Assembly (NCBI GenBank): GCA_964443975.1 | Contig: CAYUFS010000031.1 | Location: forward strand, 549 to 64,548 | Length of the DNA: 64,000 bases | Source of the DNA: an uncultured Myxococcales bacterium | GTDB lineage: Bacteria; Myxococcota_A; Polyangia; Fen-1088 | Direction of reading: 5' to 3' | Part shown: positions 1-64,000 of the stretch, in pieces | Layout: every line of letters starts with the position of its first letter | Position numbering within the stretch: the stretch's first letter is position 1 | The notes under the pieces: model-generated | Told to the model about the DNA's origin: nothing | The model's database searches: none | What the model saw: the letters and a program-made list of their open reading frames with translations, nothing else | Program-made: the position numbers and the translations under genes

Positions 1-946
1 GACGATCGCGCAGCGCCGGCAGGGAGATCGTGTACTGCGCGAGCCGAAAGTACAGGTCGGCGCGGAACAGGCCATCCTTCACGCGGGCCTGAAGATCGTT
101 GTTGGTGGCCGCCACGAAGCGCACGTCCATGGGCGTCGAGTCCGTCGCGCCGACCGCCAGCACCTGCCGGGATTCGAGCGCGCGCAGCAGCTTCGCCTGC
201 AAGGTCAGCGGCAGATTGCCGATCTCGTCGAGGAAGAGCGTGCCCCCTTCGGCGAGCTGGAAGTGTCCCTTCCGGCGGCGGTCCGCGCCCGTGAACGAGC
301 CCTTCTCGTGCCCGAACAGCTCCGATTCGAGGAGGGCCTCGGGGATGGCGCCGCAGTCGATGGCGATGAAGGGCTTCGCGCGCCGCTCGCTCTGGCGGTG
401 GATGGCCTGCGCGACGAGATCCTTGCCCGTCCCCGTCTCGCCGAGCACCAGCACCGAGAAGTTCGATGACGCGACGGTCTGGACCTGATCGATGATCTCG
501 CGGATGGGCGGGCTGCTGCCCATCTGGGCGGCCAGGCCTCCGCCCTCGCCGAGCTGCCGGCGCAAGTCGTCGACCTCCAGCTTCAGCGCCTTGGTCTCCA
601 CGGCCCGCCGGACCACGCGCACGACCTCGACTGGATCGATGGGCTTGGTCAGGTAGTCGAACGCGCCGAGCTGGGTCGCGCGCACGGCCGATCGGACCAT
701 CGTGTCGCCTGTCAGCATCACCACAGGCGCGCTGGAGGTGATGAAGCGCATGCGGTCGAGCACGCCCAGGCCGTCGAGCTCGGGCATGTGAAGGTCGAGC
801 AGGATCAGATCGGGCGTGTCCGCGACGATGCGGTCCAGGCCGATGAGCCCGTTGTTCGCCACGATGACCTCGAAGCCTTCGGTCGTCAGGAGCTTGCGCA
901 GCAAGCGCTGCGTGCCCTCGTCATCATCTATGACGAGGACTTTCAT
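1..946 (-). CDS. Sigma54-dependent response regulator (NtrC family; REC + AAA+), runs off the window start
   Basis: Manual minus-strand translation from ATG at 946: MKVLVIDDDEG...LLDLHMP (REC), ESELFGHEKGSFTGA, GGTLFLDEIG, FVAATN, FRADLYFRL (sigma54 activator motifs). Absent from the ORF track because no stop lies inside the window. Confidence 0.93.
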   Translation of the reverse strand, partial: MKVLVIDDDEGTQRLLRKLLTTEGFEVIVANNGLIGLDRIVADTPDLILLDLHMPELDGLGVLDRMRFITSSAPVVMLTGDTMVRSAVRATQLGAFDYLTKPIDPVEVVRVVRRAVETKALKLEVDDLRRQLGEGGGLAAQMGSSPPIREIIDQVQTVASSNFSVLVLGETGTGKDLVAQAIHRQSERRAKPFIAIDCGAIPEALLESELFGHEKGSFTGADRRRKGHFQLAEGGTLFLDEIGNLPLTLQAKLLRALESRQVLAVGATDSTPMDVRFVAATNNDLQARVKDGLFRADLYFRLAQYTISLPALRDR

Positions 947-1073
947 GGCGACGCCACCAGCGCCCGGGCCCTGAAACCGTGGTTGACAACCCCCCCCTGG
1001 AATTCGCGCCATAAGGTCACGGCCCCATACTCGGCGGGTCAGGCGGCCACCTTGATGGGCGCCCGGGGATTTT

Positions 1074-1089
1074 TGGCACGCGGCCCGCT
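1074..1089 (+). promoter_or_regulatory. Candidate sigma54 (-24/-12) promoter, distal
   Basis: TGGCACG-CGGC-CCGC-T: perfect -24 TGGCACG and GG-N10-GC spacing, but CCGC instead of TTGC at -12. Confidence 0.3.
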
Positions 1090-1239
1090 GGCCCCGGCCC
1101 GATCGATTGGTCCCGGCGGGGCGTCGCTATGGAATCCCCACCCGAGATCTGGCGACTCCGCCATGGGGCCGGTCGTCGGCGCGGCGTGATCTCGACGGCG
1201 AAGGGCCGCCGTCGCGGCCTTCGGGGGCGCGGCGGCGAG

Positions 1240-1255
1240 CGGCACCGATCTGGCA
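1240..1255 (+). promoter_or_regulatory. Candidate sigma54 (-24/-12) promoter for the che operon
   Basis: CGGCAC-CGATC-TGGCA, GG-N10-GC spacing, ending 43 nt upstream of the cheA ATG (1299). Confidence 0.4.
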
Positions 1256-1298
1256 ATGGCCGTCAGCACGCTCATGACGCCCCGCCCAAGGAACCCCC

Positions 1299-3677
1299 AT
1301 GACCTCGATTGACGAGACGGACGAGATCGTCAAGGAGTTCCTCGTCGAGAGCTACGAGAACCTCGATCGATTGGACCGCGATCTCGTGGCGCTGGAGCAG
1401 AACCCGAGCTCGGCGGAGTCCGTGGCCAGCATCTTTCGCACCATCCACACGATCAAGGGGACGTGCGGCTTCCTGGGCTACGCCCGCCTCGAGGCGGTCG
1501 CCCACGCCGGTGAGAACCTGCTCAGCCGCCTGCGCGATCGCGAGATCGTCCTCAGCGCGGAGATCACCACCGCCCTCCTCAGCACCGTCGACGTCATCCG
1601 CGAGATGCTGGCGGCCATAGAGAAGAGCGGACAGGACGGGGACCGCGACTACCCCGAGCTGGTGGCGCGGCTTCACGAGTTGCAAAGCGGGGCCGTGGCG
1701 CCGGCGCCGGCGCCCGTGGCCGCTCCTCCCCCGAAGGCCGTCCCGCAGCCGCTCCCCGTCGCCACCACGGCGGCACCGGCGACCATGCCGTCCTCGGCCC
1801 CGGCCGCGGCCGCGCCGATCGTGCTCCCGGCACCGACATCCGCCTCGCCTGCCAAGGCCGCCCTCGCTCCCGGCAAACCAGCGCCAGCCGCCACGCCGCC
1901 CCTCGCGGCGACGGCGCCGGAGCGCGCCCCCTCGAACGAGCCGGCGGACACCCGCGCGGCCTCCGCCGTGACCGATACGTACGTCCGCGTCGACGTTGGC
2001 GTGCTGGACAAGCTGATGAACCTCGTGGGCGAGCTCGTGCTCGCGCGCAACCAGATCCTGCAATTCGTGGCCAGCGCCGACGACCCCAGCTTCACCGCCA
2101 CCTCCCAGCGCCTCAACCTGATCACCACCGAGCTGCAGTCGGGGGTGATGAAGACCCGCATGCAGCCCATCGGCAACATCTGGGAGAAGCTGCCCCGCGT
2201 GGTCCGCGATCTGTCGCTGGCCCTCGGCAAGCGGATCCACATCGAGATGGAGGGACGCGAGACCGAGCTCGACAAGACCATCATCGAGGCGATCAAGGAT
2301 CCGCTGACTCACCTGGTGCGAAACTGCGTCGACCACGGCCTCGAGACCGAGGCCGAGCGGGTGGCGGCGGGCAAGGACCCGGAGGGGCGGCTGTCGCTGC
2401 GCGCCTTTCACGAGGGCGGGCAGGTGAACATCGAGATCTCCGACGACGGCGCCGGCCTGAACCTGGACCGCATCCGCGCCAAGGCCGTCGAGCGTGGGCT
2501 GCTGTCGGCGGACCAGGCAGCGCGCCTCGCGGATCGCCAGGTCTGCGACCTCATCTTTCTTCCGGGGTTCTCCACGGCCGAGAAGGTCAGCAACGTCTCC
2601 GGGCGGGGCGTGGGCATGGACGTCGTCAAGACGAACGTCGAGCGCATCGGCGGCATCGTCGACCTCGTGAGCCGGCCCGGCCTCGGGACCACCTTCCGCA
2701 TCAAGATTCCGCTGACCCTCGCCATCATTCCGGCGCTCATCGTCACGAGCGGGGGCGATCGCTACGCCATCCCCCAGATCAGTCTCCTCGAGCTCGTGCG
2801 CCTCACGGGAGCCCAGGTGAAGGACTCCATCGATTCGATTCACGGGACGCCGGTGTGCCGGCTGCGCGGCAGCCTGCTGCCGCTCGTCGATCTGGGACGC
2901 GAGCTCGGCTTCGGCGACCCCCGCGAGCCCCTGAAGCTGGCCGAGGCCGAGACGGTGAGCATCGTGGTCCTGCAAGCGGACAATCACCGCTTCGGCCTCA
3001 TCGTCGACCGCATCACCGACAGCGAGGAGATCGTCGTCAAGCCGCTCGGCAAGCACCTGAAGGGCATCCCGGCCTTCGCGGGCGCGACGATCATGGGCGA
3101 TGGGCGGGTCGCGCTGATTCTGGACGTCCTCGGGCTCGCCCAGGTGGCGAGGGTGGTCGGCCAGGGCCAGGACCGCACGAAGTCGAAGCGAACGCAGACC
3201 GTCGAAGCCTCGGAGCGCCGCAAGCAGAGCCTGTTGCTGTTCAGCCTGTCCGATGGCCGGCCCGTCGCCGTGCCGCTGTCGATGGTCGCTCGGCTGGAGA
3301 TCTTCGACGCGCGCACGGTCGAGGCGCTGCAGGACTACCGGGTCGTCCAGTATCGCGGCGAGGTGCTCCCGCTGCTGGACGTCGACACCCTGATGGGCAC
3401 CGGCGCCGCGAACTGGGACGCCGAGGGTCCCCTGCACGTGGTGGTGCACGGGGTCGGCGACCGCCACATCGGCCTCGTGGTGCGGCGGATCATCGACGTC
3501 GTCGAGGAGCACGTCGACGTCAAGCGCCCGACCTCGGGCCGGAGCGCGAGCGGCGTGCTCGGGTGCGCCGTCATCCAGAAGCGCGTGACGGAGATGCTGG
3601 ACCTGGACGCCATGTTGCGGCTGGAGGCGGGGCGCTTCTTGGCCGGCGACGAGACCACGACAGGGGCGGAGGGCTGA
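1299..3677 (+). CDS. cheA: Chemotaxis histidine kinase CheA (Hpt, Pro/Ala linker, dimerisation, HATPase, two CheW-like domains)
   Basis: FRTIHTIKG Hpt motif; HLVRNCVDHG; VSGRGVGMDVV; two C-terminal CheW-like domains (RYAIPQISLLE.., PVAVPLSMVARLE..). Confidence 0.97.
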   Translation: MTSIDETDEIVKEFLVESYENLDRLDRDLVALEQNPSSAESVASIFRTIHTIKGTCGFLGYARLEAVAHAGENLLSRLRDREIVLSAEITTALLSTVDVIREMLAAIEKSGQDGDRDYPELVARLHELQSGAVAPAPAPVAAPPPKAVPQPLPVATTAAPATMPSSAPAAAAPIVLPAPTSASPAKAALAPGKPAPAATPPLAATAPERAPSNEPADTRAASAVTDTYVRVDVGVLDKLMNLVGELVLARNQILQFVASADDPSFTATSQRLNLITTELQSGVMKTRMQPIGNIWEKLPRVVRDLSLALGKRIHIEMEGRETELDKTIIEAIKDPLTHLVRNCVDHGLETEAERVAAGKDPEGRLSLRAFHEGGQVNIEISDDGAGLNLDRIRAKAVERGLLSADQAARLADRQVCDLIFLPGFSTAEKVSNVSGRGVGMDVVKTNVERIGGIVDLVSRPGLGTTFRIKIPLTLAIIPALIVTSGGDRYAIPQISLLELVRLTGAQVKDSIDSIHGTPVCRLRGSLLPLVDLGRELGFGDPREPLKLAEAETVSIVVLQADNHRFGLIVDRITDSEEIVVKPLGKHLKGIPAFAGATIMGDGRVALILDVLGLAQVARVVGQGQDRTKSKRTQTVEASERRKQSLLLFSLSDGRPVAVPLSMVARLEIFDARTVEALQDYRVVQYRGEVLPLLDVDTLMGTGAANWDAEGPLHVVVHGVGDRHIGLVVRRIIDVVEEHVDVKRPTSGRSASGVLGCAVIQKRVTEMLDLDAMLRLEAGRFLAGDETTTGAEG

Positions 3678-3678
3678 G

Positions 3679-4170
3679 ATGGAGAGCATTCAATTCACCA
3701 CCTTCTCGGTGGACGGCGTCTACTTCGGCGTCGACGTGAACGGGGTCCAGGAGGTCCTGCGCTATCAGACGATGACGCATGTGCCGCTGGCGCCGTCAGT
3801 CGTGAAGGGCCTCATCAACCTGCGCGGCCAGATCGTGACCGCCATCGACCTGCGACAGCGGCTGGGCATGCCCCCCCGCCCCCCGGGCACGTTGCCCATG
3901 AACGTCGTCCTGCGCCTGGACGACGGACCGGTCAGCCTGCTGGTCGACGACATCGGCGACGTCCTGACGGTGTCGCCGCATCTCGCCGAGCCGCTCCCCG
4001 AGACGATGCAGCACCTTGGCCGCGAGCTGATCACCGGCGTCTACAAGCTGAGCGGCCGGCTGTTGCTGATCCTCGACGCGGAGCGCGCCGTGACGTTCCA
4101 CAACGGGCGGCTCCGCGGCAGCGACGACAACCATCACGCGGCCGCCGCCACCCCTTCCAATCCGCAATGA
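3679..4170 (+). CDS. cheW: Chemotaxis coupling protein CheW
   Basis: [39 protein letters not shown]. Confidence 0.96.
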
Positions 4171-4192
4171 CCCCTCCGAGGAGAACCATTCC

Positions 4193-6070
4193 ATGAAGAA
4201 CCTGAGACTGAACCAGAAACTGATCGCCGGCTTCGGCCTGATCCTGGGCATCTTCGCCTCGGTCGGGGTCGTCGTGAGCCACAGCTTGCAAGGCGTGAGG
4301 GCCGGCGGCGAGATCATGCGCACGCACTCGATCCCGGGAATGTTCCAGCTGGCGTCAATCCGGAAGCTCTCGAACGCCAACTTCCTCCTCGCTCAGTCCG
4401 TGGCCCTCACCGAGGATCCGGCGGCCCGGGACCGCCTGGAGGTCGAGATGACCGAGAACACGCGGCAGCGCCTCGAGCTGTTCCCGAAGTACGAGGCGCT
4501 GATCGACACGCCCGAGTTGCGCGGCCACTTCGACGAGCTCAAGCGCGCGACCGACAGCTGGAGCGCGCTCAAGCCCAGGATCTTCGCCGCCGCGAACGCC
4601 AACGACCAGAAAGAGGCGAGGCGAATCTTGAACGTGGAAGGCGCGCCCATTCGCGCCGCGTTCGACGCGGCGATGAAGGCCCTGTTCGCGTCCTCGGAGA
4701 GCGGGACGCGCGAGACCGCCGACGCCATCGTCGCCTCCGCGACCGCCATGGCGACCATCCTGTGGGGGGGGATCGCGCTGACGCTCGCATTCGGAATCAT
4801 CGTCGCCCTGGTCATCGCCCGCAGCATCACGCGGCCGGTGGCCTCGCTGGTCGAGCACGTCACCCGTGTCGGCCAGGGTGACCTCGCGTCTCGCTGCGAC
4901 TACAGCTCGCGCGACGAGATCGGCCAGCTCAGCGATTCGTTGAATCGCATGACGGGCGACCTGAAGATGGCGCAGGGCCAGGAGGCCGTGCGCACCGAGC
5001 AGGACCGCGAGACGCAGCGCGAGCTGCAGATGAAGGTCGACAGCTTGCTCAGCGACGTGCGGCGGATCGGCGACGGCGACCTGACGCAGCAGATCTCGGT
5101 CAAGGGCGCCGACGCCATCGGGCAGCTCGGCGAGGGCATCGAACACCTGTCCTCCGAGCTGAACCGAAACATGTCCGCCATCGCGCACAACGCCCAGACC
5201 CTCGCCGCCTCGGCCGAGGAGCTGAGCGCCACCTCGCAGCAGATGGCCTCCAACTCCGAGGAGACCTCCAACCAGGCGGGCTCGGTGTCCTCCGCGGCCG
5301 AGCAGGTCAGCAAGAACGTGCAGACCGTGGCCACGGCCGGCGACGAGATGACGGCCTCCATCAAGGAGATCGCGAAGAACGCGCACGAGGCCACCAAGGT
5401 GACGATGACGGCCGTCGAGGTGGTGCGCTCCGCGAACGCCACCATCAGCAAGCTGGGTGACAGCTCGATGGAGATCGGCAAGGTCATCAAGGTCATCACC
5501 TCCATCGCGGAGCAGACCAACCTGCTCGCGCTGAACGCCACCATCGAGGCGGCGCGCGCCGGCGAGGCCGGCAAGGGCTTCGCGGTCGTCGCCAACGAGG
5601 TGAAGGAGCTGGCCAAGGAGACCGCGAAGGCGACCGAGGACATCAGCCTTAAGGTCGATGCCATCCAGGGAGACACCGCCGCCGCCGTGAAGGCCGTCGA
5701 GGAGATCCGCGGCATCATCAACCAGGTCAACGACATCGCCACCACCATCGCCGGCGCGGTCGAGGAGCAGACGGCCACCACCAACGAGATCGGCCGCAGC
5801 GTGTCCGAGGCCTCCCGCGGCGCCACCGAGATCGCCCGCAACATCAGCGGCGTGGCGCAGGCCGCCCAGAACACCGCCGCCGGCGCCGGCGCGACCCTGA
5901 CCGCAGCGTCCTCGCTGGCCCAGCTCGCCTCCGAGCTCCAGGCGGTGGTCGGCCGCTTCAAGCTGGACGGCCGGCCTCGCGCCACCGCTCAGTCGGTCGC
6001 GCTCCGCTCGGTCAACGGTGCCGGTCGCGGCAACGGAACCTCTCATCGCAGCAACGGCTCGGCGGCTTGA
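4193..6070 (+). CDS. Methyl-accepting chemotaxis protein (TM, four-helix-bundle-like sensor, TM, HAMP domains, signalling domain)
   Basis: Two hydrophobic TM segments; canonical tip [31 protein letters not shown]. Confidence 0.97.
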
Positions 6071-6095
6071 GCCCCCTTCAACCAGGAGATCAGAC

Positions 6096-6479
6096 GTGCA
6101 AGCTCTAGTCGTCGACGATTCGCGCGCCATGAGGATCATCATCGGGCGGGTCCTCAAGGAGATCGGTTTCGAGGTGCTCGAGGCTGGCCACGGCGGCGAG
6201 GCCATCGAGCGGCTGAAGGCGGCCCCCGGCGTGTCGCTGGCGATGGTCGACTGGAACATGCCGGTCATGAACGGCCTCGAGCTGGTCACGGCCGTGCGCG
6301 CCGACGCCCGCTGGGCGCACGTCACCGTCATCATGGTCACGACGGAGAGCGAGTCGGGCCAGATGCTGAAGGCCCTCGACGCCGGCGCCAACGAGTACGT
6401 CATGAAGCCCTTCACCGTCGACATTCTCAAGGAGAAGCTCGCGATGCTCGGCGTGATACCGCAAGGAGGCTCCTCGTGA
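6096..6479 (+). CDS. cheY: CheY-like single-domain response regulator
   Basis: GTG start at 6096 after AGGAG; VDDS, VDWNMP, TTES, KPF motifs; inside the che operon. Confidence 0.92.
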   Translation: MQALVVDDSRAMRIIIGRVLKEIGFEVLEAGHGGEAIERLKAAPGVSLAMVDWNMPVMNGLELVTAVRADARWAHVTVIMVTTESESGQMLKALDAGANEYVMKPFTVDILKEKLAMLGVIPQGGSS

Positions 6480-6934
6480 ATCCCCACTTCCCAGATCCGA
6501 ACACCCTGGCGACGCTGGTCACCAACGTGACGAACACGATGTGTGGCATCTCGTTCGAGCCGGACCACGACTACCAGCACGACGCGGACGCCCCGTGGCG
6601 CCTGGCGACCCTGGCGATCCCGGGCCAGCGATCGATCGTCGTGGCGCTGTGCTCCAGCCTGGCGGGCTGCCAGGCGCTCGGCGCCGCGCTGTTCTCCTGC
6701 CCAGCGGACACGCTGGATCAGTCGATGCTCGACGACTCCCTCTGCGAGCTGCTCAACATGGCGGCCGGTCAGATCAAGAGCGCGCTCGGCCTCGACCAGG
6801 CGCTGGGCTTGCCGAAGATCGTCGAGGAGCCCGATCTCAACAAGAAGGTGGAGCGGGCGGTACGTGAGGGCGTGATGCTGCGAAGTCCCCAGAATCACGG
6901 CCTCCTCATCTGGGTTTCCGAGGGCGGGCTCTAG
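6476..6934 (+). CDS. cheX: CheX-like phosphatase
   Basis: About 150 aa with LCELLNMAAGQIK (ExxN motif); start overlaps the cheY stop. Confidence 0.75.
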   Translation: MNPHFPDPNTLATLVTNVTNTMCGISFEPDHDYQHDADAPWRLATLAIPGQRSIVVALCSSLAGCQALGAALFSCPADTLDQSMLDDSLCELLNMAAGQIKSALGLDQALGLPKIVEEPDLNKKVERAVREGVMLRSPQNHGLLIWVSEGGL

Positions 6935-6963
6935 GTTTTCCGTAAGGCGAAGAGGAGACGACG

Positions 6964-8151
6964 ATGACCAGAATATTGACAGTCGACGACAGCCGGGCGG
7001 TCCGCATGATCGTGACCAAGCAGATCCGCGACCTCGGCTTCGACGTCGAGGAGGCGGAGGACGGCCTGCTCGGCCTCGCGCAGATGGAGGAGACGAAGTT
7101 CGACCTCGTCGTCCTCGACGTCACCATGCCGAACCTCGACGGACCAGGGATGCTCACCCAGCTCCGCGAGCGAGGCGATCAGACGCCGGTCCTGATGCTG
7201 ACCTCGGAGTCGAAGCGGTCCATCGTCGCAGGCCTCATGAAGCTCGGGATCAGCGACTACATCCTGAAGCCGTTCAAGCCGGACGAGCTTCGCGCCAAGA
7301 TCCTGAAGGCGCTGAAGCAGGAGCCCGCGGCCGCGGCGGGAGCGGCGACGGCCGAGGAGGAAGCGCCCGACCCCACGCCTGCCGCGCAATCCGTCGTCTC
7401 GGGCGGATCGAACCGCTCGGACGCCGCCGCGGCCAAGCCGTTCTTCGACCTGCTGGTGATCGACGACATGGAGAACGTGCAGAAGCGCCTGCGCCAGTTG
7501 CTGCCCGAGCACCTCACCTTGGCGGGCGCCATCAACGGCCAGACCGCCATGACGCTGTGCCGCGAGCGCATCTTCCGCGTCATCCTCATCGACAGCGACA
7601 TGCCCGACGTGAACACCGCGTCGCTCGTGAAGTCCATCCGCCTGCTGCAGCCGAGCGCCGCGCTCGCGCTGCTGTCGCTGCGGACGACGAACAACGTCCT
7701 CGGCGAGGCCCGGGAGCTCGGCCTCGACACGGTGCTGTTCAAGCCCTTCACCTCCGAGGGCGTCGAGGAGTTCCTGTCGAAGTACTTCGACAACCAGGAG
7801 CTGGTGGTCAAGGAGGACGACCTCATCCGCGTGGCCGCGTTCAAGGGCCGCGAGGACCGCATCCCCGGCTACTTCCTGCGGGTGTCCGCGCTGGCGGCGA
7901 AGACCCTCGACGAGATCGCCGCGGCCTGCTTCGCCGAGGCCATCGTGGATCTGTCCCGCCTGCCCGCGCAATCGGCCAAGCCGGCGGCGCTCGTGATCGA
8001 GCTCGGCGAGCACGCCCGCAAGGTCGGCATCGAGATCCGGATCGTGGGCTCCCCCGAGGTCATCCAGCTGCTCCGGCAGTACTCCGACACGGCGGGCATG
8101 ACGGTGTTCCCGACGGTCGAGCAGGCGCGCGGGGCCGGGGCGGCTGCGTGA
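6964..8151 (+). CDS. Response regulator with two receiver domains and a C-terminal STAS-like domain
   Basis: REC1 VDDS..LDVTMP..KPF; REC2 IDDM..IDSDMP..KPF; C-terminal IVDLSRL...IRIVGSPEVIQLL...VFPTVEQA resembles the STAS/anti-anti-sigma fold. Confidence 0.8.
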   Translation: MTRILTVDDSRAVRMIVTKQIRDLGFDVEEAEDGLLGLAQMEETKFDLVVLDVTMPNLDGPGMLTQLRERGDQTPVLMLTSESKRSIVAGLMKLGISDYILKPFKPDELRAKILKALKQEPAAAAGAATAEEEAPDPTPAAQSVVSGGSNRSDAAAAKPFFDLLVIDDMENVQKRLRQLLPEHLTLAGAINGQTAMTLCRERIFRVILIDSDMPDVNTASLVKSIRLLQPSAALALLSLRTTNNVLGEARELGLDTVLFKPFTSEGVEEFLSKYFDNQELVVKEDDLIRVAAFKGREDRIPGYFLRVSALAAKTLDEIAAACFAEAIVDLSRLPAQSAKPAALVIELGEHARKVGIEIRIVGSPEVIQLLRQYSDTAGMTVFPTVEQARGAGAAA

Positions 8152-9041
8152 TGAGCGCCGCCGGAGCTCCCGCGCACGATCAGACGCGCCTGGCCGACCA
8201 GCTGGAAGCGATCGTGATGAAGAAGATCGCGAACGATCAGCTCGTCATCCCGGCGCTGCCCTCGGTGGCCGCGCGCTGTCTGTCGCTGCTCAAGAGCCCC
8301 GACTTCTCCATTCGCGAGGTCTCGAACATCCTCGAGAGCGACCCGATGCTCGCGGCCAAGCTGCTGAAGCTGGCCAACAGCGCGGCGTTCGGGGGCCGCA
8401 ACTCGGTCACCAGCATCACGAACGCGGTCACGCGGGTGGGCGCGCAACACCTCAAGAACCTGCTCATCGAGGGGTCGGCGCGCAAGCTGTTCGAGTCCGG
8501 CGACCGGCACATCGCCGAGGCGAACGGCAAGCTCTGGACGCACTCGGTCGCGGTGGCGGTCGTGGCGCGGGATCTCACCGCCATCTGCGGCGGCGGCGAG
8601 CCCGACGCCGCTTACCTCTCGGGTCTGCTGCACGACGTGGGCAAGCCGGTGGTCGCGGCGATGTTGCTCGACGTCGAGCGCGCCATGCAGGACATGCGCA
8701 AGCGCACGAACTGGATCAACGGCGACGAGTGGATCGAGGTCATCCAGCGAACCCACCGCAAGATCGCCGTCTCGCTGGCGGAGAAGTGGCAGCTGCCCGA
8801 CACCGTCATGCGCACGATCCGCGACTGCGAGGAGTACGACAACGCCGACCGGCTCTCGGCCTCGAACATCGTCCGCTTCTCGAACGCCCTGGTCAAGCAG
8901 GAGGGGATCTATGTCGGCGCGGTGGCGAAGGACGACAACGACGCTCTCGTGATGATCGGGAAGTCTCTCCTCGGCCTCGACGACGACGCGGTGAAGCGAG
9001 GCGCGGCGGGGCTGGCGGCGGTTCGAAAGCAGCACCCGTGA
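8151..9041 (+). CDS. HDOD domain protein
   Basis: ATG at 8151 overlaps the upstream stop; IPALPSVAAR, DPMLAAKLLKLANSAAF, WTHSVAVA, GLLHDVGK. Confidence 0.9.
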   Translation: MSAAGAPAHDQTRLADQLEAIVMKKIANDQLVIPALPSVAARCLSLLKSPDFSIREVSNILESDPMLAAKLLKLANSAAFGGRNSVTSITNAVTRVGAQHLKNLLIEGSARKLFESGDRHIAEANGKLWTHSVAVAVVARDLTAICGGGEPDAAYLSGLLHDVGKPVVAAMLLDVERAMQDMRKRTNWINGDEWIEVIQRTHRKIAVSLAEKWQLPDTVMRTIRDCEEYDNADRLSASNIVRFSNALVKQEGIYVGAVAKDDNDALVMIGKSLLGLDDDAVKRGAAGLAAVRKQHP

Positions 9042-9096
9042 TGCAACCCTCGAACAAGTCAGCGACTCCGACAGCGACGCGGCAGGGCCGCGCGCC

Positions 9097-10215
9097 ATGA
9101 CGCTCGCGGCCTCCGCGAATCCCGATTCGGTCGCCCGCTTGCGGGTCCTCGTGGTCGACGACTCCGTCGTAGTCCGGCGGATGCTGACGACCGCCATCGA
9201 CCGGGATCCGGCGCTGCAGGTGGTGGGCACCGCCTCGAACGGCCGCCTGGCCCTCGCCAAATTGCAGCAGTCCCCGTGCGATGTCGTGACGCTCGACGTG
9301 GAGATGCCGGAGCTCGGCGGCCTCGAGACGCTCGCCGCCATCCGCCGACAGTTTCCGCAGCTCCCGGTGTTGATGTGCAGCTCGATGACCGAGCGCGGGG
9401 CCGTCACGACGCTCGAGGCCCTGTCCCGCGGCGCCAACGACTACATCACGAAGCCGACCACGGACGCCGCGCAGAACGGTTTCGGCTCCGAGCTGGTCGA
9501 GAAGATCAAGACGCTGGGCCGCGCGATCCGCAGGCCCGTCGAGCCTGTGCAGGCGCGGCGCACGGTGACACCGCCCCCGTCCCCCGCCCCACCGGCGCCA
9601 AGGTCCGCGGCGGCCGAGCCCGCCGCCGCCATCGCGATCGGGACGTCGACGGGTGGCCCGAACGCGCTCGCGGAGGTGATCCCGCAGCTCCCGGCCGGCC
9701 TGGCGGTGCCCGTGTTCATCGTCCAGCACATGCCGCCCGTGTTCACGAAGATGCTCGCCGACCGGTTGGCCCGGGTGTCGGCCCTGCCCGTGCACGAGGC
9801 CCGCCAGGGGGACCTCGCGCAGGCCGGGCACGTGTACATCGCACCCGGCGACTGGCACATGACGGTGGTCCGGGAAGGCGCGCGCGTCAGCATCTCCTTG
9901 AACCAGGGCCCGCCCGAGAGCTCCTGTCGGCCCGCGGTCGATCCGTTGTTTCGCTCCATCGCCGCCGCGTACGGCCCGGCCGCGCTCGCCGTGGTGCTGA
10001 CGGGCATGGGCAAGGACGGCCTGAACGGCTGCGAGCTGATTCGCGCGGCGGGTGGCGTCGTGCTCGCCCAGGACGAGCCGACCTCGGTGGTCTGGGGGAT
10101 GCCGGGCTTCGTGGCGGGCGCCGGCCTCGCGGACGAGGTGGTGCCGTTGCAAAGGGTGGCGGCCGCCATCGTGCGGCGCACCCGCGGCGGTCGCGCCGGG
10201 GGCGGAACGCCATGA
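9097..10215 (+). CDS. cheB: Chemotaxis response regulator methylesterase CheB
   Basis: N-terminal REC; IGTSTGGP, VQHMP, VLTGMGKDG methylesterase motifs. Confidence 0.97.
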   Translation: MTLAASANPDSVARLRVLVVDDSVVVRRMLTTAIDRDPALQVVGTASNGRLALAKLQQSPCDVVTLDVEMPELGGLETLAAIRRQFPQLPVLMCSSMTERGAVTTLEALSRGANDYITKPTTDAAQNGFGSELVEKIKTLGRAIRRPVEPVQARRTVTPPPSPAPPAPRSAAAEPAAAIAIGTSTGGPNALAEVIPQLPAGLAVPVFIVQHMPPVFTKMLADRLARVSALPVHEARQGDLAQAGHVYIAPGDWHMTVVREGARVSISLNQGPPESSCRPAVDPLFRSIAAAYGPAALAVVLTGMGKDGLNGCELIRAAGGVVLAQDEPTSVVWGMPGFVAGAGLADEVVPLQRVAAAIVRRTRGGRAGGGTP

Positions 10216-11030
10216 TGCCGCCCAGCCCGGCAGCGTCGCAGTTCCTGCGCAAACTGATCCTCAAGGGCTCGGCGATCGTCCTCGATGATCAGAAGGACTA
10301 CCTGCTGCAAGCCCGGCTCGGGCCCCTGATCGAGAAGGAAGGTCTCACGACCTGGGACGAGCTCGTGAGGCGCCTCACTGCGCCCGGCACCGTCGCGCTT
10401 CGCCAGCGGGTGATCGAGGCGGTGACGACCCACGAGACCTCGTTCTTTCGGGACTGGCACCCCTTCGAGGCGATGCAGGCGCACCTGCTTCCAGCGCTCG
10501 CCCTCGAGAGTCGCAAGCGCGCCATTCACATCTGGTCGGCGGCAGCGTCGAGCGGTCAGGAGATCTACAGCCTGGCGTTCCTCGCGGCGCAGCAGCCGGG
10601 CATGGACCTCGGTCACGTCCGCTTCATCGCCACCGACATCTCGTCCGAGATCCTCGCCAAGGCGCGCGACGGGAAATACAGCCAGCTGGAGGTGAGCCGC
10701 GGGCTCCCCGCGCGCCTTCTGTTGCGCTACTTCGACAAGCTGGGCGTCGAATACCGGGTCAAGGATGACATCCGCCGGCTGATCGAGTTCCGTCCCCTCA
10801 ACCTGATCGAAGCCTGGCCGGCCCTGCCCGAGATGGACGTCGTGTTCCTGCGCAACGTCCTCATCTATTTCGACGTCCCCACGAAGCGCCTGATCATCGA
10901 CCGCATCGCCCGCACCATGCGCAAGGGCGGCTATCTGTTCCTGGGAGGGGTCGAGAGCACGCTCAACCTCACCGACCGCTTCACGGAGGTCCACGTGGGA
11001 AAAACCACGTGCCACCAGCTGGCCCGATGA
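10212..11030 (+). CDS. cheR: Chemotaxis methyltransferase CheR
   Basis: ATG at 10212 overlaps the cheB end; TTHETSFFRD, IWSAAASSGQE, ATDIS, FLRNVLIYFD. Confidence 0.95.
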   Translation: MMPPSPAASQFLRKLILKGSAIVLDDQKDYLLQARLGPLIEKEGLTTWDELVRRLTAPGTVALRQRVIEAVTTHETSFFRDWHPFEAMQAHLLPALALESRKRAIHIWSAAASSGQEIYSLAFLAAQQPGMDLGHVRFIATDISSEILAKARDGKYSQLEVSRGLPARLLLRYFDKLGVEYRVKDDIRRLIEFRPLNLIEAWPALPEMDVVFLRNVLIYFDVPTKRLIIDRIARTMRKGGYLFLGGVESTLNLTDRFTEVHVGKTTCHQLAR

Positions 11031-11070
11031 GTGACGGCGGTAGCTGCCCGAGGGCCGAGCGAGGCGCGTC

Positions 11071-11535
11071 ATGACGAAGTTGCCTAGCCCCGAAACCCTC
11101 GCCGCCGTGGTGTCGAACGTGACCGAGAGCCTGTGCGGCTTCGCGTTCGTTCCGGGGGAGCCGTTCGCCGCGAGCGAGCCCGTGCGCGGCCGCATGTTCA
11201 TCGTCCCGTTCGATGGCGACCGGCAGATCAGCGTGTTGCTCTCGTGCGATCGCGCCGGGAGCCAGGCGCTGGTGGCCGCGCTCTCCCAGGTCAACCCGGA
11301 TACGGTGTCGGACGAAATGGCGGGCAATGCCATTCGCGAGCTGCTGAACCTGATCGCGGGGCGCCTGCATCGCACGCTGGAATTCGCCGCCCCGACCGCG
11401 CTCCGGCAAGCGACGCTCGTTACCATCCCCGATCTCGAGCGCCCGGACAACGCCGAGGCGATCCTGTTGCGAAGCACCGGAGCGATCGACGCGCGCCTGT
11501 GGATCATCGAACGCGCGCCCGAAATCGGGGCCTGA
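11071..11535 (+). CDS. Second CheX-like protein
   Basis: N-terminus similar to 6476..6934 (LPSPETLAAVVSNVTESLCG vs FPDPNTLATLVTNVTNTMCG); IRELLNLIAG ExxN motif. Confidence 0.7.
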   Translation: MTKLPSPETLAAVVSNVTESLCGFAFVPGEPFAASEPVRGRMFIVPFDGDRQISVLLSCDRAGSQALVAALSQVNPDTVSDEMAGNAIRELLNLIAGRLHRTLEFAAPTALRQATLVTIPDLERPDNAEAILLRSTGAIDARLWIIERAPEIGA

Positions 11536-11607
11536 GCGCTCCGAGGCCGGATCGCCCGATGCCCTAGGCCTCTCGACCGACCGGCATCGACGTCAGCAGG
11601 TTCGGTG

Positions 11608-12432
11608 TCAAAACACGGCGCCCAGCCCCAGGGCGCCGATGGCCCCCACGTGCCTGGTCTCGACGAGACGAAACTTGAGCGCGGACAGGCCCGCGGTGGC
11701 GCTGACGACGAAGCGGTCGATCGAGTAGGTCGCGAGCGGCCCGGTCACCAGCTCCCAGTCGGGCTCTCCGATCGGTTCATGGGCGTCCCGTTCGAGATCG
11801 ATCCGGAATCGAGAGTCGAGGCCGACTTGCAGATTTCGGGTCAACGCGTGCAGCCCCGCCAGGCGGAAGTCGCCGTAACGCTCGCCATCCTGCAGGCCCA
11901 ACCCGTAGCCCAGGTTGCTGACCAGCCTGGTGTCACCGAAGCTCCGGGACACGGCCAGCCGGGCGGTGACGGCCCGCACCGTGTTGAAACCTTGCGCCTC
12001 ATAGACCCCGAGGACCGCCAGATCGACGCCGTGTAGCTCCTGCCGGAGCACATCGAGCCTCAGGCCGGCCTCGGGCCTGAACCTCCCGCTTGGCCCGAGG
12101 TAGCTGCCGCCCGCACGCACGGAGATTCGACCCTGGAGCTGGGCTTCGAGGACCGTCTCGAAGACCGCGCCGGCCTGGGCGCTGTCATAGCCCCCCTGGC
12201 CATAGACCAGCGCTCGCTGGGAATCGCCGCGAGCGCCCATTGTCCAAGGCAGAAACGCACCGACCTCCGCGCTCTGCCGTGCCGCGCGCGCCGTCGATTC
12301 CCCGTCCTTTGCGTTTCCCTCGCCACCCTCATCGGCCTGAACGGTGGTCGCCCCGGCAGTCGACACACCCAGTACGACCGCCAGCAGGATGAGGCGGGCG
12401 GACCTCGCAGGCGCCATGCCGGGTGAAGACAT
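11608..12432 (-). CDS. Hypothetical exported protein, probable outer-membrane beta-barrel
   Basis: Signal-peptide-like N-terminus (alternative start 12417), alternating beta-strand pattern, C-terminal Phe (LGLGAVF). Confidence 0.6.
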   Translation of the reverse strand: MSSPGMAPARSARLILLAVVLGVSTAGATTVQADEGGEGNAKDGESTARAARQSAEVGAFLPWTMGARGDSQRALVYGQGGYDSAQAGAVFETVLEAQLQGRISVRAGGSYLGPSGRFRPEAGLRLDVLRQELHGVDLAVLGVYEAQGFNTVRAVTARLAVSRSFGDTRLVSNLGYGLGLQDGERYGDFRLAGLHALTRNLQVGLDSRFRIDLERDAHEPIGEPDWELVTGPLATYSIDRFVVSATAGLSALKFRLVETRHVGAIGALGLGAVF

Positions 12433-12715
12433 GCGCTCCGAATGTCAGCTCGCATCGGTGTCCGTGTCAATCGTCGGCTCGAGGTGGCTCGGTGAGATGC
12501 CGGAAGTGCGCAAACTTTCGCGGCCGACATCGACTCTGTGTCGTCGTGATTACGATCTCGCAACGCCAATTCCACGATGAGTCGTGGTAAATTGCGCGGC
12601 GGTCACAACGCTGGTGACGAAAGCAGGAAGGGGGCCTCGTGGTGACGAGGAGAATGGGCTCGGGTTCACGATTCGATGCGCGGTTTGGCAATGTCCATGA
12701 CCTGATTCAACAGGC

Positions 12716-15127
12716 ATGTTCGCGGCCCGGACGACGGCTCACGGGGCACTGGACCTGAGGATGCCGGACCAGCTCGTCGCGCCGGTTCGTCCGGCCCGCT
12801 CGTTGACCGCCGACGCTACTGAAGTAGACGGGCGCGCGGGCGTCACAGCGGCGCGCGACCTGGCCGAAGAGGCGCTCCGAGTCACGCTGCTCCAGCTCGA
12901 CGACGGCGTGCTCGCGACCGACGAGACGGGGGCCGTGACACGCATGAACCCCGTCGCCGAGCGCCTCACCGGCTGGGCCGCCTCCGCGGCCGTGGGGCGG
13001 CCGGTGGCCGAGATCTTTCGCGTCATCGACGCCGGCACCCGCGCCACCGTCCCGAGCGCCGCGGAGCGGGTGCTCGCGGGAGCGGCAGCGGTCCCGCGCG
13101 GGGACACCGTCCAGCTCGTGTCCCGAACCGGCGTGGAGCACAGCGTGCGTCCGAGCGCCGCCCCCGCGTATGACGCCGGCGGCAACCTTCGCGCGGTGGT
13201 CCTCGTCTTTCGCGAGGCCCCGGCCGAGCGCCCGGCCGCCGCCCGCGCCGCCGCTGAGCTCGACCAAAGCCAGGCGCGCCTCAACGCCCTGTACCAGGCG
13301 GGGATCATCGGCGTCGCCGTCGCCACCCTCGACGGCCGGATCGTCGAGATCAACGACACGCTGCTCGACATGTTGGGCTACACGCGCGACGAGATCCTCT
13401 CCGCGCAGATCCCCTGGGCCTCCCTCACGCCTCCGGAGTGGCGGGACGGTGATCGCCGCGCCATCGACCAGCTGCGCGCTGGCGGCGTCATACCCCTGCG
13501 GGAGAAGGAATACCTCCACAAGAACGGCGCCCGCATTCCGGTCGTGGTCGGGTCGACCCTGCTGGCCGGCTCGAAGGACGAGACCATCTCGTTCGTCCTC
13601 GACGTGACGTCGAGCAAGCAGACCGCGATCATGATCGAGCACCTGCGCCAGCTGCGGGCGTCCGAGACCCAGTTCCGCGGGCTGCTGGAGGCCGCCCCCG
13701 ACGCCATCGTGATCGCCGACGCCGCCGGCGCGATCACGCTGGTGAACGGTCAGACCGAGCGTCTCTTCGGTTACGCCCGCGCCGAGCTGATGGGCGAGCC
13801 GCTCGAGACCCTGATTCCCGAGCGGTTCCGGCAGGGGCATCCCCAGCATCGAGCAGAATTCTTCGCGGCGCCGGGGACGCGTCCGATGGGCGCCGCCCTG
13901 GAGCTCTACGGCCGGCGGAAGGACGGCGCCGAGTTTCCCGTCGAGGTCAGCCTCAGCCCCTTGCACACGGAGGCAGGCCTGCTGGTGATGAGCGCCATCC
14001 GCGACATCAGCGAGCGGCGAAAGGCGGACGAGAACCGGTTTCGCCTGGCGGCGATCGTCGAATCCTCCGGCGACGGCATCATCGGCAAGACCCTGGACGG
14101 GATCATCACCAGCTGGAACGAGGGCGCGCGCCGGATCTTCGGCTACACCGCCGACGAGATCATCGGCAAACCCGTCACCACGCTCATCCCCGCTGACCGT
14201 CAGGACGAGGAGGAGTTGATCCTGGCGAAGCTGCACAAGGGCCAGCGCGTCGAGCAGTTCGACACCGTCCGGCTGCGCAAGGACGGCCGCGAGATCCACG
14301 TCTCGCTGACCAGCTCGCCCGTGCGCGACGCGAACGACAACCTCATCGGCGCCTCGAAGATCGTCCGGGACATCACCGGGCGAAAGCGCGCGGAGGACGC
14401 CCTGGCCCACGCCAAGGATCTCGCCGAGGCCGCGAGCCGCGAGCTCGAGGCCTTCAGCTACTCGGTGGCTCACGATCTGCGGGCGCCGTTGCGGGGCATG
14501 AACGGCTTCGCGCACGTCCTGCTCGAGACGTATCGCGACAAGCTGGACGCGGAGGGGCAGGACTGGCTGCAGGAGATCGTCGACAACGCGAAGAAGATGG
14601 GCGAGCTCATCGACGCGCTGCTGTCGCTGGCGCGGCTCACGCGGAGCGAGCTGAAGACCTCGCGCGTGGACCTCTCCGTCCTGGCCGGCGAGGTCCTTGC
14701 GCAGCTCGCGGCGCTCGACCCGCACCGCGCCGTCGAGACCCATGTTCAGCCGGGCATCACCGCGGACGCGGACCCCCGGCTGGCGCGCGCGCTGCTCGAG
14801 AACCTGCTGGGCAACGCCTGGAAGTTCACCGCGAAGGCGCCCCGGGCCCGCATCGACGTGGGCGAGATCGAGATCGCAACCAGCGCGGGCCGGGAGGTGT
14901 CCGTCTTCGTGCGCGACAACGGGGCCGGCTTCGACATGGCGTTCGCCAGCAAGCTGTTCGCGCCGTTTCAACGGCTCCACGCCGCGGTCGAGTTTCCAGG
15001 GACGGGCATCGGCCTCGCGACCGCGCAACGGATCGTCCACCGGCACGGCGGGCGCATCTGGGCAGAGGGCGCCGTCGGCGAGGGCGCCACCTTTCACTTC
15101 ACGCTCCCCGCGCGGGCAGGAACGTAA
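12716..15127 (+). CDS. Cytoplasmic sensor histidine kinase with four PAS domains
   Basis: PAS starts RMNPVAERLTGW, EINDTLLDMLGY, LVNGQTERLFGY, SWNEGARRIFGY; H-box FSYSVAHDLRAPLR; NLLGNAWKFT, DNGAGF, GTGIGL. Start uncertain (alternative 12758). Confidence 0.93.
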   Translation: MFAARTTAHGALDLRMPDQLVAPVRPARSLTADATEVDGRAGVTAARDLAEEALRVTLLQLDDGVLATDETGAVTRMNPVAERLTGWAASAAVGRPVAEIFRVIDAGTRATVPSAAERVLAGAAAVPRGDTVQLVSRTGVEHSVRPSAAPAYDAGGNLRAVVLVFREAPAERPAAARAAAELDQSQARLNALYQAGIIGVAVATLDGRIVEINDTLLDMLGYTRDEILSAQIPWASLTPPEWRDGDRRAIDQLRAGGVIPLREKEYLHKNGARIPVVVGSTLLAGSKDETISFVLDVTSSKQTAIMIEHLRQLRASETQFRGLLEAAPDAIVIADAAGAITLVNGQTERLFGYARAELMGEPLETLIPERFRQGHPQHRAEFFAAPGTRPMGAALELYGRRKDGAEFPVEVSLSPLHTEAGLLVMSAIRDISERRKADENRFRLAAIVESSGDGIIGKTLDGIITSWNEGARRIFGYTADEIIGKPVTTLIPADRQDEEELILAKLHKGQRVEQFDTVRLRKDGREIHVSLTSSPVRDANDNLIGASKIVRDITGRKRAEDALAHAKDLAEAASRELEAFSYSVAHDLRAPLRGMNGFAHVLLETYRDKLDAEGQDWLQEIVDNAKKMGELIDALLSLARLTRSELKTSRVDLSVLAGEVLAQLAALDPHRAVETHVQPGITADADPRLARALLENLLGNAWKFTAKAPRARIDVGEIEIATSAGREVSVFVRDNGAGFDMAFASKLFAPFQRLHAAVEFPGTGIGLATAQRIVHRHGGRIWAEGAVGEGATFHFTLPARAGT

Positions 15128-15130
15128 CAA

Positions 15131-15583
15131 ATGAGCAAAACCATCCTGCTGGTGGAGGACAACGCCAGCGACGAGAAGTTGACGCTGCTGGCGTTCAAGA
15201 CCTGCGGCGTCTCGAACGACGTGATTGTGGCGCGCGACGGGGCCGCGGCGCTCGAATTCCTATTTTCCGAAGGGCCAGACTCCCCCCGGGCGGACAGGCC
15301 ACTGCCCACGTTGGTCCTCCTCGACCTCAAGCTGCCGAAGATTGACGGGCTCGAGGTCCTCCGACGCATTCGCGGCGACGAGCGCACGAGGCTGCTGCCC
15401 GTCATCGTGCTGACCGCGTCGCGCGAGGACGAGGACGTCGTCAACAGCTACCAGCTGGGCGCGAACGCCTACGTCCGCAAGCCGGTGGAGTTCAGCGAGT
15501 TCGCTCAGGCCGCCAAGACGCTGGGCCTCTTCTGGTTGTTGCTGAACCAGCCGGTTCCCCCTTCCGCCGCGGGGCGGAAATGA
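15131..15583 (+). CDS. Single-domain response regulator (Rcp1-like)
   Basis: LLVEDNASD, LLDLKLPKIDG, LTAS, GANAYVRKPV. Confidence 0.93.
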   Translation: MSKTILLVEDNASDEKLTLLAFKTCGVSNDVIVARDGAAALEFLFSEGPDSPRADRPLPTLVLLDLKLPKIDGLEVLRRIRGDERTRLLPVIVLTASREDEDVVNSYQLGANAYVRKPVEFSEFAQAAKTLGLFWLLLNQPVPPSAAGRK

Positions 15584-17181
15584 GCGACGCGAGCAAGGGC
15601 GAGCCGCTCCGCGTGCTGATGGTCGAGGACTCGCCGAGCGACGCGAAGCTGGTCATCCAGACGCTCCGGGGCCTTGGTCGCACCATCACCTGCGAGCGCG
15701 TCGACACCGCGGACGCGATGGCGGAATGTCTCGGCCGGGGGCCGTGGGACATCGTGCTGTCCGACTGGTCGATGCCCACGTTCAGCGCGCTGGCTGCCCT
15801 GGCCGTCCTGCGGGAGAAGGCCGTCGACGTGCCGTTCATCATCGTCTCCGGGACGATCGGCGAGGAGACGGCGGTGGAGGCGATGCGCGCGGGGGCCCAA
15901 GACTACGTCCTCAAGGACAAGCTCGGCCGGCTGACCCCGGCCATCGAACGCGAGCTCCGCGAGTCCGCGGATCGACGCGCCCGCCGCGACGCCGAGGCCG
16001 GACGCACCCGCGCCGAGCAGGCGCTGCGGCAGAGCGAAGAGCAGCTCCGCCAGGCCCAGAAGATGGAGGCGATCGGTCGCCTGGCGGGCGGCGTGGCCCA
16101 CGACTTCAACAACTTGCTGTCGGTGATCCTCAGCTACCTCGAGCTGGCGCTGGGCGCGCTCGAGCCCGACGACCCCATGCACGAAGATCTGAAGGAAGCG
16201 CACACGGCGGCGGCGCGGGCCGCGGGCCTCACCCGCCAGCTGCTGCTGTTCAGCCGCCACCAGGTGTTCGAGCCCGCGGTCGTCGACGTCCACGAGCTCC
16301 TGCGTGGAATGACCAAGATGATCGAACGGATTCTGGGCGAGGACGTGGATCTGGTGGTCGTGCCGCCGCCGGCACCGGGCCGCGTGCTGGTGGACCGCAG
16401 CCACCTGGAACAGGTGCTGCTGAACCTGGTGGTCAATGCCCGCGACGCGATGCCGACGGGCGGCAAGCTGACGATCGAGACGGCGAACGCCGTCCTCGAT
16501 GAGGAGTACACCACCCGCCACTTCCCGGCCAAGCCCGGCCGCTACGTGATGATCGCGATCAGCGACACGGGTATCGGTATGAGCCCCGAGGTCCAGGCGC
16601 GCATCTTCGAGCCCTTCTACACCACGAAGGAGAAGGGGAAAGGGACCGGTCTTGGTCTCTCCACGGTCTTCGGGATCGTCCAGCAGAGCGAAGGGAACAT
16701 CTGGGTCTACAGCGAGCCCGGACACGGGACGACCTTCAAGATCTACCTGCCGCGCGTCGACGCCGAGCTCAATGACCACAAGCCGCCCGTCGACCCTTCC
16801 ACGCTGCAAGGCAGCGAGACCATCTTGCTGGTCGAGGACGAGCAGCAGGTGCGCGTCGTCGCCTTCAACGTGCTCCGCAGATACGGGTACGACGTGCTGT
16901 CGGCGCAGCACCCGGGGGAGGCGCTGATCGTCAGCGAGCGGCACGCCGGCCGGATCGACCTGTTGCTGACGGACGTGGTGATGCCTCAGATGAGCGGGCC
17001 CGAGCTCGCGAAACGCCTGGGCGCCGCCCGCCCCGAGATGAAGATCCTCTTCATGTCGGGTTACACCGACGACAGCGTGGTTCGCCACGGCGTGCTGGAA
17101 GACGGCGCCGCGTTCCTGCAGAAGCCGATCACGCCCGCCGCCCTGGCGAAGAAGGTGCGCTCCGTCCTGGACGGCGCCTGA
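15580..17181 (+). CDS. Hybrid histidine kinase (REC-HisKA-HATPase-REC)
   Basis: N-terminal REC; [12 protein letters not shown]-box; [17 protein letters not shown]; C-terminal [12 protein letters not shown]. Confidence 0.94.
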
Positions 17182-17203
17182 GCAAGCGCGGCAACGCGAC
17201 TCT

Positions 17204-17848
17204 TCAGGGGTGAGGGGGCAGCGGGGTGAGCCCCGCCAGCATTCGACCGAGGTCCTCGGGTTCCACCTCGCCGATGACGCTGTCCCGAAGGTGGCCGTCG
17301 CGATCGTAGGAGAACAGCGCGGGAATGGCGCCCTCCCAGCTGGTCGAGAACAGGGCGATGAATCGATCCGGATCGTCGAAGCGCGCGACGAACGCCGTCA
17401 GGTTCGGGGCTCGCCGCCGGAGCACGTCGAGGACGTGGGGGCCGCGCTTCAGGTCGTCGAGGGAGACCGAGATGAACGTCGCGCCGCGCGCGCGCGCCTC
17501 CCGCGCGAACCGATCGATGACGGGCAACTCCTCGAGGCACGGACCGCACCAGCTGGCCCACAGATGGATGAACATCGCGTGGCCCCGTGCCCTGCGCATC
17601 TCCGTGCCCAGGCGCTCGACGTCCATGGGGGTCACCTCGTGGACGCCGAGCTTGGCGGCCTTTGCCGCTGCCGCTTCCTCTCCGGGCTTCTTGCCGCTCG
17701 CGGCGACGGCCGTGAGCGGCCTGGCAGGCGCGCCACCGCTCGGTCCCGCCCCGAGGAGCAGCGATGAACCGAGCACGACGATGACGGCGCCCGCCCCACG
17801 TGCCATTCGCGGCGGCGCCCGCGAAACCGGGGACTCCGGGCCCGTCAT
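17204..17848 (-). CDS. TlpA/ResA-like thiol-disulfide oxidoreductase
   Basis: Signal/TM segment then HLWASWCGPCLEELP; ATG at 17848 overlaps the upstream gene stop. Confidence 0.85.
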   Translation of the reverse strand: MTGPESPVSRAPPRMARGAGAVIVVLGSSLLLGAGPSGGAPARPLTAVAASGKKPGEEAAAAKAAKLGVHEVTPMDVERLGTEMRRARGHAMFIHLWASWCGPCLEELPVIDRFAREARARGATFISVSLDDLKRGPHVLDVLRRRAPNLTAFVARFDDPDRFIALFSTSWEGAIPALFSYDRDGHLRDSVIGEVEPEDLGRMLAGLTPLPPHP

Positions 17849-18420
17849 GGCCTGCGCTTGATGGTGCACCCGAACGCCCTGGCTTCGGCCTTGGCGACGG
17901 CGCGCCCGGCGGTGACGTCGCCGAGCGCGGCGCCCAGATCCGCGACGCCGCCGTGATACCGAATCAGTCCGGTCTCGTCCAACAAGAAGACCTCGGGGGT
18001 CCGCTCCGCCGCCAGCAGGTTGGCGACCTTCGCGCCGTCGTCGCGCAACAGCGGGAACGGGAAGCTCGCCGCCGCGTCCGCCTTGATGTCCTCGGCGGTC
18101 TCGTTCTGGTTCGCGTTCACGCCCACGAAGTTGATCTTCTTCCCGTAGTCGCGGAAGAGATCCGCCAGCGTCTGGCGCGCCTGAGCCACATAGGGGCACT
18201 TGGCCGACACGAACACCAGCACGAGCCCCCGCCCCGACCCCGCCTTCAACAATTGCTCGAGCGCGCGCGGCTCGCCCGTGTCGACCGTCTTCAAGACGAA
18301 AGCAGGCGCGATGTCACCGCTGCGCGGGTGCAGCGCGCCCGCCCAAGCCTGCCCACCCAGCACGACCGCCGTCAGGACGCAGAGCCACTGACGACACCCA
18401 ACCCCTCCACGCGGCTTCAT
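17845..18420 (-). CDS. Exported thioredoxin-fold/AhpC-TSA (redoxin) family protein
   Basis: ATG at 18420; signal peptide, APAFVLK, VFVSAKCPYV, FVGVNAN, AERTPEVFLLD. Confidence 0.85.
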   Translation of the reverse strand: MKPRGGVGCRQWLCVLTAVVLGGQAWAGALHPRSGDIAPAFVLKTVDTGEPRALEQLLKAGSGRGLVLVFVSAKCPYVAQARQTLADLFRDYGKKINFVGVNANQNETAEDIKADAAASFPFPLLRDDGAKVANLLAAERTPEVFLLDETGLIRYHGGVADLGAALGDVTAGRAVAKAEARAFGCTIKRRP

Positions 18421-19052
18421 GACCCTGGAGCATGGCCCGAACCTGGGCCCGCGCCAAGCGCGAGCCGTTCGGCGCGATGGCGGGCGAGGTGCTGCCCGAT
18501 CTCCGCGGGGATGTAGTTGCCTCCGGAAATCAAGACCTTCAAGCCAACCCGGGTCGGCAGATCGAGCACCAGGCAATCCCGCGTGGGCACGAAGTAGAGA
18601 CGCCCGCTGGTCGGGTTCGGCGAGCCGGGAACGAAGACACAGGTGGTCTCGGGATCGCCGTCGAGCGGCTTGCGGGTCGAAAAGCCCATCATCCGAACGT
18701 GTCCGCTCTCGTCGGGGATGAGCACCACCCGGGCGAAGATACCCTCGTCCCCTTCGGGCGAAAACGCCACTTGCTTCCATGACTGATACAGATCGCGCAG
18801 CCCCGGGATATGGACCAGCAAGATGTCGGCGCCGGTCAAGACCCAGCGCCCGATGAGGCTGGTCACGAACAGCCCGAGGACGTAGAGCCCGACCACGCCG
18901 ACGAGGAGCCCCAGCAACGGGTAGCGAATCCCGAACAGCCCCCGCGCCTTGCTGTCGACGTACCAGAGGATGAACCCGGTCAGCGCCACCGGGATGGCGG
19001 CCAGCGCGCCGGCCACCAGCTTGTTCCGAAAGTGCGTCTGGATCCGGCCCAT
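18417..19052 (-). CDS. DUF502 family membrane protein
   Basis: Two N-terminal TM helices; IPGLRDLYQSWKQV, VFVPGSPNPTSG. Confidence 0.85.
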   Translation of the reverse strand: MGRIQTHFRNKLVAGALAAIPVALTGFILWYVDSKARGLFGIRYPLLGLLVGVVGLYVLGLFVTSLIGRWVLTGADILLVHIPGLRDLYQSWKQVAFSPEGDEGIFARVVLIPDESGHVRMMGFSTRKPLDGDPETTCVFVPGSPNPTSGRLYFVPTRDCLVLDLPTRVGLKVLISGGNYIPAEIGQHLARHRAERLALGAGPGSGHAPGS

Positions 19053-19098
19053 TGGTCGAGAGTATCGCCCTGCGACGGCGAACGCGACAAAGCGGCCC

Positions 19099-19932
19099 TC
19101 ACGCCGGCTCGAGCACCGTCCCCACCGAGCCGGGGCGCCGCAGGGCCGCGCCGATCTCGCCGGGGGCCACGACGTGTACGGCGCCCACGCCGGCGGCGAG
19201 CGGCGCGAACGCCTCCTCGAGCTTCGGGATCATGCCACCCTGCACGGTGCCGTCGGCGATGGCGGCGCGCGCCTCGGGGACCGTCAGACGCGCGATCCGG
19301 GTCGCCGGATCGTCCCTGTCGCGACGAACACCGCCCACGGACGTGACGGCGACCAGCGCGCCGGCAGCGCGCGCGGCCGCGAGCTGGCTGGCGACGACGT
19401 CGGCGTTGATGTTCAGGCAGACGCCGTCCTCGGCGAGGCCCAGGCTGGCGATGACCGGCGTGTACCCTGCGTCGAGCAGCAGCGACAGCAGCGCCCCGTC
19501 GAAGCCGGTGACGTCTCCAACCCAGCCGAAGTCCACGGGCGTGGCGCCGCCGCCCGCGACCGCGCGCGGCGGTCGCTTGACCGCTCGGACCACGCCGCTC
19601 GTGCCGGCGAGGCCCACCGCGGCGACGCCCGCCGCGCGCAGGGCAGCCACGAGATCGACGTTCAACCTTCCCGCGACGACCATCTTCATCACGTCCAGCG
19701 TGGCCTCGTCGGTCACCCGGCGTCCCCCGACGAGCAAGGGCACGAGGCCGAGGCGCTCGGACAGGGCCGTCGCCTGGGGACCGCCGCCGTGAACCACGAG
19801 CGGACGCCACCCCGCCCCCACCACGCCCCGCAGATCGGCCGCGACCACCCGGAGCGCCGGCCCGCCCAGCACGTCGCCGCCCAGCTTCACGACGATCGGG
19901 CGGCGCGGCGGCTCGTCGGGGGCGGCGCTCAC
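19099..19932 (-). CDS. argB: Acetylglutamate kinase
   Basis: GTG at 19932 overlaps the argC stop; IVVKLGG, VHGGGPQ, GRRVTD, NINAD, GGMIPK. Confidence 0.93.
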   Translation of the reverse strand: MSAAPDEPPRRPIVVKLGGDVLGGPALRVVAADLRGVVGAGWRPLVVHGGGPQATALSERLGLVPLLVGGRRVTDEATLDVMKMVVAGRLNVDLVAALRAAGVAAVGLAGTSGVVRAVKRPPRAVAGGGATPVDFGWVGDVTGFDGALLSLLLDAGYTPVIASLGLAEDGVCLNINADVVASQLAAARAAGALVAVTSVGGVRRDRDDPATRIARLTVPEARAAIADGTVQGGMIPKLEEAFAPLAAGVGAVHVVAPGEIGAALRRPGSVGTVLEPA

Positions 19933-20981
19933 GGCCAAGGACCCGAGTCCTCCAGGGAGAGGGTCTCCGGCAAGCCAAGCATCAGGTTCATGTTCTGGAC
20001 GGCCTGTCCCGCGCCTCCCTTGATCAGGTTGTCGGTGGCGCTGACCACGACCAGCGTTCGCGTCCCGTCTCGAGCCTCCCCGAGCGTGAACCCCACCTCG
20101 GCGAAGTTCGAGCCGGAGACAGCCGCCACCTCGGGCAACCGGTCGCGGACGAAGCGGACGAAGGGCTCGCTGTCGTAGGCCGCCGCGTAGAGCGCCGCCA
20201 GCGACGCGGGCGTCTCCGCCGCGTCGACCTCCACGAACGAAGTGGCCAGGATTCCCCGCGACAGGGGCGCCGACACGGGCACGAAGCGCAGCTGGACGTC
20301 CGGGGCGCCGGCCGCCGCCAGCGTCTCGAGGATCTCGGGCGTGTGCTGGTGATCGAGCACGCGGTATGTCTTCAAGTTGACCGCGCGCACCGGGTGGTGC
20401 GTCCCCGCCGACGGCTGCACGCCGCTGCCGGACGACCCGGTGATGCCGACGACCCGCACGAGGCCGCGCAATTTCCCCGCCCGCGCCAGGGGCAGCAAGG
20501 CCAGCTCGACGGTGGTCGCGAAGCAGCCGGGCGAAGCGACGGCGCGCGCGCCGCGAATGGCGTCGCGGTTGAGCTCGGGCAAACCATAGACGAACGTGCC
20601 GAGCAGCTCGGGGCGGGGGTGAGGCGAGCCGTAGAAGCGCGCATACGCCCCGGCGTCGCGCAAACGAAAGTCGCCAGACATGTCCACCACCCTGGCTCCC
20701 GTCGCCAGCACGGCGGGGACGCTCTGGGCGCTCACCTTGTGCGGGAGGCCCATCAGGACCACGTCGCAACCCGCGGCAGCCGCCGCTGGCGACAGATCCT
20801 CGAAGCGGAGCGCGGTCCGGCCGGTCAGCGAAAGGTGCACGGCGCCGAGCGGCTCGCCCACGTGATCGATGCTGGCCACCCGGGCGAGGTCGACCTCGGG
20901 GTGCAGCAAGAGGCGCCTGATGATCTCCGCCCCCCCGTAACCGCTACCCCCGACGACCGCGGCCCGAAAGCGCTTCGTCAT
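19929..20981 (-). CDS. argC: N-acetyl-gamma-glutamyl-phosphate reductase
   Basis: VVGGSGYGGAE, LPHKVSA, DMSGDFRL, VYGLPE, ASPGCFAT, HQHTPEI, DNLIKGGAGQAVQNMN. Confidence 0.95.
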   Translation of the reverse strand: MTKRFRAAVVGGSGYGGAEIIRRLLLHPEVDLARVASIDHVGEPLGAVHLSLTGRTALRFEDLSPAAAAAGCDVVLMGLPHKVSAQSVPAVLATGARVVDMSGDFRLRDAGAYARFYGSPHPRPELLGTFVYGLPELNRDAIRGARAVASPGCFATTVELALLPLARAGKLRGLVRVVGITGSSGSGVQPSAGTHHPVRAVNLKTYRVLDHQHTPEILETLAAAGAPDVQLRFVPVSAPLSRGILATSFVEVDAAETPASLAALYAAAYDSEPFVRFVRDRLPEVAAVSGSNFAEVGFTLGEARDGTRTLVVVSATDNLIKGGAGQAVQNMNLMLGLPETLSLEDSGPWP

Positions 20982-21478
20982 CCTGAAAAAGGACCCTCAA
21001 AGGGTCCTTTAAATCCCCCGCGACGGCGCATGCGAGCAAAGCTCGCCTGCACCAACGCGTCCTGAAAAAGGACCCTCAATGGGTCCCCTTTAATCCCCCG
21101 CGACGGCGCATGCGAGCAAAGCTCGCCTGCACCAACGCGTCCTGAAAAAGGACCCTCAATGGGTCCCCTTTAATCCCCCGCGACGGCGCATGCGAGCAAA
21201 GCTCGCCTGCACCAACGCGTCCTGAAAAAGGACCCTCAAAGGGTCCCCTTTAATCCCCCGCGACGGTGCATGCGAGCAAAGCTCGCCTCCGCCAACGCGT
21301 CCTGAAAAAGGACCCTCAATGGGTCCCCTTTAATCCCCCGCGACGGCGCATGCGAGCAAAGCTCGCCTGCACCAACGCGTCCTGAAAAAGGACCCTCAAA
21401 GGGTCCCCTTTAATCCCCCGCGACGGTGCATGCGAGCAAAGCTCGCCTCCGCCAACGCGTCCTGAAAAAGGACCCTCA
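20981..21478. repeat. Tandem array of an 80-bp double-hairpin unit (6 copies plus a 19-nt partial copy)
   Basis: Units start at 20981 (79 nt), 21060, 21140, 21220, 21300, 21380 and 21460 (partial). Consensus TCCTGAAAAAGGACCCTCAAWGGGTCCCCTTTAATCCCCCGCGACGGYGCATGCGAGCAAAGCTCGCCTSCRCCAACGCG. Confidence 0.98.
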
Positions 21479-21507
21479 TTCGTGGGAGCGGGGACCGGAA
21501 ATGGACA

Positions 21508-21729
21508 CTACCCGCCGCAAGGAATCTCCTTGCCGTTGTTGTCGAAGCACGTCCCGGTCGCGGCGGCGTCGGGCGGCGGCGCCTCCCACTTCGCGTCTTG
21601 TTCGATCTTGCCCTGAACATTGGCGCAGGTGTCCATGTCGGCATAGCAATATTTGCCCGTTGGCCCGCAGGCCACGCCGACGGAGATCACAGCGACGAGC
21701 AGACCAAAGCTGACCCAGACGAGCTTCAT
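21508..21729 (-). CDS. Small Cys-rich lipoprotein (73 aa)
   Basis: AAGGAGG RBS upstream; MK plus hydrophobic stretch and lipobox VAC; four further Cys. Confidence 0.75.
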   Translation of the reverse strand: MKLVWVSFGLLVAVISVGVACGPTGKYCYADMDTCANVQGKIEQDAKWEAPPPDAAATGTCFDNNGKEIPCGG

Positions 21730-21877
21730 TGCGGGGCGCCTCCTTGAAAACGAGCCGGTGCCCTCATGGGGGCCGAACCGTAAATATCCGACCTCCTTCG
21801 CCTGGTGTCAACGTCGGCCCGCGCGGGACTGGCGGGCGACGGTCGGCTCGCGCGGCTCGTGCTACGCTTCCGCCTCC

Positions 21878-23827
21878 TTGCGCCGGTTCTCCGACGGGCC
21901 CCGATCCAAGAGAACGCACGGTCGCCCGCGTGCGGCTCCGATCGCCGCGCTGGCTCTGCTGGCCACGATTCACCATGCGGACGCTGCGCCGGCGGCCATT
22001 CGCGCGATCGTCCCGGCCTCCGGTCCACCCGAGATTCTGCGGCTCGCCGACGTTCGCCCCGGGATGGTGGGTGAGGCGCTGACGGTCTTCCAGGGGCGAA
22101 GACCCGAGCCGTTCAAGGTGCGCGTGATCTCGGTGCTGCGGAACTTCTTGCCCAAGCAAGACGTCATCCTGATACGAGCCGAGGATCCGCGCCTGGAGCA
22201 GTCCGGCATCGTGGCCGGGATGAGCGGAAGCCCGGTGTACGTGGGCGGGAAGCTGATGGGCGCCATCGCCTACGGATGGAGCTTCGCCAAGGAGCCCATG
22301 GGCGGCGTCACGCCCATCGAGGCGATGCTGGCCGAGCGGGCGCGCCCGCGCCGGGCGCCGCCCCGCGACCTCGCGCCCACCGCGGGCGGGCTCCACACCC
22401 TCACCGTCGCCGATGGGGGCCCGGAGGCGGCGGTCTCGTCGGCGAGCAATTCCCTGTTTCCCGTGTTACCCGCGTCGCCAGCGCTCCCTCGTGCCAGCGC
22501 CGAACCGGATGCCCCGTCGGGGGCCGCGCTGACCCCGCAGCTTCGTCCGGTCGCGATCCCGCTGGCGGTGGCGGGATTCGACGCCCGCACTGTTGCCGAC
22601 ATGGACCGGATGCTGGGCCCGCTCGGGCTGGTCCCGGTGCGAGCGGGCGGTGGTCGCCGCCCCGACGGCGCCGCGGGTGCTGGTCGTGTCGAGCCCGGGT
22701 CAGCCATCGGCGTCGAGCTCGTGCGCGGCGACATGAGCGTCGTCGGGACGGGGACGGTGACCTACGTCGACAAGAACACGGTGCTGGCGTTCGGCCATCC
22801 CATGCTGGGGGCCGGCGAGCTCTACCTGCCGCTCGTGGACGCCGAGATTCACGCGATCCTGCCGAGCCTGGCCCAGTCGATCAAGCTGTCGTCGCCGGTC
22901 GCCGAGGTGGGAGCGCTCGTGCAGGACCGCAAGGCCTGCATCCTCGGAGATCTGTCGGCGCGGGTGACGATGGTGCCGGTGACGGTGCGCGTGCGGGCGC
23001 CGGGCGCGCCCGAACGGGTGTTTCACGCTGAGGTGGCACGACATCGGCGCCTGACCCCGGTGCTGGCGGCGCTCGTCGCGAGCAGCGCCATCGCCGACGC
23101 CGAGCCGGATCAGGTCGACATGGTGATGAGCGTGACCTCGAACGTCGGCCTCGAAGGGCATCCCGCGGTCGTGCTGCGCGAGCAGATCTTCTCCACCGAC
23201 GGCGCCTCGGCGCAGGTGCTGTCGAGCCTGCGCGGATTGCGCGCGATTGGCGACCTGCTGTCGAACCCGTTCGAGCCGGTGATCCTCGATCACCTCGACC
23301 TGGACATCGGGCTCGACTTTCGCCGTGACCTCGCCGAGATCGTGGGCGCGTCGGTTCGCGAGGGGAGGCTCCACGCGGGGCAAACGGCGACGGTCACCGT
23401 GACGCTGCGCCCGTTCGACGGGGCCGAATATACGGAGACCCTTCGCGTCCCCATCCCCGATTCGGCGGCGGGACAGACCCTGAAGGTGGAGATCGCCTCG
23501 GGCGCGAACACCCGCCCCGACGTGGCCCCGCCCGAGACCTTGCCCGGATACATCGAGGCGCTGGGCAAGTACTATCCCTCGACGTCGATCGTGGTCGGCG
23601 TGCAGACGCTGGAGGACGGCGCGGCCACGCGCGGACGTCTCTTGCCCGACCTTCCCAGCGCCGCCATGGATACCTTGCGGTCGGGGGGCCGGGCGAGGCG
23701 CGTCGACGCCTACCGCGTCTCCGACAAGACGGCGTTCCCGATGAAGCGCATCGTCTTCGGCAGGCAGGAGCTCACGATCACCGTCGATGGCGACGTTCTT
23801 GGCCGAGCGTTCACCCCTCCGCGTTGA
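21878..23827 (+). CDS. SpoIVB-like peptidase S55 domain protein
   Basis: GIVAGMSGSPVYVGGKLMGAIAYG catalytic-Ser region, AFGHPM. Start uncertain (ORF open from 21653; in-frame TTG at 21878 precedes a signal-like segment). Confidence 0.85.
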   Translation: MRRFSDGPRSKRTHGRPRAAPIAALALLATIHHADAAPAAIRAIVPASGPPEILRLADVRPGMVGEALTVFQGRRPEPFKVRVISVLRNFLPKQDVILIRAEDPRLEQSGIVAGMSGSPVYVGGKLMGAIAYGWSFAKEPMGGVTPIEAMLAERARPRRAPPRDLAPTAGGLHTLTVADGGPEAAVSSASNSLFPVLPASPALPRASAEPDAPSGAALTPQLRPVAIPLAVAGFDARTVADMDRMLGPLGLVPVRAGGGRRPDGAAGAGRVEPGSAIGVELVRGDMSVVGTGTVTYVDKNTVLAFGHPMLGAGELYLPLVDAEIHAILPSLAQSIKLSSPVAEVGALVQDRKACILGDLSARVTMVPVTVRVRAPGAPERVFHAEVARHRRLTPVLAALVASSAIADAEPDQVDMVMSVTSNVGLEGHPAVVLREQIFSTDGASAQVLSSLRGLRAIGDLLSNPFEPVILDHLDLDIGLDFRRDLAEIVGASVREGRLHAGQTATVTVTLRPFDGAEYTETLRVPIPDSAAGQTLKVEIASGANTRPDVAPPETLPGYIEALGKYYPSTSIVVGVQTLEDGAATRGRLLPDLPSAAMDTLRSGGRARRVDAYRVSDKTAFPMKRIVFGRQELTITVDGDVLGRAFTPPR

Positions 23828-23923
23828 CCGGGCGTCCAGCAGAGCAAAGGCTCGCAATTCTCACAATCGTCACGGTTTTGATGCCAAGCCGCCCGCGCGC
23901 CGGAGTTATCCTCTCCATTAGCC

Positions 23924-25612
23924 ATGCGCATTGCCGCCCTCGATGTGGGGTCGAACTCGTTCCACTTGATCGTCGTCCAGGTGACGGCGACCGGACACTT
24001 CGAGGTCCTGGATCGGGCGAAGGAGATGGTCCGCCTCGGCGAAGGCTCGTTGCGGTCGGGGATAATCCCGCCCGAGGTGTTCCGGCGCGGCCTCGACGCC
24101 CTCGCCTCGCTGCGGCGCCTCGCGGACCGCCACCAGCCCGACGCGCTGGTGGCCGTCGCCACCAGCGCGGTGCGCGAGGCGCAGAACGGCGGCGAGTTCG
24201 TGCGCGCGGCGCGCGACGAGGTGGGCGTCGACATCCAGGTGGTGCGGGGACAGGAGGAGGCGCGCCTGATCTACCTGGGCGCGCGTGGCTCGTTGAACCT
24301 CGACGGCCGGCGCACGGTGCTGTTCGATCTCGGCGGCGGCTCGATGGAGGTCATCCTCGCCGACGCCCGTGAGCTGTACTTCACCGATTCCTTGAAGCTT
24401 GGCGTCATCCGCATGAGCGAGGAGTGGGGCGCGTCCGATCCGCCCACCGCCCGCGAGATCAGCGCCCTGCGCGAGAAGGTGCGCCGCGTGATGGAGCCCG
24501 TCATCGCCCGGGTCCGCGCCATGGGGTTCGACTTCGTGTCGATGAGCTCGGGGACCGCGTCGGCGCTCGCGTCCATGATCTCGCATGACGAGGAGGATCG
24601 GGACAGCGGCGTGCGCAAGCTGACGACCAAGGCGCTGGCCGAGGCGGAGCGGAAGCTGGCGACGCTGACCCACGAGGAGCGAACGCAGCTTCCGGGCGTC
24701 GACGCGCGCCGCGCCGACACCATCCTGGCCGGCGCCATCGTGCTGCGGACCGCCCTGGAGTTGACTGGCGCGGAGGAGGCCACCGTGTGCGAGGCGGCCC
24801 TGCGCGAGGGGATCGTCGCCGACTACATCGTGACCCACCGGCCGGGCATCCTGCTGGTGGACGAGTTCCCCGACCTGCGCCGCCGCAGCGTCATGGAGCT
24901 GGCGCGGCGCTGTCACTTCGACGAGCCCCACGCCCAGCACGTCGCACGCCTCGCCCTGTCGCTCTTCGATCAGACGCGCGATCTGCACGGTCTCGGCGAG
25001 GTCGACGAGGAGCTGCTGGAGTTCTCCGCGCTGCTCCACGACATCGGCTTCTACATTTCGCCCTCAGGGCACCACAAACACGCGCAGTACTTGATCGAGA
25101 CCGCCGACATGGTGGGCTTCTCGCGCGACGAGGTGGAGATCATGGCGCTCGCAGCCCGCTATCACCGCAAGGCCGAGCCGCCGTCCAAGCGGGCCAAGCG
25201 AGCGCTGCGGCGGCGGCACGCGGCGTTCGGCAAGCTGGCCCGCCGCGCGCGCCGGCGCGTGCGCTACCTGGCGGCGCTGCTGCGCATCGCGGACGCGCTG
25301 GATCGCACCCACGGTCGCCTGATCCGGGCGGTCCGCTGCCAGCTTCGGCGCAAGACCATCGAGCTGCGCGTCGAGGTCGAGGGCGATCCTGAGCTCGAGC
25401 TGTGGGCCGCGCGACGGAAGGGCGATTTGCTGGAGTCGCTGACAGGGCTACGCCTGCGCCTGGCGGTCGACGCCGTGACGCGCGTCCGCGCCGCCGGCGT
25501 TCCCGTCACCGTGCCCGCGGGCGGCCCGGCCCGCCGGACGCGCCCGCGCCTCAAGGCGGGGTCGCGGCCTGCGAAGAAGCAGCAGGCCGGCCGTCTGCGT
25601 CTGGTCGGCTGA
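23924..25612 (+). CDS. ppx: Exopolyphosphatase/guanosine pentaphosphatase (Ppx/GppA) with HD domain
   Basis: IAALDVGSNSFH, ATSAVREAQN, DLGGGSME, ALREG, LLHDIG. Confidence 0.94.
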   Translation: MRIAALDVGSNSFHLIVVQVTATGHFEVLDRAKEMVRLGEGSLRSGIIPPEVFRRGLDALASLRRLADRHQPDALVAVATSAVREAQNGGEFVRAARDEVGVDIQVVRGQEEARLIYLGARGSLNLDGRRTVLFDLGGGSMEVILADARELYFTDSLKLGVIRMSEEWGASDPPTAREISALREKVRRVMEPVIARVRAMGFDFVSMSSGTASALASMISHDEEDRDSGVRKLTTKALAEAERKLATLTHEERTQLPGVDARRADTILAGAIVLRTALELTGAEEATVCEAALREGIVADYIVTHRPGILLVDEFPDLRRRSVMELARRCHFDEPHAQHVARLALSLFDQTRDLHGLGEVDEELLEFSALLHDIGFYISPSGHHKHAQYLIETADMVGFSRDEVEIMALAARYHRKAEPPSKRAKRALRRRHAAFGKLARRARRRVRYLAALLRIADALDRTHGRLIRAVRCQLRRKTIELRVEVEGDPELELWAARRKGDLLESLTGLRLRLAVDAVTRVRAAGVPVTVPAGGPARRTRPRLKAGSRPAKKQQAGRLRLVG

Positions 25613-25738
25613 CGCCCCGGCTGCGAAGCGGGCCCGACGCCGCCAGGGTTGGTGGCGCCTCCGTCGGTTATGATCGCCCGCGCGGTCACGGGCCGTCCCA
25701 AGCATGATGCGTGAAACGAGAGCGGCACGAGGAGGGCG

Positions 25739-27103
25739 ATGCGACGGCTGGCCGCGTCCCTGCTGAGGTGGATCGCGGAGGCCGCGGTGAGGATTTACTA
25801 TCCCCGCCGAACGGTCGAGGGACGCGAGAATTTGCCGCCGCCCGGCGCGGCGATCTACGTGGCCAACCACCCGAACGGGCTGCTCGACCCGCTCGTCCTG
25901 CGGGTGACGCTGGGCCGCGCAGCGCGCTTCCTGGCGAAGAGCACCCTGTGGGGGAACCCGTTCGGGCGCCTGGCGATGGACGCCTTCCTGTGCCTGCCCG
26001 TGTACAGGCAGCAAGACGTCGCGGTGAACGCGCGCGGCGAGACCGTGGCGCGCAACGAAGAGACGTTCGCGCGCTGCCGCACGGAGCTCGCGGCGGGCGC
26101 CGACCTGGCGCTCTATCCCGAGGGGACGTCGCATTCGGACCCGCAGTTGAAGCCGCTGAAGACGGGCGCGGCGCGGATCGCGCTGGGGGCGGCCGCAGCG
26201 GAGGCTGCGGAGGCGAGCCCCCCGGGGCAGCCGCCCCACCCGCTTCCCCGGCTGGTCCCGGTCGGAAGCCACTACGAGAGCCCGGCATCGTTCCGGTCGT
26301 CCGTTCACCTCGTGGTGGGTCCACCGATCGATCTGCTGCCGTACGTGCCCCGGTACGAGGCGGATCCGCGCGCCGCCATCGAGGCCCTGACCGAGGAGAT
26401 CCGTCATCGCCTGGACGAGCTGATCTTGCAGGCGGAGACGCGCGAGCTGCTGCTCGGTATCGCTCGCGTCGCGAGCTGGACCGCGAACGCTCCCGACGAC
26501 AACGCTCCCGAGCGCCACCGCGCCCGCACGCGCGAGCTGCTGGCGGCCTATGCGAGGCTGCGCGCGTCCGATCCGGAGCGGCTGCAAAGGCTGACGAAGG
26601 CGGCGCGCGACTACGCGCGCTTGCTGGAGAAGATGGGCGTGCGCGATCCCTGGGCGCTCGAGATCCCGAGGCTCTCCGGCGTCCGCGTCGCGCGGGTGGC
26701 CGGGCGCCTGGTCCTGATGACGCCGGCGGCGGCGTGGGGCGTCGTGACCAGCTGGGTGCCGTACCGTCTGACCGGGATCGCCGCGCGCAAGGCGACGAAG
26801 GACGAGGACGTCCTCAGCACGATGAAGATGATCGGGGGCGCGGCGATCCTGGTCGCCTTCTGGCTGCTGGAGGCGCTGGGGATCGGCCTTCGCTTTGGGG
26901 CTGCCGTCGGCCTCGTGTCCTTGCTGGTCGCCCCCGTGGCCGGGTACGCGACGCTGCGGTTCGGAGAGAACCTGCGCGAGATGATCGAGGCGCTGCGCCA
27001 CCTCGGCTGGCGCGCGCGCGGGGACACCGTGCGACGGCTGGCGGAGCGGCGTCAGCGCCTGGCCGCCGACGTCTCGCAAGCGCTGCGGCAGAGCGGCTCA
27101 TGA
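25739..27103 (+). CDS. Lysophospholipid/glycerol-3-phosphate acyltransferase (PlsC-like) with C-terminal TM helices
   Basis: ANHPNGLLDP (HX4D), FLAKSTLW, YPEGTSH. Confidence 0.9.
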   Translation: MRRLAASLLRWIAEAAVRIYYPRRTVEGRENLPPPGAAIYVANHPNGLLDPLVLRVTLGRAARFLAKSTLWGNPFGRLAMDAFLCLPVYRQQDVAVNARGETVARNEETFARCRTELAAGADLALYPEGTSHSDPQLKPLKTGAARIALGAAAAEAAEASPPGQPPHPLPRLVPVGSHYESPASFRSSVHLVVGPPIDLLPYVPRYEADPRAAIEALTEEIRHRLDELILQAETRELLLGIARVASWTANAPDDNAPERHRARTRELLAAYARLRASDPERLQRLTKAARDYARLLEKMGVRDPWALEIPRLSGVRVARVAGRLVLMTPAAAWGVVTSWVPYRLTGIAARKATKDEDVLSTMKMIGGAAILVAFWLLEALGIGLRFGAAVGLVSLLVAPVAGYATLRFGENLREMIEALRHLGWRARGDTVRRLAERRQRLAADVSQALRQSGS

Positions 27104-27633
27104 CGGGCGGCGACGGGGGCGACGGGCTGCAGGCTGGCGAGCGCGAGGCGCTGCTGCGTAAATATCGCCTGCTGGCGCGGTGGCGACGGACGAAGGACGC
27201 GTCGCCGGACGACCGGCCGGCCCCGGGGGACCACGGCGCCGGTCCGGCCGCGATGCGGGCGCTCGCGGACGAATTCCCCGGCGCCTTGCGCGAGCTCGAC
27301 GTGCTGGGGCTCGCGGAGCTCGAACGGCGCATCGCGCGCCTCGCCGCGCCGGGCGGAGACGAGGATGCCGGCGCGGAGCCCTGGATGTCGTGGATCGTCG
27401 CCTACCACCGACTGATGCGCATCGCCCTCGCGACGAAGCGCAGCGCCGCCGACGGCGACGCGCGACCTCCCGCCGCCTCGCGCGACCTGGACGAGGCGTT
27501 CCTGCGTGAGATCAGGCGGCCGCCCTCGGGCCGGCTGTCATTGACGGTCCTGCAGGCCCTCGGCCGCCGCTTCGACGTGCCCGCGGACGACATCGCCGCC
27601 ACGCTGTTCCCGCCTCGGCGGGCGCCCCGTTGA
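27100..27633 (+). CDS. Hypothetical protein (177 aa)
   Basis: ATG overlaps the upstream stop (ATGA); coding-like composition; no family recognised. Confidence 0.65.
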   Translation: MTGGDGGDGLQAGEREALLRKYRLLARWRRTKDASPDDRPAPGDHGAGPAAMRALADEFPGALRELDVLGLAELERRIARLAAPGGDEDAGAEPWMSWIVAYHRLMRIALATKRSAADGDARPPAASRDLDEAFLREIRRPPSGRLSLTVLQALGRRFDVPADDIAATLFPPRRAPR

Positions 27634-27662
27634 GTCACCGGTGCCCGCGGCGCGGTCGGCCG

Positions 27663-29876
<2,214 letters not shown>

Positions 29877-29922
29877 GCGCGGCTCCCGCTCGCTTGTTTC
29901 ATCCGGGCATCATGCGACCCGC

Positions 29923-31632
<1,710 letters not shown>

Positions 31633-31722
31633 CCCTTCCGTGCCCACGGCGGGCGGCCCCCGCGTCGTCGGCGCGGGAACGCGTCGTCATTGGCCGTGGC
31701 GGTTGTAGACTGCGCCCCCTTC

Positions 31723-32688
31723 ATGTCCACTCTGTCGCGTGCCTTCGTGCTGGTGATGTTCGTCGTGCTGCTCGGTGGCGGCCTGGTCGTCGGCGTCGCG
31801 GTGCACCGCGTGAATCGGGTGTTCGATCTGCCCGCGCCTCCCGTCGCCCGCGCGTCGTCCTCCGATGAGATCGCGCGTGGCGGCCGCCTGTTCCGCACGC
31901 TGTGCCTCGACTGCCACGCCGGCCCTGGCGGGGGACGGCCCACGGGCGCCCGGGTCGCGAACGCGCCGTCGTTCATCGGCGAGGTGTGGGCGCCCAACAT
32001 CACCGCCGATCCGCAGGTCGGCATCGGGTCCTGGACTGACGGCGACGTGGCCCGCCTGCTGCGCAACGGCGTCCGCCGAGATCGGTACTACGCCGCGACC
32101 ATGCCGCGGTTCTCGCAGCTCGCCGACGAGGACGTCGCCGCGCTCATCGGCTTCTTGCGCTCGGACGATCCCATGGTGGCGGCAGCCCCGGCGAGCGCCG
32201 CCAGCCCGCGTTCGAAGCTGGGCCTCGGCGGCGTGCTGGCCCTCGCGTACGCCGCTGGCGTCGACACCAGCGGCGCGGCGCACGTGCCCGCCCCGCCGCG
32301 TGGTCCGAACGCCGCCTACGGCCGCTACCTGGCTTCGCGCATCTACGCCTGCGTCGACTGTCACACCAACGGCTTCGGAGCCACCGACGAGAAGCTCGCC
32401 GCGACGGGACTGCTGGCCGGCGGCATGGTGCTGCACAACAAGGCTGGCGACGTGGTGTATTCGCGAAACCTGACGCCCGACGCGGAGACGGGCCTCGCCG
32501 CCTGGAGCGCGGACGATCTGGCGCGCGCCCTCATGACCGGCGTGTCGCGCGACGGGCGGAAGCTCCGCCCGCCCATGCCCGTCTTTCGGGCCATGGACGC
32601 CCCCGACGCGGCCGCCCTGTATGCGTTTCTGCGTTCTCTCCCCGCCGTCCACAGCCCCGTCCCCGGGGCCGTGGAGCGACACGACTGA
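31723..32688 (+). CDS. Membrane-anchored diheme c-type cytochrome
   Basis: N-terminal TM helix; CLDCH and CVDCH heme motifs; APNITAD and SRNLTPD segments typical of dehydrogenase-associated cytochromes c. Confidence 0.88.
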   Translation: MSTLSRAFVLVMFVVLLGGGLVVGVAVHRVNRVFDLPAPPVARASSSDEIARGGRLFRTLCLDCHAGPGGGRPTGARVANAPSFIGEVWAPNITADPQVGIGSWTDGDVARLLRNGVRRDRYYAATMPRFSQLADEDVAALIGFLRSDDPMVAAAPASAASPRSKLGLGGVLALAYAAGVDTSGAAHVPAPPRGPNAAYGRYLASRIYACVDCHTNGFGATDEKLAATGLLAGGMVLHNKAGDVVYSRNLTPDAETGLAAWSADDLARALMTGVSRDGRKLRPPMPVFRAMDAPDAAALYAFLRSLPAVHSPVPGAVERHD

Positions 32689-32703
32689 TACAATCCGGCC
32701 GCT

Positions 32704-33393
32704 GTGTTCGTCGAGGTCACGAACGTCCACAAACGCTTCGGCGACCGCCCGGTCCTCGACGGGGTCTCGCTCGGCGTCGAGCGCGGCGAGGCCCTGGCCA
32801 TCATGGGACCGTCCGGGGCCGGGAAGACCACCCTGCTTCGCTGCCTCAATGGGCTCGAACAGCCGGACGCGGGCAGGGTGCGTGTGGGCACCCACGAGCT
32901 CGGTCCCGGGACGCCCGCGCCCGCCCTCGCGCTGGCGGCCATTCGACGCGAGGTCGGGTTCCTGTTCCAGCAGTGGAACCTGTTCTCGCATCTGACGGTG
33001 CTCGAGAACGTCGTCGAGGCGCCCGTCCATGTCGCCCGGCTTTCGCGTGACGTCGCCACCACCCGCGCCCGCGCGCTGCTGGAGCGCGTGGGCATCGGCG
33101 CGCGCGCCCAGGCCTACCCGCGCCAGCTCTCCGGAGGCGAGCAGCAGCGTGCCGCCATCGCCCGCGCCCTCGCCATGGAGCCCACGGTCCTGCTGCTCGA
33201 CGAGCCCACGAGCGCGCTCGACCGGGCCCGGGCCGACGAGCTGTTGAGCTTGCTCGGGAGCCTACGCGCGGGGGGGCTCACGCTGATCGCGGTCACGCAC
33301 GATCCCCGGTTCGCCGAGGGCCTGGCGGGACGCATCGCGACGCTCCGGGACGGCCGGGTCGGGGTCGCGTCGGCGGCTTCGCCGCCGGGCTGA
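32704..33393 (+). CDS. Amino-acid ABC transporter ATP-binding protein
   Basis: GPSGAGKTT, LSGGEQQR, LLLDEPTSALD, VTHD. Confidence 0.95.
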   Translation: MFVEVTNVHKRFGDRPVLDGVSLGVERGEALAIMGPSGAGKTTLLRCLNGLEQPDAGRVRVGTHELGPGTPAPALALAAIRREVGFLFQQWNLFSHLTVLENVVEAPVHVARLSRDVATTRARALLERVGIGARAQAYPRQLSGGEQQRAAIARALAMEPTVLLLDEPTSALDRARADELLSLLGSLRAGGLTLIAVTHDPRFAEGLAGRIATLRDGRVGVASAASPPG

Positions 33394-33411
33394 GTGTAGC
33401 GGCGGCGGCGC

Positions 33412-35157
33412 GTGCTTGCCTTTGCCTGTGACATTGGGCAACGTCAGCCCGCTTTGGTAGCGGATCGACCCATCGAGGGCAACGTCACCCCGGGCGTCTC
33501 GGTTCGACCGAGGTTCATCCTGCCGGCCGTCGTGGCGATCGTGGTGGCAACCGTCGTGGCGGCCGCCTTCGCGTGGGAGGTGCATGGCGCCGCCCCGGCC
33601 ACCATCGACGACGCCTACATCACGTTCGCCTTCTCGAAGAACGTGGCGCTTGGACACGGCCCCGTGTACGGCCACGGCGTGGTGGTCGAGGGGTATTCGA
33701 ACTTCCTGTGGATGATGGTGATGGCCGGCGGCCTGGCGGTGCGACCGCAGGCCGACCCCGCGGATCTCGCCCACTGGCTGGCGATCCCCTTCGTGGCGCT
33801 GCTGGCGTTCGCGACCTACCGGCTCGTCCGCGAACGATGCCGGCCGGTGTGGGCGGCCGCAGCGGCGACCCTCGCGGTGGTCAACGCCGACGCCGTGACG
33901 GCGTTTCAAATCGGCCTCGAGACCCTCCCGTACACGGCCCTCTTGACGTTTGCCTTCTGGCTTTACGTGCGCTCGTTCTCGATCCGCGGCGCGCAGCGGT
34001 GGGTCGTCCCCGCGTTCGTCGCGGTCGCCCTGATGCGCATCGATGGCTGCGTGCCGCTCGCCTTCCTGCTCGGCTTCGAGGCGCTGCGCCGCTTCCGACG
34101 ACGCAGAGCCTCGCCCGGCGGCCTGCGCGCTTACCTCGCCTGGGCGGTGCCGGGGCTCGCCGTCTACGCGTTGTGGTTCCTGTGGCGCTGGCACGAATAC
34201 GGTCTGCCGTTGCCGTCCACCTACTATGCGAAGGCCCTGCTGCCCAAGGCCCTCCCCCTTCACGGCTGGGAGTACGTGCGCGACGAGGTGCTGGCGAGCG
34301 GCACCTTCCTGGTCCTGCCGTTCGCGGCAGTCCTGTTGCTGAGCCGGAGGGTGGCCGCCTCGGCGATCGTCCTTTTCGTCGTCGGTCACGTCTTTTACGT
34401 CATGAAGGTCGGCGGTGACTGGATGCCCTATGGTCGCTTCTTGTTGCCGATCTTCCCCCTCGTCCTGGTCGTGGCGCTGTGGGGCGGCCGCGCGGCAGCC
34501 GCGCGGCTCGCGCGCCGCGCCCGACCGCTGGCGCTCGTCGCGACCTCGGCGTCCTTGCTGTTCATCGCCGCCGTCGCCTGCCGAACCGAGCCGCACCTCC
34601 TCGGAAGTCCCCTGCTCCGGCACAAGCGCGCGCTCGCCAGCGAGCAGTTCTTCCACGTTCAGCGGTTGAAGGAGGCGGCGAGCTTCCTGAACCTGGCGGT
34701 GCCCCCGGGTGGACGGCTCGTGACCGACTACGGCGGGGTGATGGCCTACTACACCGACGCGGCGCCGATCGAGATGTGGGGCCTCTGCAACGCGATGATC
34801 GCCACCCGCGGCGATCTCGAGGGTGTGAACGCCATCTACGGGCGGACCTGCCCGTCGTGTTACCCAGCCCTCGATCCCGAGTTCTTCCACGTCATGGCGC
34901 CCCTCGTCCGCTCCCTGGACGCGTTTCGCAATCACGACGAGGTGGTCCGCGGCGTGTGGCAGACGGACACCATCGGACGCTACCTCGACTTCCGCCAGGG
35001 CTTCGTGTCGGGACGAATCATGGACGTCGCCCGCAACCAGGCGGTGTTCTTCCTCGAGCGCCGCCGGCCCGCGGCGGTCTTTCGGGCGCGGACGGTGTCC
35101 CCCACGCTGTCCATCGACTATCCCTTCGAACCGGGGGGCCGCGCCCCCGGCGTCTGA
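33412..35157 (+). CDS. Polytopic membrane protein, probable GT-C fold glycosyltransferase
   Basis: IDDAYITFAFSKN...GHG...VEGYSNFLW loop, many TM helices, GGDWMPYGRFLLP. Start uncertain. Confidence 0.7.
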   Translation: MLAFACDIGQRQPALVADRPIEGNVTPGVSVRPRFILPAVVAIVVATVVAAAFAWEVHGAAPATIDDAYITFAFSKNVALGHGPVYGHGVVVEGYSNFLWMMVMAGGLAVRPQADPADLAHWLAIPFVALLAFATYRLVRERCRPVWAAAAATLAVVNADAVTAFQIGLETLPYTALLTFAFWLYVRSFSIRGAQRWVVPAFVAVALMRIDGCVPLAFLLGFEALRRFRRRRASPGGLRAYLAWAVPGLAVYALWFLWRWHEYGLPLPSTYYAKALLPKALPLHGWEYVRDEVLASGTFLVLPFAAVLLLSRRVAASAIVLFVVGHVFYVMKVGGDWMPYGRFLLPIFPLVLVVALWGGRAAAARLARRARPLALVATSASLLFIAAVACRTEPHLLGSPLLRHKRALASEQFFHVQRLKEAASFLNLAVPPGGRLVTDYGGVMAYYTDAAPIEMWGLCNAMIATRGDLEGVNAIYGRTCPSCYPALDPEFFHVMAPLVRSLDAFRNHDEVVRGVWQTDTIGRYLDFRQGFVSGRIMDVARNQAVFFLERRRPAAVFRARTVSPTLSIDYPFEPGGRAPGV

Positions 35158-35163
35158 CCAGGG

Positions 35164-36771
35164 TTAGCGCTCGAACATCTGGTCGACGGGTATGACGCGG
35201 ACGCTGTCGGCCGCGATCGGCAGCGGCTCCTTCTCGATCAGCTTGTCCTCGTCGAGGATCGCGGGGGGCGTGCCCTCGGTGTCATAGGTGATCGGCGTGG
35301 GCTTGCCGTCCAGCAGCCGCGCCTTCAGCTCGGCGGCCTTGTCCGCCACGATGGCGACCGCGAAGTGGTCCATCTGCAGGTGCTTGCGCACCGCCCGATC
35401 GACGTCGGCCTTCTTCATCTTGGGCAGCCGTGCCTTCAGCTCCTTGACCAGGTCCTTGCCGTACACCGCCGCGTCGATGGCGTAGCCGAGGCGCCGGGAC
35501 ACGTCCTGGGTCCACAGATCGGCGTAGTTCAGCAAGAAGCGCCGTGTGGACTCGAACCCCTCCTCGGGGATGCCCTTCTCGATGAGGCGGCGGGTGTAGT
35601 ACACCGCCCCCCGAAGCGCGAACAGCGCGTTCTGCGGCGGCACCGGGCGCAGCCAGATCTCGAAGTGCTGCTGGCGCCGGGGAACGTTGGGATGCGGGAA
35701 CGTCGACCAGCCGTCCTGGATGAAGTTCTCGACGTAGGCGTAGTCGCCGTAGTTGAGGCCGCGATCGGCGCGCAGGCGGTTCATCAGCACGCCGTTGAAC
35801 GTCCGGTGCTCGCCGAGGTAGGACCTGGCCACGGTCAACGCGTAGAAGTCGGGATCGGCGCGCGTGACCGCGATCGGGTAGCCGAGCGAGACGGCGTCCG
35901 CGCGCGCGTCCTTCTCGACGATCAGCACCTCGGCGCCCTTGCTCGCCTTGGGCTTCGGCAGCCTGGGCATCGGCTCTCCCGTGGCGGGGAGCACGGCGAA
36001 GCGCGCCGCGAACGCCTCGGCGAACCCGCTCGGATACCCGCCGGCGACGCCGATGATCAGGCGATCGCGCGTGAAGTGCCGGGCGTAGAACGTCTTCACG
36101 TCGTCGAGCGTGACCGCGCCGAGGCCGCCCGCCGTGCCGGGGGTAGCATGGCCGTAGGGATGCCCGGCGTACATCATTCCCGCCAGCGCCCGCTTGCCCA
36201 GCTCCTCGTCGTCGTTGCCTCGCAGCGACTTGGTCACATAGTCGAGGGCGTTCTGGCGCTGGCGCGTGAAGTCCTCGTCCGCGAACCGAGGCTCGAGGAT
36301 CTGCTCGGCCAGCAGATCGGCGAACGCGGCGAGGTTGTCCCGGTGCACGGTCCCTTCGAACACGATGGACTCGACGTCACCGATGACCTGGATCCGCGCC
36401 GCCAGCGGATAGAGCGCGTCGAGGACCTCGGCGTAGGTTCGCCGGCGCGTGCCACCCTGCCCGACGACGTCCGAGGTCAGCGCGGCCAGGCCCTCCTTGC
36501 CGGCGGGATCGTCCGCGGAGCCCACATGGAAGAACACCCGCAAGGCGACCAGCGGGCTCATCGGCGACGGGACGAAGACGGTGCGCGGCATACCTTTCAC
36601 CTTTCGAGCGTTGCTGCGAGCGGCGGCGGACTTTCCTGCGAGCCCCGGCCCGGTCGCCGGCGGCGGCGATGCGTTGGTCGCAGGAGCGCCCTCGGCGCGG
36701 GCGGGCCCCGCAGGCGCGACCAGCAGCGCCGCCAGGCCGGCCGCCGCCACCAAGCGTCGACGGTCACTCAT
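35164..36771 (-). CDS. M16 (pitrilysin) family protein, non-catalytic subunit
   Basis: M16 fold motifs (FHVGSADDPAGKEGLA, LRADRGLNYG) but lacks HxxEH. Confidence 0.88.
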   Translation of the reverse strand: MSDRRRLVAAAGLAALLVAPAGPARAEGAPATNASPPPATGPGLAGKSAAARSNARKVKGMPRTVFVPSPMSPLVALRVFFHVGSADDPAGKEGLAALTSDVVGQGGTRRRTYAEVLDALYPLAARIQVIGDVESIVFEGTVHRDNLAAFADLLAEQILEPRFADEDFTRQRQNALDYVTKSLRGNDDEELGKRALAGMMYAGHPYGHATPGTAGGLGAVTLDDVKTFYARHFTRDRLIIGVAGGYPSGFAEAFAARFAVLPATGEPMPRLPKPKASKGAEVLIVEKDARADAVSLGYPIAVTRADPDFYALTVARSYLGEHRTFNGVLMNRLRADRGLNYGDYAYVENFIQDGWSTFPHPNVPRRQQHFEIWLRPVPPQNALFALRGAVYYTRRLIEKGIPEEGFESTRRFLLNYADLWTQDVSRRLGYAIDAAVYGKDLVKELKARLPKMKKADVDRAVRKHLQMDHFAVAIVADKAAELKARLLDGKPTPITYDTEGTPPAILDEDKLIEKEPLPIAADSVRVIPVDQMFER

Positions 36772-38225
36772 CGATCGGCCCTCAGCGTGACGGTGGTGCG
36801 GTTCGCCGGCACGAAGTACGTCTGCGCGACCCGCTTCACGTCCGCGGGCGTGACCTTGTCGTAGAGCGCGAAATAGCCGTTGATGGCGTCAATCTTTCCC
36901 GTCAACGCCACGAATTGAGCGGCGACATTCGCGGTCTTGTCGGCGGTCGCCAGCTGGGCCGCGAAGCCGTACTTGACGTGCGACAGCACCTCGCCGAGCG
37001 TCTTCGCGTCCACCCCTTCGCGCGCCACGCGCGCGAGCTCCGCGGTGACGGTGCTCTCGACGTACGGCAGATCCTCGGGCTTCTTCACGCGCGCGAAGAC
37101 GGTGAACAGGTTTGGATCGACGTGCGCGTCGTTCGAGCCAGAGATGGACTCCACCTTTTGCTCCGTGATCACCAGCTTCTTGTACAGCGCCCCGCGCTCC
37201 GCGAACACCAGCTCGGCCAGCACGTCGAGCGCCGGGAGGTCGACGTTCGTGGTCGAGAATCCGGGGGTGTGATAGCCAACGAGGAGCTGCGGCAGCGTGG
37301 CGCCCTTCCAGCCGAGGGCGGCGCTCTTCTCCTTCGTCTGGGGGGGCTCGCTCGGCACGGCGGGACGCGGGGGCCCCGCCTGCCATGCTCCGTAGGCGTC
37401 CTCGATCAGCTTCCACGCCGCGGCCGTGTCGACGTCGCCGACGATCAGCAGGGTCACGTTGTCGGGACGGTAGTAACGATCGAAGAACTGCCGGGAATAC
37501 GCGAACTGCCGCGGCATCGCCTCGATGTCCTTCAGGAAGCCGATGGTCGTGTGCTTGTAGGTGTGCTTGACGTAGGCGTTGTCGTACAACGCCTCGAACA
37601 TCTTCTGCAGCGGATTCGAGGCGCCTTTGTTGTATTCGCCCAGGACCGCCCGCGCCTCCTTCTCGAAGTCGGGCTCCGCGTACTTGAGGTGCTGGAAGCG
37701 ATCGGCCTCGATCTCGACGATCTTGGGGAGCGCCGCCTTGCCGGCCAGTATGTGATACACGGTCAGGTCTTCGGAGGTATACGCGTTCGAGTCCGCGCCC
37801 ATCTGCTTGATGACGTCGTTGTAGGCCTCCTGCGAGTACCTGTCGGTCCCGCGAAACATCATGTGCTCGAAGAAGTGGGCGAAGCCCGACTTGCCCGGCT
37901 CGACCTCGTTGCGGCTGCCGGTGCGGACGACAGAGTAGTACGCCAGCAAGCCAGGCGAGTCGTAGTGCACGACGTAGGCCCGCAGGCCATTCGCGAACAC
38001 CCTCTCGTCGACGGGAAAGGGAAAGGCCTCGCCGGACTTCTTCATCGTCGTCTCCTGACTGGCAATGGCGGGCGTGGGCGGCACCCCGGCGCTGGAGCCT
38101 GGCCGGGTCGCGGCGGGCGCGGCCTCGGTGGCGCGCGCGGTGAAGTGAGGCGTCACGAACAAGGAGATCGCGACGAAGAACGCCGGCCCAGCACCTGACG
38201 GCAGCGAAAACGGGAGCAGCCTCAT
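36768..38225 (-). CDS. M16 (pitrilysin) family zinc peptidase, catalytic subunit
   Basis: GSRNEVEPGKSGFAHFFEHMMFRG (HxxEH), NAYTSEDLTVY; ATG at 38225 (ORF open from 38291). Confidence 0.92.
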   Translation of the reverse strand: MRLLPFSLPSGAGPAFFVAISLFVTPHFTARATEAAPAATRPGSSAGVPPTPAIASQETTMKKSGEAFPFPVDERVFANGLRAYVVHYDSPGLLAYYSVVRTGSRNEVEPGKSGFAHFFEHMMFRGTDRYSQEAYNDVIKQMGADSNAYTSEDLTVYHILAGKAALPKIVEIEADRFQHLKYAEPDFEKEARAVLGEYNKGASNPLQKMFEALYDNAYVKHTYKHTTIGFLKDIEAMPRQFAYSRQFFDRYYRPDNVTLLIVGDVDTAAAWKLIEDAYGAWQAGPPRPAVPSEPPQTKEKSAALGWKGATLPQLLVGYHTPGFSTTNVDLPALDVLAELVFAERGALYKKLVITEQKVESISGSNDAHVDPNLFTVFARVKKPEDLPYVESTVTAELARVAREGVDAKTLGEVLSHVKYGFAAQLATADKTANVAAQFVALTGKIDAINGYFALYDKVTPADVKRVAQTYFVPANRTTVTLRADR

Positions 38226-38335
38226 CGAACCTCCTTGGTCATCCTTGCGGACGCGCGGAGTATATGTCGCAGGCCGGGGTTCGCTAGCCACGGCCCGGCA
38301 GCGCGCCGGGAGCGGGCCCGGTACAATCGAGGCGC

Positions 38336-39565
38336 ATGTCCTCCTTCTCGTCCTCGTCCTTCCCGGTGCCCGCAGCTGCCGGCGGCGCGTTCGCCCTGGT
38401 GGGACGCGTGCTCGACCGCGGCGGCTCGAGCACCCCCGGCGCCGTGGTCGTGGAGGCAGGACGCGTGGTGGCCGTCGAGGCCAACGCCGACGATCCCCGG
38501 CTGCCGTCGCGTCGCTGGCGCGCGGCCTACGTCGCGGCGGGCTTCGTCGATCTCCAGGTCAATGGGGGGTTCGGCCACGAGGTCGGCGCCGATCCCACGG
38601 CCTTGCGGGCGCTCGCGGCGAAGCTGCCGTCGACGGGCGTCACCGCGTTCCTGCCCACCCTGGTCAGCGGCCCGGCGGAGGCGTACGCCGCGAGCCTGGC
38701 GGCGGTCGACGAGGTCCGGCTGGAGGGCGCGCGCGGCGGCGCGCCCTCGTCCGCGCGGATCCTCGGCGTCCACCTCGAGGGCCCCCTGTTGTCGACGGCG
38801 CGCGCGGGGATTCACGCCCGCGCCGCGATCGACGCCGCGACGCCGTCGCTGGTGGACGGCCTGGCCGATCCGGCGCGCGTCCGTCTCGTGACCCTCGCGC
38901 CCGAACGTCCGGGCGCCCTCGAGCTGATCCGGCGGCTGCGCGCGCGCGGAATTACGGTCAGCCTGGGCCACACCGACGCGTCCTTCGAGGCGTTCACGGC
39001 GGGCGTCGATGCCGGCGCCACCGTGGCCACCCACCTGTGGAACGCCATGTCCCCCTTTCATCATCGCGCGCCGGGAGCCGCCGGGGCGGCCCTGTTCGAC
39101 GACCGGGTCGTCGCGCTGGCCATCGCCGATGGCATTCACGTCCACCCGGCCGCGTTCGCGGTCGCGCTGCGCGCGAAGGGGCTCGACCGGCTCGGCCTGG
39201 TGACGGACGCGATCGCGGGCGCCGGGCTCGGCCCTGGGCCAACGACGCTCGCCGGTCAGGCAGTCACGATCGACGGGACGGGCGCCCGCCTGCGGGACGG
39301 CACGCTCGCGGGGTCGTCGCTGACGCTCGACCAGGCAGTCCGCAACGCCGCGCTGTTCGCGAGCCTCTCGCCTGGCGAGGCGGTTCACCTCGCTTCGGAG
39401 GTGCCGGCGCGGGTGCTTCGCCTCGGGCCCGGGTCGTCGCCCTTCGCACCGGGCTCCCCGGCCGATCTCGTGCTCCTCGACGAGCAGCTCACGGTGCAGG
39501 CGACGTTCGTGGGCGGGCGTCTCGCATACCGGCGGGACGACGCCGACGGCCACGTTGGACCGTGA
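38336..39565 (+). CDS. nagA: N-acetylglucosamine-6-phosphate deacetylase
   Basis: GFVDLQVNGG, HLEGP, GHT, THLWNAM, DGIHV, VTDA, LAGS. Confidence 0.93.
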   Translation: MSSFSSSSFPVPAAAGGAFALVGRVLDRGGSSTPGAVVVEAGRVVAVEANADDPRLPSRRWRAAYVAAGFVDLQVNGGFGHEVGADPTALRALAAKLPSTGVTAFLPTLVSGPAEAYAASLAAVDEVRLEGARGGAPSSARILGVHLEGPLLSTARAGIHARAAIDAATPSLVDGLADPARVRLVTLAPERPGALELIRRLRARGITVSLGHTDASFEAFTAGVDAGATVATHLWNAMSPFHHRAPGAAGAALFDDRVVALAIADGIHVHPAAFAVALRAKGLDRLGLVTDAIAGAGLGPGPTTLAGQAVTIDGTGARLRDGTLAGSSLTLDQAVRNAALFASLSPGEAVHLASEVPARVLRLGPGSSPFAPGSPADLVLLDEQLTVQATFVGGRLAYRRDDADGHVGP

Positions 39566-39578
39566 GCCTCAGGCCCCC

Positions 39579-39612
39579 GGGTCGGAGGTCAACCGAAGCT
39601 GACCTCCGACCC
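39579..39612. terminator. Perfect 13-bp stem-loop between convergent genes (terminator or REP-like)
   Basis: GGGTCGGAGGTCA-ACCGAAGC-TGACCTCCGACCC, 13 nt after the nagA stop; no U-tract. Confidence 0.55.
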
Positions 39613-39736
39613 CCCCGGGTTCCAGCTCCCCACGAGATACAAAGTAGCCCGAGAACAGCGGAGAGATTGTTTCGGTTGGGAACGATCTTCGTAACAACCT
39701 CCGCCGATCGACCGAGCGCCCGGTCGGGTCCTTCTG

Positions 39737-41128
39737 CTACGGCAAGCTGCGCGCGCAACGCAACCCGCGGCGACTGTCGGGCAAGGCGGCGATGATGCCG
39801 AGGCGCGTGGTCACGGCCAAGAAGGACGGGTCCGTCGAGATGAAGTCGCCGCCGCGAAAGGCCCGGCCCCCGTCCACCGGCTCCGTGAGCAGCGCGCAAT
39901 TGTCGCATGGGCCCCGCGCATACGGGGCGTACGCATCGAGGACCCACTCCCAGAGGCTCCCCGCCAGATCCCGATGTCCCCAGCGGCCGGCTCCCATCGC
40001 GAGGCTACCCGCCACGGGTAGGTCGGCGTCGTCACACAAGGGATCGCCATCGAACAGGCATCCAAACACGGCGAGATCGATCGTGGGCTCCTGGTTGCCC
40101 CAGGGGTAGGTTCGCTGCTCGTCACCGCCGGCCGCGGCATACTCCCATTCGGCCTCCGTGGGCAGGCGCTTGCCCTCCCACGCGCAGAACGCAAACGCCT
40201 CGTACCACGAGATGCAGCTGATGGGACGCGCTTCGTTCGCCCCCTCGTTCTTTGCCACCGCCGTCCAGGGACCGCCGCAGGATTGGATGGCGACGTTGAA
40301 CCCGTCCGCTGACCTCGGAAGTTGGTCGTTCCAGTCAGATTGCCAGCCGCTACCCGGGATGAGGGGGTGGGCGCCAGCCCCATCCTCGGGCGGCGCACCG
40401 CTGTAGCTGGCCAGGAACCTGCGAAAGCGACCGACCGTGACTTCGTATTCGTCCAGCGCGAAGGGCGCGACCGTGACCATGTGGGACGGATGCTCATTGT
40501 CGCTCCCGAGCCCGGGCGCGCTCCCTGCCACGAAGGCGCCGCCGGGTATCGCCAGGAGATCGGCGCACGGGGGACTCACGCCGTCGGCGGCGCACGGATG
40601 AGGCGCGACCAGCAAAGTGATCGTGGTCCGCCCGATCTGGCCCAGCCCTCCAGCTTCGACGACCTCGAGCGTGATCGAGTGCGCCCCGATCTGGGAGGTC
40701 GAGAACGAGACGCGCATGCCGGCGGGGTCCGGCGAAATCGCCAGGTACGCACCCCTTTCATCCTGAACGTTCCAAAAGAACGACACCGCTGAGCCCTCGG
40801 GATCGAAGCTGCCCTCGGCGGACAAGAACACGGTGGAGCCGGGGGCTGGGCCATCTGGCGGGGGCGCGTCCGCGGTGAAGGGGTAGTCGGAGTCATCGCG
40901 CGGTTGGGTCAACTGAAAGCTGATCTTCGCGACCGGCGGCAGGTTCGCGGTCGAGGTCGCGCCACCGCCACCGCCCCCGCCTGGCCCACCGCCCGGCGCC
41001 CGCACGGGGGAAGACGAGCCCGCGCATCCGAGCGCGAGCAGGGTCAGCGCGATCGCGGGAGAGCTCGCGGCAGCGCAAATGCCTCGCTGTGGCCCGTCCA
41101 TTCTTCTCGCAAACTCCATCAGCTTCAC
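39737..41128 (-). CDS. Lipoprotein with PKD-like domain and FGE-sulfatase (SUMF1) fold domain
   Basis: Lipobox LGC; LSAEGSFDPEG (PKD-like); FALDEYEVTV, ISWYEAFAFC, RLPTEAEWEYAA, DLAGSLWEWV. Confidence 0.87.
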   Translation of the reverse strand: MKLMEFARRMDGPQRGICAAASSPAIALTLLALGCAGSSSPVRAPGGGPGGGGGGGATSTANLPPVAKISFQLTQPRDDSDYPFTADAPPPDGPAPGSTVFLSAEGSFDPEGSAVSFFWNVQDERGAYLAISPDPAGMRVSFSTSQIGAHSITLEVVEAGGLGQIGRTTITLLVAPHPCAADGVSPPCADLLAIPGGAFVAGSAPGLGSDNEHPSHMVTVAPFALDEYEVTVGRFRRFLASYSGAPPEDGAGAHPLIPGSGWQSDWNDQLPRSADGFNVAIQSCGGPWTAVAKNEGANEARPISCISWYEAFAFCAWEGKRLPTEAEWEYAAAGGDEQRTYPWGNQEPTIDLAVFGCLFDGDPLCDDADLPVAGSLAMGAGRWGHRDLAGSLWEWVLDAYAPYARGPCDNCALLTEPVDGGRAFRGGDFISTDPSFLAVTTRLGIIAALPDSRRGLRCARSLP

Positions 41129-41359
41129 CGACGCATGGGGCGATCGTCCGGGGGATCGTCGCCTCGTTTGGTCGAGACGTCAATTCGCTCGACGGGCTGC
41201 TTCCGACGGCACGACCGGCTGCCGGGGGGCTGACTCCGATTTCACGGAGTGCCGGAGGGCACACAAGCAAAACGCCGTCCGATCTCGCGATCGGACGGCG
41301 CTCTCGGTTCATTCTGTCCCTTGCTGCCCCTTGCTACCCCTCGGGGTTGCCGCTCGGGC

Positions 41360-43198
41360 TTACATGCTGCCGGCGATGCGGCTGCGGAAGGCGTCGCTCA
41401 TCACGATCGAGCGAATCACGCTCTGCAAGCTGCCGTCGGTCGACTGCGCCTTGGCAGACAGGTAACCGATCCACGAACCGTCGTCGGTCTGATTCATGAG
41501 CCGGCCGATGCCGAAGGTCATGAACTTCTGGGTCACGCAGCTCGGCAAACGAGGGTCGCTTGCGATGATGCCGCCAAGCTGGATGGCGCCATTGAACATC
41601 GTGCCGTCCGGCAGGACGCCGCTCGAATCGACCTGAGCGCCCGAATCCGTGGTGCGATAGGCACCAACGGCGTCATAGTTCTCGAGGCCGAAACCAATTG
41701 GATCCATCAGGTTGTGGCAGGGGCTGCAGTTCGGGCTTGCCCGGTGCATTTCCATGCGCTGCCGGAGAGTCTGGCCGGGCACCACCATTTCACTCAGCGG
41801 CGGAATGTTCGCCGGCGGATCCGGGACCTCGTCGCACAAGAGCCGACGGAACACGTACTCGCCACGGCGCACCGGAGACGTGCGGTTCGGGTAGGCGGTG
41901 TTCGTCAGGAACGCCCCGAGCGTCAGGAGCCCCTGGCGCGTGGTGCCCGTGGTGTCCACCTTCACGAAGTCGGTGGCGTTGGACGCGCCCGTGCGGTTGA
42001 GGCCGTAGTACGTCGCCAGGTTCGCGTCGACGAAGGTGAAGGGCGCGTTGAGGATCCCGGTCACGTTGAGGGGATTGTGCAAGAACTCTTGCATGTACCG
42101 GCGGGCCTCACCCTTGAACGACGTCTCGAGCGCGTTCGTGTAGAGCGGGTACAGCATGACGTCGACGTCGTGCGAATCGAGGCTCACGAAGTCGAGCCAC
42201 TTGCCCGAGAAGTTGTCGAGCAGCGTATCGGCGCGCGGATCGGCGAGCATGCGCGTCACCTGCGCGGAGACCTGGTCGTCGGTCGTCAGCTGTCCCATAT
42301 CCGCCGCCGTAGACAGCGTGGCGTCGGGCATCGTGCTCCACAGCGCGTACGAGAGCCGGGTGGCGAGCTCGTAGGAATTGAGGCGCCGGACCGTCCCCGA
42401 GTTCGGATCCGGATCGATCTCTAGCTTGTAGAGGAAGTAGGGCGAGATGAGGACACCCTCCAGTGCCGCCTTGATGCCGTCGAGGGCCGTGAGGCCGAGC
42501 GTCTTGGCAGCGGTGTAAGGCGCCATCATCGCCGTCACCTCATCCGTGGTCGCCGGGCGACGCCACGCCTTGCGCGCGAAGGCCGTCAGAATCGTCTTGG
42601 CGCAGGTGTCGCCCGCCGTCATGACATCGCACGTCGCGACCGTCTTCTGTCGCGTCGCATCCGAGAAAAGATCCGTGATCAAGCTGGTCGCCGCCTGCTC
42701 GTAGCTGACGACATACTCCGGCGCGGTGCTGAGGGCCGAACCGACCGTGTCGAACTCGGCGCCGAGATCATCGCCCGGGAACGTGTCACCCGGGGTCAGC
42801 TTGGTGCCGAGCAGGTCGGCGACGGTGTTGTTGTACTCGACCCGATTGAGTCGTCGCACCACCATGTACCCAGGGTTTTGCGGGGGATTCGCCGGGACGG
42901 TCACGACGACCGTGCCCCCCGATCCGCCTGAACCCGAGCTGGTCTTGGTCCCGCCAGTTCCGGCGGAGCCGCCCGAGACGGTCGTTCCCCCCGTCCCCGA
43001 GCCGCCGGCGGTCTTGGTCCCGCCGCTCCCGCTGCCATTGTTCACCCCACCCGACGTGCCACCCGAGCCTGAGCCCGAGCCCGCCCCCGGAGCGCCGTTC
43101 GAGCCGGGCTTCGGGTTCATGACGGCGCCGGTACATCCCAGCGACAGCAGCAGCGCGATACTCGCGCCTGCCATCAGGCCATGATTCAAGCGTTCCAT
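41360..43198 (-). CDS. DUF1587/1595/1592/1588/1585 (PSD) domain lipoprotein with one CxxCH motif
   Basis: Lipobox LGC and Gly/Thr linker; RRLNRVEYNNTV, FARKAWRRP, LATRLSYALW, TSPVRRG, CSPCH, DPIGFGLENYDAVG. Confidence 0.9.
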   Translation of the reverse strand: MERLNHGLMAGASIALLLSLGCTGAVMNPKPGSNGAPGAGSGSGSGGTSGGVNNGSGSGGTKTAGGSGTGGTTVSGGSAGTGGTKTSSGSGGSGGTVVVTVPANPPQNPGYMVVRRLNRVEYNNTVADLLGTKLTPGDTFPGDDLGAEFDTVGSALSTAPEYVVSYEQAATSLITDLFSDATRQKTVATCDVMTAGDTCAKTILTAFARKAWRRPATTDEVTAMMAPYTAAKTLGLTALDGIKAALEGVLISPYFLYKLEIDPDPNSGTVRRLNSYELATRLSYALWSTMPDATLSTAADMGQLTTDDQVSAQVTRMLADPRADTLLDNFSGKWLDFVSLDSHDVDVMLYPLYTNALETSFKGEARRYMQEFLHNPLNVTGILNAPFTFVDANLATYYGLNRTGASNATDFVKVDTTGTTRQGLLTLGAFLTNTAYPNRTSPVRRGEYVFRRLLCDEVPDPPANIPPLSEMVVPGQTLRQRMEMHRASPNCSPCHNLMDPIGFGLENYDAVGAYRTTDSGAQVDSSGVLPDGTMFNGAIQLGGIIASDPRLPSCVTQKFMTFGIGRLMNQTDDGSWIGYLSAKAQSTDGSLQSVIRSIVMSDAFRSRIAGSM

Positions 43199-44625
43199 GC
43201 GAGCGCCTCCTTGCCATCGTTGCCGAAGGCCGTCACTTTCACACCGAAAAGGCTGAGCAGCTGGATGTAGAAATCGCCGTACGTCTTGACGTTCGAATAG
43301 TCGGTCCCGACGGCGTTGGGATACTGAACGAGTCGGTTCGGCTTGATGAGCCCGCCGAGTTGGCCAAGAACCACGGTGGGCAGATTGTCGTGATTGTGGC
43401 GGTTGCCGTCGCCAATCTCGCTGCTCATGACGATGGCGCTGTTGTACAGCATGTCGTGTCCGTCGGCGTCCATCAGCGACTTCATCTTCTGCACGAAGGT
43501 GCTGATCCAGATCATCTTGTACAGGGAGATCTGGTGGTAGACCTCCATGAGCCCCGCGTCGCTACCGTAGTGCGAGGACTGGTGATCCGAGGTGGCACCC
43601 CCCGCCTTTGCTCCGGCTGCCGCGACCGCGGGGACGAAGCTGTAGTTTCGGCTGGTCACCGCATCCGACAGCATGAACGTGATGACCCGCGTTATGTCGC
43701 ACTGGAAGGCGATGGCGATCAGGCTGTGCATGAAGTCGACCTGGTTCTTGTAGTCGACGCCGGTCAGACCGTTCTTGTCGGAGGGATTCACCGCGGGCCC
43801 GGGAACCGTCGGCGGCGTACAGGACCCGGCCGCGGGCGCGTTCTGCAGTTCCTGCTCGAGCGACCGGATGCCCGTGAACAGCTGGTCGAGCTTCGCGCTG
43901 TCGGCCGCATTGAGCTTGTTCTGCAGGGCGCTCTGGTACGGCATCACGCTATCGAGGACGCTCTTCCTTAGCGCTGCGCGCATCTGGGCGTCGGCGTTGC
44001 TGGCGGTCGGGCTGACCCCCATGAACAGCCGGTTGAAGGCGGTCTGCGCGTCGACGATCTTGCCGAGCGGGGTGCCAGCGCCAACCGGGAAAGACATGGT
44101 CCCGTCGGAGTTCGTCACCGACGGTGCCTGCCAGGAGATATTCCGCGTGAAGTACGTTCCGAAAGAGTCGGTCGGGCCTCCGTTGCCCGTACCGAGCTGG
44201 ATCGAGTTGATTCCCCGGCAGCCCGACAGCGCGTCGCCGATGATCTGGTCCACCGACTTGCTCATTTGCTGGGAATTTGGCGTCGCCATACGAGCCGTGA
44301 GGATGGCCCCGGCGCCGAGAGCGTGGTCACCCGTCTGCCGACGACGCTGCTGGTTCTCGAGCCCGGTGATGTAGGTCATGTCCGCCTGGTAGGGCGCCCA
44401 GGTCGGCATGGTGATGGGCAACCCCCAGGTGGCGCCAGCGCCGGTCGGGTTGTGGTCCTGCATGTAGTTGCCGTTCGGGTAGTGGTAGAACATGAACCGC
44501 TTGATGGGCGCGCAGGTCGCGGCGCCCGCCTTGCGGGTCCACATGAGCGAAGGCAACATCGGAAGCGTCACGGTCACGCCCGCCGAAGTTATGAATCGTC
44601 GCCTCGAGAATCGTCCGCTGAACAT
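43186..44625 (-). CDS. DUF1552 (HXXSHH) family protein with Tat-like signal
   Basis: CAGGAG RBS before ATG 44625; SRRRFI, TLPML, AFQCDITRVIT, HQSSHY, SEIGDGNRH. Confidence 0.9.
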   Translation of the reverse strand: MFSGRFSRRRFITSAGVTVTLPMLPSLMWTRKAGAATCAPIKRFMFYHYPNGNYMQDHNPTGAGATWGLPITMPTWAPYQADMTYITGLENQQRRRQTGDHALGAGAILTARMATPNSQQMSKSVDQIIGDALSGCRGINSIQLGTGNGGPTDSFGTYFTRNISWQAPSVTNSDGTMSFPVGAGTPLGKIVDAQTAFNRLFMGVSPTASNADAQMRAALRKSVLDSVMPYQSALQNKLNAADSAKLDQLFTGIRSLEQELQNAPAAGSCTPPTVPGPAVNPSDKNGLTGVDYKNQVDFMHSLIAIAFQCDITRVITFMLSDAVTSRNYSFVPAVAAAGAKAGGATSDHQSSHYGSDAGLMEVYHQISLYKMIWISTFVQKMKSLMDADGHDMLYNSAIVMSSEIGDGNRHNHDNLPTVVLGQLGGLIKPNRLVQYPNAVGTDYSNVKTYGDFYIQLLSLFGVKVTAFGNDGKEALAWNA

Positions 44626-44944
44626 TGCTGTCTCCTGGAGGATGGTGAGCTTAACAGCCGAAGTCGCCACGCATCGGCGTACGCGCAGCTTGCATCTTCT
44701 TGCGTTGGGTGACCGAGAAAAGCGCCGCCGACGAGGGGGTCGCGCCTTCGAAAAAGGTGCTTGGCCTTGGTGGAACACACTGCCTCGACATCGGACACCT
44801 CCCTAGCAAGGTCCTCGGGGACCGGCACCTGTCTTACCATTTCCAGGCCGAGCCGGACTCTCACCGTTGGTGCGCAGATACCAGATGGGTCTAACCATTA
44901 CTGCGCGGATGCGCGTTCCAAGGGATCCAGAAAAGACTAAACTT

Positions 44945-44950
44945 TATAAT
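44945..44950 (+). promoter_or_regulatory. Possible sigma70 -10 element
   Basis: Perfect TATAAT in an AT-rich patch 60 nt upstream of ATG 45011; no good -35 seen. Confidence 0.25.
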
Positions 44951-45010
44951 GGCTTAGAGCATCGCTGCGCGGCTCGTTCCGCACCAGCCTGCCGGTGGTA
45001 TTCATAGGGC

Positions 45011-46078
45011 ATGCGCGCGCCACGATGGCTGGTCTTCTCGTGCCTGCTCACATCGGTGGCCCAGGGCGGCTGCGCCGGCAAATCCATGGGTCCGTCGGGG
45101 GCGCCCGGTGGCTCCCAGGCGCCGGGGAGCGGTGGCCGCGCCGGGAGCGGTCCTGCCGGTGGGGGTGGCGGGCCCGGCGCTGGAGGTGGCGCCGGAAGCA
45201 CGGCGCTAGCGGCCCTCGTACCCGTGGTGATGGAGCCGGCCTGGCAGATCGCCTCCAGCCCTGACCTCGGCGCTTACGACAACCGCCCCGACCAGCAGCC
45301 CGTCGATTTTTCGATCTGGCAGGCGCAGGACGGGACGTTTCAGCTGTGGTCGTGTGTCCGAGGCACGAAGGTCGGCGGCAACTCGCGGCTCTTCTATCGG
45401 TGGGAGGGTCGACACCTGACCGACACGGACTGGACCCCGATCGGCATCGCGTTGATGGCCGATCCCGCCGTCGGCGAAACACCGGGGGGCCTGCAGGCCC
45501 CTTACGTGCTCCGCGTCGGCGACACGTGGCACATGTTCTACGGGGACTGGCAGCACATCTGCCACGCCACCTCGAGCGACGGCAAGACGTTCACGCGGGT
45601 CATCCAGCCGAACGGCCAGTCCGGCGTTTTCGGCGAGGCCGCCGGCCTGGTCACCCGCGACCCCATGGTCTTCGTGGCGCCGCACGAGTTCCGCCTCTAT
45701 TACACGAGCGACGCCGGGATCGACTACGTGCGCACCTCGCCCGACCTCGTCACGTTCAGCGAATCCCGGGTGGTGGCGGCCGGGGGGGCCGCCGGCGTCA
45801 ACTGCTGCTCCGCCGAGTGTCCCTTCGTCGCGCAGCCGGTCTCGGGCGGTGACTACTTTCTGTTCCGCACGCAGCAGTATGGTCAGAACGCCCAGACGCG
45901 CGTCTATCGCTCCCCCGATCCGTTCGACTTCGGCGTCGATGACGATCGGTTCCTGATCGAGACGCTGCCGCTGGCGGCGCCGGAGCTCTTGAGTTTCGAG
46001 GGTCAGACGTACGTCGCCCACCTGCGCCCCGATCTTCAAGGTATCCAGGTCTCGAAGCTCGCGTTCGTCGCCGAATGA
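45011..46078 (+). CDS. Lipoprotein with five-bladed beta-propeller glycoside hydrolase-like domain (GH32/clan GH-J-like)
   Basis: Signal peptide ending GGC, Gly linker; QPVDF, TRDPMV and SAECPFV resemble the GH32 D, RDP and ECP motifs. Confidence 0.65.
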   Translation: MRAPRWLVFSCLLTSVAQGGCAGKSMGPSGAPGGSQAPGSGGRAGSGPAGGGGGPGAGGGAGSTALAALVPVVMEPAWQIASSPDLGAYDNRPDQQPVDFSIWQAQDGTFQLWSCVRGTKVGGNSRLFYRWEGRHLTDTDWTPIGIALMADPAVGETPGGLQAPYVLRVGDTWHMFYGDWQHICHATSSDGKTFTRVIQPNGQSGVFGEAAGLVTRDPMVFVAPHEFRLYYTSDAGIDYVRTSPDLVTFSESRVVAAGGAAGVNCCSAECPFVAQPVSGGDYFLFRTQQYGQNAQTRVYRSPDPFDFGVDDDRFLIETLPLAAPELLSFEGQTYVAHLRPDLQGIQVSKLAFVAE

Positions 46079-46160
46079 CGACACGGCGGGCGGAGATACG
46101 CGGCGATGTACCTCCGACCACAAGATTTCACGAGAGCGACCGATTCAGCTCTCATCAAGG

Positions 46161-46766
46161 ATGAACCTGCCTCGCGCGATGGTGGTGCTCTTCGGCTTCG
46201 GCTTGGCGATGTCCGCGAGGCCGTCGTCCGCCGCAGGCGGGGATGACGCCCGCCGCCCCGCCACGCCCGCTCCGGCGGACCTGAACGAGCCGGCGCCGAC
46301 CACCCCTTCCCTTTACGACCACCCGTGGGTCTGGCGCGACGATGACGGCGCGGCGCTGTCACTCGCCCGTTTTCGCGGCTCGACCGTGGTCATCACCATG
46401 GGCTACGCCTCATGCCAGGTGCGGTGCCCCCCGACCATCACCAAGCTGCAACACCTCGAGCGCGCCTTCGCGAAGCAGGGACGCCCCGTGAGCTTCATCC
46501 TCGTGACCATCGACCCGGCGACCGACACGCCCGCGCGACTGGCGGCGCTGCGGCGCGACCGGAACCTGACCCCAGGCGTGTGGCACTTGCTGTCCGGCCC
46601 TGAGTCGCAGACGCGCGAGCTGGCGCGCCTGCTCGACATTGCCTACGTGGACGCCGGCGGACACTTCGAACATCAGGTTCGCGTCATCGTCCTCGACGCC
46701 CGCGGTCGCGTCGCCCGTCGCTTCGAAGGCTGGCACTTCGACGACGCGTCGGCGCTATCGCCCTGA
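46161..46766 (+). CDS. SCO1/SenC family copper chaperone
   Basis: Signal peptide; YASCQVRCP (CxxxC), VTIDPATDTP, distal His in FEHQ. Confidence 0.88.
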   Translation: MNLPRAMVVLFGFGLAMSARPSSAAGGDDARRPATPAPADLNEPAPTTPSLYDHPWVWRDDDGAALSLARFRGSTVVITMGYASCQVRCPPTITKLQHLERAFAKQGRPVSFILVTIDPATDTPARLAALRRDRNLTPGVWHLLSGPESQTRELARLLDIAYVDAGGHFEHQVRVIVLDARGRVARRFEGWHFDDASALSP

Positions 46767-46804
46767 ACAGACGTACGTCTCGTCCCATTCCGCGTCGAGA
46801 GCTC

Positions 46805-46873
46805 GGGCGAGCGTAGCCCAGCTTTGCTGGGCGAAGCGAGGAGGGACCGGCGGTTTGCGAGCGCAAGCGAGCC
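46805..46873. repeat. Cluster of short hairpins (REP-like)
   Basis: GCCCAGC-TTT-GCTGGGC (46816-46832) plus GCGTAGC, GCGAAGC and GCGCAAGC mini-hairpin-like words. Confidence 0.45.
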
Positions 46874-46978
46874 ACAGCCCCCGTAAGAGACAAGGGCAAT
46901 TCGGGCGCGTCTTCAGTTTCAAACACGTGGGTCGATGCGACTCCCGGTCGGCAGATTACCCGGCGAGGAGGCAGCATC

Positions 46979-48151
46979 GTGGACCAGGCAGACAGTCAGG
47001 AATCGAAGGGTTTCGAGGGTAGAAACGGTGTCTGCCGGGGGCGAGGGCAACCCCGCGGATGGTGGCCTCCGCGCCGCTCCCCTCGCCTCGCGGCGCGACC
47101 GGTCGTCGCCGTCGCCGCGGCCACGCTCGGCCTCGTGCTGCTCGCCGCGCCCGCGCGCGCCCAGGTGGCGCTGAACCTGTACGGCAACGCCGACTATCAC
47201 GCGATGAAGGACAGCGGGCAGACCACCAACGCCTTCGGAACGGCGCTGGCGGACGTGTTCCTGTCGGGGACCAAGGAGAAGCTCTCCTACCTGGCGGAGT
47301 TCGTGTTCGAGGTCGGCGACAACAACGAGTTCGCCGTCGACGTCGAGCGGCTTCAGCTCGGATACCAGGTGACTGAATGGTTCCGGGTCGCGGCCGGGCG
47401 CTTTCACACGGCCTTCGGCTACATCAACGACAGCTACCACCACGGCGCCTACTACCTGCTTTCGACGGGTCGTCCGACCTTCGTGAACTTCGAGGACGGC
47501 GGTGGCCTGATCCCGGCCCACAGCGTGGGCTTGCACATCGACGGCCGGTTTCACCTGGGCTCGTCGCGGTTGCGCTACGACGCCGAGCTCGCAAACGGAC
47601 GCGCTGCCACATCCGATCAGGTGACGAACCGGATCGATCCGAACAATGGCAAGGCGGTCAACCTCCGCCTTCGCCTCGAACCGGGCGGCGTGCTCGACGG
47701 CCTCGTCTTCGGCGGCAACGTCTACCTCGACACGATCGACACGACGGACGCCCTGATGGTCCCCGTTCGGATGAGCGAGCAGGCCTACGGGGCACACCTC
47801 GCCTATATGGAGCACAACGTTCACCTGATCTCGGAGACGGCCTTGTTCCGCCACGTCGAGAGCAACGGCGGGCCCACGCACCAGACCGTGGCCACGTTCG
47901 TGGAGCTCGGATACAGCTTCGCCGAGCTCACGCCTTATGCTCGCTACGAGCGCACCTCGTTCGGGAGCGGGCCCGTCGATCCCTACTGGGCGGCGGGAGC
48001 GGCGGCGCGGGGCAGCTTTCACGTCGTGACCGGCGGCCTCAACTACCTCGCCTCCGACAGCGTGGCCCTCAAGCTCGAGGGCAAGTACCAGCACTTCGAC
48101 TCGAACCAGACCTCGAAGGGTCTCTCCGCGCAGGTGGCCTATGCGTTCTAA
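46979..48151 (+). CDS. Outer-membrane porin-like beta-barrel
   Basis: GAGGAGG RBS before GTG; signal peptide ending ARA-Q; VERLQLGY, AGRFHTAFG, alternating strands, C-terminal QVAYAF. Confidence 0.82.
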   Translation: MDQADSQESKGFEGRNGVCRGRGQPRGWWPPRRSPRLAARPVVAVAAATLGLVLLAAPARAQVALNLYGNADYHAMKDSGQTTNAFGTALADVFLSGTKEKLSYLAEFVFEVGDNNEFAVDVERLQLGYQVTEWFRVAAGRFHTAFGYINDSYHHGAYYLLSTGRPTFVNFEDGGGLIPAHSVGLHIDGRFHLGSSRLRYDAELANGRAATSDQVTNRIDPNNGKAVNLRLRLEPGGVLDGLVFGGNVYLDTIDTTDALMVPVRMSEQAYGAHLAYMEHNVHLISETALFRHVESNGGPTHQTVATFVELGYSFAELTPYARYERTSFGSGPVDPYWAAGAAARGSFHVVTGGLNYLASDSVALKLEGKYQHFDSNQTSKGLSAQVAYAF

Positions 48152-48617
48152 GTCGCGACGAGATGGGCGCTGGCTGTGGCGGCTCGCGGGCTTCCTGGGA
48201 GTGCTGACGATGTTCCTGGCCGCGGTGGCGGCGGCGGCCGGGCCGAGCCCGTACGTGTTGATCAAGAACGCGCGGAACAAGTCCATCGCCACCATCAGCA
48301 AGGCCGACGCCCGCGATATCTTCACCGGGAAACGGAAGCTCTGGTCGACGGGCGAGGTCGTCCAGATCGTGCTCCGCCCCGGCGAGGGCGACGGCATCGA
48401 GTGGCTGGCCCAGGACGTCTTCGGCGTGTCCCCTCGAAACCTGCTCACCAAGATCCGGCAGGAGGTGTTCAAGGGCGAGATGGCCAAGCCCATCGTCGCA
48501 GCCTCCGACGAGGAGACGATCAAACAGGTGGTGAGCGTGGGCGGGGCCATCGGCATCATCCCGGCCCCTCTGGCGGCGAAGCTGCCCGCTGAAGCGGTCG
48601 TATTGCCCATCAACTGA
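48141..48617 (+). CDS. Small exported protein resembling one lobe of a phosphate-binding (PBP2) protein
   Basis: Signal peptide; ISKADARDIFTGKRKLW, SDEETIKQV..GAIGII; overlaps the porin stop. Confidence 0.72.
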   Translation: MRSKSRRDGRWLWRLAGFLGVLTMFLAAVAAAAGPSPYVLIKNARNKSIATISKADARDIFTGKRKLWSTGEVVQIVLRPGEGDGIEWLAQDVFGVSPRNLLTKIRQEVFKGEMAKPIVAASDEETIKQVVSVGGAIGIIPAPLAAKLPAEAVVLPIN

Positions 48618-48629
48618 GGAACAACAGCG

Positions 48630-50693
48630 ATGAACTCAACAGCGCCCGGGCCTTCGAAGGAGGGGCGGACCCTCAAGCTGAAACTACTGCTTGGGTGTCT
48701 GACTCCGCTCCTGGTGGCGGTGATCTGCCAGGGCCTCTACACGGTGACTGCGCAACGCAAGGCGCTGATCGGTGGCCTCGAGGAGAAGGGTCGCTCGCTG
48801 GGCGCGCTGATGGTGAACGTGGTCGGCCCCAGCCTGGCCCTCGACGATCTGCCCGGCGCCACGGAGGGCCTCGGCTTCATCGCCAAGGACGCCGACTTCG
48901 CGTTCTCGGCGGCGCTCGCGCCCGATGGCAGGGTGCTGAGCTTCGTCGGTCCCGAGGCCGCGCGGCCCCTGCTCGCCGCCTCGGCCTCCGCTGTGAAGGC
49001 TCCCAGTCTGGTCGTCGGACGGGAGGTCCTGGTGGCCCTCTATCCGCTCAAGCCAGGGACCACCGACCTCGGCACGGTCGCGGTGGGCCTCAAGACCAGC
49101 AACGTGCGCGCCGCCGCGAACCGAATGGTGGCGCGCGTCGTCCTGATCGCGGCGGTCGGGATCATGATCGCCGTCCTGGTCGTCCTGTTGCTGGCGGCCG
49201 CGATCGTCCGCAGAAACCGCGATCTCAAGCTGATCATGGACAACGTGGGCCAGGGCTTCATGAGCGTGAAGCGCGGCGGCGAGGTCCTGCCCGAGCACTC
49301 CGCCATCCTCGAGAGCTGGTTCGGCGCCTGGCAGTCGGGCGCGCCCTTCTGGGGCTACATCGGCGGCGCCTCGAAGAAGCTGGAAAGCTGGTTCGAGCTG
49401 ATGTGGGACAACGTTCGTTCCGACGTGCTGCCGGTGGAGATCGCTCTCGAGCAACTGCCGGTGCGGGCCGAGGTCGGAGGCAAGACCTTCGAGTTTCAGT
49501 ACAAGCCCATCTTCAAGGGCGCCCACCTCCTCCACATCATGTTCGTGATCTCGGACATCACCGCGCTCGTGGAACAGGAGCACGCGAGCTCGGAGCAGCG
49601 TGAGCTGATGAGCTTGTTTCAGTGGCTGCTGAAGGATCGGACCGGCCTCCTCGAGTTCTTTCACGACGCCAACGGCCTGGTGCAGCAGTCGGCCACCTGG
49701 GGCGACGACGATCTCGGCGCCCTCAAGCGCAACATTCACACGCTGAAGGGCAACGCCTCGGTGTTCCGGCTCGAGAGCGTCACCCGGGTCTGCGAGGCCA
49801 TCGAGAACCGCTGGGCCGATGGGGCAGACGGGCGTCTGTCGGACGATGAGATCGCGGTCCTGCTCGCCACGTGGAAGGGCGTTCAGGACCGGATGTTGCG
49901 ACTGCTCGACGGCGACGACGCCCGCCGCTTGGAGATCGAGCTGCACGAGCACGACGAGCTCATCGCCGCGATCGAGCGGCAAGAGCCGCACGCGGCGCTG
50001 TTCGAGATCGCCCGCGCATGGACCTTCGAGCCGATGAAGCAACGCCTGGGGCGCTACGGCAAGCAGGCGGGCGAGCTGGCCCGCCGCCTGAACAAGGGTG
50101 AGCTCACCGTCCGCGTGGAAGCGGACGGCGTTCGGTTGCCGCAGGGGATGCTGGCGCCCTTCTGGTCATCCGCCGCCCACCTGATCCGAAACGCGGTGGA
50201 CCACGGCATCGAAACCCCCGACGAGCGGCGTGACGCCGGCAAGGATGGCCCCGCCGTCCTGGTGTTGCACGCCTCCCGACAGGATGAAGGTCTGGTCGTC
50301 GCCATCGAGGACAATGGGCGCGGCATCTCGTGGGACAAGCTCGCGGAGAAGGCGCGCGCCGCTGGGCTGCCGTCGTCTTCGCGGGAGGATCTGGTCGCTG
50401 CCTTGTTCGCGGACGGCATCACCACCCGCGAGGGAGCGACGGAGGTGTCGGGGCGTGGGGTGGGGATGAGCGCGGTCCGTGAGGCCTGCGAGGCCACTGG
50501 CGGCCGGCTCTCGGTCTGGAGCGAGCCGGGCAAGGGCACGCGCTTCGAGTTCGCCTGGCCACGCACGCTGCTGGAGCCCGCTCGCGACCATGAGGTGACG
50601 AAAGCAGCCGCCTCGGCCACGGGAGCACCAAGGAGTGGTTCGGAGGCGAGACCTGGCACAGGCAAGGTGGCTCCGAAGAAGGTGGCTGCCTGA
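48630..50693 (+). CDS. Membrane-anchored CheA-like histidine kinase (TM-periplasmic domain-TM, PAS-like, Hpt, CheA-type HATPase, no CheW domain)
   Basis: Two TM helices; IMDNVGQGF...SDIT (PAS-like); NIHTLKGNAS (Hpt); HLIRNAVDHGIE, IEDNGRGI, EVSGRGVGM; ends shortly after the ATPase domain. Confidence 0.88.
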   Translation: MNSTAPGPSKEGRTLKLKLLLGCLTPLLVAVICQGLYTVTAQRKALIGGLEEKGRSLGALMVNVVGPSLALDDLPGATEGLGFIAKDADFAFSAALAPDGRVLSFVGPEAARPLLAASASAVKAPSLVVGREVLVALYPLKPGTTDLGTVAVGLKTSNVRAAANRMVARVVLIAAVGIMIAVLVVLLLAAAIVRRNRDLKLIMDNVGQGFMSVKRGGEVLPEHSAILESWFGAWQSGAPFWGYIGGASKKLESWFELMWDNVRSDVLPVEIALEQLPVRAEVGGKTFEFQYKPIFKGAHLLHIMFVISDITALVEQEHASSEQRELMSLFQWLLKDRTGLLEFFHDANGLVQQSATWGDDDLGALKRNIHTLKGNASVFRLESVTRVCEAIENRWADGADGRLSDDEIAVLLATWKGVQDRMLRLLDGDDARRLEIELHEHDELIAAIERQEPHAALFEIARAWTFEPMKQRLGRYGKQAGELARRLNKGELTVRVEADGVRLPQGMLAPFWSSAAHLIRNAVDHGIETPDERRDAGKDGPAVLVLHASRQDEGLVVAIEDNGRGISWDKLAEKARAAGLPSSSREDLVAALFADGITTREGATEVSGRGVGMSAVREACEATGGRLSVWSEPGKGTRFEFAWPRTLLEPARDHEVTKAAASATGAPRSGSEARPGTGKVAPKKVAA

Positions 50694-51658
50694 TGACCGG
50701 CCAGAGCCTGTCCCTCTCCACGGTCATCCAGGCGGTCGCCGACGCCGTGCGCAAGCAGCACGCCGAGCTGCGCGACGAGATCGCGATGGTTCAGAGCGTG
50801 AGCGAACGCGAGGTGCTCGCCGCGGGGGGGGCCATCGCAAAGATCTTCGAGGAGATGACCGAGCACACGGCGCGCCTGTCCGCGCTCAAGGCGCACGAAT
50901 CGAGCGACAGCGCCAAGGGCTCGTTCGCGGCCGTGCTCACCCGCTTCGCGGGCGAGATGCCGGCGCTGCTTGGCGTGCTCGTGAGCGAGACCACGTCCCA
51001 ATCGCGCCTCGCCAGCGGCGCCGCCGCCCAGATTCGCGAGGTGACGAACCTGGCCGAGGACATGTCCCGGATCGCCCAGTGGTGCCGGGTGGTGGCAAGC
51101 AACGCGCGCGTCGAGGCCGCCCACGCAGGCGAGCTGGGTGCCGGGTTCGCCGTCCTCGCGGACTCGCTGGCGGCCATGTCGAACGACATCGCGCGGGCCA
51201 CGAAGTCCATCCAGGACCGAGCGACGGCGGTGAGGGGCATCGTGTCGGAGATGGCCGATGGGGCCGCCAAGGTCGCGGCGGAGGGGCGCGCCCGCACGGC
51301 GACCATGAAGGCCTCGGTGGGCGAGTGCCAGAAGGCGTACCAGGACGGCGTCGTGGGATCGATCCATGGGTTCGAACAGAACGCAGCCTCCATTCGCGAT
51401 CGCTCGAACGCGGCGCTCAGCCACCTGCAGTTCCAGGACCGCCTTCAGCAATCCCTGGATCACGTGCTCGAGGGGAACGCGCGCATCGTCGCCGGGCTGG
51501 AATCCCTGGCGGCCGACCTGGCCGGGGCCGACGCGCCCGCGTCGATCGAGGGGCTCGAGGAGGTCCTGCACCAGCTCTTCACGAACGCCTCCGCGCTGGC
51601 GGTCGTGCGGGATCTCGCCGGAAGCGAGCGCTCGGACGGCGAGATCCAATTTCTCTGA
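50693..51658 (+). CDS. Soluble MCP-signalling-domain-like coiled-coil protein with C-terminal QFQD motif
   Basis: No TM segment; degenerate tip VVASNARVEAAHAGELGAGFAVLA; LSHLQFQDRLQQ; ATG overlaps the upstream stop. Confidence 0.78.
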   Translation: MTGQSLSLSTVIQAVADAVRKQHAELRDEIAMVQSVSEREVLAAGGAIAKIFEEMTEHTARLSALKAHESSDSAKGSFAAVLTRFAGEMPALLGVLVSETTSQSRLASGAAAQIREVTNLAEDMSRIAQWCRVVASNARVEAAHAGELGAGFAVLADSLAAMSNDIARATKSIQDRATAVRGIVSEMADGAAKVAAEGRARTATMKASVGECQKAYQDGVVGSIHGFEQNAASIRDRSNAALSHLQFQDRLQQSLDHVLEGNARIVAGLESLAADLAGADAPASIEGLEEVLHQLFTNASALAVVRDLAGSERSDGEIQFL

Positions 51659-51682
51659 TCTGACTCACGAAGGGAACCTCAC

Positions 51683-52051
51683 ATGGCGAACCAGAAGACC
51701 ATCCTCATTGTCGATGACTCCGCGACCGTCCGGCAAATGCTCACGTTGACCTTGACCGGTGGTGGCTTCAACGTCGTCGCCGCGGAGAACGGGGCCGAGG
51801 GGCTCGCGGCGGCAAAGAAGCAGAAGGCGGACCTCGTGATCTCGGACGTCAACATGCCGGTCATGACCGGCCTGCAGATGATCGCGGAGATCCGCAAGCT
51901 GCCGAGCTACGCGAAGACACCGATCTTCGTCCTGACGACCGAGTCGGGAGCGCGGGTCGCCGAAGGCAAGGCCGTGGGCGCCTCGGCCTGGATCGTGAAG
52001 CCTTTCAAGCCGGAGAGCCTGCTCGCCGGCGTGAAGCGCGCGACGGGCTAA
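51683..52051 (+). CDS. cheY: CheY-like single-domain response regulator
   Basis: IVDDS, ISDVNMP, LTTES, WIVKPF. Confidence 0.92.
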   Translation: MANQKTILIVDDSATVRQMLTLTLTGGGFNVVAAENGAEGLAAAKKQKADLVISDVNMPVMTGLQMIAEIRKLPSYAKTPIFVLTTESGARVAEGKAVGASAWIVKPFKPESLLAGVKRATG

Positions 52052-52084
52052 ATACTCGAGGGACGCTACTTCTCGTGCCACCGA

Positions 52085-52200
52085 CGGCCGACGATCCGAC
52101 CCGCTGGCTGCGCCGACACTGCGCTCCGGTGCTCGTGTACCGGAGTACACTCCGCTCCGGTGCTCGCGTCGGCTTCGCCATCGGGCCGGCTTGTCGGCCG
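52085..52200. repeat. 116-bp nested palindromic element (REP/MITE-like)
   Basis: Terminal inverted repeat CGGCCGAC/GTCGGCCG; inner GCCGAC/GTCGGC; central GTGTAC-CGGA-GTACAC; 20-nt direct repeat ACACTSCGCTCCGGTGCTCG at 52116 and 52147. Confidence 0.65.
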
Positions 52201-52294
52201 CGTTCTAACCTTCACTCTCCGTGAACTTTGGGGGCCCGTCTCGCCGACGGCTAACACCTGAGCGGATGTCGCGGGCGCCTTGTTTGGCGCGGCG

Positions 52295-52900
52295 TCAGTG
52301 GATGCGGGGGGCGTGGGGCAAGGCCGCCAGGATCTCGGCTTCCGCGATGGAGAACGCGCGCACCCGCGCCTGAAAGTCGGCTTCCGGGACCAGGCTCGCG
52401 GCGAGCTCCAGGAAGATCTCGGCGTGCCTGTCCTCGGCGGTGGCGAGCACGCGATAGAACGGCCCCAGCTCCTCGTCGCCGGACGCCGCGAACCCGCGCG
52501 CCAGGAGGTCCAGCCGTTCGTGGGAGCGCGCTTCGATGAACGCCGCCACCAGCAACGTGTCCAGCAATCGCAGGGGCTCGCGATCCCGGACCTGAGCGAA
52601 CAGCCCGCGGGCATAGTGGTTGGGCGTGTCGGCCCGCGGCGCCCAGCCTCGTCGCGCCAGCAGCCCCGCCACCTGAATGACGTGGCTCGTCTCCTCGTGC
52701 GCCAGGCGGCCGAGCGCGTCGACCGAGCCACCCCGGTGCGGATACCGGCGAACCAACGACAGCGCGTTCTCCGCGGCCTTGCGCTCGCAGTGGAGGTGAT
52801 CCGACAGCAGCGCCTGCAGATCCGTCGTCGCCGCCGCGAACCAGCGCGGATGGGTCCCGCTCGCCAGGATGACGGGCAAGCCGGGGGACGAGCGCTCCAT
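52295..52900 (-). CDS. miaE: tRNA-(ms2io6A) hydroxylase, ferritin-like di-iron
   Basis: DHLHCERKAA, LAHEETSH, AAFIEARSHERL, AEDRH. Confidence 0.9.
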   Translation of the reverse strand: MERSSPGLPVILASGTHPRWFAAATTDLQALLSDHLHCERKAAENALSLVRRYPHRGGSVDALGRLAHEETSHVIQVAGLLARRGWAPRADTPNHYARGLFAQVRDREPLRLLDTLLVAAFIEARSHERLDLLARGFAASGDEELGPFYRVLATAEDRHAEIFLELAASLVPEADFQARVRAFSIAEAEILAALPHAPRIH

Positions 52901-52902
52901 CT

Positions 52903-55626
52903 TCAGGCGCGACCCGGGGCTGCCCCTCCGGACGGGCCCGCCTGCATGAGCTGACGCAGCACGTACGGCAGAATTCCCCCGTGCTGGTAGTAGGCCACCT
53001 CCTGCGGGGTGTCGATGCGCAAGATCGTCGAGAACTCCGTGACCCGGCCATCTACTGCGGTGGCGCGAACCTTCACCTGCCGCCCGGCCGAGAACCCGCC
53101 GGCGAGCGCCGCCGGCAGCCCCTGCGTCTCGAAGACCTCCTCGCCGTTGAGGTGTAGCTTCTCGGCGTTTTCGCCCGGCAGGAACTGCAAGGGGACGATC
53201 CCCATGCCCACCAGGTTCGAGCGGTGGATGCGCTCGTAGCTCTCGGCGATGACCAGGTGCACGCCGAGGAGCTTCGGTCCCTTGGCCGCCCAGTCGCGCG
53301 ATGAGCCGCTGCCGTACTCCTTGCCCGCCAGCACGACGAGGGGCACCTTGTCGCGAATGTACCTCTCCGACGCCTCGAAGATCGACATCAACGCCCCGTC
53401 CGGCAGGTGGCGCGTGACGCCGCCCTCGGTGCCTGGCGCGAGCAGGTTCTTGAGGCGGGTGTTCGCGAACGTGCCACGCACCATGACCTCGTGGTTTCCC
53501 CGCCGCGCGCCGTACGAGTTGAAGTCCTTCGGCTCGACGCCGCGTTCGATCAAGTACTTCCCCGCTGGCCCGTCCTTCTTGATCGATCCGGCGGGCGAGA
53601 TGTGGTCGGTTGTCACGCTGTCGCCCAGCACCGCGAGGACACGCGCCGCCTGCACCTCGCTCGTGGCCTGCGGCAAGGGTGGCATCCCCTCGAAGTACGG
53701 CGGATGCTTCACGTAGGTCGAATCGCCGGCCCAGGCGAAGGTTTCGCCCTGGGGGACCTCCATCTTCCGCCAGCGCTCGTCACCCTCGAAGACCACGGCA
53801 TAGCTTGCCCGAAAGTGCTCGGGCTTCACGGCGGCAGCGACCGCGGCAGCGACCTCGTCGTTCGTCGGCCATACGTCCTTCAGGAACACGGGCGCGCCGG
53901 TTCCGTCGTGTCCGAGCGGCTCGTTCTCGAGATCGATGTCGATGCGCCCCGCCAGCGCGAACGCCACCACCAGCGGGGGGGACATCAAGTAGTTCGCGCG
54001 CACGTCGGGGTTGATGCGACCCTCGAAGTTCCGGTTCCCCGACAGCACCGACGCAACCACCAGATCCCGTTCGTCGATCGCCCCGGAAATGTCGGCCGGC
54101 AGCGGCCCCGAGTTCCCGATGCACGTGGTGCAGCCGTAGCCCACCAGGTTGAACTTCAGCTTGTCGAGGAACGGGGTCAACCCTGCCGCGTTCAGGTACT
54201 CGGTCACGACCTTCGAGCCCGGAGCCAGCGAGGCCTTCACCCACGGCTTCACCGACAGCCCGCGCTCGACGGCCTTCTTGGCCACCAGGCCGGCCGCCAC
54301 CATCACGGAAGGATTCGACGTGTTCGTGCAGCTCGTGATCGCCGCGATGACCACGGAGCCGTGCTTGAGCTCGGGCGACTTCGGGGCCCCCGACACCACG
54401 GGCGCGTCCTTCTTCTTCGCCTTCACCAGCGACGGCAGCGCGTCGGTGAAGGACTTCTTCGCCGAGAACAGGGCCACCCGATCTTGCGGGCGCTTCGGGC
54501 CCGCGACGCTCGGCTCCACCGTCCCGAGATCGAGCTCCAGGGTGTCGGAGTAGGTCGCGTCCTTGGTGCCAGCGTCGAGGAACAACCCCTGTTCCCGCGC
54601 GTAGGCCTCGACCAGCGCCACCTGCTCGTCGGTACGGCCCGAAAAACGCAGGTAGCGGAGCGTCTCGGCGTCGACGGGAAAGAAGCCGCACGTCGCGCCG
54701 TACTCGGGCGCCATGTTCGCGATGGTCGCGCGGTCGGCGAGCGACAGCGCCCGCACGCCAGGGCCGAAGAACTCCACGAACTTTCCCACCACGCCCTTCT
54801 TGCGCAGGCGCTCGGTCACCGTCAGCACGAGGTCCGTCGCCGTCGAGCCCTCACGCATGATCCCGTGCAGCCGAAAGCCGACCACCTGCGGGATCAACAT
54901 CGACGTCGCCTGCCCCAGCATGGCCGCCTCGGCCTCGATCCCGCCGACGCCCCAGCCCAGCACCCCGAGGCCATTGATCATCGTGGTGTGCGAGTCCGTG
55001 CCCACCACCGAGTCCGGATACGCCAGCGTCTTGCCGTCGGCGGTCGCGGCGGTGAACACCACGCGCGCCAGGTACTCGAGGTTCACCTGGTGGACGATGC
55101 CCGTGTCCGGGGGGACGACCGCGAAGTTTCGCAGCGCGGACTGCCCCCAGCGCAGGAAGGTGTAGCGCTCGCGGTTCCGCGAGAACTCGATGCTGGCGTT
55201 CAGCGAGAACGCGCCGGCGTGTCCGGCCTCGTCCACCTGGACGGAGTGATCGATGACCAGCTCGGCGGGCAGCAGCGGATTGATCCGCGCCGGATCGCCC
55301 CCCATGCGTTTCATGGCGTCGCGCATCGCCGCCAGATCCACGACGGTGGGAACGCCGGTGAAATCCTGCAACAAGACCCGCGCCGGCATGAACGCGATCT
55401 CCGTGGCAGGCGTCGCTTGCGGATCCCAGGCACACAGGGCGCGGATGTCGCCCTCCTTGACCGTGCGTCCGTCCTCGAGCCGCAGCAGGTTCTCGAGCAG
55501 CACCTTCAGCGAATACGGCAGCCGCCCCACGTCCACGCCGGACTTCTGCAGGGCGGATAGCCGATAGATCTCGTACTCGCGGGTTCCCACCTTCAGCGTC
55601 GAGCGCGCGCCAAACGAATTCGCCAT
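52903..55626 (-). CDS. acnA: Aconitate hydratase A
   Basis: [63 protein letters not shown]. Confidence 0.98.
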
Positions 55627-55698
55627 GGTCAGTTTTTAGGGGGAAAGTCCGCTCCTGTCGAGAGGGTCGCCGCCGATCGCGCCCGCCACCTCCGGGGC

Positions 55699-57750
55699 TC
55701 AGGGAACGCCGAGCATCCGGCGCGCCGCGGCCGTGGCGGCGGCCGTGGCCGGGGAGAAATGTCCTCGTTTGAACAGAAACAATTCGTCCCCGCGCTGGGC
55801 GAGCAAGCCGTACTCCTCGCGATTCGCGAGCGCGGCGTTCAGGGAGGCCCGTGACAGATCGCCGACGTGCGAACGACCGATGAGGAGGTAGTCGACCGGG
55901 CCTGGCGGCACGCGCAGGGGATAAGCGATCTTGCGGGTGCTGATGTGCGGCGTCTCGTTCTCCGTCGCCGCGACCGAGGCGCCCCGGGGAATCATCGCGA
56001 CGAGCGCCTGCAGGTCGGCGTAGCGGCGCTGCTCCGCGGGTGAAATCTTGAACTCGATCCGATTGAATCCCCCGACGAACACCTCCCGCTGAAAGATGGC
56101 GCCGTAGGTGTAGCTGTCGGCCGCCATCACGATGACCAGCGTGCCCAGCGCCGCCAGGCGCGCCGAGCCACCGTTCGGCTGCCGCGCCACCGCGACCAGG
56201 GCCAACACGGCCGCCAGGAACAGGAACGGCGTCCAGTGATTCGTGTACTGAAACGAGATCATCGTCGTCGGCGAGTAGCCGGTCGTCATGATGGTGAAGA
56301 AGATCGCCGGCAAGAGCAGCAGCACCAGGGGGAAACGCCGCAACGGCAGGAACGCCAGCGGCGCCAGCATGTGCAGCACGTACTCGAGCTTCACCTGCGT
56401 CATGAGCGTCGTGATGAAGAACAGGGGGTTGGTCAGGATGGTCTTGATCACGCTGCCGAACGTCGCCACGCCGTCGGCGAACAGGCCGCTATACAGGTTC
56501 TGGAAGTACCACGACCCCGCGAGCGGCATGATCACGAAGCGGTCGATGCCGAACCAGATCCCCGACACCACCGCGAGCACGAGGCCGAGGCGCGGCCGGA
56601 TGCGCGTCAGCAAGAGGAACAACCCCAGCCCGACGAGATCCACCGCGACGTCCTCGCGCAGCGAGTACAGCATGATGACCATCCCGACCGTCAGCCACCT
56701 CCGGCGCGTGGCGATCGCCCAGAACAACCAGAAATGGAAGAACGGGGTCAGGGTGAGCCAATGGAAGTCGTAGAAGTTGGGGCCGTGCAGCGGGGGGAAG
56801 CACAGGTAGGCGAGCGCGACGGCCGCGGCCATCGGCCGTGACAGCTGGGTCGCCGCGAACAGGTACAGCGGAACCGCGGCGAAGCCCAGCACGATCGCCT
56901 GTGCGATCAGCATGGTCTCGGGCCCGGGCCGGAGGGCGTAAAAGGGTATGAACCAGATGACGCCGAACTCGGCGTGCGAGGCGAGGTTGTTGCCGCCCGC
57001 CGGCCCGAACAGCACGGTGGCCCGGAACGGGTGCCCGTGGATGGCGTTGAACATCAGGTTGTCGTAGATGCCGAGATCGAACGCGGTGGTCCCGAGCCGG
57101 TGGTGGCTGCGAATCGTGAAGAAGGCGAAGTAGGCGGCGTAGCCGGCTGCCGCCAGCACCACCAGCCCAAACCACAACACCCGTGGCGAGGGACGGCGCA
57201 GCGCGCGCAACCTCGCCGCCAGGGCGGTGACGAGCACGGGCTCTCGTCCGCCCGCCAGCGCTTCGACGCTGCGGCGCAAGAGCGGCTGGCAGAGCAGCCC
57301 GAAGATTCCCAGCACGAGGAGGTACATCAACGGGCTGGCGTGGCTGAACTTGACGCTGAACAGGGCCGGCAGGAAACACGCGAGCATCAGCGGCGCGAGG
57401 ACCTCCCCCACCCGCTCGATCGCCTGCACGGTCGCTTCGCTGCGCCGGCGCCTCGCGACCATGGTCACGACGAGGACGACGAGCGGCGCGACCGCCCCCG
57501 CGAGCAACGAGACCAGGAATTCACGGCGGAGGCGCGGGCCAAACAAGTTCTGGGACAGCAGCCGATCGCGCACGTCGCCCGGCGCCTCCACGAGGCGCGC
57601 CAGCACGACCACGGACATCCCCGCCAGCGCCAGGGTGAGCGCGGGCATGAGCAGGCGCGACCATGGCGCCCGCTGCCCGCTGACGGCGAGCGAAACGGAG
57701 GCGGGCACCACCTCCGGAACGAACGTCGTCTCTTGATTCGCGCTCGTCAT
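55699..57750 (-). CDS. DUF2079 family polytopic membrane protein (probable GT-C glycosyltransferase)
   Basis: ATG 57750 overlaps the upstream stop; TAFDLGIYDNLMFN..GHPF, LHGPNFYDFH, LREDV, FQYT. Confidence 0.85.
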   Translation of the reverse strand: MTSANQETTFVPEVVPASVSLAVSGQRAPWSRLLMPALTLALAGMSVVVLARLVEAPGDVRDRLLSQNLFGPRLRREFLVSLLAGAVAPLVVLVVTMVARRRRSEATVQAIERVGEVLAPLMLACFLPALFSVKFSHASPLMYLLVLGIFGLLCQPLLRRSVEALAGGREPVLVTALAARLRALRRPSPRVLWFGLVVLAAAGYAAYFAFFTIRSHHRLGTTAFDLGIYDNLMFNAIHGHPFRATVLFGPAGGNNLASHAEFGVIWFIPFYALRPGPETMLIAQAIVLGFAAVPLYLFAATQLSRPMAAAVALAYLCFPPLHGPNFYDFHWLTLTPFFHFWLFWAIATRRRWLTVGMVIMLYSLREDVAVDLVGLGLFLLLTRIRPRLGLVLAVVSGIWFGIDRFVIMPLAGSWYFQNLYSGLFADGVATFGSVIKTILTNPLFFITTLMTQVKLEYVLHMLAPLAFLPLRRFPLVLLLLPAIFFTIMTTGYSPTTMISFQYTNHWTPFLFLAAVLALVAVARQPNGGSARLAALGTLVIVMAADSYTYGAIFQREVFVGGFNRIEFKISPAEQRRYADLQALVAMIPRGASVAATENETPHISTRKIAYPLRVPPGPVDYLLIGRSHVGDLSRASLNAALANREEYGLLAQRGDELFLFKRGHFSPATAAATAAARRMLGVP

Positions 57751-59750
57751 TTGGTCGTCGTCGCGCCCGTTGTTCCCGGCTTGCCTGTCGTGTCTGGCTT
57801 CCCTGTTTGGTCCGGCCGCTTCAACAGCACCAGCCCTGGCCGTTGCGCGGCCACGGTATAGCCCGCCCGCAAGGCCGCGTCGTACTGCTCGCGCTCGGAC
57901 GGGATGGGGTGATCGGTCGTGTAGAGGATGTAGTCGATGCCCTGATACCCGGTGGACATGTTCCAGCACTCGATCCGGTTCGACACGTGGGGAAGCTCGC
58001 GATCGGTGGCGCCTAGCACCGCGTCGCGCGGCACGAGGCGCATCAGCTCGTCGATGTAACGCTGTTCGGCCAGGTTCTGGGGGGTCGGCGGGTCGAACCG
58101 CAGGGCGCCATACGCGGTGTGGAACCGCTCGCGCGGCGGGATCGCGCCCCAGTGCGTGGTGGTGATGAGCGTCCCGGCGACCAGCGCCGCGACCGCGGCC
58201 CGCTGCCGCGCCACGCCGTGTGGTCCGCGCCGGATGGCCGCGAGCGCGAGCGCCGCGGCGGGGAAGATGTAGGGGATGAAATAGCCGGAGTATTGATAGC
58301 CGATGTCGTGGGTGGGGCCGTAGTCGGTCAACAGGGTGAAATACGAGCCAGCGACCACGCTCAGCGCGAGGTGAGCGCGGCGCAACGGCAGGAACGCCAG
58401 CGGCAACAGGATCTGGAGCGCATACCGCAGCTTCTCGCCCGTCAGCAGCGTGGTGAAGGTATAGACGGGGTTCGTCAGAATGGTCTTGATGATTCCGGCG
58501 AAGCTGTGCTCCCCTTCGGGGAAGAGCTGGTGGTAGTGCTCGGCGAACCCCCACTGCCCGAAGGCGGGCATGATGGCGAAGCGCAACAGCACGAAGTAGG
58601 TGACGGACACGACGAGGATGACCACGCCGGTTCGAGGCCGATGGCGGGTGGCGATCAGGAACAGGCCGAACACGGCCGTGCCCACCGAGATGTCCTCGCG
58701 GCAGGTGATGCCGAGGATGAAGAACGCCACGAACGGCTTCATGCGCCGCGCGTCGAAGCAGTCAATCGCGGCCAGCAGGAACGCAGCGGACAGCGGCTGG
58801 AAGTGGATGTCGAAGAACTGCGCGCCGTGGAGCGGCGGATAGAAGTAGTACGCCCCCGTCAACAGCGCCGCGATCGGCCGCGATACGCGGCGCGCCGCGA
58901 AGCGATACACGCAGACGCCCGCCAGCCCGAGCAGCGCCGACTGCATCACCATCAACGTCGTCGCCGCCGGGTGAAGCGCGTAGATCGGCAGCATGAACAC
59001 CATCGCCAGCTCGGCGTGATTCCGCAGCTCGCTCCAGTTCCCGGCCCGAATCAGGGTCGTGCAGCGAAAGGGATGCCCGTGCAGAAAATTGTAGAACTGG
59101 TTGTCAATCTGGCCCAGGTCCCAGGTGTATGAGTTGAACCCGGCGTGGTTCCGTAGCGCGAAGAACGACGTGTACCCGATGTAGCCCGCGGCGCCGAGGC
59201 CGATCAAGGCCTGGGGCCAGAACCGCAGCACGCCCGCGGGGAGGCGCGCGGGGAACCCATCGACCGCCGTGCCCGGCTCGAGCCTCCGTGGCGTGGTGCG
59301 GTACGCCTCGAAGTGTAAGCGGCAGAGACGCTCGAACAGCAAGATGAAGGCGGCGATCAGCACCGCCAGCGTCATGGGATCGAACCAGGCATCCGGACGC
59401 ATCAGGCCCGGCACGAACGCCGCCAACAGCAGGGGCGCCGCCAATCGCGACACCCGCCACAGCCGATGCCCGCCGGTCAGCCGGTGCGCGCCGAGCCACC
59501 CAAAATCGAAGGCGAGCAGCAGGATCGTCGCTGCCACCCCCAGCACGACCCCGACCGCGAGCGTCGCCAGCAGCACGCCGCGCTGGTGCGGCGGGAGCAC
59601 GTTGGAGCGGGCGAAGGCGTCCACCCACCGGCCGCGCGCCTGCACCAGGCCAAGCGCCACCGACCCGCCCGCCAGGACCAAGATCCCGCCCGAGCGGGCG
59701 AGCTCCGCAAGGTCGACGACGAAGGGGGGCGCGTTCGGCCTCGGCTTCAT
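57747..59750 (-). CDS. DUF2079 family polytopic membrane protein (probable GT-C glycosyltransferase), paralog
   Basis: ATG 59750 overlaps the GT2 stop; TWDLGQIDNQFYN..GHPF, LHGAQFFDIH, CREDI, YQYS. Confidence 0.85.
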   Translation of the reverse strand: MKPRPNAPPFVVDLAELARSGGILVLAGGSVALGLVQARGRWVDAFARSNVLPPHQRGVLLATLAVGVVLGVAATILLLAFDFGWLGAHRLTGGHRLWRVSRLAAPLLLAAFVPGLMRPDAWFDPMTLAVLIAAFILLFERLCRLHFEAYRTTPRRLEPGTAVDGFPARLPAGVLRFWPQALIGLGAAGYIGYTSFFALRNHAGFNSYTWDLGQIDNQFYNFLHGHPFRCTTLIRAGNWSELRNHAELAMVFMLPIYALHPAATTLMVMQSALLGLAGVCVYRFAARRVSRPIAALLTGAYYFYPPLHGAQFFDIHFQPLSAAFLLAAIDCFDARRMKPFVAFFILGITCREDISVGTAVFGLFLIATRHRPRTGVVILVVSVTYFVLLRFAIMPAFGQWGFAEHYHQLFPEGEHSFAGIIKTILTNPVYTFTTLLTGEKLRYALQILLPLAFLPLRRAHLALSVVAGSYFTLLTDYGPTHDIGYQYSGYFIPYIFPAAALALAAIRRGPHGVARQRAAVAALVAGTLITTTHWGAIPPRERFHTAYGALRFDPPTPQNLAEQRYIDELMRLVPRDAVLGATDRELPHVSNRIECWNMSTGYQGIDYILYTTDHPIPSEREQYDAALRAGYTVAAQRPGLVLLKRPDQTGKPDTTGKPGTTGATTTK

Positions 59751-60739
59751 TTCGCCGCAGGGTTGCGCGCGTCGCGCGAGGGTTCGAGGCGAGGCAAATT
59801 GATCTCGTCCTGCACGACGTACAGGGGCCGGCGCTTCACCTCCTCGTAGATGCGGCCCACGTACTCGCCGAGGATGCCCGTCATCAGCAGCTGCGCCGAC
59901 GAGCCCAGGCCGACGAGGATCATGATCGTCGTCCACCCCTGGATCACGCCCTTCCCGAACACCTTCTCCCACACGGCCCAGACACCGCCCGCCATCGCCG
60001 TCACACCGGCGAGGACGCCCAACCAGATCGCCATCCGCAGCGGCACCGTCGAGAACGAGGTGATGCCGTCGACGGCGAAGCGGAGCATCTTGCGCAGCGG
60101 GTACTTGGTCTCGCCCGCGAAGCGAGCGGGACGCTCGTACGTGACGCTCGACTGGCGAAAGCCGACCCACGCCACGAGGCCCCGCACGAAGCGATGCTGC
60201 TCGCGGAGCGCCCGCAGCGTCAGCACGACCGGCCGGCTCATCAGCCGAAAGTCCCCCGCGTCGGCGGGGATGGAGAAGCCACCCAGCATCGCGCGGAGGA
60301 CCCGATAGTACACCGCGGCCGTCAGCTTCTTGAACGCGGTCTCGCCGTGCCGCCGCGAGCGAATCGCGAACACCACGTCGAAGCCCTCCCGCCACCGGGC
60401 CACCATCTGCTTGACCACCTCGGGCGGGTCCTGAAGATCGGCGTCCATGACCACCACCGCGTCGCCGTTCGCTCGATCCATCCCCGCCGTGATGGCCATC
60501 TGGTGACCGAAGTTCCGGGCGAACGAGATGATCTTGTAGCGCGGCTCCGAGTCCGCGAGCGCCTTCAACAGCGCGAGCGAGCTATCCTTCGAGCCGTCGT
60601 TGACGAAGATCACCTCCCACGATTCGGCCACGTCGCCGCCGACATCGGCGAAGAACGCGCGCAGGCGCCGATCCAGCTCGGGAATGATTTCTTCCTCGTT
60701 GTAGATGGGAAGAACCAGCGAGAGGATGGGGGCATCCAT
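59747..60739 (-). CDS. Glycosyltransferase family 2, GtrB/ArnC-like polyprenol-phosphate glycosyltransferase
   Basis: LPIYNEEE, FVNDGSKD, RNFGHQMAITAG, MDADLQDPP, GDFRLMSR, two C-terminal TM helices. Confidence 0.95.
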   Translation of the reverse strand: MDAPILSLVLPIYNEEEIIPELDRRLRAFFADVGGDVAESWEVIFVNDGSKDSSLALLKALADSEPRYKIISFARNFGHQMAITAGMDRANGDAVVVMDADLQDPPEVVKQMVARWREGFDVVFAIRSRRHGETAFKKLTAAVYYRVLRAMLGGFSIPADAGDFRLMSRPVVLTLRALREQHRFVRGLVAWVGFRQSSVTYERPARFAGETKYPLRKMLRFAVDGITSFSTVPLRMAIWLGVLAGVTAMAGGVWAVWEKVFGKGVIQGWTTIMILVGLGSSAQLLMTGILGEYVGRIYEEVKRRPLYVVQDEINLPRLEPSRDARNPAAK

Positions 60740-60812
60740 CGGGCCCCCTATATATCATCATCGCTGTCCCGTCCTCGCCCCGTTCCCGTGCCCGACAAGA
60801 TCGGGTCGCGCG

Positions 60813-61490
60813 CTATTCGGGCTGGCTGAAGTGGCGCCGCACCGGGTGCAGCGGGCCCATCTCGGGCGTCGGCGCGGCTACCGAATGGCGGAGGTGCGGG
60901 AACAGATCGAAGTGCGCCGCGGTCCAGGCGGCCACGCCGATGCCCCCGAGGACCGCCGCCGCCGTTCCGAGCGCCCATGGCAGCAGCACCGGCGCCAGCG
61001 CGCTTCGCGACGGCACCCGAATCAGGGCGCCGAGCAGCTCGTGCTCGTGCGCAGGCGCGCGAAATGGCCCCGCGTCCCCGGCCATGCCCTCCAGCAGACC
61101 CTCGGCGACGATCTCGTCCCCCGGACGCAGGATGATCTCCTCGATGCCAAGGGCGCCCGATAGCTCGAAGTGCCTCCCCGCCACCAGCGATCCGGGGCTG
61201 CCCGGGCGGTGAAAGACCGCCGCGCCACGGATGTCCGCCCCACCCGGAAGGACCCGCACCCGCCCGGTCCCTCCGGCGTCACCGGGGCGGTCGTCCTCGA
61301 TCTCGAAGGGCTCCTCGGACGCGATCTCGTGAACCAGCCGCAGCGACGGGTCCAGCTCCTCGACGATGCGCAGCCGCCAGTACACGCACGGCGCTCCCGA
61401 CACCGGCGACCGCAGCGGCTCACGCGGGCTGAACGCGCGGCCGGCCATCCGCACGTTGCGGACATTTTGAACGAGCGCGGTCACTGTCAT
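60813..61490 (-). CDS. Hypothetical membrane protein, GIDE-domain-like
   Basis: [20 protein letters not shown]...PFEIED...GRVRV, followed by a C-terminal TM helix. Confidence 0.6.
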
Positions 61491-63013
61491 CGCGGCACCT
61501 CCCCTTCGGGCACGAGCACCTCGGGCGGAGGCGTGACCGCGTCGCCGGCGGACGCGCCGCTGTCGCCGCTGGCCCGGGCGCGCGCCGCGTACTCCTCGAG
61601 CTTGCGATAGAGCGTCTTGCGATCGAGCCCCAGCTTTTGAGCGGCGCGGGTCTTGTTGCCGCCCTCCGCCAGGACGACGCGCTCGATGTACTCGCGCTCC
61701 AGCGCTTCGAGCGTCAAGCCGCGCGCCAGCGCGCCCCCGAGGTTGTCGGCGCGCCGCCGTTCGCGGACGGTGGTGGGAAGGTCGTCCATTCCGATCACGT
61801 CCCCCTCCGCGAGCGCGACCGCGCGCTCGATGACGTTCTCAAGCTCGCGCACGTTGCCCGGCCAGGGATAGGCCAGCAACGCCTTCTTGACCGGTGCGCC
61901 GAGCTCGCGGAACGCCTTCCCGGTGCGCGCGGTCGCCGCCGCCAGAAAGTGCTCCGCCAGCGCCAGGATGTCCTCGGTTCGCTCGCGAAGCGGGGGGAGA
62001 TGCACGTGGATGACGTTCAGTCGATAGTAGAGGTCCTCGCGGAAGGAACCCTCGCGCAACCGCGGATCCAGGTCGCGATTCGTGGCGGCGATCACGCGCA
62101 CGTCGATCTTCTCCGAGCGGCTGCCGCCGAGGGGGCGAATCTCGCGATCCTGCAACACCCGCAAGAGCTTGGCCTGCAGCGCCGGCGAAAGCTCGGCAAT
62201 CTCGTCGAGAAAAATGGTGCCCCCCTCCGCCTCCACGAAGATCCCCAGCTTGTCGGTGCGCGCATCGGTGAAGGCGCCCCGCTTGTACCCGAACAGCTCG
62301 CTCTCCAGCAGCGCGTCGGGGATCGCAGCGCAGTTGATCGGGACGAATGGCCGCTTGCGGCGCGGGCTGGTGAAGTGCAGCGAGCGGGCGATCAGCTCCT
62401 TGCCGGTCCCCGAGTCGCCCGTGACCAGCACCGACGCCGACGAGCCGGCGAGCCGCCGCACCATCCCGAAGATCTCCTGCATGGCCGGCGATCGGCCGAT
62501 GATGTTGTCGAAGCCGTAGCTGCGCCCCACCTCGTCGCGCAGCCGCTCCACCTCGGAGCGCAGCGCCCGCTCGGAGAGGGCCTTCTCGACGGAGAGCAAC
62601 AGCTGATCGATCTCGAACGGCTTCGTGATGTAGTCGAAGGCGCCCAGCTTGACCGCCCGGATCGCCGTGTCGATCGAGCCGAACGCCGTGATCGTGATGA
62701 CGTGGGGCGCGGGCTCGACCGCCTTGATCTCGCGCAGGAGATCGAGCCCGTCCAGATCGGGCATCTTGACGTCCGACACCACCAGATCGATACCTCCCTG
62801 GCGGATCCGGTCGACGCCGGGGCGGCCGCCCCCCACGACCTCGACCGCGTAGCCGCTGTCGTCGAGGGCCTCGCGCAGCAGATCGCCCATCGCCGCGTCA
62901 TCCTCCACGACCAGGATTCGCGACCGTGTGCGCGCGGTCGGCGGCGACGCTGCTCGGCTCTCTCTCGTGTCGCTCAACCCATTAAGCCTTGCCGATCCCC
63001 TCGACCGCGGCAA
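61487..63013 (-). CDS. Sigma54-dependent response regulator (NtrC/AtoC family; REC-AAA+-Fis HTH)
   Basis: [62 protein letters not shown]. True start likely near 62977. Confidence 0.95.
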
Positions 63014-64000
63014 GCACCTCCGCCTCGACGGGCAAAAAAACCGAGAACAGCGTGCCGCTCGCCTCCCCCTGCGGGGGGCTCTCGACCTCGATCCAGCCGT
63101 CGTGGTCCTTCACGATGCCGTGACTCACGGTCAAGCCCAGCCCGGTGCCCTGGCCTTCGTCCTTCGTGGTGAAGAACGGCTCGAAGATGTCTTGCTTGTC
63201 CGGGACAGAGATGCCGGCGCCGGTGTCCGCGATCTGCAGCATCGCGTAGACCGCCGGCGCGACCTGGTCCAGCCCCCCCTTGCGTCGCGTGACGCTCTCG
63301 ATGGAGACGCGCAGGCGCCCGGCCGTGCCCGTCGGCATGGCGTGGATCGCGTTCATCAGGAGGTTGAGGCAGACCTGTTGAATCTGATCGGGATCGCCGG
63401 GCACCGGATCGAGGCCGTGCGCGGAGCGGACCTCGGTGGTGATGCCCTGACGGCGAATGGTCTCCGCGACGACGTCCAGCGCCTCGGCCACCACCTTGAC
63501 CAGATCGACCCGGGTCACCGTGGGCCCCCGCTTGCGCGAGAAGTCGAGCACCTGGTTGATGATCTTGGTGATCCGGCCGACCTGGGTCTGGATGATGTCG
63601 ATGTTCTTGGCCAGCTCGGCCGGATCGCCCGCCTTCTTCTCGAGCGCCCGGGCGCGGCCGCCGATGACGTTCAGCGGCGTCCCCACCTCGTGGGCGATCT
63701 CCGCCGCCATCTGCCCGATGGTGGCGAGCTTCTCCGACTGGCGCAGGCGGGTCTCCAGCGCCAGCCGGGCGTCGGAGCCCCGGCCCATCTCCTCGCGGGC
63801 GTCGCGCAGGGAGCCGGTCATGGCGTTGAACCGGTTAGCCAGCGTCCCGATGTCGTCCTCCCTCTCGGCGAGCAGGACCCGCGAGAGATCGCCCTTCGCG
63901 ACCTCGTCGATTCCCTCGAGCAGGCGCTTGATGGGCGCCGTGACGCCGGCGCGCAACGCGAGCAGGACGCCCACCGCCAGAAACAGCACCACGGCGAGGA
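62982..64000 (-). CDS. Sensor histidine kinase (TM-HAMP-HisKA-HATPase), N-terminus beyond the window end
   Basis: HAMP segment; [32 protein letters not shown]. Confidence 0.93.

Follow-up and report, generated by a model that had tools for sequence, protein, structure and literature searches.

Genetic Environment of argC and the Adjoining Tandem Array

The analyzed window, a stretch of 64 kb, contained the argC gene on the (-) strand, adjoined by an argB-like gene and, on its upstream side, by a tandem array of 80-bp units, a small lipoprotein-like ORF, and a promoter-like site. The N-terminus of ArgC aligned with those of its relatives, and an in-frame TGA was located 18 nt before the argC ATG. 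The 73-aa product of the upstream ORF had no Pfam match. The features of the locus were as follows:

19099..19938, (-): argB-like amino-acid kinase overlapping the end of argC (PF00696 on contigs encoding an identical ArgC; mapped via the ORF end at 19099)
19929..20981, (-): argC, N-acetyl-gamma-glutamyl-phosphate reductase, 350 aa (semialdehyde-dehydrogenase domains typical of ArgC, Pfam PF01118, PF22698, PF02774)
20981..21478, (-): whole array, six full units and a 19-nt partial unit (TRF, string identities, unit typing, covariance model)
20981..21059, (-): unit 1 (C1), 79 nt, argC-proximal; TTTAAAT replaces CCTTTAAT after hairpin A
20988..21010, (-): hairpin A of unit 1, AAAGGACCC / 5-nt loop / GGGTCCTTT; its core recurs in every unit
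21019..21059, (-): hairpin B of unit 1, imperfect and 41 nt long, with CGCG/CGCG at its base and GCGAGC-loop-GCTCGC at its tip; recurs in every unit
21060..21219, (-): units 2 and 3, C type, mutually identical, + strand loop TCAAT (string comparison)
21220..21299, (-): unit 4, V type, four substitutions (string comparison and folding)
21300..21379, (-): unit 5, C type, same sequence as units 2 and 3 (string comparison)
21380..21459, (-): unit 6, V type, same sequence as unit 4 (string comparison)
21460..21478, (-): partial seventh unit, 3' half of hairpin A and tail, TGAGGGTCCTTTTTCAGGA on the argC strand (string comparison)
21508..21729, (-): small Cys-rich lipoprotein-like ORF, 73 aa, upstream of the array (ORF call; homologue in the related locus L001)
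21783..21811, (-): sigma-70-like site TTGACA-17-GATATT upstream of the lipoprotein ORF (consensus match only)

TRF resolved 20981-21478 into 6.2 head-to-tail copies with a period of 80 (96% matches, score 912) and found no other long-period array in the 64-kb window. On the argC strand, the order of units was partial, V, C, V, C, C, C1 according to unit typing, and the covariance model gave six matches of 35-70 bits on the - strand, one per unit. The cores of both hairpins occurred six times each, versus 0.00-0.01 expected in shuffled sequences. TRF and direct string comparison thus bore out the tandem array reported in the preliminary description, and string comparison likewise upheld the reported identity of units 2, 3 and 5 and of units 4 and 6, as well as the exact 160-bp higher-order duplication, in which units 3-4 equal units 5-6 (21140-21299 = 21300-21459). 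The array abuts the start of argC, as had been stated: positions 20979-20981 read CAT, the ATG of the 350-aa ORF, and the last - strand base of unit 1 is the A of this codon. The 19-nt direct repeat described as bounding the array proved to be identical at both ends (21460-21478 = 20981-20999), but it is simply the partial seventh copy and not a separate repeat. Pattern search with three mismatches and an unfiltered covariance-model search revealed no further copies in the 64-kb window, the best extra covariance-model match being a partial hairpin at 46811-46837 (E = 0.07). A coding repeat was rejected since the period of 80 does not correspond to a whole number of codons and since only short ORFs, distributed over both strands, run across the array; CRISPR was rejected since the array has no unique spacers.

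Structure of the Repeat Unit

On the argC strand, each unit consists of the long imperfect hairpin B, a G-rich linker, and the short GC-rich hairpin A (GGACCC-N5-GGGTCC), which in the subfamily found in the window is bordered by A- and T-tracts. The motif GCGAGC-AAA-GCTCGC, initially described as hairpin B, is present in the units but forms only the tip of a 19-bp imperfect stem with a 41-nt span. The predicted fold of a C-type unit on the argC strand had an energy of -44.5 kcal/mol (z = -5.3), and the four substitutions of unit 4 weakened hairpin B on this strand (-37.3 versus -44.5 kcal/mol). Hairpin A with U5, taken alone, reached -12.6 kcal/mol. The reported run of TTTTT following hairpin A on the argC strand was recovered (TTTTTCAGGA after hairpin A), and all six units have the layout of an intrinsic terminator on this strand, that is, GGACCC-N5-GGGUCC and then UUUUU. 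Hairpin A was not listed by a consensus terminator scan; in our reading, this omission results from an extension of the stem that pairs the U-run with the upstream A-run, and such pairing could weaken termination in vivo.

A sigma-70 consensus scan of positions 20500-22200 found a single promoter-like site, the one at 21783..21811. No such site was detected inside the units, including the last one, where a promoter had been named beforehand as a possible objection; this result refers to promoters of the sigma-70 type. The GG-N10-GC spacing typical of sigma-54 promoters was, by eye, not matched.

Copy Number and Polymorphism of the Array

The evidence on copy number comes from short-read assemblies and from the depth of Logan unitigs, and six units is the count in the present assembly. 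Other assemblies of the same population contained 2, 3, 4, or at least 4 units or broke inside the array, and in these short-read counts assembly collapse is inseparable from true length variation. The haplotypes V-C1, V*-CV-C1, V-C-CV-C1, V-C-V-C1, and V-C-V-C-C-C1 were found in independent assemblies, and no independent assembly of the locus lacked unit C1. In the hybrid CV unit of other assemblies, the two defining sites are less than 30 nt apart; therefore, this unit must exist in the reads, and it shows a real sequence polymorphism. In Logan unitigs, unit-specific words had 2-3.6 times the depth of the flanks, which means several copies rather than a single one; in run X2, the bodies of C and V type added up to approximately 5 units. 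The k-mer depth suggests approximately 4-6 units, and a single-copy locus misassembled into an array, which the preliminary description had raised as an objection, is excluded by depth.

It is very unlikely that the true locus comprises one or two units and that the six-unit array with its 160-bp duplication was created by the assembler. Such an artefact would agree with the two independent MEGAHIT assemblies containing only 2 units (L199/L200 and L297/L298), with the contigs, several in number, that break within the array, and with an exact internal repeat of more than 179 bp, which exceeds typical short-read k-mers; however, it disagrees with the depth values, with the assemblies that resolve 3, 4, and at least 4 units in distinct orders, including the hybrid CV unit, and with arrays of 4-5.5 units of the same family in MFD-labelled MAGs.

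Dispersed Two-Hairpin Family in Polyangia

Two-hairpin elements of approximately 76-86 nt were dispersed across many sites in MAGs of Polyangia/Myxococcota, so the check for dispersed copies that had been proposed at the outset was positive. At least 118 loci were obtained in one genome scan for the family and at least 91 loci in the other, with many loci per genome among the Polyangia MAGs listed. Among the exact hairpin-A matches listed for genome contigs, 94 of 126 had the whole architecture of approximately 80 nt, and the covariance model added approximately 14 unanchored loci in 718 kb of relatives, which by extrapolation gives a density of approximately one locus per 50 kb. For the source genome, further copies are indicated indirectly: other loci with the hairpin-A 36-mer were found in the same metagenomes, one of them at the genome's own depth. 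Five exact hairpin-A matches in viral contigs were not members of the family, and a phage origin was rejected.

Covariation analysis demonstrated that 86.7% of cells were paired across both hairpins versus 37-46% in slid controls, with 247 double-change cells versus 38-66 in these controls, and the observed value was reached in none of 500 shuffles. It should be noted that the GGACCC/GGGTCC core of hairpin A served as the search key and is hence invariant in the family alignment; the outer pairs of hairpin A covaried across the family. The base of hairpin B was invariant and its stem had 14-34 double changes per pair. The argC-type strand folded better in 83 of 86 elements. This asymmetry arises mostly from purine-rich mismatches in the internal loop and from the G-rich linker; since the excess of G.T over A.C pairs in the family (38 versus 25) does not back it, the asymmetry was not used as proof of an RNA role.

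Subfamily ii, to which the window type belongs, comprised at least 91 loci. TRF revealed 26 arrays of 2-5.5 copies with a period of 76-86 in 75 subfamily-ii loci (approximately a third), many of them with 97-100% identity and many in MFD-labelled MAGs, and approximately 10 arrays in subfamily-i loci. One 4.8-copy array at another locus alternated two unit types as the window array does, and the array L155 opened with a unit of a different subtype. Short flanks were conserved (left, ATC-TAG-TTCG; right, GCG-ATC). The elements were located between convergent genes in 21 cases and between divergent genes in 3, whereas between co-directional genes their orientation was unbiased (8 versus 9). Stop codons occurred within 30 nt of the element at 17-25 of approximately 85-90 loci on each side. 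The family was thereby shown to prefer the 3'-end zones between genes.

In Rfam 15, eukaryotic miRNA models were the best matches both of the window array (E of at least 0.5) and of a typical relative (E of at least 0.015), and 15 loci gave nothing relevant at the gathering score. No account of the family was found in literature searches on myxobacterial/Polyangia repeats and REP/RAYT. The family is apparently undescribed, an older repeat of M. xanthus, 'RMX', standing outside this comparison.

In known tandem sRNA families such as NsiR1 and CcsR, a linker joins a 5' stem-loop to a U-tailed terminator hairpin, and 'cuckoo' sRNA arrays are located downstream of a small ORF. The argC array would resemble them if each 80-nt unit were transcribed as a small RNA built on the same plan. 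Its architecture on the argC strand, the covariation supporting the structure, and the position downstream of the small ORF are all compatible with an array of sRNA genes. Such genes are nevertheless highly improbable here: the units have no promoter-like site in the sigma-70 scan, the conserved parts are the stems and there is no conserved single-stranded seed, the U-tract is missing in most type-i members, and the family is orientation-neutral with respect to neighbouring genes.

Related argC Loci

In two related loci, L001 and L002, the divergent neighbour gene is kept beside argC (PF05580, S55 peptidase, in the window), and L001 also retains a homologous small lipoprotein ORF approximately 24 nt before argC. 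There was no array in the argC-upstream sequence of these two loci and none of this kind elsewhere in them, and no covariance-model match was obtained in loci L001-L009. The genomes of L001 and L003 possess the family at other positions (L138 and L099). Since the closest relatives with the same synteny do not have the element, it is not a conserved arg regulator, and the dispersal of the unit at many sites indicates that the array is not a private device of the arg operon.

These data bear on the reading of the array as a dedicated regulatory leader, i.e., a multi-terminator or attenuator evolved for argCB, for example, an arginine-responsive one, to which we give very little chance. The direct position of the array between the promoter-proximal small ORF and argC, the U5 that comes after a hairpin in every unit of the argC strand, and the lack of a promoter-like site downstream of the array would all fit a leader. 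It conflicts, however, with the element-free spacer of approximately 24 nt in the nearest relatives of the same synteny and with the occurrence of the unit beside unrelated genes at many sites; moreover, no Rfam leader or riboswitch was matched, and the upstream small ORF is a conserved lipoprotein-like gene and not an Arg-rich leader peptide.

Comparison with Known Repeats and Terminators

Like the family described here, the REP/BIME elements of enterobacteria are short structured palindromic units that occupy many intergenic sites per genome, sometimes form arrays, and are found preferentially between convergent genes and at the 3' ends of genes; their effects on mRNA stability and termination are by-products. 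However, BIMEs alternate inverted REPs and REPINs are inverted REP pairs, whereas in the argC family two unlike hairpins form one unit that is repeated head-to-tail, and neither a GTAG/GGAG-type 5' motif nor inverted pairing was present in the family alignment and position tables.

MIRU, the mycobacterial interspersed repetitive units, are direct-repeat units of 40-100 bp at many intergenic sites, often in operons, where they touch stop and start codons; their copy number varies between strains and is the basis of MIRU-VNTR typing. The family has direct tandem arrays of units of such size at multiple intergenic loci of a high-GC genome, with 2-6 units between assemblies at argC and 2-5.5 units in arrays elsewhere. 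MIRU are oriented with the operon, and their short ORFs allow translational coupling. The unit of 80 nt differs in that it is not a multiple of 3, contains two covarying hairpins, and is neutral in orientation (8 versus 9).

BOX of Streptococcus pneumoniae and Correia and ERIC sequences are likewise modular, structure-forming intergenic repeats, and repeats of this type alter the expression of adjacent genes via RNA structure, terminators, or promoters. They have no sequence similarity to the family. In BOX, the internal boxB module is present in variable number, whereas the argC array repeats the whole unit; Correia and ERIC have terminal inverted repeats and target duplications, neither of which was seen in the family. 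Hairpin A of the window subfamily is similar to intrinsic terminators in its GC-rich stem of 6-11 bp, 5-nt loop, U5, and upstream A-run, and the family is also located at gene 3' ends. Ordinary terminators, however, do not constitute a conserved 80-nt family and have neither a second long hairpin nor tandem repetition, while most type-i members of the family have no U-tract and the terminator scan leaves the sites uncalled.

The dispersed copies, their presence or absence between related genomes, the conserved flanks, and the different subtype of the first unit of L155, which suggests independent insertion beside an existing copy, are what a non-autonomous transposable element might leave behind (REPIN/RAYT-type, an IS200/IS605-derived PATE, or a TIR-MITE), with the array built by repeated adjacent insertion and not by recombination. 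This origin of the array is considered quite unlikely. The ends of IS200/IS605 and the arms of REPINs resemble each other, whereas the two hairpins of the unit do not, and no GTAG/GGAG-type 5' tetranucleotide was evident. The features of a TIR-MITE were not seen either: the flank position tables contained no target-site duplication, neither of a dinucleotide nor of a longer target, and the aligned ends had no inverted termini. In addition, the exact 160-bp duplication and the hybrid units are better explained by unequal crossover. A tblastn search with E. coli RayT, covering approximately 1 Mb of fetched loci and the window and thus a weak test, gave nothing below E = 0.6, and the one inverted pair of elements examined (L122) flanks exbB/exbD-like genes instead of a transposase. 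Since neither a transposase nor terminal inverted repeats nor a target-site duplication came to light, mobility can be deduced only from the distribution of the elements.

Origin and Possible Role of the argC Array

Probably, the array is a locally amplified, interspersed, structured intergenic repeat of the REP/BIME/MIRU-like kind from an uncultured Polyangia lineage, expanded by unequal recombination. The preliminary suggestion of a BIME/REP-like or VNTR element holds in view of the dispersed copies, the frequent short arrays, and the differences in length and order between assemblies. The family was shown to be dispersed, to form direct tandem arrays of 2-5.5 units often, and to be absent from the lipoprotein-argC spacer of the nearest relatives. 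A single element would have inserted into the short stretch separating the small lipoprotein gene from argC, where unequal recombination between units, or slippage during their replication, then expanded it; the exact two-unit duplication of 160 bp and the hybrid CV units point to expansion of this kind.

Transcription from the promoter-like site ahead of the lipoprotein gene probably covers this gene, argC, and argB together; in that case, every transcript reaching argC would have to cross six 19-bp hairpins as well as the GC hairpins with U5. These hairpins would terminate transcription in part, make it pause, or stabilise the RNA, and the proximal hairpin A, which on the argC strand is followed by UUCAGG and then AUG and thus ends 6 nt before the start codon, could hinder initiation too. 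Attenuation of read-through into argC that depends on copy number is plausible, and the number of units could scale argCB expression as a side effect of a semi-selfish repeat, not as the action of a dedicated arg regulator. It should be noted that the lack of orientation bias between co-directional genes (8 versus 9) argues against a strictly strand-specific terminator role. Since argC and argB are biosynthetic genes, six efficient terminators would be costly, which suggests leaky hairpins or an undetected promoter. Among RNA sequencing runs, none listed the array sequence.

A bolder reading, which we regard as unlikely, is that the family represents an undescribed class of self-propagating two-hairpin elements of Polyangia with an RNA function for the host at gene 3' ends, their arrays being heritable and rapidly mutable rheostats of read-through. 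Such elements might spread by means of an enzyme that recognises the hairpins on one strand or by insertion beside existing copies. Their RNA would comprise the long hairpin, in which an internal loop of tandem G.A is conserved, the G-rich linker, and the GGACCC/GGGUCC hairpin, and it might serve the host in modular termination, in protecting 3' ends, or as the target of a dedicated binding protein. Should there be a cognate enzyme, the family would carry the host-repeat relationship of the REP/RAYT type into a new phylum.

As a locally amplified repeat, the argC array should carry the annotation of a repeat region rather than that of a leader specific to arg. The searches revealed a repeat family of uncultured soil Polyangia that is large, structurally constrained, and absent from Rfam 15. 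Short-read assemblies break at its arrays or collapse them, which affects the quality of MAGs, and the arrays could serve as VNTR-type markers for tracking strains of soil myxobacteria. The 2 to 6 units counted in different assemblies before an essential biosynthetic operon would provide a natural series for read-through of stacked hairpin-U-tract units in a high-GC bacterium.

Organization and folding of the array

The array preceding argC was shown to be a structured, dispersed, array-forming intergenic repeat, occupying the argC site in this lineage only. It is the sole long-period repeat of the 64-kb window. The features of the locus are as follows.

19929–20981, minus strand: argC, a 350-aa ORF with the ArgC domain set
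20981–21478: tandem array, period 80 bp, 6.2 copies, 96% identity
21508–21729, minus strand: lipoprotein-like ORF, 73 aa, upstream of the array and on the same strand as argC

Since the ATG of argC is read from CAT at 20979–20981, the array abuts the start codon; a divergent S55 peptidase gene is located beyond the lipoprotein-like ORF. According to direct sequence comparison, unit 1 is 79 nt long, units 2, 3, and 5 are identical, as are units 4 and 6, and these two types (C and V, respectively) are separated by four substitutions. The segment 21140–21299 is the same as 21300–21459, and the final 19 nt of the array are a copy of its initial 19 nt. The cores of hairpins A and B occur six times each, with none expected by chance. 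The preliminary description, which had reported these identities, the 160-bp duplication, the 19-nt repeat, and a six-copy double-hairpin array touching the argC ATG, was thus accurate. The small Cys-rich lipoprotein-like ORF (73–77 aa; also at 5743–5976 of the relative's locus L001) has a lipobox followed by CGP and matches no Pfam family; within this group of Myxococcota it is conserved directly before argC.

On the argC strand, hairpin A has the form GGACCC-N5-GGGUCC, extendable by G.U and A-U pairs and then followed by U5. Hairpin B, present in every unit as proposed earlier, is larger than was then described, being a 19-bp imperfect stem (CGCG-U-UGGUGCAGGCGAGC / UUU / GCUCGCAUGCGCCG-U-CGCG). 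The folding energy of the C-type unit was −44.5 kcal/mol (z = −5.3). In V-type units, the substitutions are non-compensatory, leaving hairpin B less stable at −37.3 kcal/mol. The argC-type strand gave the better folding energy in 83 of 86 elements, but an explicit count at paired columns yielded only 38 G.T versus 25 A.C. The asymmetry in folding energy, due mainly to G.A, A.G, and G.G mismatches of a purine-rich internal loop that is conserved, and to a G-rich linker, suggests, short of proof, a single-strand (RNA) form.

Dispersed repeat family

An exact-match search for hairpin A, with one genome per GTDB species, revealed at least 118 loci; those listed were mostly from Polyangia/Myxococcota MAGs, with numerous occurrences per genome, among them tandems of 2–3 copies, so that the dispersed copies looked for on the basis of the preliminary description were found. 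The complete ~80-nt architecture was common to 94 of the 126 hairpin A matches listed. The structural alignment A1, combining 73 architecture-sharing members and three window units, had the consensus (argC-type strand) GAT-CGCGU-[variable stem]-GC-UUY-GC-[variable stem]-UCGCG-GGGGGG-nnn-GGGACCC-UUUGA-GGGUCCC-nnn. Covariation in the family was strong: 86.7% of cells were paired (37–46% with slid partners), 247 cells had double changes (38–66 in slid controls), the covariation score was 0.275 versus 0.04–0.10, and none of 500 shuffles matched the observed values.

The covariance model built from A1 scored the six window units at 35–70 bits and had no match in the window outside the array; in 718 kb of relatives it detected ~14 loci besides those anchoring the search, roughly 1 per 50 kb. 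Neither Rfam nor the literature searches returned a matching family; thus, the family is apparently undescribed so far. The only sub-threshold match outside the array (46811–46837, plus strand; 16.9 bits, E = 0.07) was a short GC-rich hairpin similar to the tip of hairpin B and is probably unrelated to the family. The only sizeable microsatellite of the window is a (GCG)14 run at 30185–30227 (95% matches).

Several variants were observed among the fetched loci. At apparently orthologous sites in L191 (7189–7313) and L195 (5571–5695), an additional ~40-nt hairpin is nested within the hairpin B loop, which looks like a nested insertion or composite variant. Truncated copies with hairpin A and a C-rich linker, lacking hairpin B (L090, ~3886–3954; L192, ~4241–4295; L185; L187), are kept between pairs of related genomes. 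In the relative L127, a tmRNA gene (4897–5253) lies ~1.4 kb from a family element, with no link indicated.

Subfamilies and genomic context

Type-i elements have CG-rich pairs on either side of hairpin A and lack a U-tract; in type ii, to which the window array belongs, A- and T-runs border the hairpin (AAA-GGACCC...GGGTCC-TTT), and its loop varies among copies (TGGGA, TGAGA, and TCGGA). A scan for the type-ii junction yielded at least 91 loci, and TRF detected 26 arrays (2–5.5 copies, period 76–86) in 75 newly fetched type-ii loci, many of them 97–100% identical and many from MFD-labelled MAGs. A type-i array of 4.8 copies (76 bp) was found in L155 (3011–3399), also from an MFD-labelled MAG. 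Its initial unit, of another subtype than the rest, is type i (GGGACCC-TTTGA-GGGTCCC); the following four have GGAACCC-TCTCA-GGGTTCC, a compensatory stem change (G-C to A-U), and alternate between two variants, like the V/C pattern of the window. Thus, the multi-copy state is normal for the family, the six window units being the longest array among those examined.

Gene context was obtained with a crude GC3-based ORF caller.

Table. Orientation of genes flanking family elements
Convergent: 21 elements
Divergent: 3 elements
Co-directional, one orientation: 8 elements
Co-directional, other orientation: 9 elements

Stop codons lay within 30 nt of the element in 17–25 of ~85–90 loci, per side. The excess of convergent over divergent contexts, together with the nearby stops, places the family in terminator zones, away from promoter zones; it is not orientation-specific. 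Among type-i elements, the neighboring gene often ends in a TAG or TAA lying a constant distance from hairpin A. In loci L081–L198, it occupies positions −7 to −5 in ~45% of copies (consensus before hairpin A, TCTAGTTCG; the CTAG core is a stop on both strands), and in ~20 loci the abutting gene terminates at it. The motif could be a preferred target site or a stop codon supplied by the element itself.

The argC locus in relatives and other assemblies

In the closest ArgC homologues (74–77% identity), the neighboring divergent gene is still beside argC, and in L001 the small lipoprotein ORF is kept ~24 nt from argC. Their argC loci contained no repeat and no covariance-model match, and the L001 and L003 genomes carry the family at other sites; therefore, insertion before argC is lineage-specific. 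The array differs among independent assemblies.

Table. Array units (argC-strand order) in the window and in assemblies encoding an identical ArgC or lipoprotein; C1, argC-proximal unit; CV, hybrid
L199, L200, L297, L298 (four contigs): V-C1, 2 units
L296: V*-CV-C1, 3 units
L300: V-C-CV-C1, 4 units
L202: V-C-V-C1, at least 4 units, the contig beginning within the array
Window: V-C-V-C-C-C1, 6 units

Further contigs end within the array. Because the sites defining the hybrid CV unit are less than 30 nt apart, this unit must be present in the reads. In Logan unitigs, unit-specific words had 2–3.6 times the flank depth, with C and V bodies totaling ~5 units in run X2. In the same metagenomes, the hairpin A 36-mer was joined to other hairpin B variants, one contig being at this genome's depth. 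The argC locus thus has several units and real sequence polymorphism; the differing counts of 2–6 units in the short-read assemblies may reflect true length variation or assembly collapse.

Relation to known repeats and possible effect on argC

The preliminary interpretation is borne out in part: the reading as a BIME/REP-like or VNTR element holds as regards a dispersed, array-forming repeat; some defining features of REP/BIME and of MIRU are missing. The family resembles REP/BIME in distribution and genomic context, including the preference for terminator over promoter zones, but has no inverted REP pairs or GTAG-type motif, and no RAYT was found among the fetched loci. Like MIRU-type VNTRs, it is arranged in direct tandem repeats in numerous intergenic regions, but without an orientation rule or coupling ORFs, and, unlike MITEs, it has no TIRs or target-site duplication. 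It is filed among interspersed structured extragenic repeats.

As regards spread, no transposase, TIRs, or target duplication were found among the fetched loci. Expansion probably proceeded through unequal crossover or slippage between units; the hybrid units and the perfect duplication of 160 bp support this.

A sigma-70-like sequence upstream of the lipoprotein ORF (21783–21811, minus strand; TTGACA-17-GATATT, 10/12 matches), the sole promoter-like site in the vicinity, suggests a putative lipoprotein-argC-argB transcription unit, so that argC transcripts probably cross all units. On such a transcript, every unit would contribute a long hairpin plus a GC hairpin with U5 behind it; the hairpin closest to argC ends 6 nt before the argC AUG. 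Judging from the sequence, partial termination, pausing, or reduced initiation scaling with copy number is plausible; such an effect on argC would be a by-product of a semi-selfish repeat rather than conserved arg control.

Follow-up and report, generated by a model that had tools for sequence, protein, structure and literature searches.

We propose that the five-gene operon at 46,979-52,051 of the window (the whole 64,000-nucleotide stretch of DNA analysed here) encodes a stripped-down, chemotaxis-derived two-component pathway built of two conserved modules, including a proposed YfiBNR-like input, a P5-less kinase and an McpA-like protein that would reset CheY-P; we put the probability of this reading at about one half. 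The operon is real and recurs in relatives, so its arrangement reflects more than chance, but it is made of known kinds of parts. On comparative evidence, its genes fall into two conserved modules, one for input and one for output, which are joined by a single kinase family. A literature search found no paper on this five-gene operon, nor any on the P5-less kinase family. The following features were identified at the locus:

46161..46766, + strand: SCO1/SenC-family exported protein (CxxxC present as SCQVRCP; Pfam SCO1-SenC E 1e-17)
46979..48151, + strand: porin-like outer-membrane beta-barrel (full-length Porin_4 match of 24.3 bits, under the cut-off of 27; signal peptide; C-terminal AYAF)
48141..48617, + strand: exported single-lobe PstS-like periplasmic protein, corresponding to one PBP_like_2 lobe (Pfam matches of relatives; profile match to PstS structures)
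48630..49214, + strand: kinase residues 1-195, with TM1, a divergent CHASE8-like periplasmic sensor and TM2 (hhalign to CHASE8-bearing relatives)
49212..50189, + strand: kinase core, residues 195-520, with a PAS-like region, Hpt and linker into P4 (Pfam Hpt E 9e-9; alignments)
50025..50693, + strand: CheA-type P4 ATP-binding domain of the kinase and disordered tail (NCBIfam CheA; HATPase_c E 5e-17)
50693..51658, + strand: soluble McpA-like protein with an MCP-type helical hairpin (MCPsignal 33.6 bits, just under the cut-off of 34.6; AF2 pLDDT 80)
51683..52051, + strand: single-domain CheY-like response regulator (Response_reg E 2e-25)

All five + strand ORFs of the operon are present in the window at these coordinates, and their junctions agree with the original prediction of co-oriented, tightly packed genes: the barrel and PBP-like genes overlap by 11 nt (48141 vs 48151), the PBP-like and kinase genes are separated by 12 nt, the kinase and McpA-like genes overlap by 1 nt at 50693, and a 24-nt gap precedes the response regulator. 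The accompanying statement that cheW, cheR and cheB are missing holds for the operon, and neither these genes nor an intact-tip MCP occur within 46-52 kb; however, the closest ones lie in the same window, in a canonical cheA-cheW-mcp-cheY-...-cheB-cheR cluster at 1.3-11 kb.

In the usual account, CheA is a soluble kinase, and only receptor arrays control it, by way of CheW and its own P5 domain. The kinase of the operon (ORF 48630-50693) combines transmembrane segments with an Hpt domain at residues 343-409 and HATPase_c at 516-645. Residues 435-647 match NCBIfam CheA models at E 1e-36 and 1e-30, other kinase families reaching 7e-9 or weaker. The phospho-acceptor His370 (nt 49737-49739) lies in the motif HTLKGNA, which is conserved across the family; this histidine and the catalytic boxes of P4 (N-box HLIRNAVDHGIE, G1 DNGRGI, G2 GRGVGM) are retained in the family alignment. 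Neither a P5/CheW domain (PF01584) nor P3/H-kinase_dim (PF02895) was found in this protein or in any of about 55 relatives with recorded domains; the same searches did show the latter in canonical CheAs. The window kinase has no P2 domain and ends about 40 residues past P4. Pfam and NCBIfam thus bear out the predicted membrane kinase with Hpt and CheA-type ATPase but no CheW domain, and the missing CheW domain across the 55 or so family members likewise supports its predicted CheW-independence. Judged by these domains, the kinase is CheA-derived and coupling through CheW and P5 would be impossible. The kinase core used alone as a query retrieves 951 clusters (defined at 50% identity) at E<=1e-30, and the members with recorded domains display varied N-terminal sensors. 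Among known systems, Rhodobacter sphaeroides CheA3 and CheA4 are split or atypical CheAs missing some of the five canonical domains (see also PMC6829392); the operon kinase is likewise of the CheA lineage and lacks some of the five, but unlike them it has no P5 at all and is itself a transmembrane sensor.

The sensor region aligns to the N-termini of CHASE8-containing relatives, which themselves match Pfam CHASE8 (hhalign 97.3%, E 2e-11), and residues 15-194 give a weak match to the NCBIfam model ‘HK_near_YfiR_like’. The window kinase has no direct Pfam CHASE8 match, and its direct comparison with E. coli DgcN was not significant. CHASE8 is the periplasmic domain of YfiN, which is regulated by YfiR (PMC8085984); the earlier analogy with YfiBNR therefore has a real basis in a divergent CHASE8 sensor of the YfiN type. 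The PAS-like region that follows carries the family-specific signature RNRDLKLxxDNVGQGF...SDIT.

Could the kinase be an accessory of the canonical che cluster at 1.3-11 kb, requiring its MCP and CheW or feeding its CheY, such that the operon would not be CheW-independent? The full cluster does share the window, and at locus L013 a P5-less kinase of 56% identity is part of a cluster that also holds CheY, an McpA-like protein, a globin-MCP, CheB and a CheA-CheW-REC hybrid. Yet the kinase lacks P5 or any other known array-docking domain, it comes with a transmembrane sensor and a neighbouring CheY of its own, and most members of its family are encoded far from che genes, all of which makes this explanation highly improbable.

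On the input side, the barrel has a signal peptide (...LLAAPARA/QV) with cleavage before Q62, placing the start of the mature protein at about nt 47162; the real start codon is therefore probably downstream of 46979. In its family the motifs YHHG and IPAHSVGxHxDGR are invariant. The periplasmic protein has no Pfam match of its own, and its AF2 model is unusable (pLDDT 52). Three of its relatives match PBP_like_2 at positions 85-191 of 267 (E 0.006-0.013), and a 16-sequence profile matches PstS structures (E 0.002-0.004). In place of the two-lobe fold of PstS-type phosphate-binding proteins a single lobe aligns, as implied by its earlier description as a half-PBP-like exported protein. The phosphate ligand once suggested for it is not favoured, because the SGT phosphate-binding motif is missing (RxEDDxxF stands where PstS has SREDGSGT) and because the neighbours of these genes include SCO1 and exported CxxC HMA-like proteins. 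Similarity to YfiR is absent: comparison of the 16-sequence profile with E. coli YfiR by hhalign gave a probability of 0.1%, and no DUF4154 match was obtained even at E<=10.

The five-gene set was envisaged as one conserved unit, which is not what the phyletic distribution reveals. Only three close relatives, at 71-79% identity in the kinase, share the full set with the window; where identity falls to 49-57%, the kinase is either an orphan or part of a full che cluster, and the orphans, despite having the same sensor domain, lack barrel, periplasmic-protein, McpA-like or CheY neighbours. Using the periplasmic protein alone as query we found 33 metagenomic loci. Wherever the sequence extends far enough upstream (about 23 loci), the gene immediately before the PBP-like one encodes a homologue of the barrel. 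In 21 of 26 loci the next gene downstream encodes a protein sharing the TM-sensor-TM module of the kinase, and the order barrel, periplasmic protein, CHASE8-like sensor recurs in about 20. That protein is in some loci a P5-less kinase and in the others a true CHASE8-HAMP-MCP; at L030 and L038 a canonical CheA comes after the MCP. The sensors in L024, L029 and L044 match Pfam CHASE8, although only L024 reaches the cut-off (28.8 bits vs 27). Although inverted in L007, the barrel and periplasmic genes there still adjoin kinase-McpA-like-CheY. A SCO1 homologue adjoins the barrel gene in L008 as well, and is found in divergent orientation in L024 and L025; the SCO1/SenC-family protein at 46161..46766 is possibly an accessory of the input module.

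This recurrence supports, by association, the trans-envelope idea of the original prediction, in that barrel, periplasmic protein and sensor are co-conserved, even with an MCP transmitter; the ligand entry, capture and direct kinase control that went with it are still proposals. We judge it unlikely that the barrel and periplasmic protein instead form a transport or envelope-maintenance unit (e.g., for metal handling with SCO1 or HMA proteins) that merely lies beside the signalling genes, or is under their control, and has no input role. Such a unit would account for the pair occurring without a nearby sensor in L022 and L023, for SCO1 or HMA-like genes being interleaved at several loci, and for the orphan kinases with the same sensor. 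However, the association tracks the CHASE8-like sensor whatever its transmitter in 21 of the 26 informative loci, the genes of the operon overlap or abut, and the only response regulator of the operon lacks a DNA-binding output and thus offers no obvious route to regulate the barrel and periplasmic genes.

Among known systems, the proposed input module resembles YfiBNR (TpbB) in its three layers, its inner-membrane enzyme with a CHASE8-type periplasmic domain and its adjacent genes. It differs in that the periplasmic protein is PstS-like rather than YfiR/DUF4154, the outer-membrane protein is a Porin_4-like barrel rather than an OmpA/Pal-like lipoprotein, and the output is a CheA-type kinase (Hpt and HATPase_c) or an MCP rather than a GGDEF cyclase. 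In the MBP-Tar system a periplasmic binding protein serves as indirect input to a transmembrane sensor (see also PMC6829392); the same is proposed here for a binding-type protein, but one which comprises a single lobe and is encoded with an outer-membrane barrel.

The output module consists of the McpA-like protein and the CheY. The latter is a single REC domain retaining D11, D12, D55 (the phospho-acceptor, nt 51845-51847), T85 and K106, with W at the position of CheY Y106, and was thus rightly called a canonical CheY. CheYs that accompany McpA-like proteins share 44-59% identity with it, vs 33% for E. coli CheY. In nine of nine contexts the McpA-like gene adjoins a single-domain response regulator gene (the window, L005, L007, L009, L010, L013, L019, L020 and L021).

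As had been predicted, the McpA-like protein is a soluble MCP-like protein with an eroded tip and the motif QFQDxxxQ. It has no transmembrane segment, its helical hairpin begins at the N-terminus, its family profile matches MCP structures at E 1e-31, and the best fold matches of its AF2 model are MCP cytoplasmic domains. The tip (nt 51068-51190) agrees with the family consensus at 21 of 41 positions, compared with 28-40 in most relatives. It is not of an unknown type as first supposed, but groups with the McpA-like receptors published for F7 systems (PMC7184735). By sequence it is related, though without a TM segment and with an eroded tip, to the McpA/CttP receptors of ancestral F7 chemosensory clusters, a group which includes PA0180, VCA1088 and SO_2117 and whose function is an open question in the literature (PMC7184735). 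It shares with them an MCP signalling domain of unassignable heptad class, a gene beside the cheY of the cluster (a pairing also seen in the L009, L010, L019 and L020 clusters) and a conserved C-terminus ([DE]-[VIL]-x-[LF]-[FL]) other than the CheR-binding pentapeptide. This reads EIQFL in the window (nt 51641-51655), EVTFF, DVELF or DIELF in the family, and EVELF, EIELF or DIELF in published McpA-like proteins (PMC7184735 supplementary table 12). Unlike McpA/CttP, the window protein lacks a transmembrane region and has a degraded tip, and its partner is a P5-less membrane kinase rather than a full F7 cluster, the operon having no cheA/W/R/D/B.

The motif, LQFQDRLQQ at residues 245-253 (nt 51425-51451), contains the catalytic FQDxxxQ of CheZ, with D249 and Q253 as the putative catalytic pair; FQ and DXXXQ are the most conserved residues of CheZ (PMC7750401). 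QFQDxxxQ is present in 78 of 78 McpA-like relatives, and L-Q-F-Q-D with the last Q is invariant in 74 aligned sequences. PA0180 itself probably carries it too, as read from relatives in Pseudomonas-type clusters (L009) rather than from its own sequence. Elsewhere in 774,000 ORF residues (the window and the loci gathered up to the motif scan) FQDxxxQ occurs only in E. coli CheZ and in three presumably chance ORFs, one in L017 and two small ones in the tandem repeat of the window, none of them within an MCP gene. Pfam CheZ (PF04344) has no match in the window protein and is matched by 6 of 20 McpA-like members, all below the cut-off (best E 0.002); in the two whose coordinates were inspected, the match covers the same region of the CheZ profile. 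In two hhalign runs the best local match was CheZ 131-159 or 105-165, with F247-Q248-D249...Q253 placed on CheZ F141-Q142-D143...Q147, but homology is not statistically established (hhalign probability 0.6-1.2%, pairwise E 0.04-0.1), and convergence, or a different role for the motif, may account for the match.

Like CheZ, the McpA-like protein is a helical hairpin of the four-helix-bundle type with the invariant F-Q-D-x-x-x-Q on its C-terminal helix, a gene adjacent to cheY, and a conserved hydrophobic C-terminal peptide some 70 residues beyond the catalytic Asp (72 aa from the Asp position to the C-terminus, against 71 in E. coli CheZ). Unlike CheZ, it shows no significant similarity beyond the motif, the remainder being an MCP signalling domain, and its C-terminal peptide is EIQFL/EVTFF rather than DDLLxSLGF. 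The MCP/CheZ-like character predicted for it stands as regards the catalytic motif and the adjacent CheY in every context examined, while its phosphatase activity is still conjectural.

A doubtful but by no means negligible alternative is that the protein is a receptor-like scaffold or regulator with no phosphatase activity, which, for instance, binds the kinase or CheY, localises them or links them to the canonical receptor array encoded elsewhere, QFQDxxxQ and the C-terminal peptide serving for binding. It is, after all, an MCP signalling hairpin by fold and sequence, its CheZ homology is statistically weak, most relatives keep the canonical array-forming tip, and McpA of P. aeruginosa reportedly becomes part of the F6 array (PMC7184735). 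Moreover, a CheX-domain protein follows the McpA-like/CheY pair in L021, and a separate phosphatase can therefore coexist with the pair. Against this, the tip is the part that decayed in the window clade whereas QFQDxxxQ stayed invariant, neither a P5 in the kinase nor a CheW in the operon is there to touch a tip, and the invariant residues are exactly the catalytic Asp and Gln of CheZ and their conserved FQ neighbours.

The pathway we favour draws on domain content, gene order, the co-conservation of each module and motif invariance, from which we infer the protein-protein contacts, the phosphatase activity, the stimulus and the CheY-P target. The barrel and the small one-lobe PstS-like protein would cooperate with the kinase's CHASE8-like domain on the periplasmic side of the inner membrane; on the model of YfiB-YfiR-YfiN, the PstS-like protein may bind or release this sensor upon an envelope or periplasmic cue, possibly metal or redox state rather than phosphate. 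The signal would pass through TM2 and the PAS-like domain to the CheA-type P4, which would phosphorylate His370 in the Hpt of the same kinase with no part played by receptor arrays, CheW or P5, and the phosphoryl group would then move to D55 of the adjacent CheY. The McpA-like hairpin, which also bears the conserved C-terminal hydrophobic peptide, would speed dephosphorylation of CheY-P via FQDxxxQ on its C-terminal helix. Such a pathway shares with the canonical MCP-CheW-CheA-CheY/CheZ pathway the P1 (Hpt) and P4 domains of the kinase, a CheY with all catalytic residues, and an MCP hairpin and CheZ motif. It differs in the absence of CheW, CheR and CheB from the operon and of P2, detectable P3 and P5 from the kinase, in a kinase carrying its own transmembrane sensor and PAS-like domain, and in a ‘receptor’ that is soluble with a degenerate tip.

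We tentatively extend this to a broader claim, which we hold at somewhat worse than even odds: that McpA-like ‘receptors’, including those of the PA0180/VCA1088 type, are CheZ-type CheY-P phosphatases on an MCP hairpin, and that the barrel, one-lobe PstS-like protein and CHASE8 sensor constitute a previously unrecognised trans-envelope input module driving receptor-independent CheA-derived kinases or ordinary MCPs. The kinase family, about 950 clusters in which the CheA catalytic core has shed P5 and is coupled directly to transmembrane sensors, would represent an overlooked path from the chemotaxis machinery to ordinary two-component signalling. The triad upstream of both kinases and MCPs suggests a general inward relay of outer-membrane and periplasmic signals, akin to YfiBNR though its components are unrelated. 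Finally, the F7 stage 1-2 clusters that hold McpA-like genes lack cheZ (PMC7184735), and the locus offers a testable answer to the published puzzle of what role McpA-like proteins play in F7 systems and by what means these systems reset CheY-P, namely that these receptors carry a CheZ active site; if true, this would explain both the cheZ-less F7 clusters and the purpose of McpA.

Between window positions 46979 and 52051 lie five ORFs, all on the forward strand. At their four junctions, in order, they overlap by 11 nt, stand 12 nt apart, overlap by 1 nt and stand 24 nt apart. Searches of Pfam and NCBIfam gave the following calls, and the ORFs, junctions and domains all agree with the five-gene description in the original prediction:

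46979-48151 (+), barrel; Porin_4 over the full length, sub-threshold
48141-48617 (+), periplasmic protein; no Pfam or NCBIfam match, even at E<=10
48630-50693 (+), kinase; Hpt and HATPase_c, with CheA by far the best NCBIfam family (E 1e-36, 1e-30)
50693-51658 (+), McpA-like protein; MCPsignal, just sub-threshold
51683-52051 (+), CheY; single receiver domain

The annotated GTG start of the barrel is probably too far upstream, because its signal peptide ends at residue 61. A scan of the 68% GC operon region for promoters and terminators found none; the 3' end of the operon is marked by downstream housekeeping genes on the opposite strand:

52295-52900 (-), MiaE tRNA hydroxylase
52903-55626 (-), aconitase

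The GC content is ~67-70% throughout the window and the operon region shows no anomaly in composition, on which ground an origin by horizontal transfer was rejected. Elsewhere, positions 20981-21478 hold 6.2 copies of an 80-nt unit in tandem, with 96% matches. A short inverted repeat, GGACCCT...AGGGTCC, is present in every unit, and the array overlaps small repeated ORFs of 63 aa on the reverse strand.

A word-indexed search recovered ~55 relatives of the kinase, all with Hpt and HATPase_c and none with a CheW domain. Their alignment defines a core made up of a PAS-like segment (RNRDLKLxxDNVGQGF ... SDIT), an Hpt with HTLKGNA, and a linker joined directly to a P4 of the CheA type. The N, G1 and G2 boxes of this P4 are intact and nothing follows it, the P5 domain for CheW coupling being absent. 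The N-termini differ, being CHASE8+HAMP, PAS, Reg_prop/Y_Y_Y or multi-pass membrane domains. A core query of residues 195-520, which include no more of P4 than its first ~55 residues and the N-box, matched 951 clusters at E<=1e-30 among 1.84 billion representatives; nearly all of the 150 matches listed span the full core, in proteins of 449-2025 residues. Judged by these matches, the P5-less kinase family is large, and a literature search on CheA-like transmembrane Hpt kinases found no paper on it. For the N-terminus, PAS-like region and Hpt-P4 linker of the window kinase, direct assignment by Pfam and NCBIfam failed even at E<=10. Its N-terminus aligns in profile-profile comparison with those of the CHASE8-bearing relatives (97.3% probability, E 2e-11). 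YfiN has CHASE8 as its periplasmic domain (PMC8085984). The window kinase also has a weak NCBIfam match to "sensor histidine kinase, YfiR-like protein-associated", and direct homology of its sensor to DgcN was not significant in a single-sequence comparison. A few kb away from the operon (41360-44778, -) is a PSD/PSCyt (DUF1585-1595) and HXXSHH (DUF1552) gene pair, which recurs just upstream of P0054, a distant P5-less kinase of another Myxococcales MAG (locus L003/L004, 1082-4218); this shared neighborhood may be a coincidence.

The absence of cheW, cheR and cheB had been part of the original prediction; it holds for the operon and fails for the window, where a canonical chemosensory cluster occupies 1299-11030, ~36 kb upstream of the operon:

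1299-3677, CheA, then CheW
4193-6070, MCP
~6096, CheY
6964-8151, larger, second response regulator
9097-10215, CheB, with CheR after it

The operon kinase might depend on this nearby cluster, with its complete set of CheA, CheW and MCP, a reading that we regard as very improbable. In the kinase itself, Pfam and NCBIfam detect neither a CheW nor an H-kinase_dim domain.

The strongest evidence for the role of the first two genes came from using the periplasmic protein as sole query, which yielded 33 metagenomic loci (36-50% identity) and a further fragment, L056, with a 71% match over ~40 residues. Classification of the ORFs in these loci by phmmer and Pfam placed a barrel homolog directly upstream of the periplasmic gene wherever enough upstream DNA was available (~23 loci). 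In 21 of 26 informative loci the next gene downstream, in the same orientation, encodes a TM-sensor-TM module like the N-terminus of the window kinase. In about half of the 21 it belongs to a P5-less Hpt kinase, and in L024/25, L030/31, L033, L034 and L038 to a true MCP, whose sensor is of the CHASE8 type and which also has HAMP and MCPsignal; Pfam calls this CHASE8 in L024 only, and elsewhere it is recognized by its match to the N-terminus of the window kinase. The genes after this MCP in L030 and L038 encode a canonical CheA, complete with H-kinase_dim and CheW domains, together with another MCP and response regulators. The pattern is broken in L022/23, where the pair lacks a sensor, and in L039/40, where the sensor is divergently placed. 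As the same sensor is found downstream in a kinase or an MCP, the association follows the sensor domain and not the transmitter, which suggests a place for the barrel and periplasmic protein in the input. That the pair serves transport instead is an improbable alternative.

The likeness of the periplasmic protein to PstS extends over one lobe only. Phosphate, suggested earlier as a ligand, is not favored, since the SGT phosphate loop is absent. Homology to YfiR was rejected on sequence comparison, and an AF2 model from a five-sequence alignment was unusable (pLDDT 52). The barrel family, with no match in PDB by profile search or in NCBIfam, has invariant His-rich motifs (NDxYHHG and FEDxGGLIPAHSVGxHxDGR; window 47162-48151) that may be metal-binding loops. 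The barrel gene has a SCO1/SenC (CxxxC) gene as its neighbor in three independent contexts, one of them divergent, and the unit may thus comprise six genes:

Window 46161-46766
L008 1861-2487
L024/L025 6005-6649 (-)

This neighborhood hints at a copper or redox link. In relatives, a gene for an exported HMA-like protein (~200 aa, metal-binding motif GMECxEC), missing from the window, sits between the periplasmic gene and the kinase operon, again in three contexts:

L005 6200-6808
L007 4754-5338 (-)
L027 1606-2061

Together with the His-rich barrel motifs, these two neighbors make a metal or redox cue, speculatively, a better candidate than phosphate.

The closest relatives of the window kinase have the following gene orders:

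L008 (kinase identity 79%), SCO1, barrel, periplasmic protein, kinase and the start of McpA-like, where the contig ends
L005/L006 (72%), barrel, periplasmic protein, exported HMA-like protein, kinase, McpA-like, CheY
L007 (71%), kinase, McpA-like, CheY; on the opposite strand HMA-like, periplasmic protein, barrel

In L007 the gene order is shuffled and the linkage retained. Kinases of 49-57% identity share the sensor domain yet are orphans, except in L013 (5151-16986; uncultured Myxococcales MAG), which encodes RR-RR-STAS, HDOD, a P5-less CHASE8-like kinase, CheY, McpA-like, globin-PAS-MCP, CheB and a CheA-CheW-REC hybrid. This appears to be a bridging architecture, in which a P5-less kinase and a full CheA share one CheY/McpA-like pair. 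The GTDB species collection holds only 7 such relatives, all from uncultured Myxococcales or delta-proteobacterial MAGs and none closer than 57%. The full five-gene set is therefore restricted to a narrow clade: the neighborhood survey bore out the set among close relatives and not among the 49-57% kinases, most of which are orphans. The composite picture proposed earlier largely stands in its architecture and associations; in place of one co-conserved unit there are two separable modules.

The soluble MCP-like protein fits the McpA-like receptors (CttP/PA0180, VCA1088) of ancestral F7 systems, a known family of unclassifiable heptad class whose members are dispensable for array formation and have a strikingly conserved C-terminus, its role being open in the literature (PMC7184735). 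Published McpA/CttP C-termini (EVELF, EIELF, DIELF) are of the same type as the acidic-aliphatic-x-aromatic-aromatic peptide ending nearly all of the ~78 detectable relatives (TFF in 56/78; EIQFL in the window). An alignment of 74 sequences shows invariant N137, E141 and A142 at the tip, L245-Q246-F247-Q248-D249 and Q253. The AF2 model (pLDDT 80) shows a long helical hairpin, best matched by MCP cytoplasmic domains. Relatives on contigs from Pseudomonas, Ideonella and metagenomes stand first in clusters of the order McpA-like - CheY - STAS - CheA - MCP - CheW - CheR - CheD - CheB. A single-domain CheY gene adjoins the McpA-like gene in 9/9 contexts examined, and the window CheY is 44-59% identical to these partners versus 33% to E. 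coli CheY. In L021 (587-2896) a gene for a CheX-domain protein of 309 aa comes after such a pair and places a second type of CheY-P phosphatase within this small cluster.

The motif FQDxxxQ contains the FQ and the catalytic Asp143 and Gln147 that are the most conserved residues of CheZ (PMC7750401). The Asp lies 71 residues from the C-terminus in CheZ and 72 in the window protein, and both end in a conserved hydrophobic peptide. In hhalign comparisons of the family with E. coli CheZ and with a five-species CheZ alignment (sequences from plasmid records), the motif register is the best local match; homology beyond the motif was rejected, as the register is right in both but the probability only ~1%. 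Sub-threshold Pfam CheZ matches occur in 6/20 members, the two inspected falling in the same part of the profile. Across 774,000 residues of six-frame ORFs (the loci collected to then plus the window), McpA-like proteins and E. coli CheZ are the only carriers of the motif apart from three ORFs, which presumably have it by chance and of which none lies in an MCP gene. The tip of the window clade matches 21/41 consensus positions versus 28-40 in most relatives; much of the array-forming tip is lost and the motif kept. We treat the CheZ link as a hypothesis, the resemblance being one at the level of the motif. The less likely role for the McpA-like protein is that of a scaffold in place of an enzyme, which the MCP-like hairpin would also allow; of the alternatives weighed here it is the most credible.

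In the most likely reading, the barrel, periplasmic protein and CHASE8-like domain would form the sensor; the kinase would autophosphorylate on Hpt His370 without receptors or CheW and pass the phosphoryl group to the adjacent CheY, which the McpA-like protein would reset. A literature search found no description of the five-gene module, in line with the earlier statement that no characterized system of this composition was known, nor of McpA as a phosphatase. The operon is built on known kinds, namely two-component and chemosensory signaling and a YfiBNR-like relay, and its interest lies chiefly in the P5-less CheA family, the recurrent input triad and the McpA/CheZ hypothesis.

Follow-up and report, generated by a model that had tools for sequence, protein, structure and literature searches.

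The gene at 48630..50693 of the window, by which we mean the whole 64,000-nt stretch of DNA analysed here, from an uncultured Myxococcales bacterium, encodes a protein in which a transmembrane sensor is joined to a CheA-type catalytic core that has neither P5 nor the P3 hairpin. This protein is probably an inner-membrane sensor histidine kinase with a minimal-CheA output (a P1-type Hpt, a linker of ~40 residues and P4), which would pass phosphoryl groups from His370 to a CheY-like regulator with an MCP-domain protein as accessory, and a self-sensing phosphorelay of this kind is its most likely function. As judged from sequence, the kinase belongs to a large, mostly myxobacterial family, and the full-text literature that we searched (subscription-only papers lay outside it) holds no description of P5-less CheA-type kinases with sensor domains. 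The gene and its parts are as follows.

48630..50693, + strand: sensor histidine kinase of the P5-less PAS-Hpt-P4 family, 687 aa (whole gene, including the stop codon)
48669..48752, + strand: predicted TM1, aa ~14-41 (Kyte-Doolittle scan; AlphaFold2 models an unbroken helix over aa 10-70)
48753..49109, + strand: putative periplasmic sensor domain, aa ~42-160 (PDC/single-Cache-like order of secondary-structure elements in the AlphaFold2 model)
49110..49220, + strand: predicted TM2, aa ~161-197 (hydropathy and AlphaFold2), leading directly into the PAS-like domain, HAMP absent
49221..49559, + strand: family-specific cytoplasmic PAS-like domain, aa ~198-310 (AlphaFold2 strand/helix order, pLDDT ~90)
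49560..49907, + strand: Hpt domain of the CheA P1 type, aa ~311-426 (Pfam Hpt, E 9e-9), with the predicted phospho-acceptor His370 at nt 49737-49739
49908..50027, + strand: linker, aa 427-466, replacing P2 and P3 (hhalign; aa ~454-466 alone correspond to CheA)
50028..50573, + strand: CheA P4-type ATP-binding catalytic domain, aa 467-648 (Pfam, NCBIfam, PDB, Foldseek)
50574..50690, + strand: low-complexity, disordered C-terminal tail, aa 649-687 (pLDDT <50 over aa 653-687), in the place of P5 in CheA

The codon-position GC of the reading frame (0.69/0.47/0.88) is typical of coding sequence in the window, and AlphaFold2 models the whole kinase at pLDDT 84.7. Pfam finds Hpt (aa 343-409, E 9e-9) and HATPase_c (aa 516-645, E 5e-17) in the 687 aa and nothing else, CheW, H-kinase_dim, HisKA and HAMP all being absent from the scan. 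A first, sequence-only reading of this DNA had proposed two TM segments around a periplasmic domain and no HAMP after the second; hydropathy places the segments with ~120 aa between them and the Pfam scan agrees on HAMP, which is present in 39/57 relatives. The periplasmic domain is modelled as an alpha/beta fold (H42-70, H74-86, E90-96, E102-106, H109-118, E126-129, E133-140, E148-155; pLDDT mostly 80-93), which we assign as PDC-like from the AlphaFold2 model. The NCBIfam model NF053592 'HK_near_YfiR_like' weakly matches aa 15-194 (E 7e-6, 25.7 bits against a cutoff of 194). The kinase lies below the cutoff for membership ('sensor histidine kinase, YfiR-like protein-associated') and the periplasmic protein encoded upstream has no YfiR/DUF4154 match; the similarity may give a hint on the sensor fold alone. 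Behind TM2, a PAS-like order of strands and helices spans aa 208-309 in the model, and its C-terminal helix runs on into the first Hpt helix. The PAS-like segment of the earlier reading thus has the predicted fold on its side, together with a PAS_4 match in the corresponding region of a relative's kinase (L011, E 3.6e-4), but no Pfam match in the window kinase: neither Pfam nor a PDB profile search matched its own PAS-like region, a family profile of PAS-like domain plus Hpt matched PDB sequences via the Hpt alone, and no Pfam match was obtained, even at E up to 10, when the periplasmic domain, the PAS-like domain and the linker were searched separately. We call aa ~198-310 PAS-like on the strength of the modelled fold. 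The domain is kept in all relatives, with G209, S224, W230, P268, Q275, P277 and D309 (near-)invariant. When the whole model was submitted to Foldseek, the best match was a WalK model.

The Hpt domain, which had been recognised by its IHTLKG motif and is now placed at aa 369-374, is modelled as four helices (311-355, 362-378, 382-396 and 405-426). Lys373 and Glu392 are the partner residues of His370, and the three stand at CheA spacing (H, +3 K, +22 E). H370, T371, G374 and E392 are invariant in 145/145 members of the family, K373 is found in 98% and C388 in 96%, and position 389 is Glu in the window kinase as against His in CheA and 88% of the family. The best PDB matches of the family profile are the T. 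maritima CheA P1 structures 2ld6 and 1tqg (E 4e-9, with 'HTLKG...LCHTLE' in common), whereas the BarA Hpt is matched at E 7e-5.

Only 40 residues separate the Hpt from P4, modelled as two 12-residue helices (438-449 and 454-465). The P3 two-helix hairpin of ~60-70 aa (H-kinase_dim) was detected by Pfam neither in the window kinase nor in any of 57 relatives, and the P3 of the window's own CheA, used as a tblastn query, had no match in the kinase operon. Alignment of the family with 65 CheA P3-P4 segments (hhalign, probability 91%) begins at residue 454, and the remnant of P3 amounts to the last ~12 residues, which cover the final part of P3 helix 2 together with the hinge into P4. The kinase has no P2 either. 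In consequence, the claim that P5 is missing was correct and incomplete, since P2 and the P3 hairpin are also gone.

In the catalytic domain, the CheA-type boxes lie where they had been described: HLIRNAVDHG at aa 517 (N box: H517, N521, D524, H525, G526), EDNGRG at aa 560 (G1 box: D561, G563, G565), the F box (F593, G596), and SGRGVGM at aa 607 (G2 box: S607, G608, R609, G610, G612). These residues are kept in 92-100% of the 145 members, and the kinase is therefore under selection as an enzyme. Three comparisons point to CheA P4: NCBIfam CheA models match aa 435-647 (E 1e-36 and 1e-30), CheA chains in PDB match aa 433-647 at E 2e-29 versus E ~4e-4 for class I kinases, and Foldseek aligns the domain with CheA P4 at TM 0.8-0.85. 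The CheA encoded in the window itself (1299..3677), rightly taken as a true one, is canonical, with Hpt, H-kinase_dim, HATPase_c and CheW, and is 35% identical to the kinase over aa 494-647. The tail was also correctly described as low-complexity (aa 653-687) and without CheW: a remnant of CheW or P5 was seen neither in the kinase by Pfam nor in any reading frame of the operon. A pseudokinase was considered as well and ruled out, the catalytic motifs being conserved.

How widespread is this architecture? We defined the family by a contiguous C-terminal block made of the PAS-like domain, an Hpt with 'HTLKGN-x12-C-x3-E', a linker of ~40 aa and a CheA-type P4, with no more than ~90 aa between the G2 box and the end of the protein. 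The window kinase has all of these, keeps the invariant columns apart from the above Glu at position 389, and is 30-79% identical to members across the whole core. When proteins are clustered at 50% identity, at least 150 clusters, and possibly ~1,900, have the core as their C-terminus: the best 150 cluster representatives all score E <1e-91 with the core C-terminal, and 1,892 representatives score E <=1e-30. In 145/145 sampled relatives, 33-91 residues follow the G2 box, which leaves no space for P5, and a Pfam scan of 57 members found CheW, H-kinase_dim and HisKA in none. The N-terminal sensors of these 57 are interchangeable (HAMP in 39, CHASE8 in 15, GAF in 6, dCache in 4) and further include NIT, CHASE4, MASE3, MASE7, Phosphonate-bd, Y_Y_Y and Pkinase+AAA_16. 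When GTDB species genomes were scanned with a hand-made DNA pattern for the core, at least 74 carried it, mostly Myxococcota and also Oligoflexus, Planctomycetota and a few Gammaproteobacteria; PAS-like domain, Hpt and P4 stood in a row without P5 at 74 loci, and one pattern match had P5. The closest GTDB relative of the kinase is that of an uncultured Myxococcales MAG (L272). For the aconitase gene, by contrast, the best GTDB matches are MAGs of Acidobacteriota and Planctomycetota at 72% identity, which says little about the source.

The central proposal of the sequence-only reading, namely that a class II catalytic core has been joined to a sensor of its own, is right, because there is no CheW domain, the domain scan finds no HisKA H-box, as had been claimed, and the loss of P5 is not strain-specific; a frameshift was looked for, and the gene is identical in at least seven independent rhizosphere metagenome runs. 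The same proposal had pictured a class II kinase converted into a stand-alone receptor kinase. The class II core with its own sensor stands, but the protein is one member of a large family and not a one-off; 'stand-alone' may overstate the case, since an MCP-signalling protein is a conserved and coupled neighbour; and 'converted' implies an evolutionary direction that goes beyond the P4 tree. In that tree, built by neighbour joining as the suggested comparison with CheA classes, the family separates from CheW-bearing CheAs in 155/200 bootstrap replicates, the classes being unevenly sampled and the root not resolved, so that ancestral and derived states are not readable from it.

The kinase is the third gene of a five-gene module, which codes in order for a porin-like protein, a small periplasmic protein, the kinase, a soluble MCP-signalling protein and a CheY-like regulator. 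The module is conserved where the kinases are 53-79% identical, and it contains no CheW gene. The other four genes are listed here.

46979..48151, + strand: porin-like outer-membrane protein, 390 aa, first gene of the module (Pfam Porin_4, E 3e-5, below gathering score)
48141..48617, + strand: small periplasmic protein, 158 aa (signal-peptide-like segment at aa 11-36)
50693..51658, + strand: soluble MCP-signalling-domain protein, 321 aa, with no TM segment and no sensor domain (Pfam MCPsignal, 33.6 bits against a gathering score of 34.6)
51683..52051, + strand: CheY-like single-domain response regulator, 122 aa (Pfam Response_reg, E 2e-25)

The porin-like protein begins with a hydrophobic segment and has orthologues of 47-82% identity at the equivalent place in L165, L166 and L168, where orthologues of the 158-aa protein also stand immediately upstream of the kinase. 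This small protein, a possible co-sensor, has no match in Pfam or NCBIfam. Its best PDB sequence match is Sll0540, a PstS-like protein (E 0.077), and one of its five homologues is named a phosphate-binding protein by JGI, which suggests a weak resemblance to PstS/phosphate-binding proteins at the level of sequence; its AlphaFold2 model (pLDDT 48.7) is too low for use. No RNA sequencing runs with the locus were found. The kinase and the MCP-domain protein are translationally coupled, the TGA of one and the ATG of the other overlapping by 1 nt (...GCCTGATGACC; the A at 50693 is common to both). PDB MCP tips match aa 112-180 of the latter (E 4e-9), its orthologues exceed the Pfam threshold, the tip residues N137, A138, E141, G146, E147, G149, F152 and V154 are conserved, and it carries the family-specific motif 'SHLQFQDR.QQ'. 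The CheY-like regulator keeps DD11-12, D55 (in 'SDVNMP'), T85 and K106, with orthologues of 74-84% identity at the equivalent place in L165 and L168, and is expected to accept the phosphoryl group at Asp55. In 45/98 family loci a REC gene is present no more than 3.5 kb from the kinase, and about half show none nearby; moreover, L001 and L167, the closest relatives on large contigs, are orphans adjoining a Ser/Thr kinase gene. The partner assignment is therefore not universal.

In the mechanism that we favour, a periplasmic signal, possibly relayed by the small periplasmic protein and the porin-like protein, would alter the sensor dimer. The change would reach the Hpt bundle by way of TM2 and the PAS-like domain and alter the access of P4 to His370. 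P4 would then move the gamma-phosphate of ATP onto His370, Glu392 and Lys373 acting in the roles of CheA Glu70 and Lys51, and the phosphoryl group would pass to Asp55 of the CheY-like regulator, which may act on its target through protein-protein contact. Dimerisation, the job of P3 in CheA, might come from the membrane, sensor and PAS part and, in most relatives, from HAMP too. The coupled MCP-domain protein would be an accessory that modulates the kinase or the regulator without CheW or P5. A conserved MCP-signalling partner is unexpected for a self-sufficient sensor kinase and may mean partial control by a receptor-like protein.

A bolder version, which we regard as possible but doubtful, is that kinase, MCP protein and CheY-like regulator form a CheW-independent chemosensory core or, in a related reading, that the family has survived from an early stage in the evolution of CheA. 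If the former were true, a receptor-type tip would act directly on a CheA-type kinase devoid of P3 and P5; we know of no chemotaxis system with such a CheW-less mode of coupling. If the latter were true, a sensor kinase would have had P1 and P4 before the array-coupling domains were added, and the architecture would not be a secondary reduction.

More improbable still is that the protein remains an array kinase, that is, a stripped or split CheA whose receptor is the soluble MCP protein and whose P5 is replaced by a CheW in trans (for example that at 3679-4170). An MCP protein with a conserved kinase-control tip, coupled to the kinase and recurring beside family kinases in several phyla, speaks for such an arrangement, yet 85/98 family loci show no MCP-like gene in the stretch examined. 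CheX phosphatase genes accompany some members (L004, L011 and L168), and the window also contains, 38 kb upstream, a complete Che cluster that includes CheW, with another beside the L168 operon; but no CheW or P5 is found at the examined family loci, the one exception being the divergent cluster at the margin of L168. Bipartite CheAs such as CheA3/CheA4 of R. sphaeroides are documented, whereas P3, which is absent here, always occurs together with P4 and CheW as H-kinase_dim in a survey of CheAs (PMC10782961). The kinase also has its own TM sensor, and the family swaps sensors as ordinary kinases do; both points speak against an array kinase.

Could the protein not be an autokinase at all? Hpt domains commonly serve as relays, several further kinases and hybrid kinases are encoded in the window, and some family loci (L009 and L007) have two Hpt-kinase genes around one REC gene. 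His370 might then be charged by the receiver of another kinase in a membrane-anchored phosphotransfer or phosphatase protein whose ATPase-fold domain is regulatory. We find this very hard to credit, because all the P4 motifs for ATP binding and catalysis are conserved to the degree given above, the closest solved Hpt is a CheA P1 and not a relay Hpt, the kinase has no receiver domain, and E392 is kept in 100% of members, the corresponding Glu70 being established in CheA to serve autophosphorylation by P4. That the missing P5 is an artefact of assembly, frameshift or recent truncation in one organism has nothing in its favour except the general expectation that some unusual architectures on metagenome contigs are mistakes, and is ruled out for practical purposes by the identical sequence in the independent runs, the conserved MCP-like gene that fills the downstream frame, the lack of a P5 remnant in any frame and the C-terminal ending common to >140 relatives.

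Compared with CheA, the kinase of the self-sensing phosphorelay shares the type of P4 (E 2e-29 to E. coli CheA and the above TM score to T. maritima P4) with its HxxRNxxDHG, DxGxG and SGRGVGM boxes, an acceptor His on a separate four-helix P1-type bundle with 'HTLKG...CHxLE' as in T. maritima CheA P1, and partner genes for a CheY-like REC, CheX and MCP-domain proteins. It differs in lacking P5/CheW, the P3 hairpin and P2, in carrying its own TM sensor and PAS-like domain upstream of P1, and in an operon without a CheW gene. To our knowledge, CheA has been regarded as the only histidine kinase with no sensing of its own. We believe that the MiST database requires a CheW domain for CheA, and a survey based on it could therefore not have seen kinases like this one. 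The most recent survey, of 13,673 CheAs, which drew on MiST, reports CheW in 100% and describes CheA as having no sensor domain (PMC10782961). Among P1, P3, P4 and P5, the core domains defined there (PMC10782961), the window kinase has P1 and P4 and lacks P3 and P5. From R. sphaeroides CheA3/CheA4 and from CheAs with a separate Hpt it is clear that signalling survives a splitting or reduction of the CheA domains (PMC10782961), but these systems keep P5 on every piece and P3 with P4 and work in cytoplasmic arrays with CheW, whereas the window kinase has neither P3 nor P5 and is fused to a membrane sensor.

In its input half, the kinase resembles class I sensor kinases (WalK, PhoQ, DcuS/CitA), whose layout is TM, PDC/Cache, TM, (HAMP)/PAS, DHp, CA. 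Two TM helices enclose a small periplasmic alpha/beta domain and are followed by a PAS-like domain, the modular sensor belongs to a family that shuffles HAMP, Cache, CHASE, GAF and PAS inputs, and the gene is paired with that of a response regulator. In contrast, DHp/HisKA and the H-box are missing, the acceptor His is in a monomeric Hpt bundle, and the CA domain is far nearer to CheA P4 (E 1e-27 to 1e-29) than to its class I counterparts (E ~4e-4). Unorthodox and hybrid kinases (ArcB, BarA, TorS) differ in being built as DHp-CA-REC-Hpt, whereas here REC and DHp are missing and the Hpt is upstream of the catalytic domain. The locus also recalls YfiBNR in layout only: the order of porin-like outer-membrane protein, small periplasmic protein and inner-membrane sensor is the same, the three genes are conserved together, and the kinase N-terminus weakly matches the NCBIfam model of kinases adjoining YfiR-like proteins, but the periplasmic protein has no detectable YfiR/DUF4154 similarity, with only the weak PstS-like likeness, and the output is a kinase and not a diguanylate cyclase.

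If sequence is a reliable guide, the family indicates that CheA chemistry, in which P4 acts on a separate P1 bundle, also drives ordinary TM sensor kinases and has been combined with the whole range of bacterial input domains, in clusters that number in the hundreds and perhaps ~1,900. What switches CheA on and off is a long-standing question, and these kinases offer a way to study P1/P4 regulation free of P3, P5, CheW and receptor arrays. They also open the questions of whether the signalling tip of an MCP can influence a kinase when no CheW takes part, and of the origin of CheA, according to whether the family branches within one of the CheA classes or next to the whole set. Current annotations of family members vary between 'CheA', 'Hpt domain-containing protein' and 'ATP-binding protein', and in this way inflate the counts of chemosensory systems in Myxococcota and hide a family of sensor kinases.

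The gene at 48630-50693 encodes a 687-aa protein in which a sensor of its own is joined to a CheA-type catalytic half, and we consider it probable that this protein is a self-sensing kinase that forms a relay with a CheY-like regulator. The gene lies in a five-gene operon:

46979-48151, forward strand: porin-like gene, preceding the 158-aa gene and the kinase gene
48141-48617, forward strand: secreted protein of 158 aa, its start overlapping the porin-like stop, directly before the kinase
48630-50693, forward strand: the kinase, an ORF of 687 aa
50693-51658, forward strand: MCP-domain protein of 321 aa, its ATG overlapping the kinase TGA by one base
following the MCP-domain gene: CheY-like regulator of 122 aa

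The start of the second gene is ambiguous, the public call for the identical protein being 135 aa (database protein P0221). Read as 158 aa from the ATG at 48141, the protein has a proper signal peptide whose N-region is charged, and the resulting overlap with the porin-like stop is as expected under translational coupling. Its sequence bears a weak resemblance to PstS-like proteins, so that phosphate or other anions are candidate ligands. Just upstream of the porin-like gene is a SCO1/SenC copper-chaperone-like gene (46161-46766, forward strand), an arrangement repeated at 1861-2487 of L166, the locus of a relative whose kinase is 79% identical. The SCO1/SenC-like gene may be part of the same module and, if so, would hint at a copper/redox-related envelope signal. 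Two large ORFs of 612 and 530 aa also lie upstream on the reverse strand (41360-44778); at a distant family locus (L002/L003), PSD-domain and HXXSHH (DUF1552-type) genes stand ahead of the kinase.

The two transmembrane segments proposed in the sequence-only reading are confirmed by hydropathy, at aa ~14-41 and at aa ~161-197, and enclose ~120 residues. In the AlphaFold2 model, a long helix runs through TM1 into the periplasm and is followed by a helix-strand-strand-helix-strand-strand-strand series and by a helix through TM2. The modelled order of elements would be that of PDC/single-Cache sensors. Pfam finds no match in the periplasmic domain, and the only NCBIfam match there, below threshold, is with a model for the N-terminal domain in kinases that neighbour YfiR-like proteins. 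Directly after TM2, with no HAMP between, aa ~198-310 adopt a PAS-like topology at high confidence in the model. This domain is kept in every relative, and PAS_4 matches that of the L011 kinase at E 3.6e-4. Its last helix (311-355) is at the same time the first of the Hpt bundle.

In the kinase, Pfam recognises only Hpt (343-409) and HATPase_c (516-645), with no CheW, H-kinase_dim, HisKA or HAMP. The last Hpt helix and P4 lie only 40 residues apart, and a profile-profile alignment of the family with 65 CheA P3-P4 segments begins at residue 454: P3 is represented by no more than the final turns of its helix 2, which form the hinge into P4. P2 is absent as well, and the C-terminus is a disordered, low-complexity tail of 35-40 residues. 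The absence of P5 had been noticed from the sequence; that of P3 is an addition. The window also holds a complete canonical chemosensory cluster (1299-10215, forward strand), in which no CheR was found among the scanned ORFs:

starts at 1299, forward strand: CheA of 792 aa, with Hpt, H-kinase_dim, HATPase_c, a CheW domain in two stretches and a C-terminal extension of ~170 aa
3679-4170, forward strand: CheW
4193-6070, forward strand: 4HB-HAMP MCP
6018-6479, forward strand: CheY-like REC
6476-6934, forward strand: CheX
6964-8151, forward strand: double-REC protein
9097-10215, forward strand: CheB

The CheA is thus a true, canonical one, as it had been taken to be. When its P5, its C-terminal extension and the window's CheW were compared with all frames of the kinase operon (tblastn), nothing better than E 3 was found.

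Does the kinase act alone? The product of the 321-aa gene consists of an MCP signalling domain in soluble form. Receptor tips of T. maritima match its hairpin tip at E 4e-9, and its orthologues exceed the Pfam MCPsignal threshold; hydropathy and sequence give no transmembrane segment or sensor domain. A motif, SHLQFQDR(V/L)QQ, is conserved in it and in its orthologues (loci L165, L168 and L011), where it replaces the EEQ region after the receptor tip, and the searchable literature holds no mention of this string. The five-gene order is kept at kinase identities of 79% (L166), 72% (L165) and 53% (L168, with an extra CheX-domain gene). Across 98 family loci, a REC gene lies within 3.5 kb of the kinase in 45 and an MCP-like gene adjoins it in 13, some of them planctomycete or gammaproteobacterial loci whose kinases have different sensor modules; CheX is found beside the kinase in L004, L011 and L168. 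The CheY-like regulator is co-inherited with the kinase. Orphan members exist too (L001 and L167), each adjoining a Ser/Thr kinase gene. An array kinase served by CheW in trans is the best of the competing explanations: the conserved MCP-domain partner speaks for it, and a CheW is encoded elsewhere in the window. We nevertheless regard it as unlikely, with CheW undetectable in the family loci examined, apart from a divergent cluster at the edge of L168. For the self-sensing kinase, the MCP-domain partner may provide another input, from the cytoplasm and directly to the kinase; alternatively, it may serve as a scaffold or connect the kinase to canonical arrays. The proposal of a class II kinase turned into a stand-alone receptor kinase holds for the receptor part, an own sensor without P5, and is questioned by this partner as to 'stand-alone'.

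The catalytic half of the kinase is CheA-derived. The motifs that had been noticed from the sequence are all present: IHTLKG (aa 369-374), HLIRNAVDHG (517), EDNGRG (560) and SGRGVGM (607). Residues 435-647 match NCBIfam CheA models at E 1e-36 and 1e-30, and CheA chains in the PDB match the kinase at E 2e-29 to 7e-26, whereas class I kinases do so only at ~4e-4, on the G2 region. Identity to the window's own CheA is 35% over aa 494-647 (BLASTP), and the AlphaFold2 model (mean pLDDT 84.7) superposes on T. maritima CheA P4 with a TM-score of 0.8-0.85. The Hpt is of the CheA P1 type as well. The best solved match of the family profile is T. maritima CheA P1 (E 4e-9, against 7e-5 for BarA and 1e-3 for Ypd1), and the spacing His, +3 Lys, +19 His, +22 Glu is the same in the aligned window CheA (H50, K53, H69, E72) and in T. 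maritima CheA P1 (HTLKG...LCHTLE). Established work on CheA shows that these Glu and Lys residues aid the phosphorylation of its His by P4. Among 145 family members His370, Thr371, Gly374 and Glu392 are invariant, and Lys373 occurs in 98%, Cys388 in 96% and His389 in 88%; the window kinase itself deviates at position 389, with Glu instead of His. A relay or phosphatase protein lacking autokinase activity is an improbable alternative, since the P1/P4 pair is under strong purifying selection at every catalytic motif.

How might the self-sensing kinase work? The periplasmic domain would detect a signal, possibly aided by the small secreted protein and the porin-like one. TM2 and the PAS-like domain would pass it to the first Hpt helix, setting the phosphorylation of His370 by P4, and the phosphoryl group would then move from His370 to Asp55 of the CheY-like regulator; in some relatives CheX could strip it off. 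Dimerisation would come from the membrane, sensor and PAS parts, in relatives also from HAMP, replacing P3.

The kinase belongs to a large family. A word-indexed search returned about 55 relatives, all with Hpt and HATPase_c, without CheW and with varied N-termini. An exhaustive HMMER search with aa 195-687 against 1.84 billion cluster representatives gave 1,892 proteins at E <= 1e-30; in the best 150 of these (E <1e-91) the whole core is matched and is C-terminal. In those 141 of the 145 aligned members that allowed both motifs to be located, 33-91 residues follow the G2 box, too few for a CheW domain of ~135 aa. All 57 members scanned with Pfam have Hpt and HATPase_c. The scan detected 29 families in them, and the 25 commonest of these do not include CheW, H-kinase_dim or HisKA. 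The input domains of these 57 are diverse: HAMP (39), CHASE8 (15), GAF (6), dCache (4), PAS_4 (4), Cache_3-Cache_2 (3), CHASE4 (2), Pkinase with AAA_16 (2), and NIT, sCache_2, Phosphonate-bd, MASE3, MASE7 and Y_Y_Y once each. The family is a P1/P4 pair fused to interchangeable sensors. A DNA pattern for HTLKGN-x12-C-x3-E matched at least 119 stretches of GTDB species genomes; among the matches listed, 74 carry consecutive PAS-like, Hpt and P4 domains without P5, 7 more run off the end of the stretch, and only one, L231 (Holophagales), has P5. The core is carried mainly by Myxococcota (Polyangiaceae, Kofleriaceae, Nannocystaceae, Labilithrix, Sorangium, Archangium, Myxococcaceae), and further by Oligoflexus/Oligoflexales, Planctomycetota and a small number of Gammaproteobacteria, Pseudohongiella among them. 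One planctomycete carrier, Neorhodopirellula pilleata Pla100, is in culture, and its locus L262 combines kinase, REC and MCP-like genes. An artefact, for instance the loss of P5 in a single strain, can be practically dismissed: identical 31-mers of the gene occur in 7 or more independent metagenome runs from the rhizosphere. The codon-position GC of the ORF matches the pattern of the window's genes.

Some members deserve separate mention. P0087 (2025 aa) and P0190 (2003 aa) are giants with the PAS-Hpt-P4 core C-terminal to ~1,500 aa of other sequence, and are most likely the two of the 57 scanned members with Ser/Thr protein kinase and AAA_16 ATPase domains; if so, they are fusions of eukaryotic-like and histidine kinases. 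In some genomes two P5-less Hpt-HATPase kinases lie side by side, flanking a single REC gene in L009 (7413-11927); in L007 (2897-5509 and 7179-11003) a gene for a REC-GAF-GGDEF protein comes after one of the kinases, so that some of the family may have cyclic-di-GMP as output. In L004 (8259-9810), a CHASE8-HAMP member, genes for a CCP_MauG di-haem cytochrome c peroxidase and a cytochrome c'-like protein follow the kinase, with CheX and REC after them, suggesting a redox- or peroxide-related input in this branch.

CheA is defined by four core domains, including P3 and P5, and by having no sensor of its own (PMC10782961). The kinase resembles CheA at its catalytic end and classical transmembrane sensor kinases at its input end. 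The absence of P3 and P5 and the presence of a sensor set it apart from CheA as currently defined, and the lack of DHp/HisKA from class I kinases. Unorthodox kinases of the ArcB type differ from it too, since it lacks REC and has its Hpt ahead of the catalytic domain. The searchable, openly accessible literature yielded no account of such an architecture, and databases label members as 'CheA', 'Hpt domain-containing protein' or 'ATP-binding protein'. To a specialist in signal transduction, the family would be a notable gap in the classifications of CheA and of histidine kinases, and it offers a tractable system for the control of a P1/P4 pair without arrays.

A neighbour-joining tree of 88 CheA-type P4 domains (19 from the family, 60 from CheW-bearing CheAs) and two class I outgroups places the family in a clade of its own. 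The split between the family and the CheAs with the outgroup recurs in 155 of 200 bootstrap replicates, and that between all CheAs and the family with the outgroup in 20 of 200. With the root position poorly fixed and the CheA classes unevenly sampled, the tree accommodates both loss and original absence of P3 and P5, and the conversion of a class II kinase is one of two possible directions of evolution. What had been observed from the sequence is confirmed overall, and its interpretation is supported with caveats: the loss of P2 and P3, the size of the family, the MCP partner and this evolutionary direction. Near the base of the tree and outside the family clade are CheA-type P4 domains without a detectable downstream P5 (L023, L043, L056 and L018, from Pyrinomonadaceae, Deltaproteobacteria, Myxococcales and Silvanigrellaceae), which could represent further lineages that lack P5, or else contigs that are incomplete.

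Two-component genes are densely packed in the window, and a second signalling operon follows the chemosensory cluster:

12716-17181, forward strand: multi-PAS HisKA kinase (803 aa), REC protein (150 aa) and hybrid HisKA-HATPase-REC kinase (533 aa)

Follow-up and report, generated by a model that had tools for sequence, protein, structure and literature searches.

A soluble McpA-like protein with a CheZ-like motif, encoded beside CheY in an uncultured Polyangia bacterium: a possible CheY phosphatase

Results

A conserved three-gene module

The window, by which we mean the whole 64,000-nucleotide stretch of DNA that was analysed, contains on its forward strand an operon in which genes for a porin, a 158-aa protein, a kinase lacking P5, an McpA-like protein and CheY follow one another in this order. 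The genes and the features inside the McpA-like gene are as follows.

46979..48151, + strand: porin-like outer-membrane beta-barrel, 390 aa, conserved operon partner (Pfam Porin_4, 24.3 bits)
48141..48617, + strand: exported protein, 158 aa, conserved operon partner (homologs beside the orthologous modules in L001 and L094)
48630..50693, + strand: membrane sensor kinase with a CheA-type core, 687 aa (Pfam, NCBIfam)
50693..51658, + strand: soluble McpA-like (MCPsignal-like) protein, 321 aa (open ORF, translation)
51089..51169, + strand: variant hairpin tip, aa 133-159, VVASNARVEAAHAGELGAGFAVLADSL (ORF translation, alignments)
51425..51451, + strand: invariant LQFQDRLQQ motif, aa 245-253 (invariant alignment columns)
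51437-51439, + strand: D249, within LQFQDRLQQ
51449-51451, + strand: Q253, within LQFQDRLQQ
51641..51655, + strand: C-terminal pentapeptide EIQFL-COOH after a disordered linker, candidate CheY tether (family tail conservation)
51683..52051, + strand: CheY-type single-domain response regulator, 122 aa, with D55/T85/K106 (Pfam Response_reg, 89.7 bits)

Homologs of the porin-like protein scored 310 bits in L001 and 323 bits in L094, and the 158-aa exported protein has no Pfam or NCBIfam match. In the kinase, Pfam assigned an Hpt (P1) domain to residues 343-409 and a HATPase_c (P4) domain to residues 516-645, the NCBIfam CheA model matched residues 435-647, and phmmer gave 97.6 bits against Pseudomonas CheA; the N-terminus matched NF053592 weakly, and a CheW/P5 domain was detected by neither Pfam nor NCBIfam. 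The ATG of the McpA-like gene overlaps the kinase stop codon (ATGA). The operon contains no gene for CheW, CheR, CheB, CheD or STAS, and no CheZ homolog, CheX homolog or STAS was found in the window. The kinase, McpA-like and CheY genes together form a conserved three-gene module.

The 321-aa protein and the McpA-like family

Pfam MCPsignal matched the 321-aa protein with 33.6 bits over residues 98-218, about 1 bit short of the gathering score of 34.6. This was the only Pfam match, with no ligand-sensing or HAMP domain, and a recognisable methylation consensus is absent. An independent HMM built for the typical C-terminal module gave 31.9 bits (E = 3e-9) for the protein and matched no other ORF in the window. 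AF2 predicted a helical hairpin with pLDDT 80 and helices starting at residue 8; the top Foldseek matches were the chemoreceptors 2ch7, 3zx6 and 1qu7, and the family profile matched solved chemoreceptors at E = 1e-33. The protein lacks a hydrophobic N-terminal segment and is therefore soluble.

An index-free HMMER search with the C-terminal module found it in 5,064 clusters at 50% identity. Among typical full-length relatives, a hydrophobic N-terminal segment is present in 94 of 112. By tail motif, cluster position and the literature description, on which the link to PA0180 and VCA1088 rests, this large family corresponds to the McpA-like receptors described for ancestral F7 clusters (stages 1-2), namely CttP/McpA (PA0180) of P. 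aeruginosa, VCA1088/Mlp44 of V. cholerae and McpAso (SO_2117) of S. oneidensis (Ortega et al. 2020, PMC7184735; Fortier et al. 2022, PMC9855816). The published proteins behave as receptors, McpAso clustering with CheA3 in F6 arrays and CttP being linked to trichloroethylene taxis, and both their function and their strikingly conserved C-terminus have been described as unexplained (PMC7184735, PMC7534058).

Like the published McpA-like receptors, the 321-aa protein has an MCP signalling hairpin of unassignable heptad class and a highly conserved C-terminal pentapeptide that is not of the CheR type, and, just as the published receptors go with a che cluster and the CheY belonging to it, it is linked to a CheY. 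Unlike them, it lacks a transmembrane segment and its tip is remodelled. Typical relatives lie in F7 clusters, whereas the gene described here does not (no Aer2, CheW, CheR, CheD, CheB or STAS) and has as its partner a membrane CheA-type kinase without P5; its host is a member of the Myxococcota, in contrast to the gamma- and beta-proteobacterial hosts of the published receptors. Judged from its sequence, then, the product of 50693-51658 is a diverged, soluble and tip-altered member of the McpA-like chemoreceptor family from an uncultured Polyangia (Myxococcota) bacterium. An earlier note on this DNA had not recognised the McpA-like family membership.

An invariant FQDxxxQ motif on the C-terminal arm

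The earlier note had drawn attention to LQFQDRLQQ at 51425-51451, which we found at this position as residues 245-253. Its remark that similar QFQD tails occur on other MCP-like proteins was also correct: QFQD is the invariant hallmark of a family comprising 5,000 clusters or more. Across 72 aligned relatives with an overall identity of only about 20%, residues L245, Q246, F247, Q248, D249 and Q253 do not vary. Of the 148 highest-ranking representatives from the HMMER search with the C-terminal module, 144 contain LQFQD...Q, and FQD...Q was found in 0 of 73 ordinary MCPs from the same gene clusters. The Asp and Gln, whose loss from orthologs would have counted against a catalytic role, are retained with the rest of FQDxxxQ in the orthologs and far beyond them. 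This pattern of conservation indicates that LQFQDxxxQ is more than chance.

Heptad analysis showed a register break inside the motif, and in the register that follows it the Asp, the Gln at +4 and H257 at +8 from D249 take the outward positions b, f and c. The tip-to-motif distance is 102 in the 321-aa protein and 105 in 62 of 69 relatives; both values fall off the 83/90/97/104 series of the canonical classes, so that the heptad class is not assignable. Canonical MCPs have a DxxxQ (MDQVTQQNA) on the same arm. Positional counting places LQFQD about one residue away from the 40H position, and the Pfam alignment of P0044 suggests that LQFQD was possibly derived from the canonical MDxVTQQNA segment. 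The family motif could thus be a derived form of MDQVTQQNA and a mark of the lineage instead of an active site. A methylation or deamidation site was rejected, as the sequence departs from the [ASTG]2-x2-[EQ]2-x2-[ASTG]2 consensus. A literature search on QFQD returned nothing relevant.

Comparison with CheZ and other DxxxQ phosphatases

E. coli CheZ, translated from NC_000913, contains AQDFQDLTGQ with D143 and Q147, and comparison with LQFQDRLQQ leaves F-Q-D-x3-Q common to both. In CheZ (PF04344; E. coli, PDB 1KMI) as in the McpA-like protein, this pattern is carried on a long helix that belongs to an antiparallel hairpin able to form a four-helix bundle, a flexible linker leads to a conserved extreme C-terminal peptide, and the gene adjoins cheY. 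Unlike CheZ, the McpA-like hairpin is homologous to MCPs and has an MCP tip; EIQFL is unrelated to the ...DDLLDSLGF helix of CheZ and sits on a disordered linker where it is not predicted to be helical, in comparison with the amphipathic CheY-binding helix of CheZ.

The earlier note had proposed comparing the protein with CheZ at the profile level, and here the similarity proved local and below thresholds. Pfam CheZ matched 7 of 24 relatives weakly, with 12-21 bits (12.6-20.7; gathering score 30.7) and a best E of 4.1e-4, in a setting where coiled-coil sequences inflate weak scores; in the five of five alignments of relatives inspected, the family Asp aligns with HMM position 129, the equivalent of E. 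coli D143. The 321-aa protein itself gave no Pfam CheZ match up to E = 10. When the family was aligned to a single CheZ by hhalign, the register was right and the score was not significant (E = 0.084, probability < 1%), and the 50 best Foldseek matches in the PDB were chemoreceptors only, with CheZ absent. All 120 matches listed in a search with E. coli CheZ were at least 71% identical to it and mostly enterobacterial, too alike for a diverse profile, and we therefore relied on the Pfam CheZ model. "CheZ-like" here means that motif pattern and spacing are shared, with no significant global match in sequence or fold.

Both CheZ and the HisKA_3 kinases use DxxxQ as their catalytic motif. A functional precedent outside the CheZ family is S. 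meliloti CheT, which according to a review is a DXXXQ-containing, CheZ-like phosphatase of one specific CheY, CheY1~P, encoded in an F7-type che operon with a STAS protein, CheS (PMC12654446). Compared by description, CheT differs from the McpA-like hairpin in having no significant homology to known chemotaxis proteins (PMC12654446). The DxxxQ of HisKA_3 and the E/DxxT/N of HisKA kinases also pair an acidic residue with an amide or hydroxyl one at a distance of one helical turn, as is the case here, and act on the receiver phospho-Asp from an exposed face of a four-helix bundle (e.g. PMC3510030). These motifs stand beside the phospho-accepting His of the DHp domain, whereas no His precedes the motif in the McpA-like protein.

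The C-terminal tail and the neighbouring CheY

The family tail has the form [DE][IV]x[FL][FL]-COOH, with relatives ending in EITFF, EVTFF, EVELF or DVELF; EVELF and DVELF are the same tails as in the published McpA-like table, in which EVELF, DIELF and TVELF are given. EIQFL matches the published type [DET][IV]x[LF][FY] with its terminal Leu as a variant and does not fit the CheR pentapeptide x[HFYW]xx[HFYW], unlike the ordinary MCPs of the same clusters, which carry an xFxxF CheR pentapeptide. Because the tail is kept in an operon without CheR, CheB, CheD and STAS, its partner should be CheY or the kinase. In the AF2 model of the protein alone the tail has pLDDT < 50. For the complex we used a fusion, McpA-like-W-SDSRREPH-CheY, made by reading through the in-frame TGA with 26 naturally in-frame paired rows, a purely computational trick by which no read-through is claimed. 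In this model residues 319-320 formed a beta-bridge and residues 318-322 rose modestly to pLDDT 50 or more, the tail as a whole lying at about 45-55; with pTM 0.48 there was no confident docking, and the signal, from pLDDT and DSSP only, is weak.

The CheY at 51683 is 84% identical to its ortholog in L001, 45-49% to the CheYs adjacent to McpA-like genes in beta- and gamma-proteobacteria and 33% to E. coli CheY, and these identities place it in the CheY lineage found alongside McpA-like genes. A CheY of about 122 aa from this one specific lineage was directly beside the McpA-like gene in 10 of 10 metagenome contexts, in either gene order. Among 80 named Burkholderiales genomes, 67 had one detected immediately downstream; this set is biased to Burkholderiales and without the Polyangia relatives because the search was built on eight typical members, and most of the remaining loci have a CheY-sized gap before the next che gene. 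STAS follows CheY in nearly all Burkholderiales loci, and in one relative the gene that comes next after CheY encodes a CheX domain. In the stage-1 F7 clusters and in Shewanella, by published description, mcpA is not directly beside cheY and adjoins a STAS gene and a receiver-phosphatase gene.

These neighbours bear on the possibility that LQFQDxxxQ and the tail are marks of the McpA-like lineage serving a different partner, such as CheD, an intramolecular latch or a receiver-PP2C/STAS partner-switching pair, in which case the likeness to CheZ would be coincidental or only ancestral. The STAS genes of the Burkholderiales loci would suit such a partner, as would the published stage-1/2 F7 clusters, where mcpA is accompanied by an anti-sigma antagonist (CrsA in Shewanella) and a serine phosphatase (CrsR), and so would an origin of the motif in the canonical MDxVTQQNA segment. 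However, the module in the window and two ortholog contexts lacks STAS, PP2C and CheD, yet motif and tail are intact, and CheY and a CheA-type kinase are the sole partners common to all contexts examined. We regard this explanation as unlikely.

A remodelled and conserved hairpin tip

The earlier note had contrasted the variant tip with a canonical one in an MCP at 4193; both sequences are present, the canonical tip in ORF 4094-6067, and by our count 15 of their 27 positions are identical. The variant keeps N137, E141, A142, G146 and F152. In our own alignment to Tsr and Tap about half of 38 tip positions differ, including the equivalents of Tsr F373, I377, L380, R388, E402 and R404, and several of the changed positions correspond to trimer or CheA/CheW contacts in Tsr. 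The 321-aa protein thus departs from the consensus tip for kinase and CheW docking. Canonical-tip relatives adjoin a P5-containing CheA and CheW, and the altered tip fits a kinase without P5 in an operon without CheW. Of the idea that tip decay matches the loss of P5, one part holds, in that the altered tip occurs together with a kinase lacking the CheW/P5 domain; the tip itself is not decaying, since the variant is conserved in the orthologs P0002 and P0003 (62-68% identical). Across the family, LQFQDxxxQ is more conserved than the tip.

The non-canonical tip and an MCPsignal score just under threshold (33.6 vs 34.6) might suggest a decaying MCP paralog without function. This is most improbable, and ortholog conservation effectively refutes it: the reading frame is unbroken and coupled to the adjacent genes, and orthologs at 97%, 68% and 62% identity keep tip variant, motif and tail, two of them with the same order of kinase, McpA-like and CheY genes.

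A different interpretation is that the protein is a non-catalytic, receptor-like regulator or scaffold, a rewired soluble chemoreceptor whose hairpin modulates the P5-less kinase or whose tail recruits CheY to it. Its fold and best matches are those of chemoreceptors, the retained tip core is conserved in orthologs, published McpA-like proteins join CheA/CheW arrays, and the ATGA overlap indicates translational coupling of the gene to the kinase gene. On the other hand, the protein offers neither a sensing domain or HAMP nor a recognisable methylation consensus, and the binding partners of a receptor tip, P5 in the kinase and CheW in the operon, are missing. This interpretation, which we find rather doubtful, also leaves unexplained why LQFQDxxxQ is conserved above the tip across the family and why the gene tracks CheY and not CheA.

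Discussion

The invariant LQFQDxxxQ helix motif and the conserved C-terminal peptide suggest that the McpA-like protein binds the CheY encoded alongside and dephosphorylates it in the manner of CheZ, a plausible reading that we put forward tentatively. Directly supported are family membership by sequence, motif invariance, tail conservation, CheY synteny and the way the motif aligns locally with the active site of CheZ; from there we infer CheY binding, catalysis and dimerisation. In the proposed mechanism, the protein would dimerise into a receptor-like four-helix bundle, and the EIQFL peptide on its flexible linker would tether the adjoining CheY. The exposed D249/Q253 of the C-terminal arm, in an FQDxxxQ taken as the counterpart of F141-Q142-D143...Q147 in CheZ, would then insert into the CheY~P active site and speed hydrolysis, so that a signal written by the kinase would be erased by the McpA-like protein. 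We propose that the canonical CheA/CheW-docking tip was remodelled because the module has neither CheW nor P5. With the invariant FQDxxxQ, the idea that the protein ends signalling by acting on its partner CheY becomes concrete and open to testing by mutagenesis.

A wider and less probable possibility, about which we are sceptical, is that the whole McpA-like family (at least 5,000 clusters at 50% identity, including PA0180, VCA1088 and SO_2117) consists of receiver-domain (CheY~P) phosphatases built on a chemoreceptor hairpin with a CheZ-type FQDxxxQ site and a C-terminal tether, most of them docked in arrays through a canonical tip and the 321-aa protein freed from the array. If this were true, it would account for the puzzling conserved C-terminus and for the role of McpA in ancestral F7 systems, and it would suggest that CheZ-type catalysis either originated in the MCP helix segment MDxVTQQ or converged with it.

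With a kinase, an McpA-like protein and a CheY and without CheW, CheR, CheB or STAS, the Polyangia module is a natural minimal system, and for this reason three purified proteins would suffice to test the phosphatase hypothesis in vitro. Should that hypothesis hold, it would add a fourth structural class of CheY phosphatase and tie the evolution of receptors to that of phosphatases. McpA-like receptors are conserved in the ancestral F7 systems of Vibrio, Pseudomonas and Shewanella and, as shown here, in hundreds of Burkholderiales genomes.

A tip-remodelled member of the McpA-like family

The gene, its tip and its C-terminal motif are placed as follows.

50693-51658, + strand: McpA-like ORF, open, 321 aa
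aa 133-159: tip (hairpin end) of the McpA-like protein
aa 245-253, nt 51425-51451: LQFQDRLQQ in the McpA-like protein

The tip and LQFQDRLQQ strings quoted in an earlier note were both found at exactly the places it gave in the translated ORF, and its canonical comparison tip was located in the MCP at 4094-6067. At ATGA the ORF's start codon overlaps the stop codon of the kinase gene that precedes it; the CheY gene starts 24 nt downstream. Relatives of the window's aconitase assign this DNA to an uncultured Polyangia/Myxococcales bacterium. The product is best classified as a soluble variant of the McpA-like receptor family whose tip has been remodelled and which, in Myxococcota, has been transferred to a kinase/CheY module that lacks CheW and P5.

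Pfam detected MCPsignal alone in the window protein (33.6 bits, aa 98-218), one bit below the cut-off, and a profile built from this protein together with relatives matched solved chemoreceptors (E = 1e-33). The AF2 model (pLDDT 80) was a long helical hairpin (helices 8-70, 78-277 and 285-300) ending in a tail without order; in a Foldseek search with it, chemoreceptor cytoplasmic domains were the best PDB matches, and CheZ was absent from the 50 best. A word-indexed search seeded by shared 5-mers retrieved close orthologs at 97%, 68% and 62% identity, three in all, together with 75 distant MCPsignal proteins (300-440 aa); LQFQDxxxQ occurs in every one of them. Because this seeding could be biased, 1.84 billion representatives were searched with a profile restricted to the C-terminal module, which yielded 5,064 clusters at E <= 1e-3 and 1,827 at E <= 1e-10, with LQFQD...Q in 144 of the 148 best matches. 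Most of those family members are ~400 aa long, have a hydrophobic segment at the N-terminus, carry a tip that is fully canonical ([29 protein letters not shown]) and terminate in [DE][IV]TFF. An HMM from typical C-terminal modules alone matched the window protein end to end (31.9 bits, E = 3e-9) and did not match other window ORFs, ordinary MCPs or CheZ. The invariant columns among 72 aligned sequences were N137, E141, A142 and L245-Q246-F247-Q248-D249...Q253, the motif being better conserved across the family than the tip. Typical members also share Y-[AT]-[MT]-x-[ED]-[EQ]-R-x-x-H 25-35 residues before the C-terminus; the window protein has a degenerate form of this element (LFTNASALAVV).

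McpA-like receptors (PA0180/CttP, VCA1088, SO_2117) were defined in ancestral F7 clusters by Ortega et al. 2020 (PMC7184735): their heptad class is not assignable, a transmembrane region is predicted, the F7 array can do without them, they associate with F6 arrays, and they end in EVELF, DIELF, TVELF or EIELF (Supplementary Table 12). Two members of our alignment, P0028 and P0044, terminate in EVELF or DVELF and lie in clusters of stage-2 type (STAS, McpA-like, CheY, CheA, MCP, CheW, CheR, CheD, CheB). Our assignment of the family to the McpA-like receptors rests on the tail motif, the cluster position and this description, not on a direct alignment with PA0180. McpAso clusters with CheA3 (Fortier et al. 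2022, PMC9855816), and according to a V. cholerae review VCA1088 has not been the subject of any experimental report. Our literature search found no paper naming the QFQD motif or the phosphatase idea for this family.

Gene context and the altered tip

A ~122-aa CheY was immediately beside the McpA-like gene in all 10 metagenome contexts examined, usually 4-64 nt downstream and in two cases immediately upstream. A CheY of the same lineage lay just downstream in 67 of 80 named Burkholderiales genomes, and most of the other loci had a CheY-sized gap before the next che gene, which suggests that the gene was missed by ORF calling. The window CheY shares 45-49% identity with these McpA-adjacent CheYs, against 33% with E. 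coli CheY. In proteobacterial loci there typically follow STAS, CheA with P5, an ordinary MCP, CheW, CheR, CheD and CheB; in these clusters the ordinary MCPs have CheR-type xFxxF pentapeptides at their C-termini and lack FQD...Q. In the Burkholderiales clusters (contexts L012-L091) ordinary MCPs end in QFSPF, QFTRF, DFVRF and similar whereas McpA-like proteins end in EITFF, so that two different C-terminal tethers coexist within one cluster.

Unlike the proteobacterial loci, the window and two ortholog contexts (L001, L094) share a module consisting of a membrane kinase (Hpt and CheA-type HATPase_c, without P5), the McpA-like gene and CheY, with a porin-like barrel and a small exported protein nearby in either orientation. 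No STAS, CheZ or CheX homolog was found within the window. The 158-aa exported protein upstream (48141-48617) matched no family, yet is conserved beside the module in both contexts; in L001 an extra 202-aa gene (5203-5811), whose homolog is absent from the window, separates it from the kinase. The N-terminal sensor region of the kinase (48630-49200) weakly matched NCBIfam NF053592, "sensor histidine kinase, YfiR-like protein-associated" (25.7 bits, cut-off 194).

In our own alignment with Tsr/Tap, about half of 38 tip positions differ, including equivalents of trimer or CheA/CheW contacts, while N, E, A, G and the F396 equivalent are retained. The earlier note took this for decay, but the same variant is kept in 62-68% identical orthologs and the tip is thus remodelled, not decaying. 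Its correlation of tip change with P5 loss did find support, in essentially one lineage: the variant coincides with the P5-less kinase and CheW-less operon, whereas canonical-tip relatives adjoin CheA-P5 and CheW. In a second group (P0004, P0007, P0018) the tip is altered even more, on a contig too short to show a kinase. One of its contexts (L011, 587-2896) encodes P0007 (tail EIQFL, strongly altered tip), CheY and a 309-aa CheX-domain protein, which would add another candidate phosphatase to that mini-operon.

A predicted CheZ-like activity on CheY

The most likely function, at roughly even chances, is predicted from the sequence: the EIQFL tail would tether CheY, and D249 and Q253 would dephosphorylate it by a CheZ-type reaction. 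If true, this would give a role to a large family called puzzling in the literature. In E. coli CheZ (translated from NC_000913) the stretch AQDFQDLTGQ includes D143 and Q147, so F-Q-D-x3-Q is common to CheZ and LQFQDRLQQ, the FQDxxxQ pattern being identical. In the register following the motif, D, Q(+4) and a conserved H(+8) occupy outward heptad positions, and the heptad register breaks inside the motif. Pfam CheZ matched 7 of 24 family members weakly (best E = 4.1e-4, HMM positions 45-158), with all scores under the family thresholds and of a kind that coiled coils inflate; Asp stood at HMM position 129 (E. coli D143) in all five inspected alignments of relatives, and hhalign against a single CheZ gave E = 0.084. 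The conserved, flexibly linked tail resembles the C-terminal CheY-binding peptide of CheZ in logic but not in sequence. CheZ and HisKA_3 kinases have known DxxxQ phosphatase sites, and a review describes CheT of S. meliloti as a DXXXQ CheY phosphatase (PMC12654446).

In the published data McpA is taken to be a receptor, which counts against a CheZ-like reading. The window protein could instead be a non-catalytic regulator of the kinase. Ordinary MCPs, moreover, carry D-x3-Q (MDQVTQQNA) on the same arm, from which the family motif may have descended; the tip-to-Asp distance is 105 in most relatives versus 104 expected for a 40H receptor. The other rival holds that the motif is specific to the lineage and has a different partner. 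The neighbours of mcpA in stage-1 F7 clusters and Shewanella are STAS and receiver-phosphatase genes, and cheY is not directly adjacent (PMC7184735, PMC9855816); that the McpA-like gene tracks CheY in our contexts speaks for the tethering and dephosphorylation of CheY.

The McpA-like ORF and cheY share a reading frame, separated only by TGA and eight sense codons, SDSRREPH (51656-51685), and the two genes were also in frame across a single stop in 27 of the related loci checked; tight packing of the operon is the probable explanation. The arrangement made it possible to model a natural read-through fusion with AF2, using 26 naturally in-frame paired rows. In the fusion the tail, disordered when modelled alone, formed a beta-bridge at Q319-F320 with pLDDT of 50 or more at residues 318-322. 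With a pTM of 0.48 and contacts that were not inspectable, this sign of tail-CheY docking is only a hint.

In the other che cluster of the window, the canonical CheA (1278-3674) matched the P5/CheW region of a Pseudomonas CheA twice (aa 205-622 and 662-780), which suggests an extra C-terminal CheW-like domain. It is followed, to about 11 kb, by CheW, MCP, several receiver proteins, CheB and CheR.
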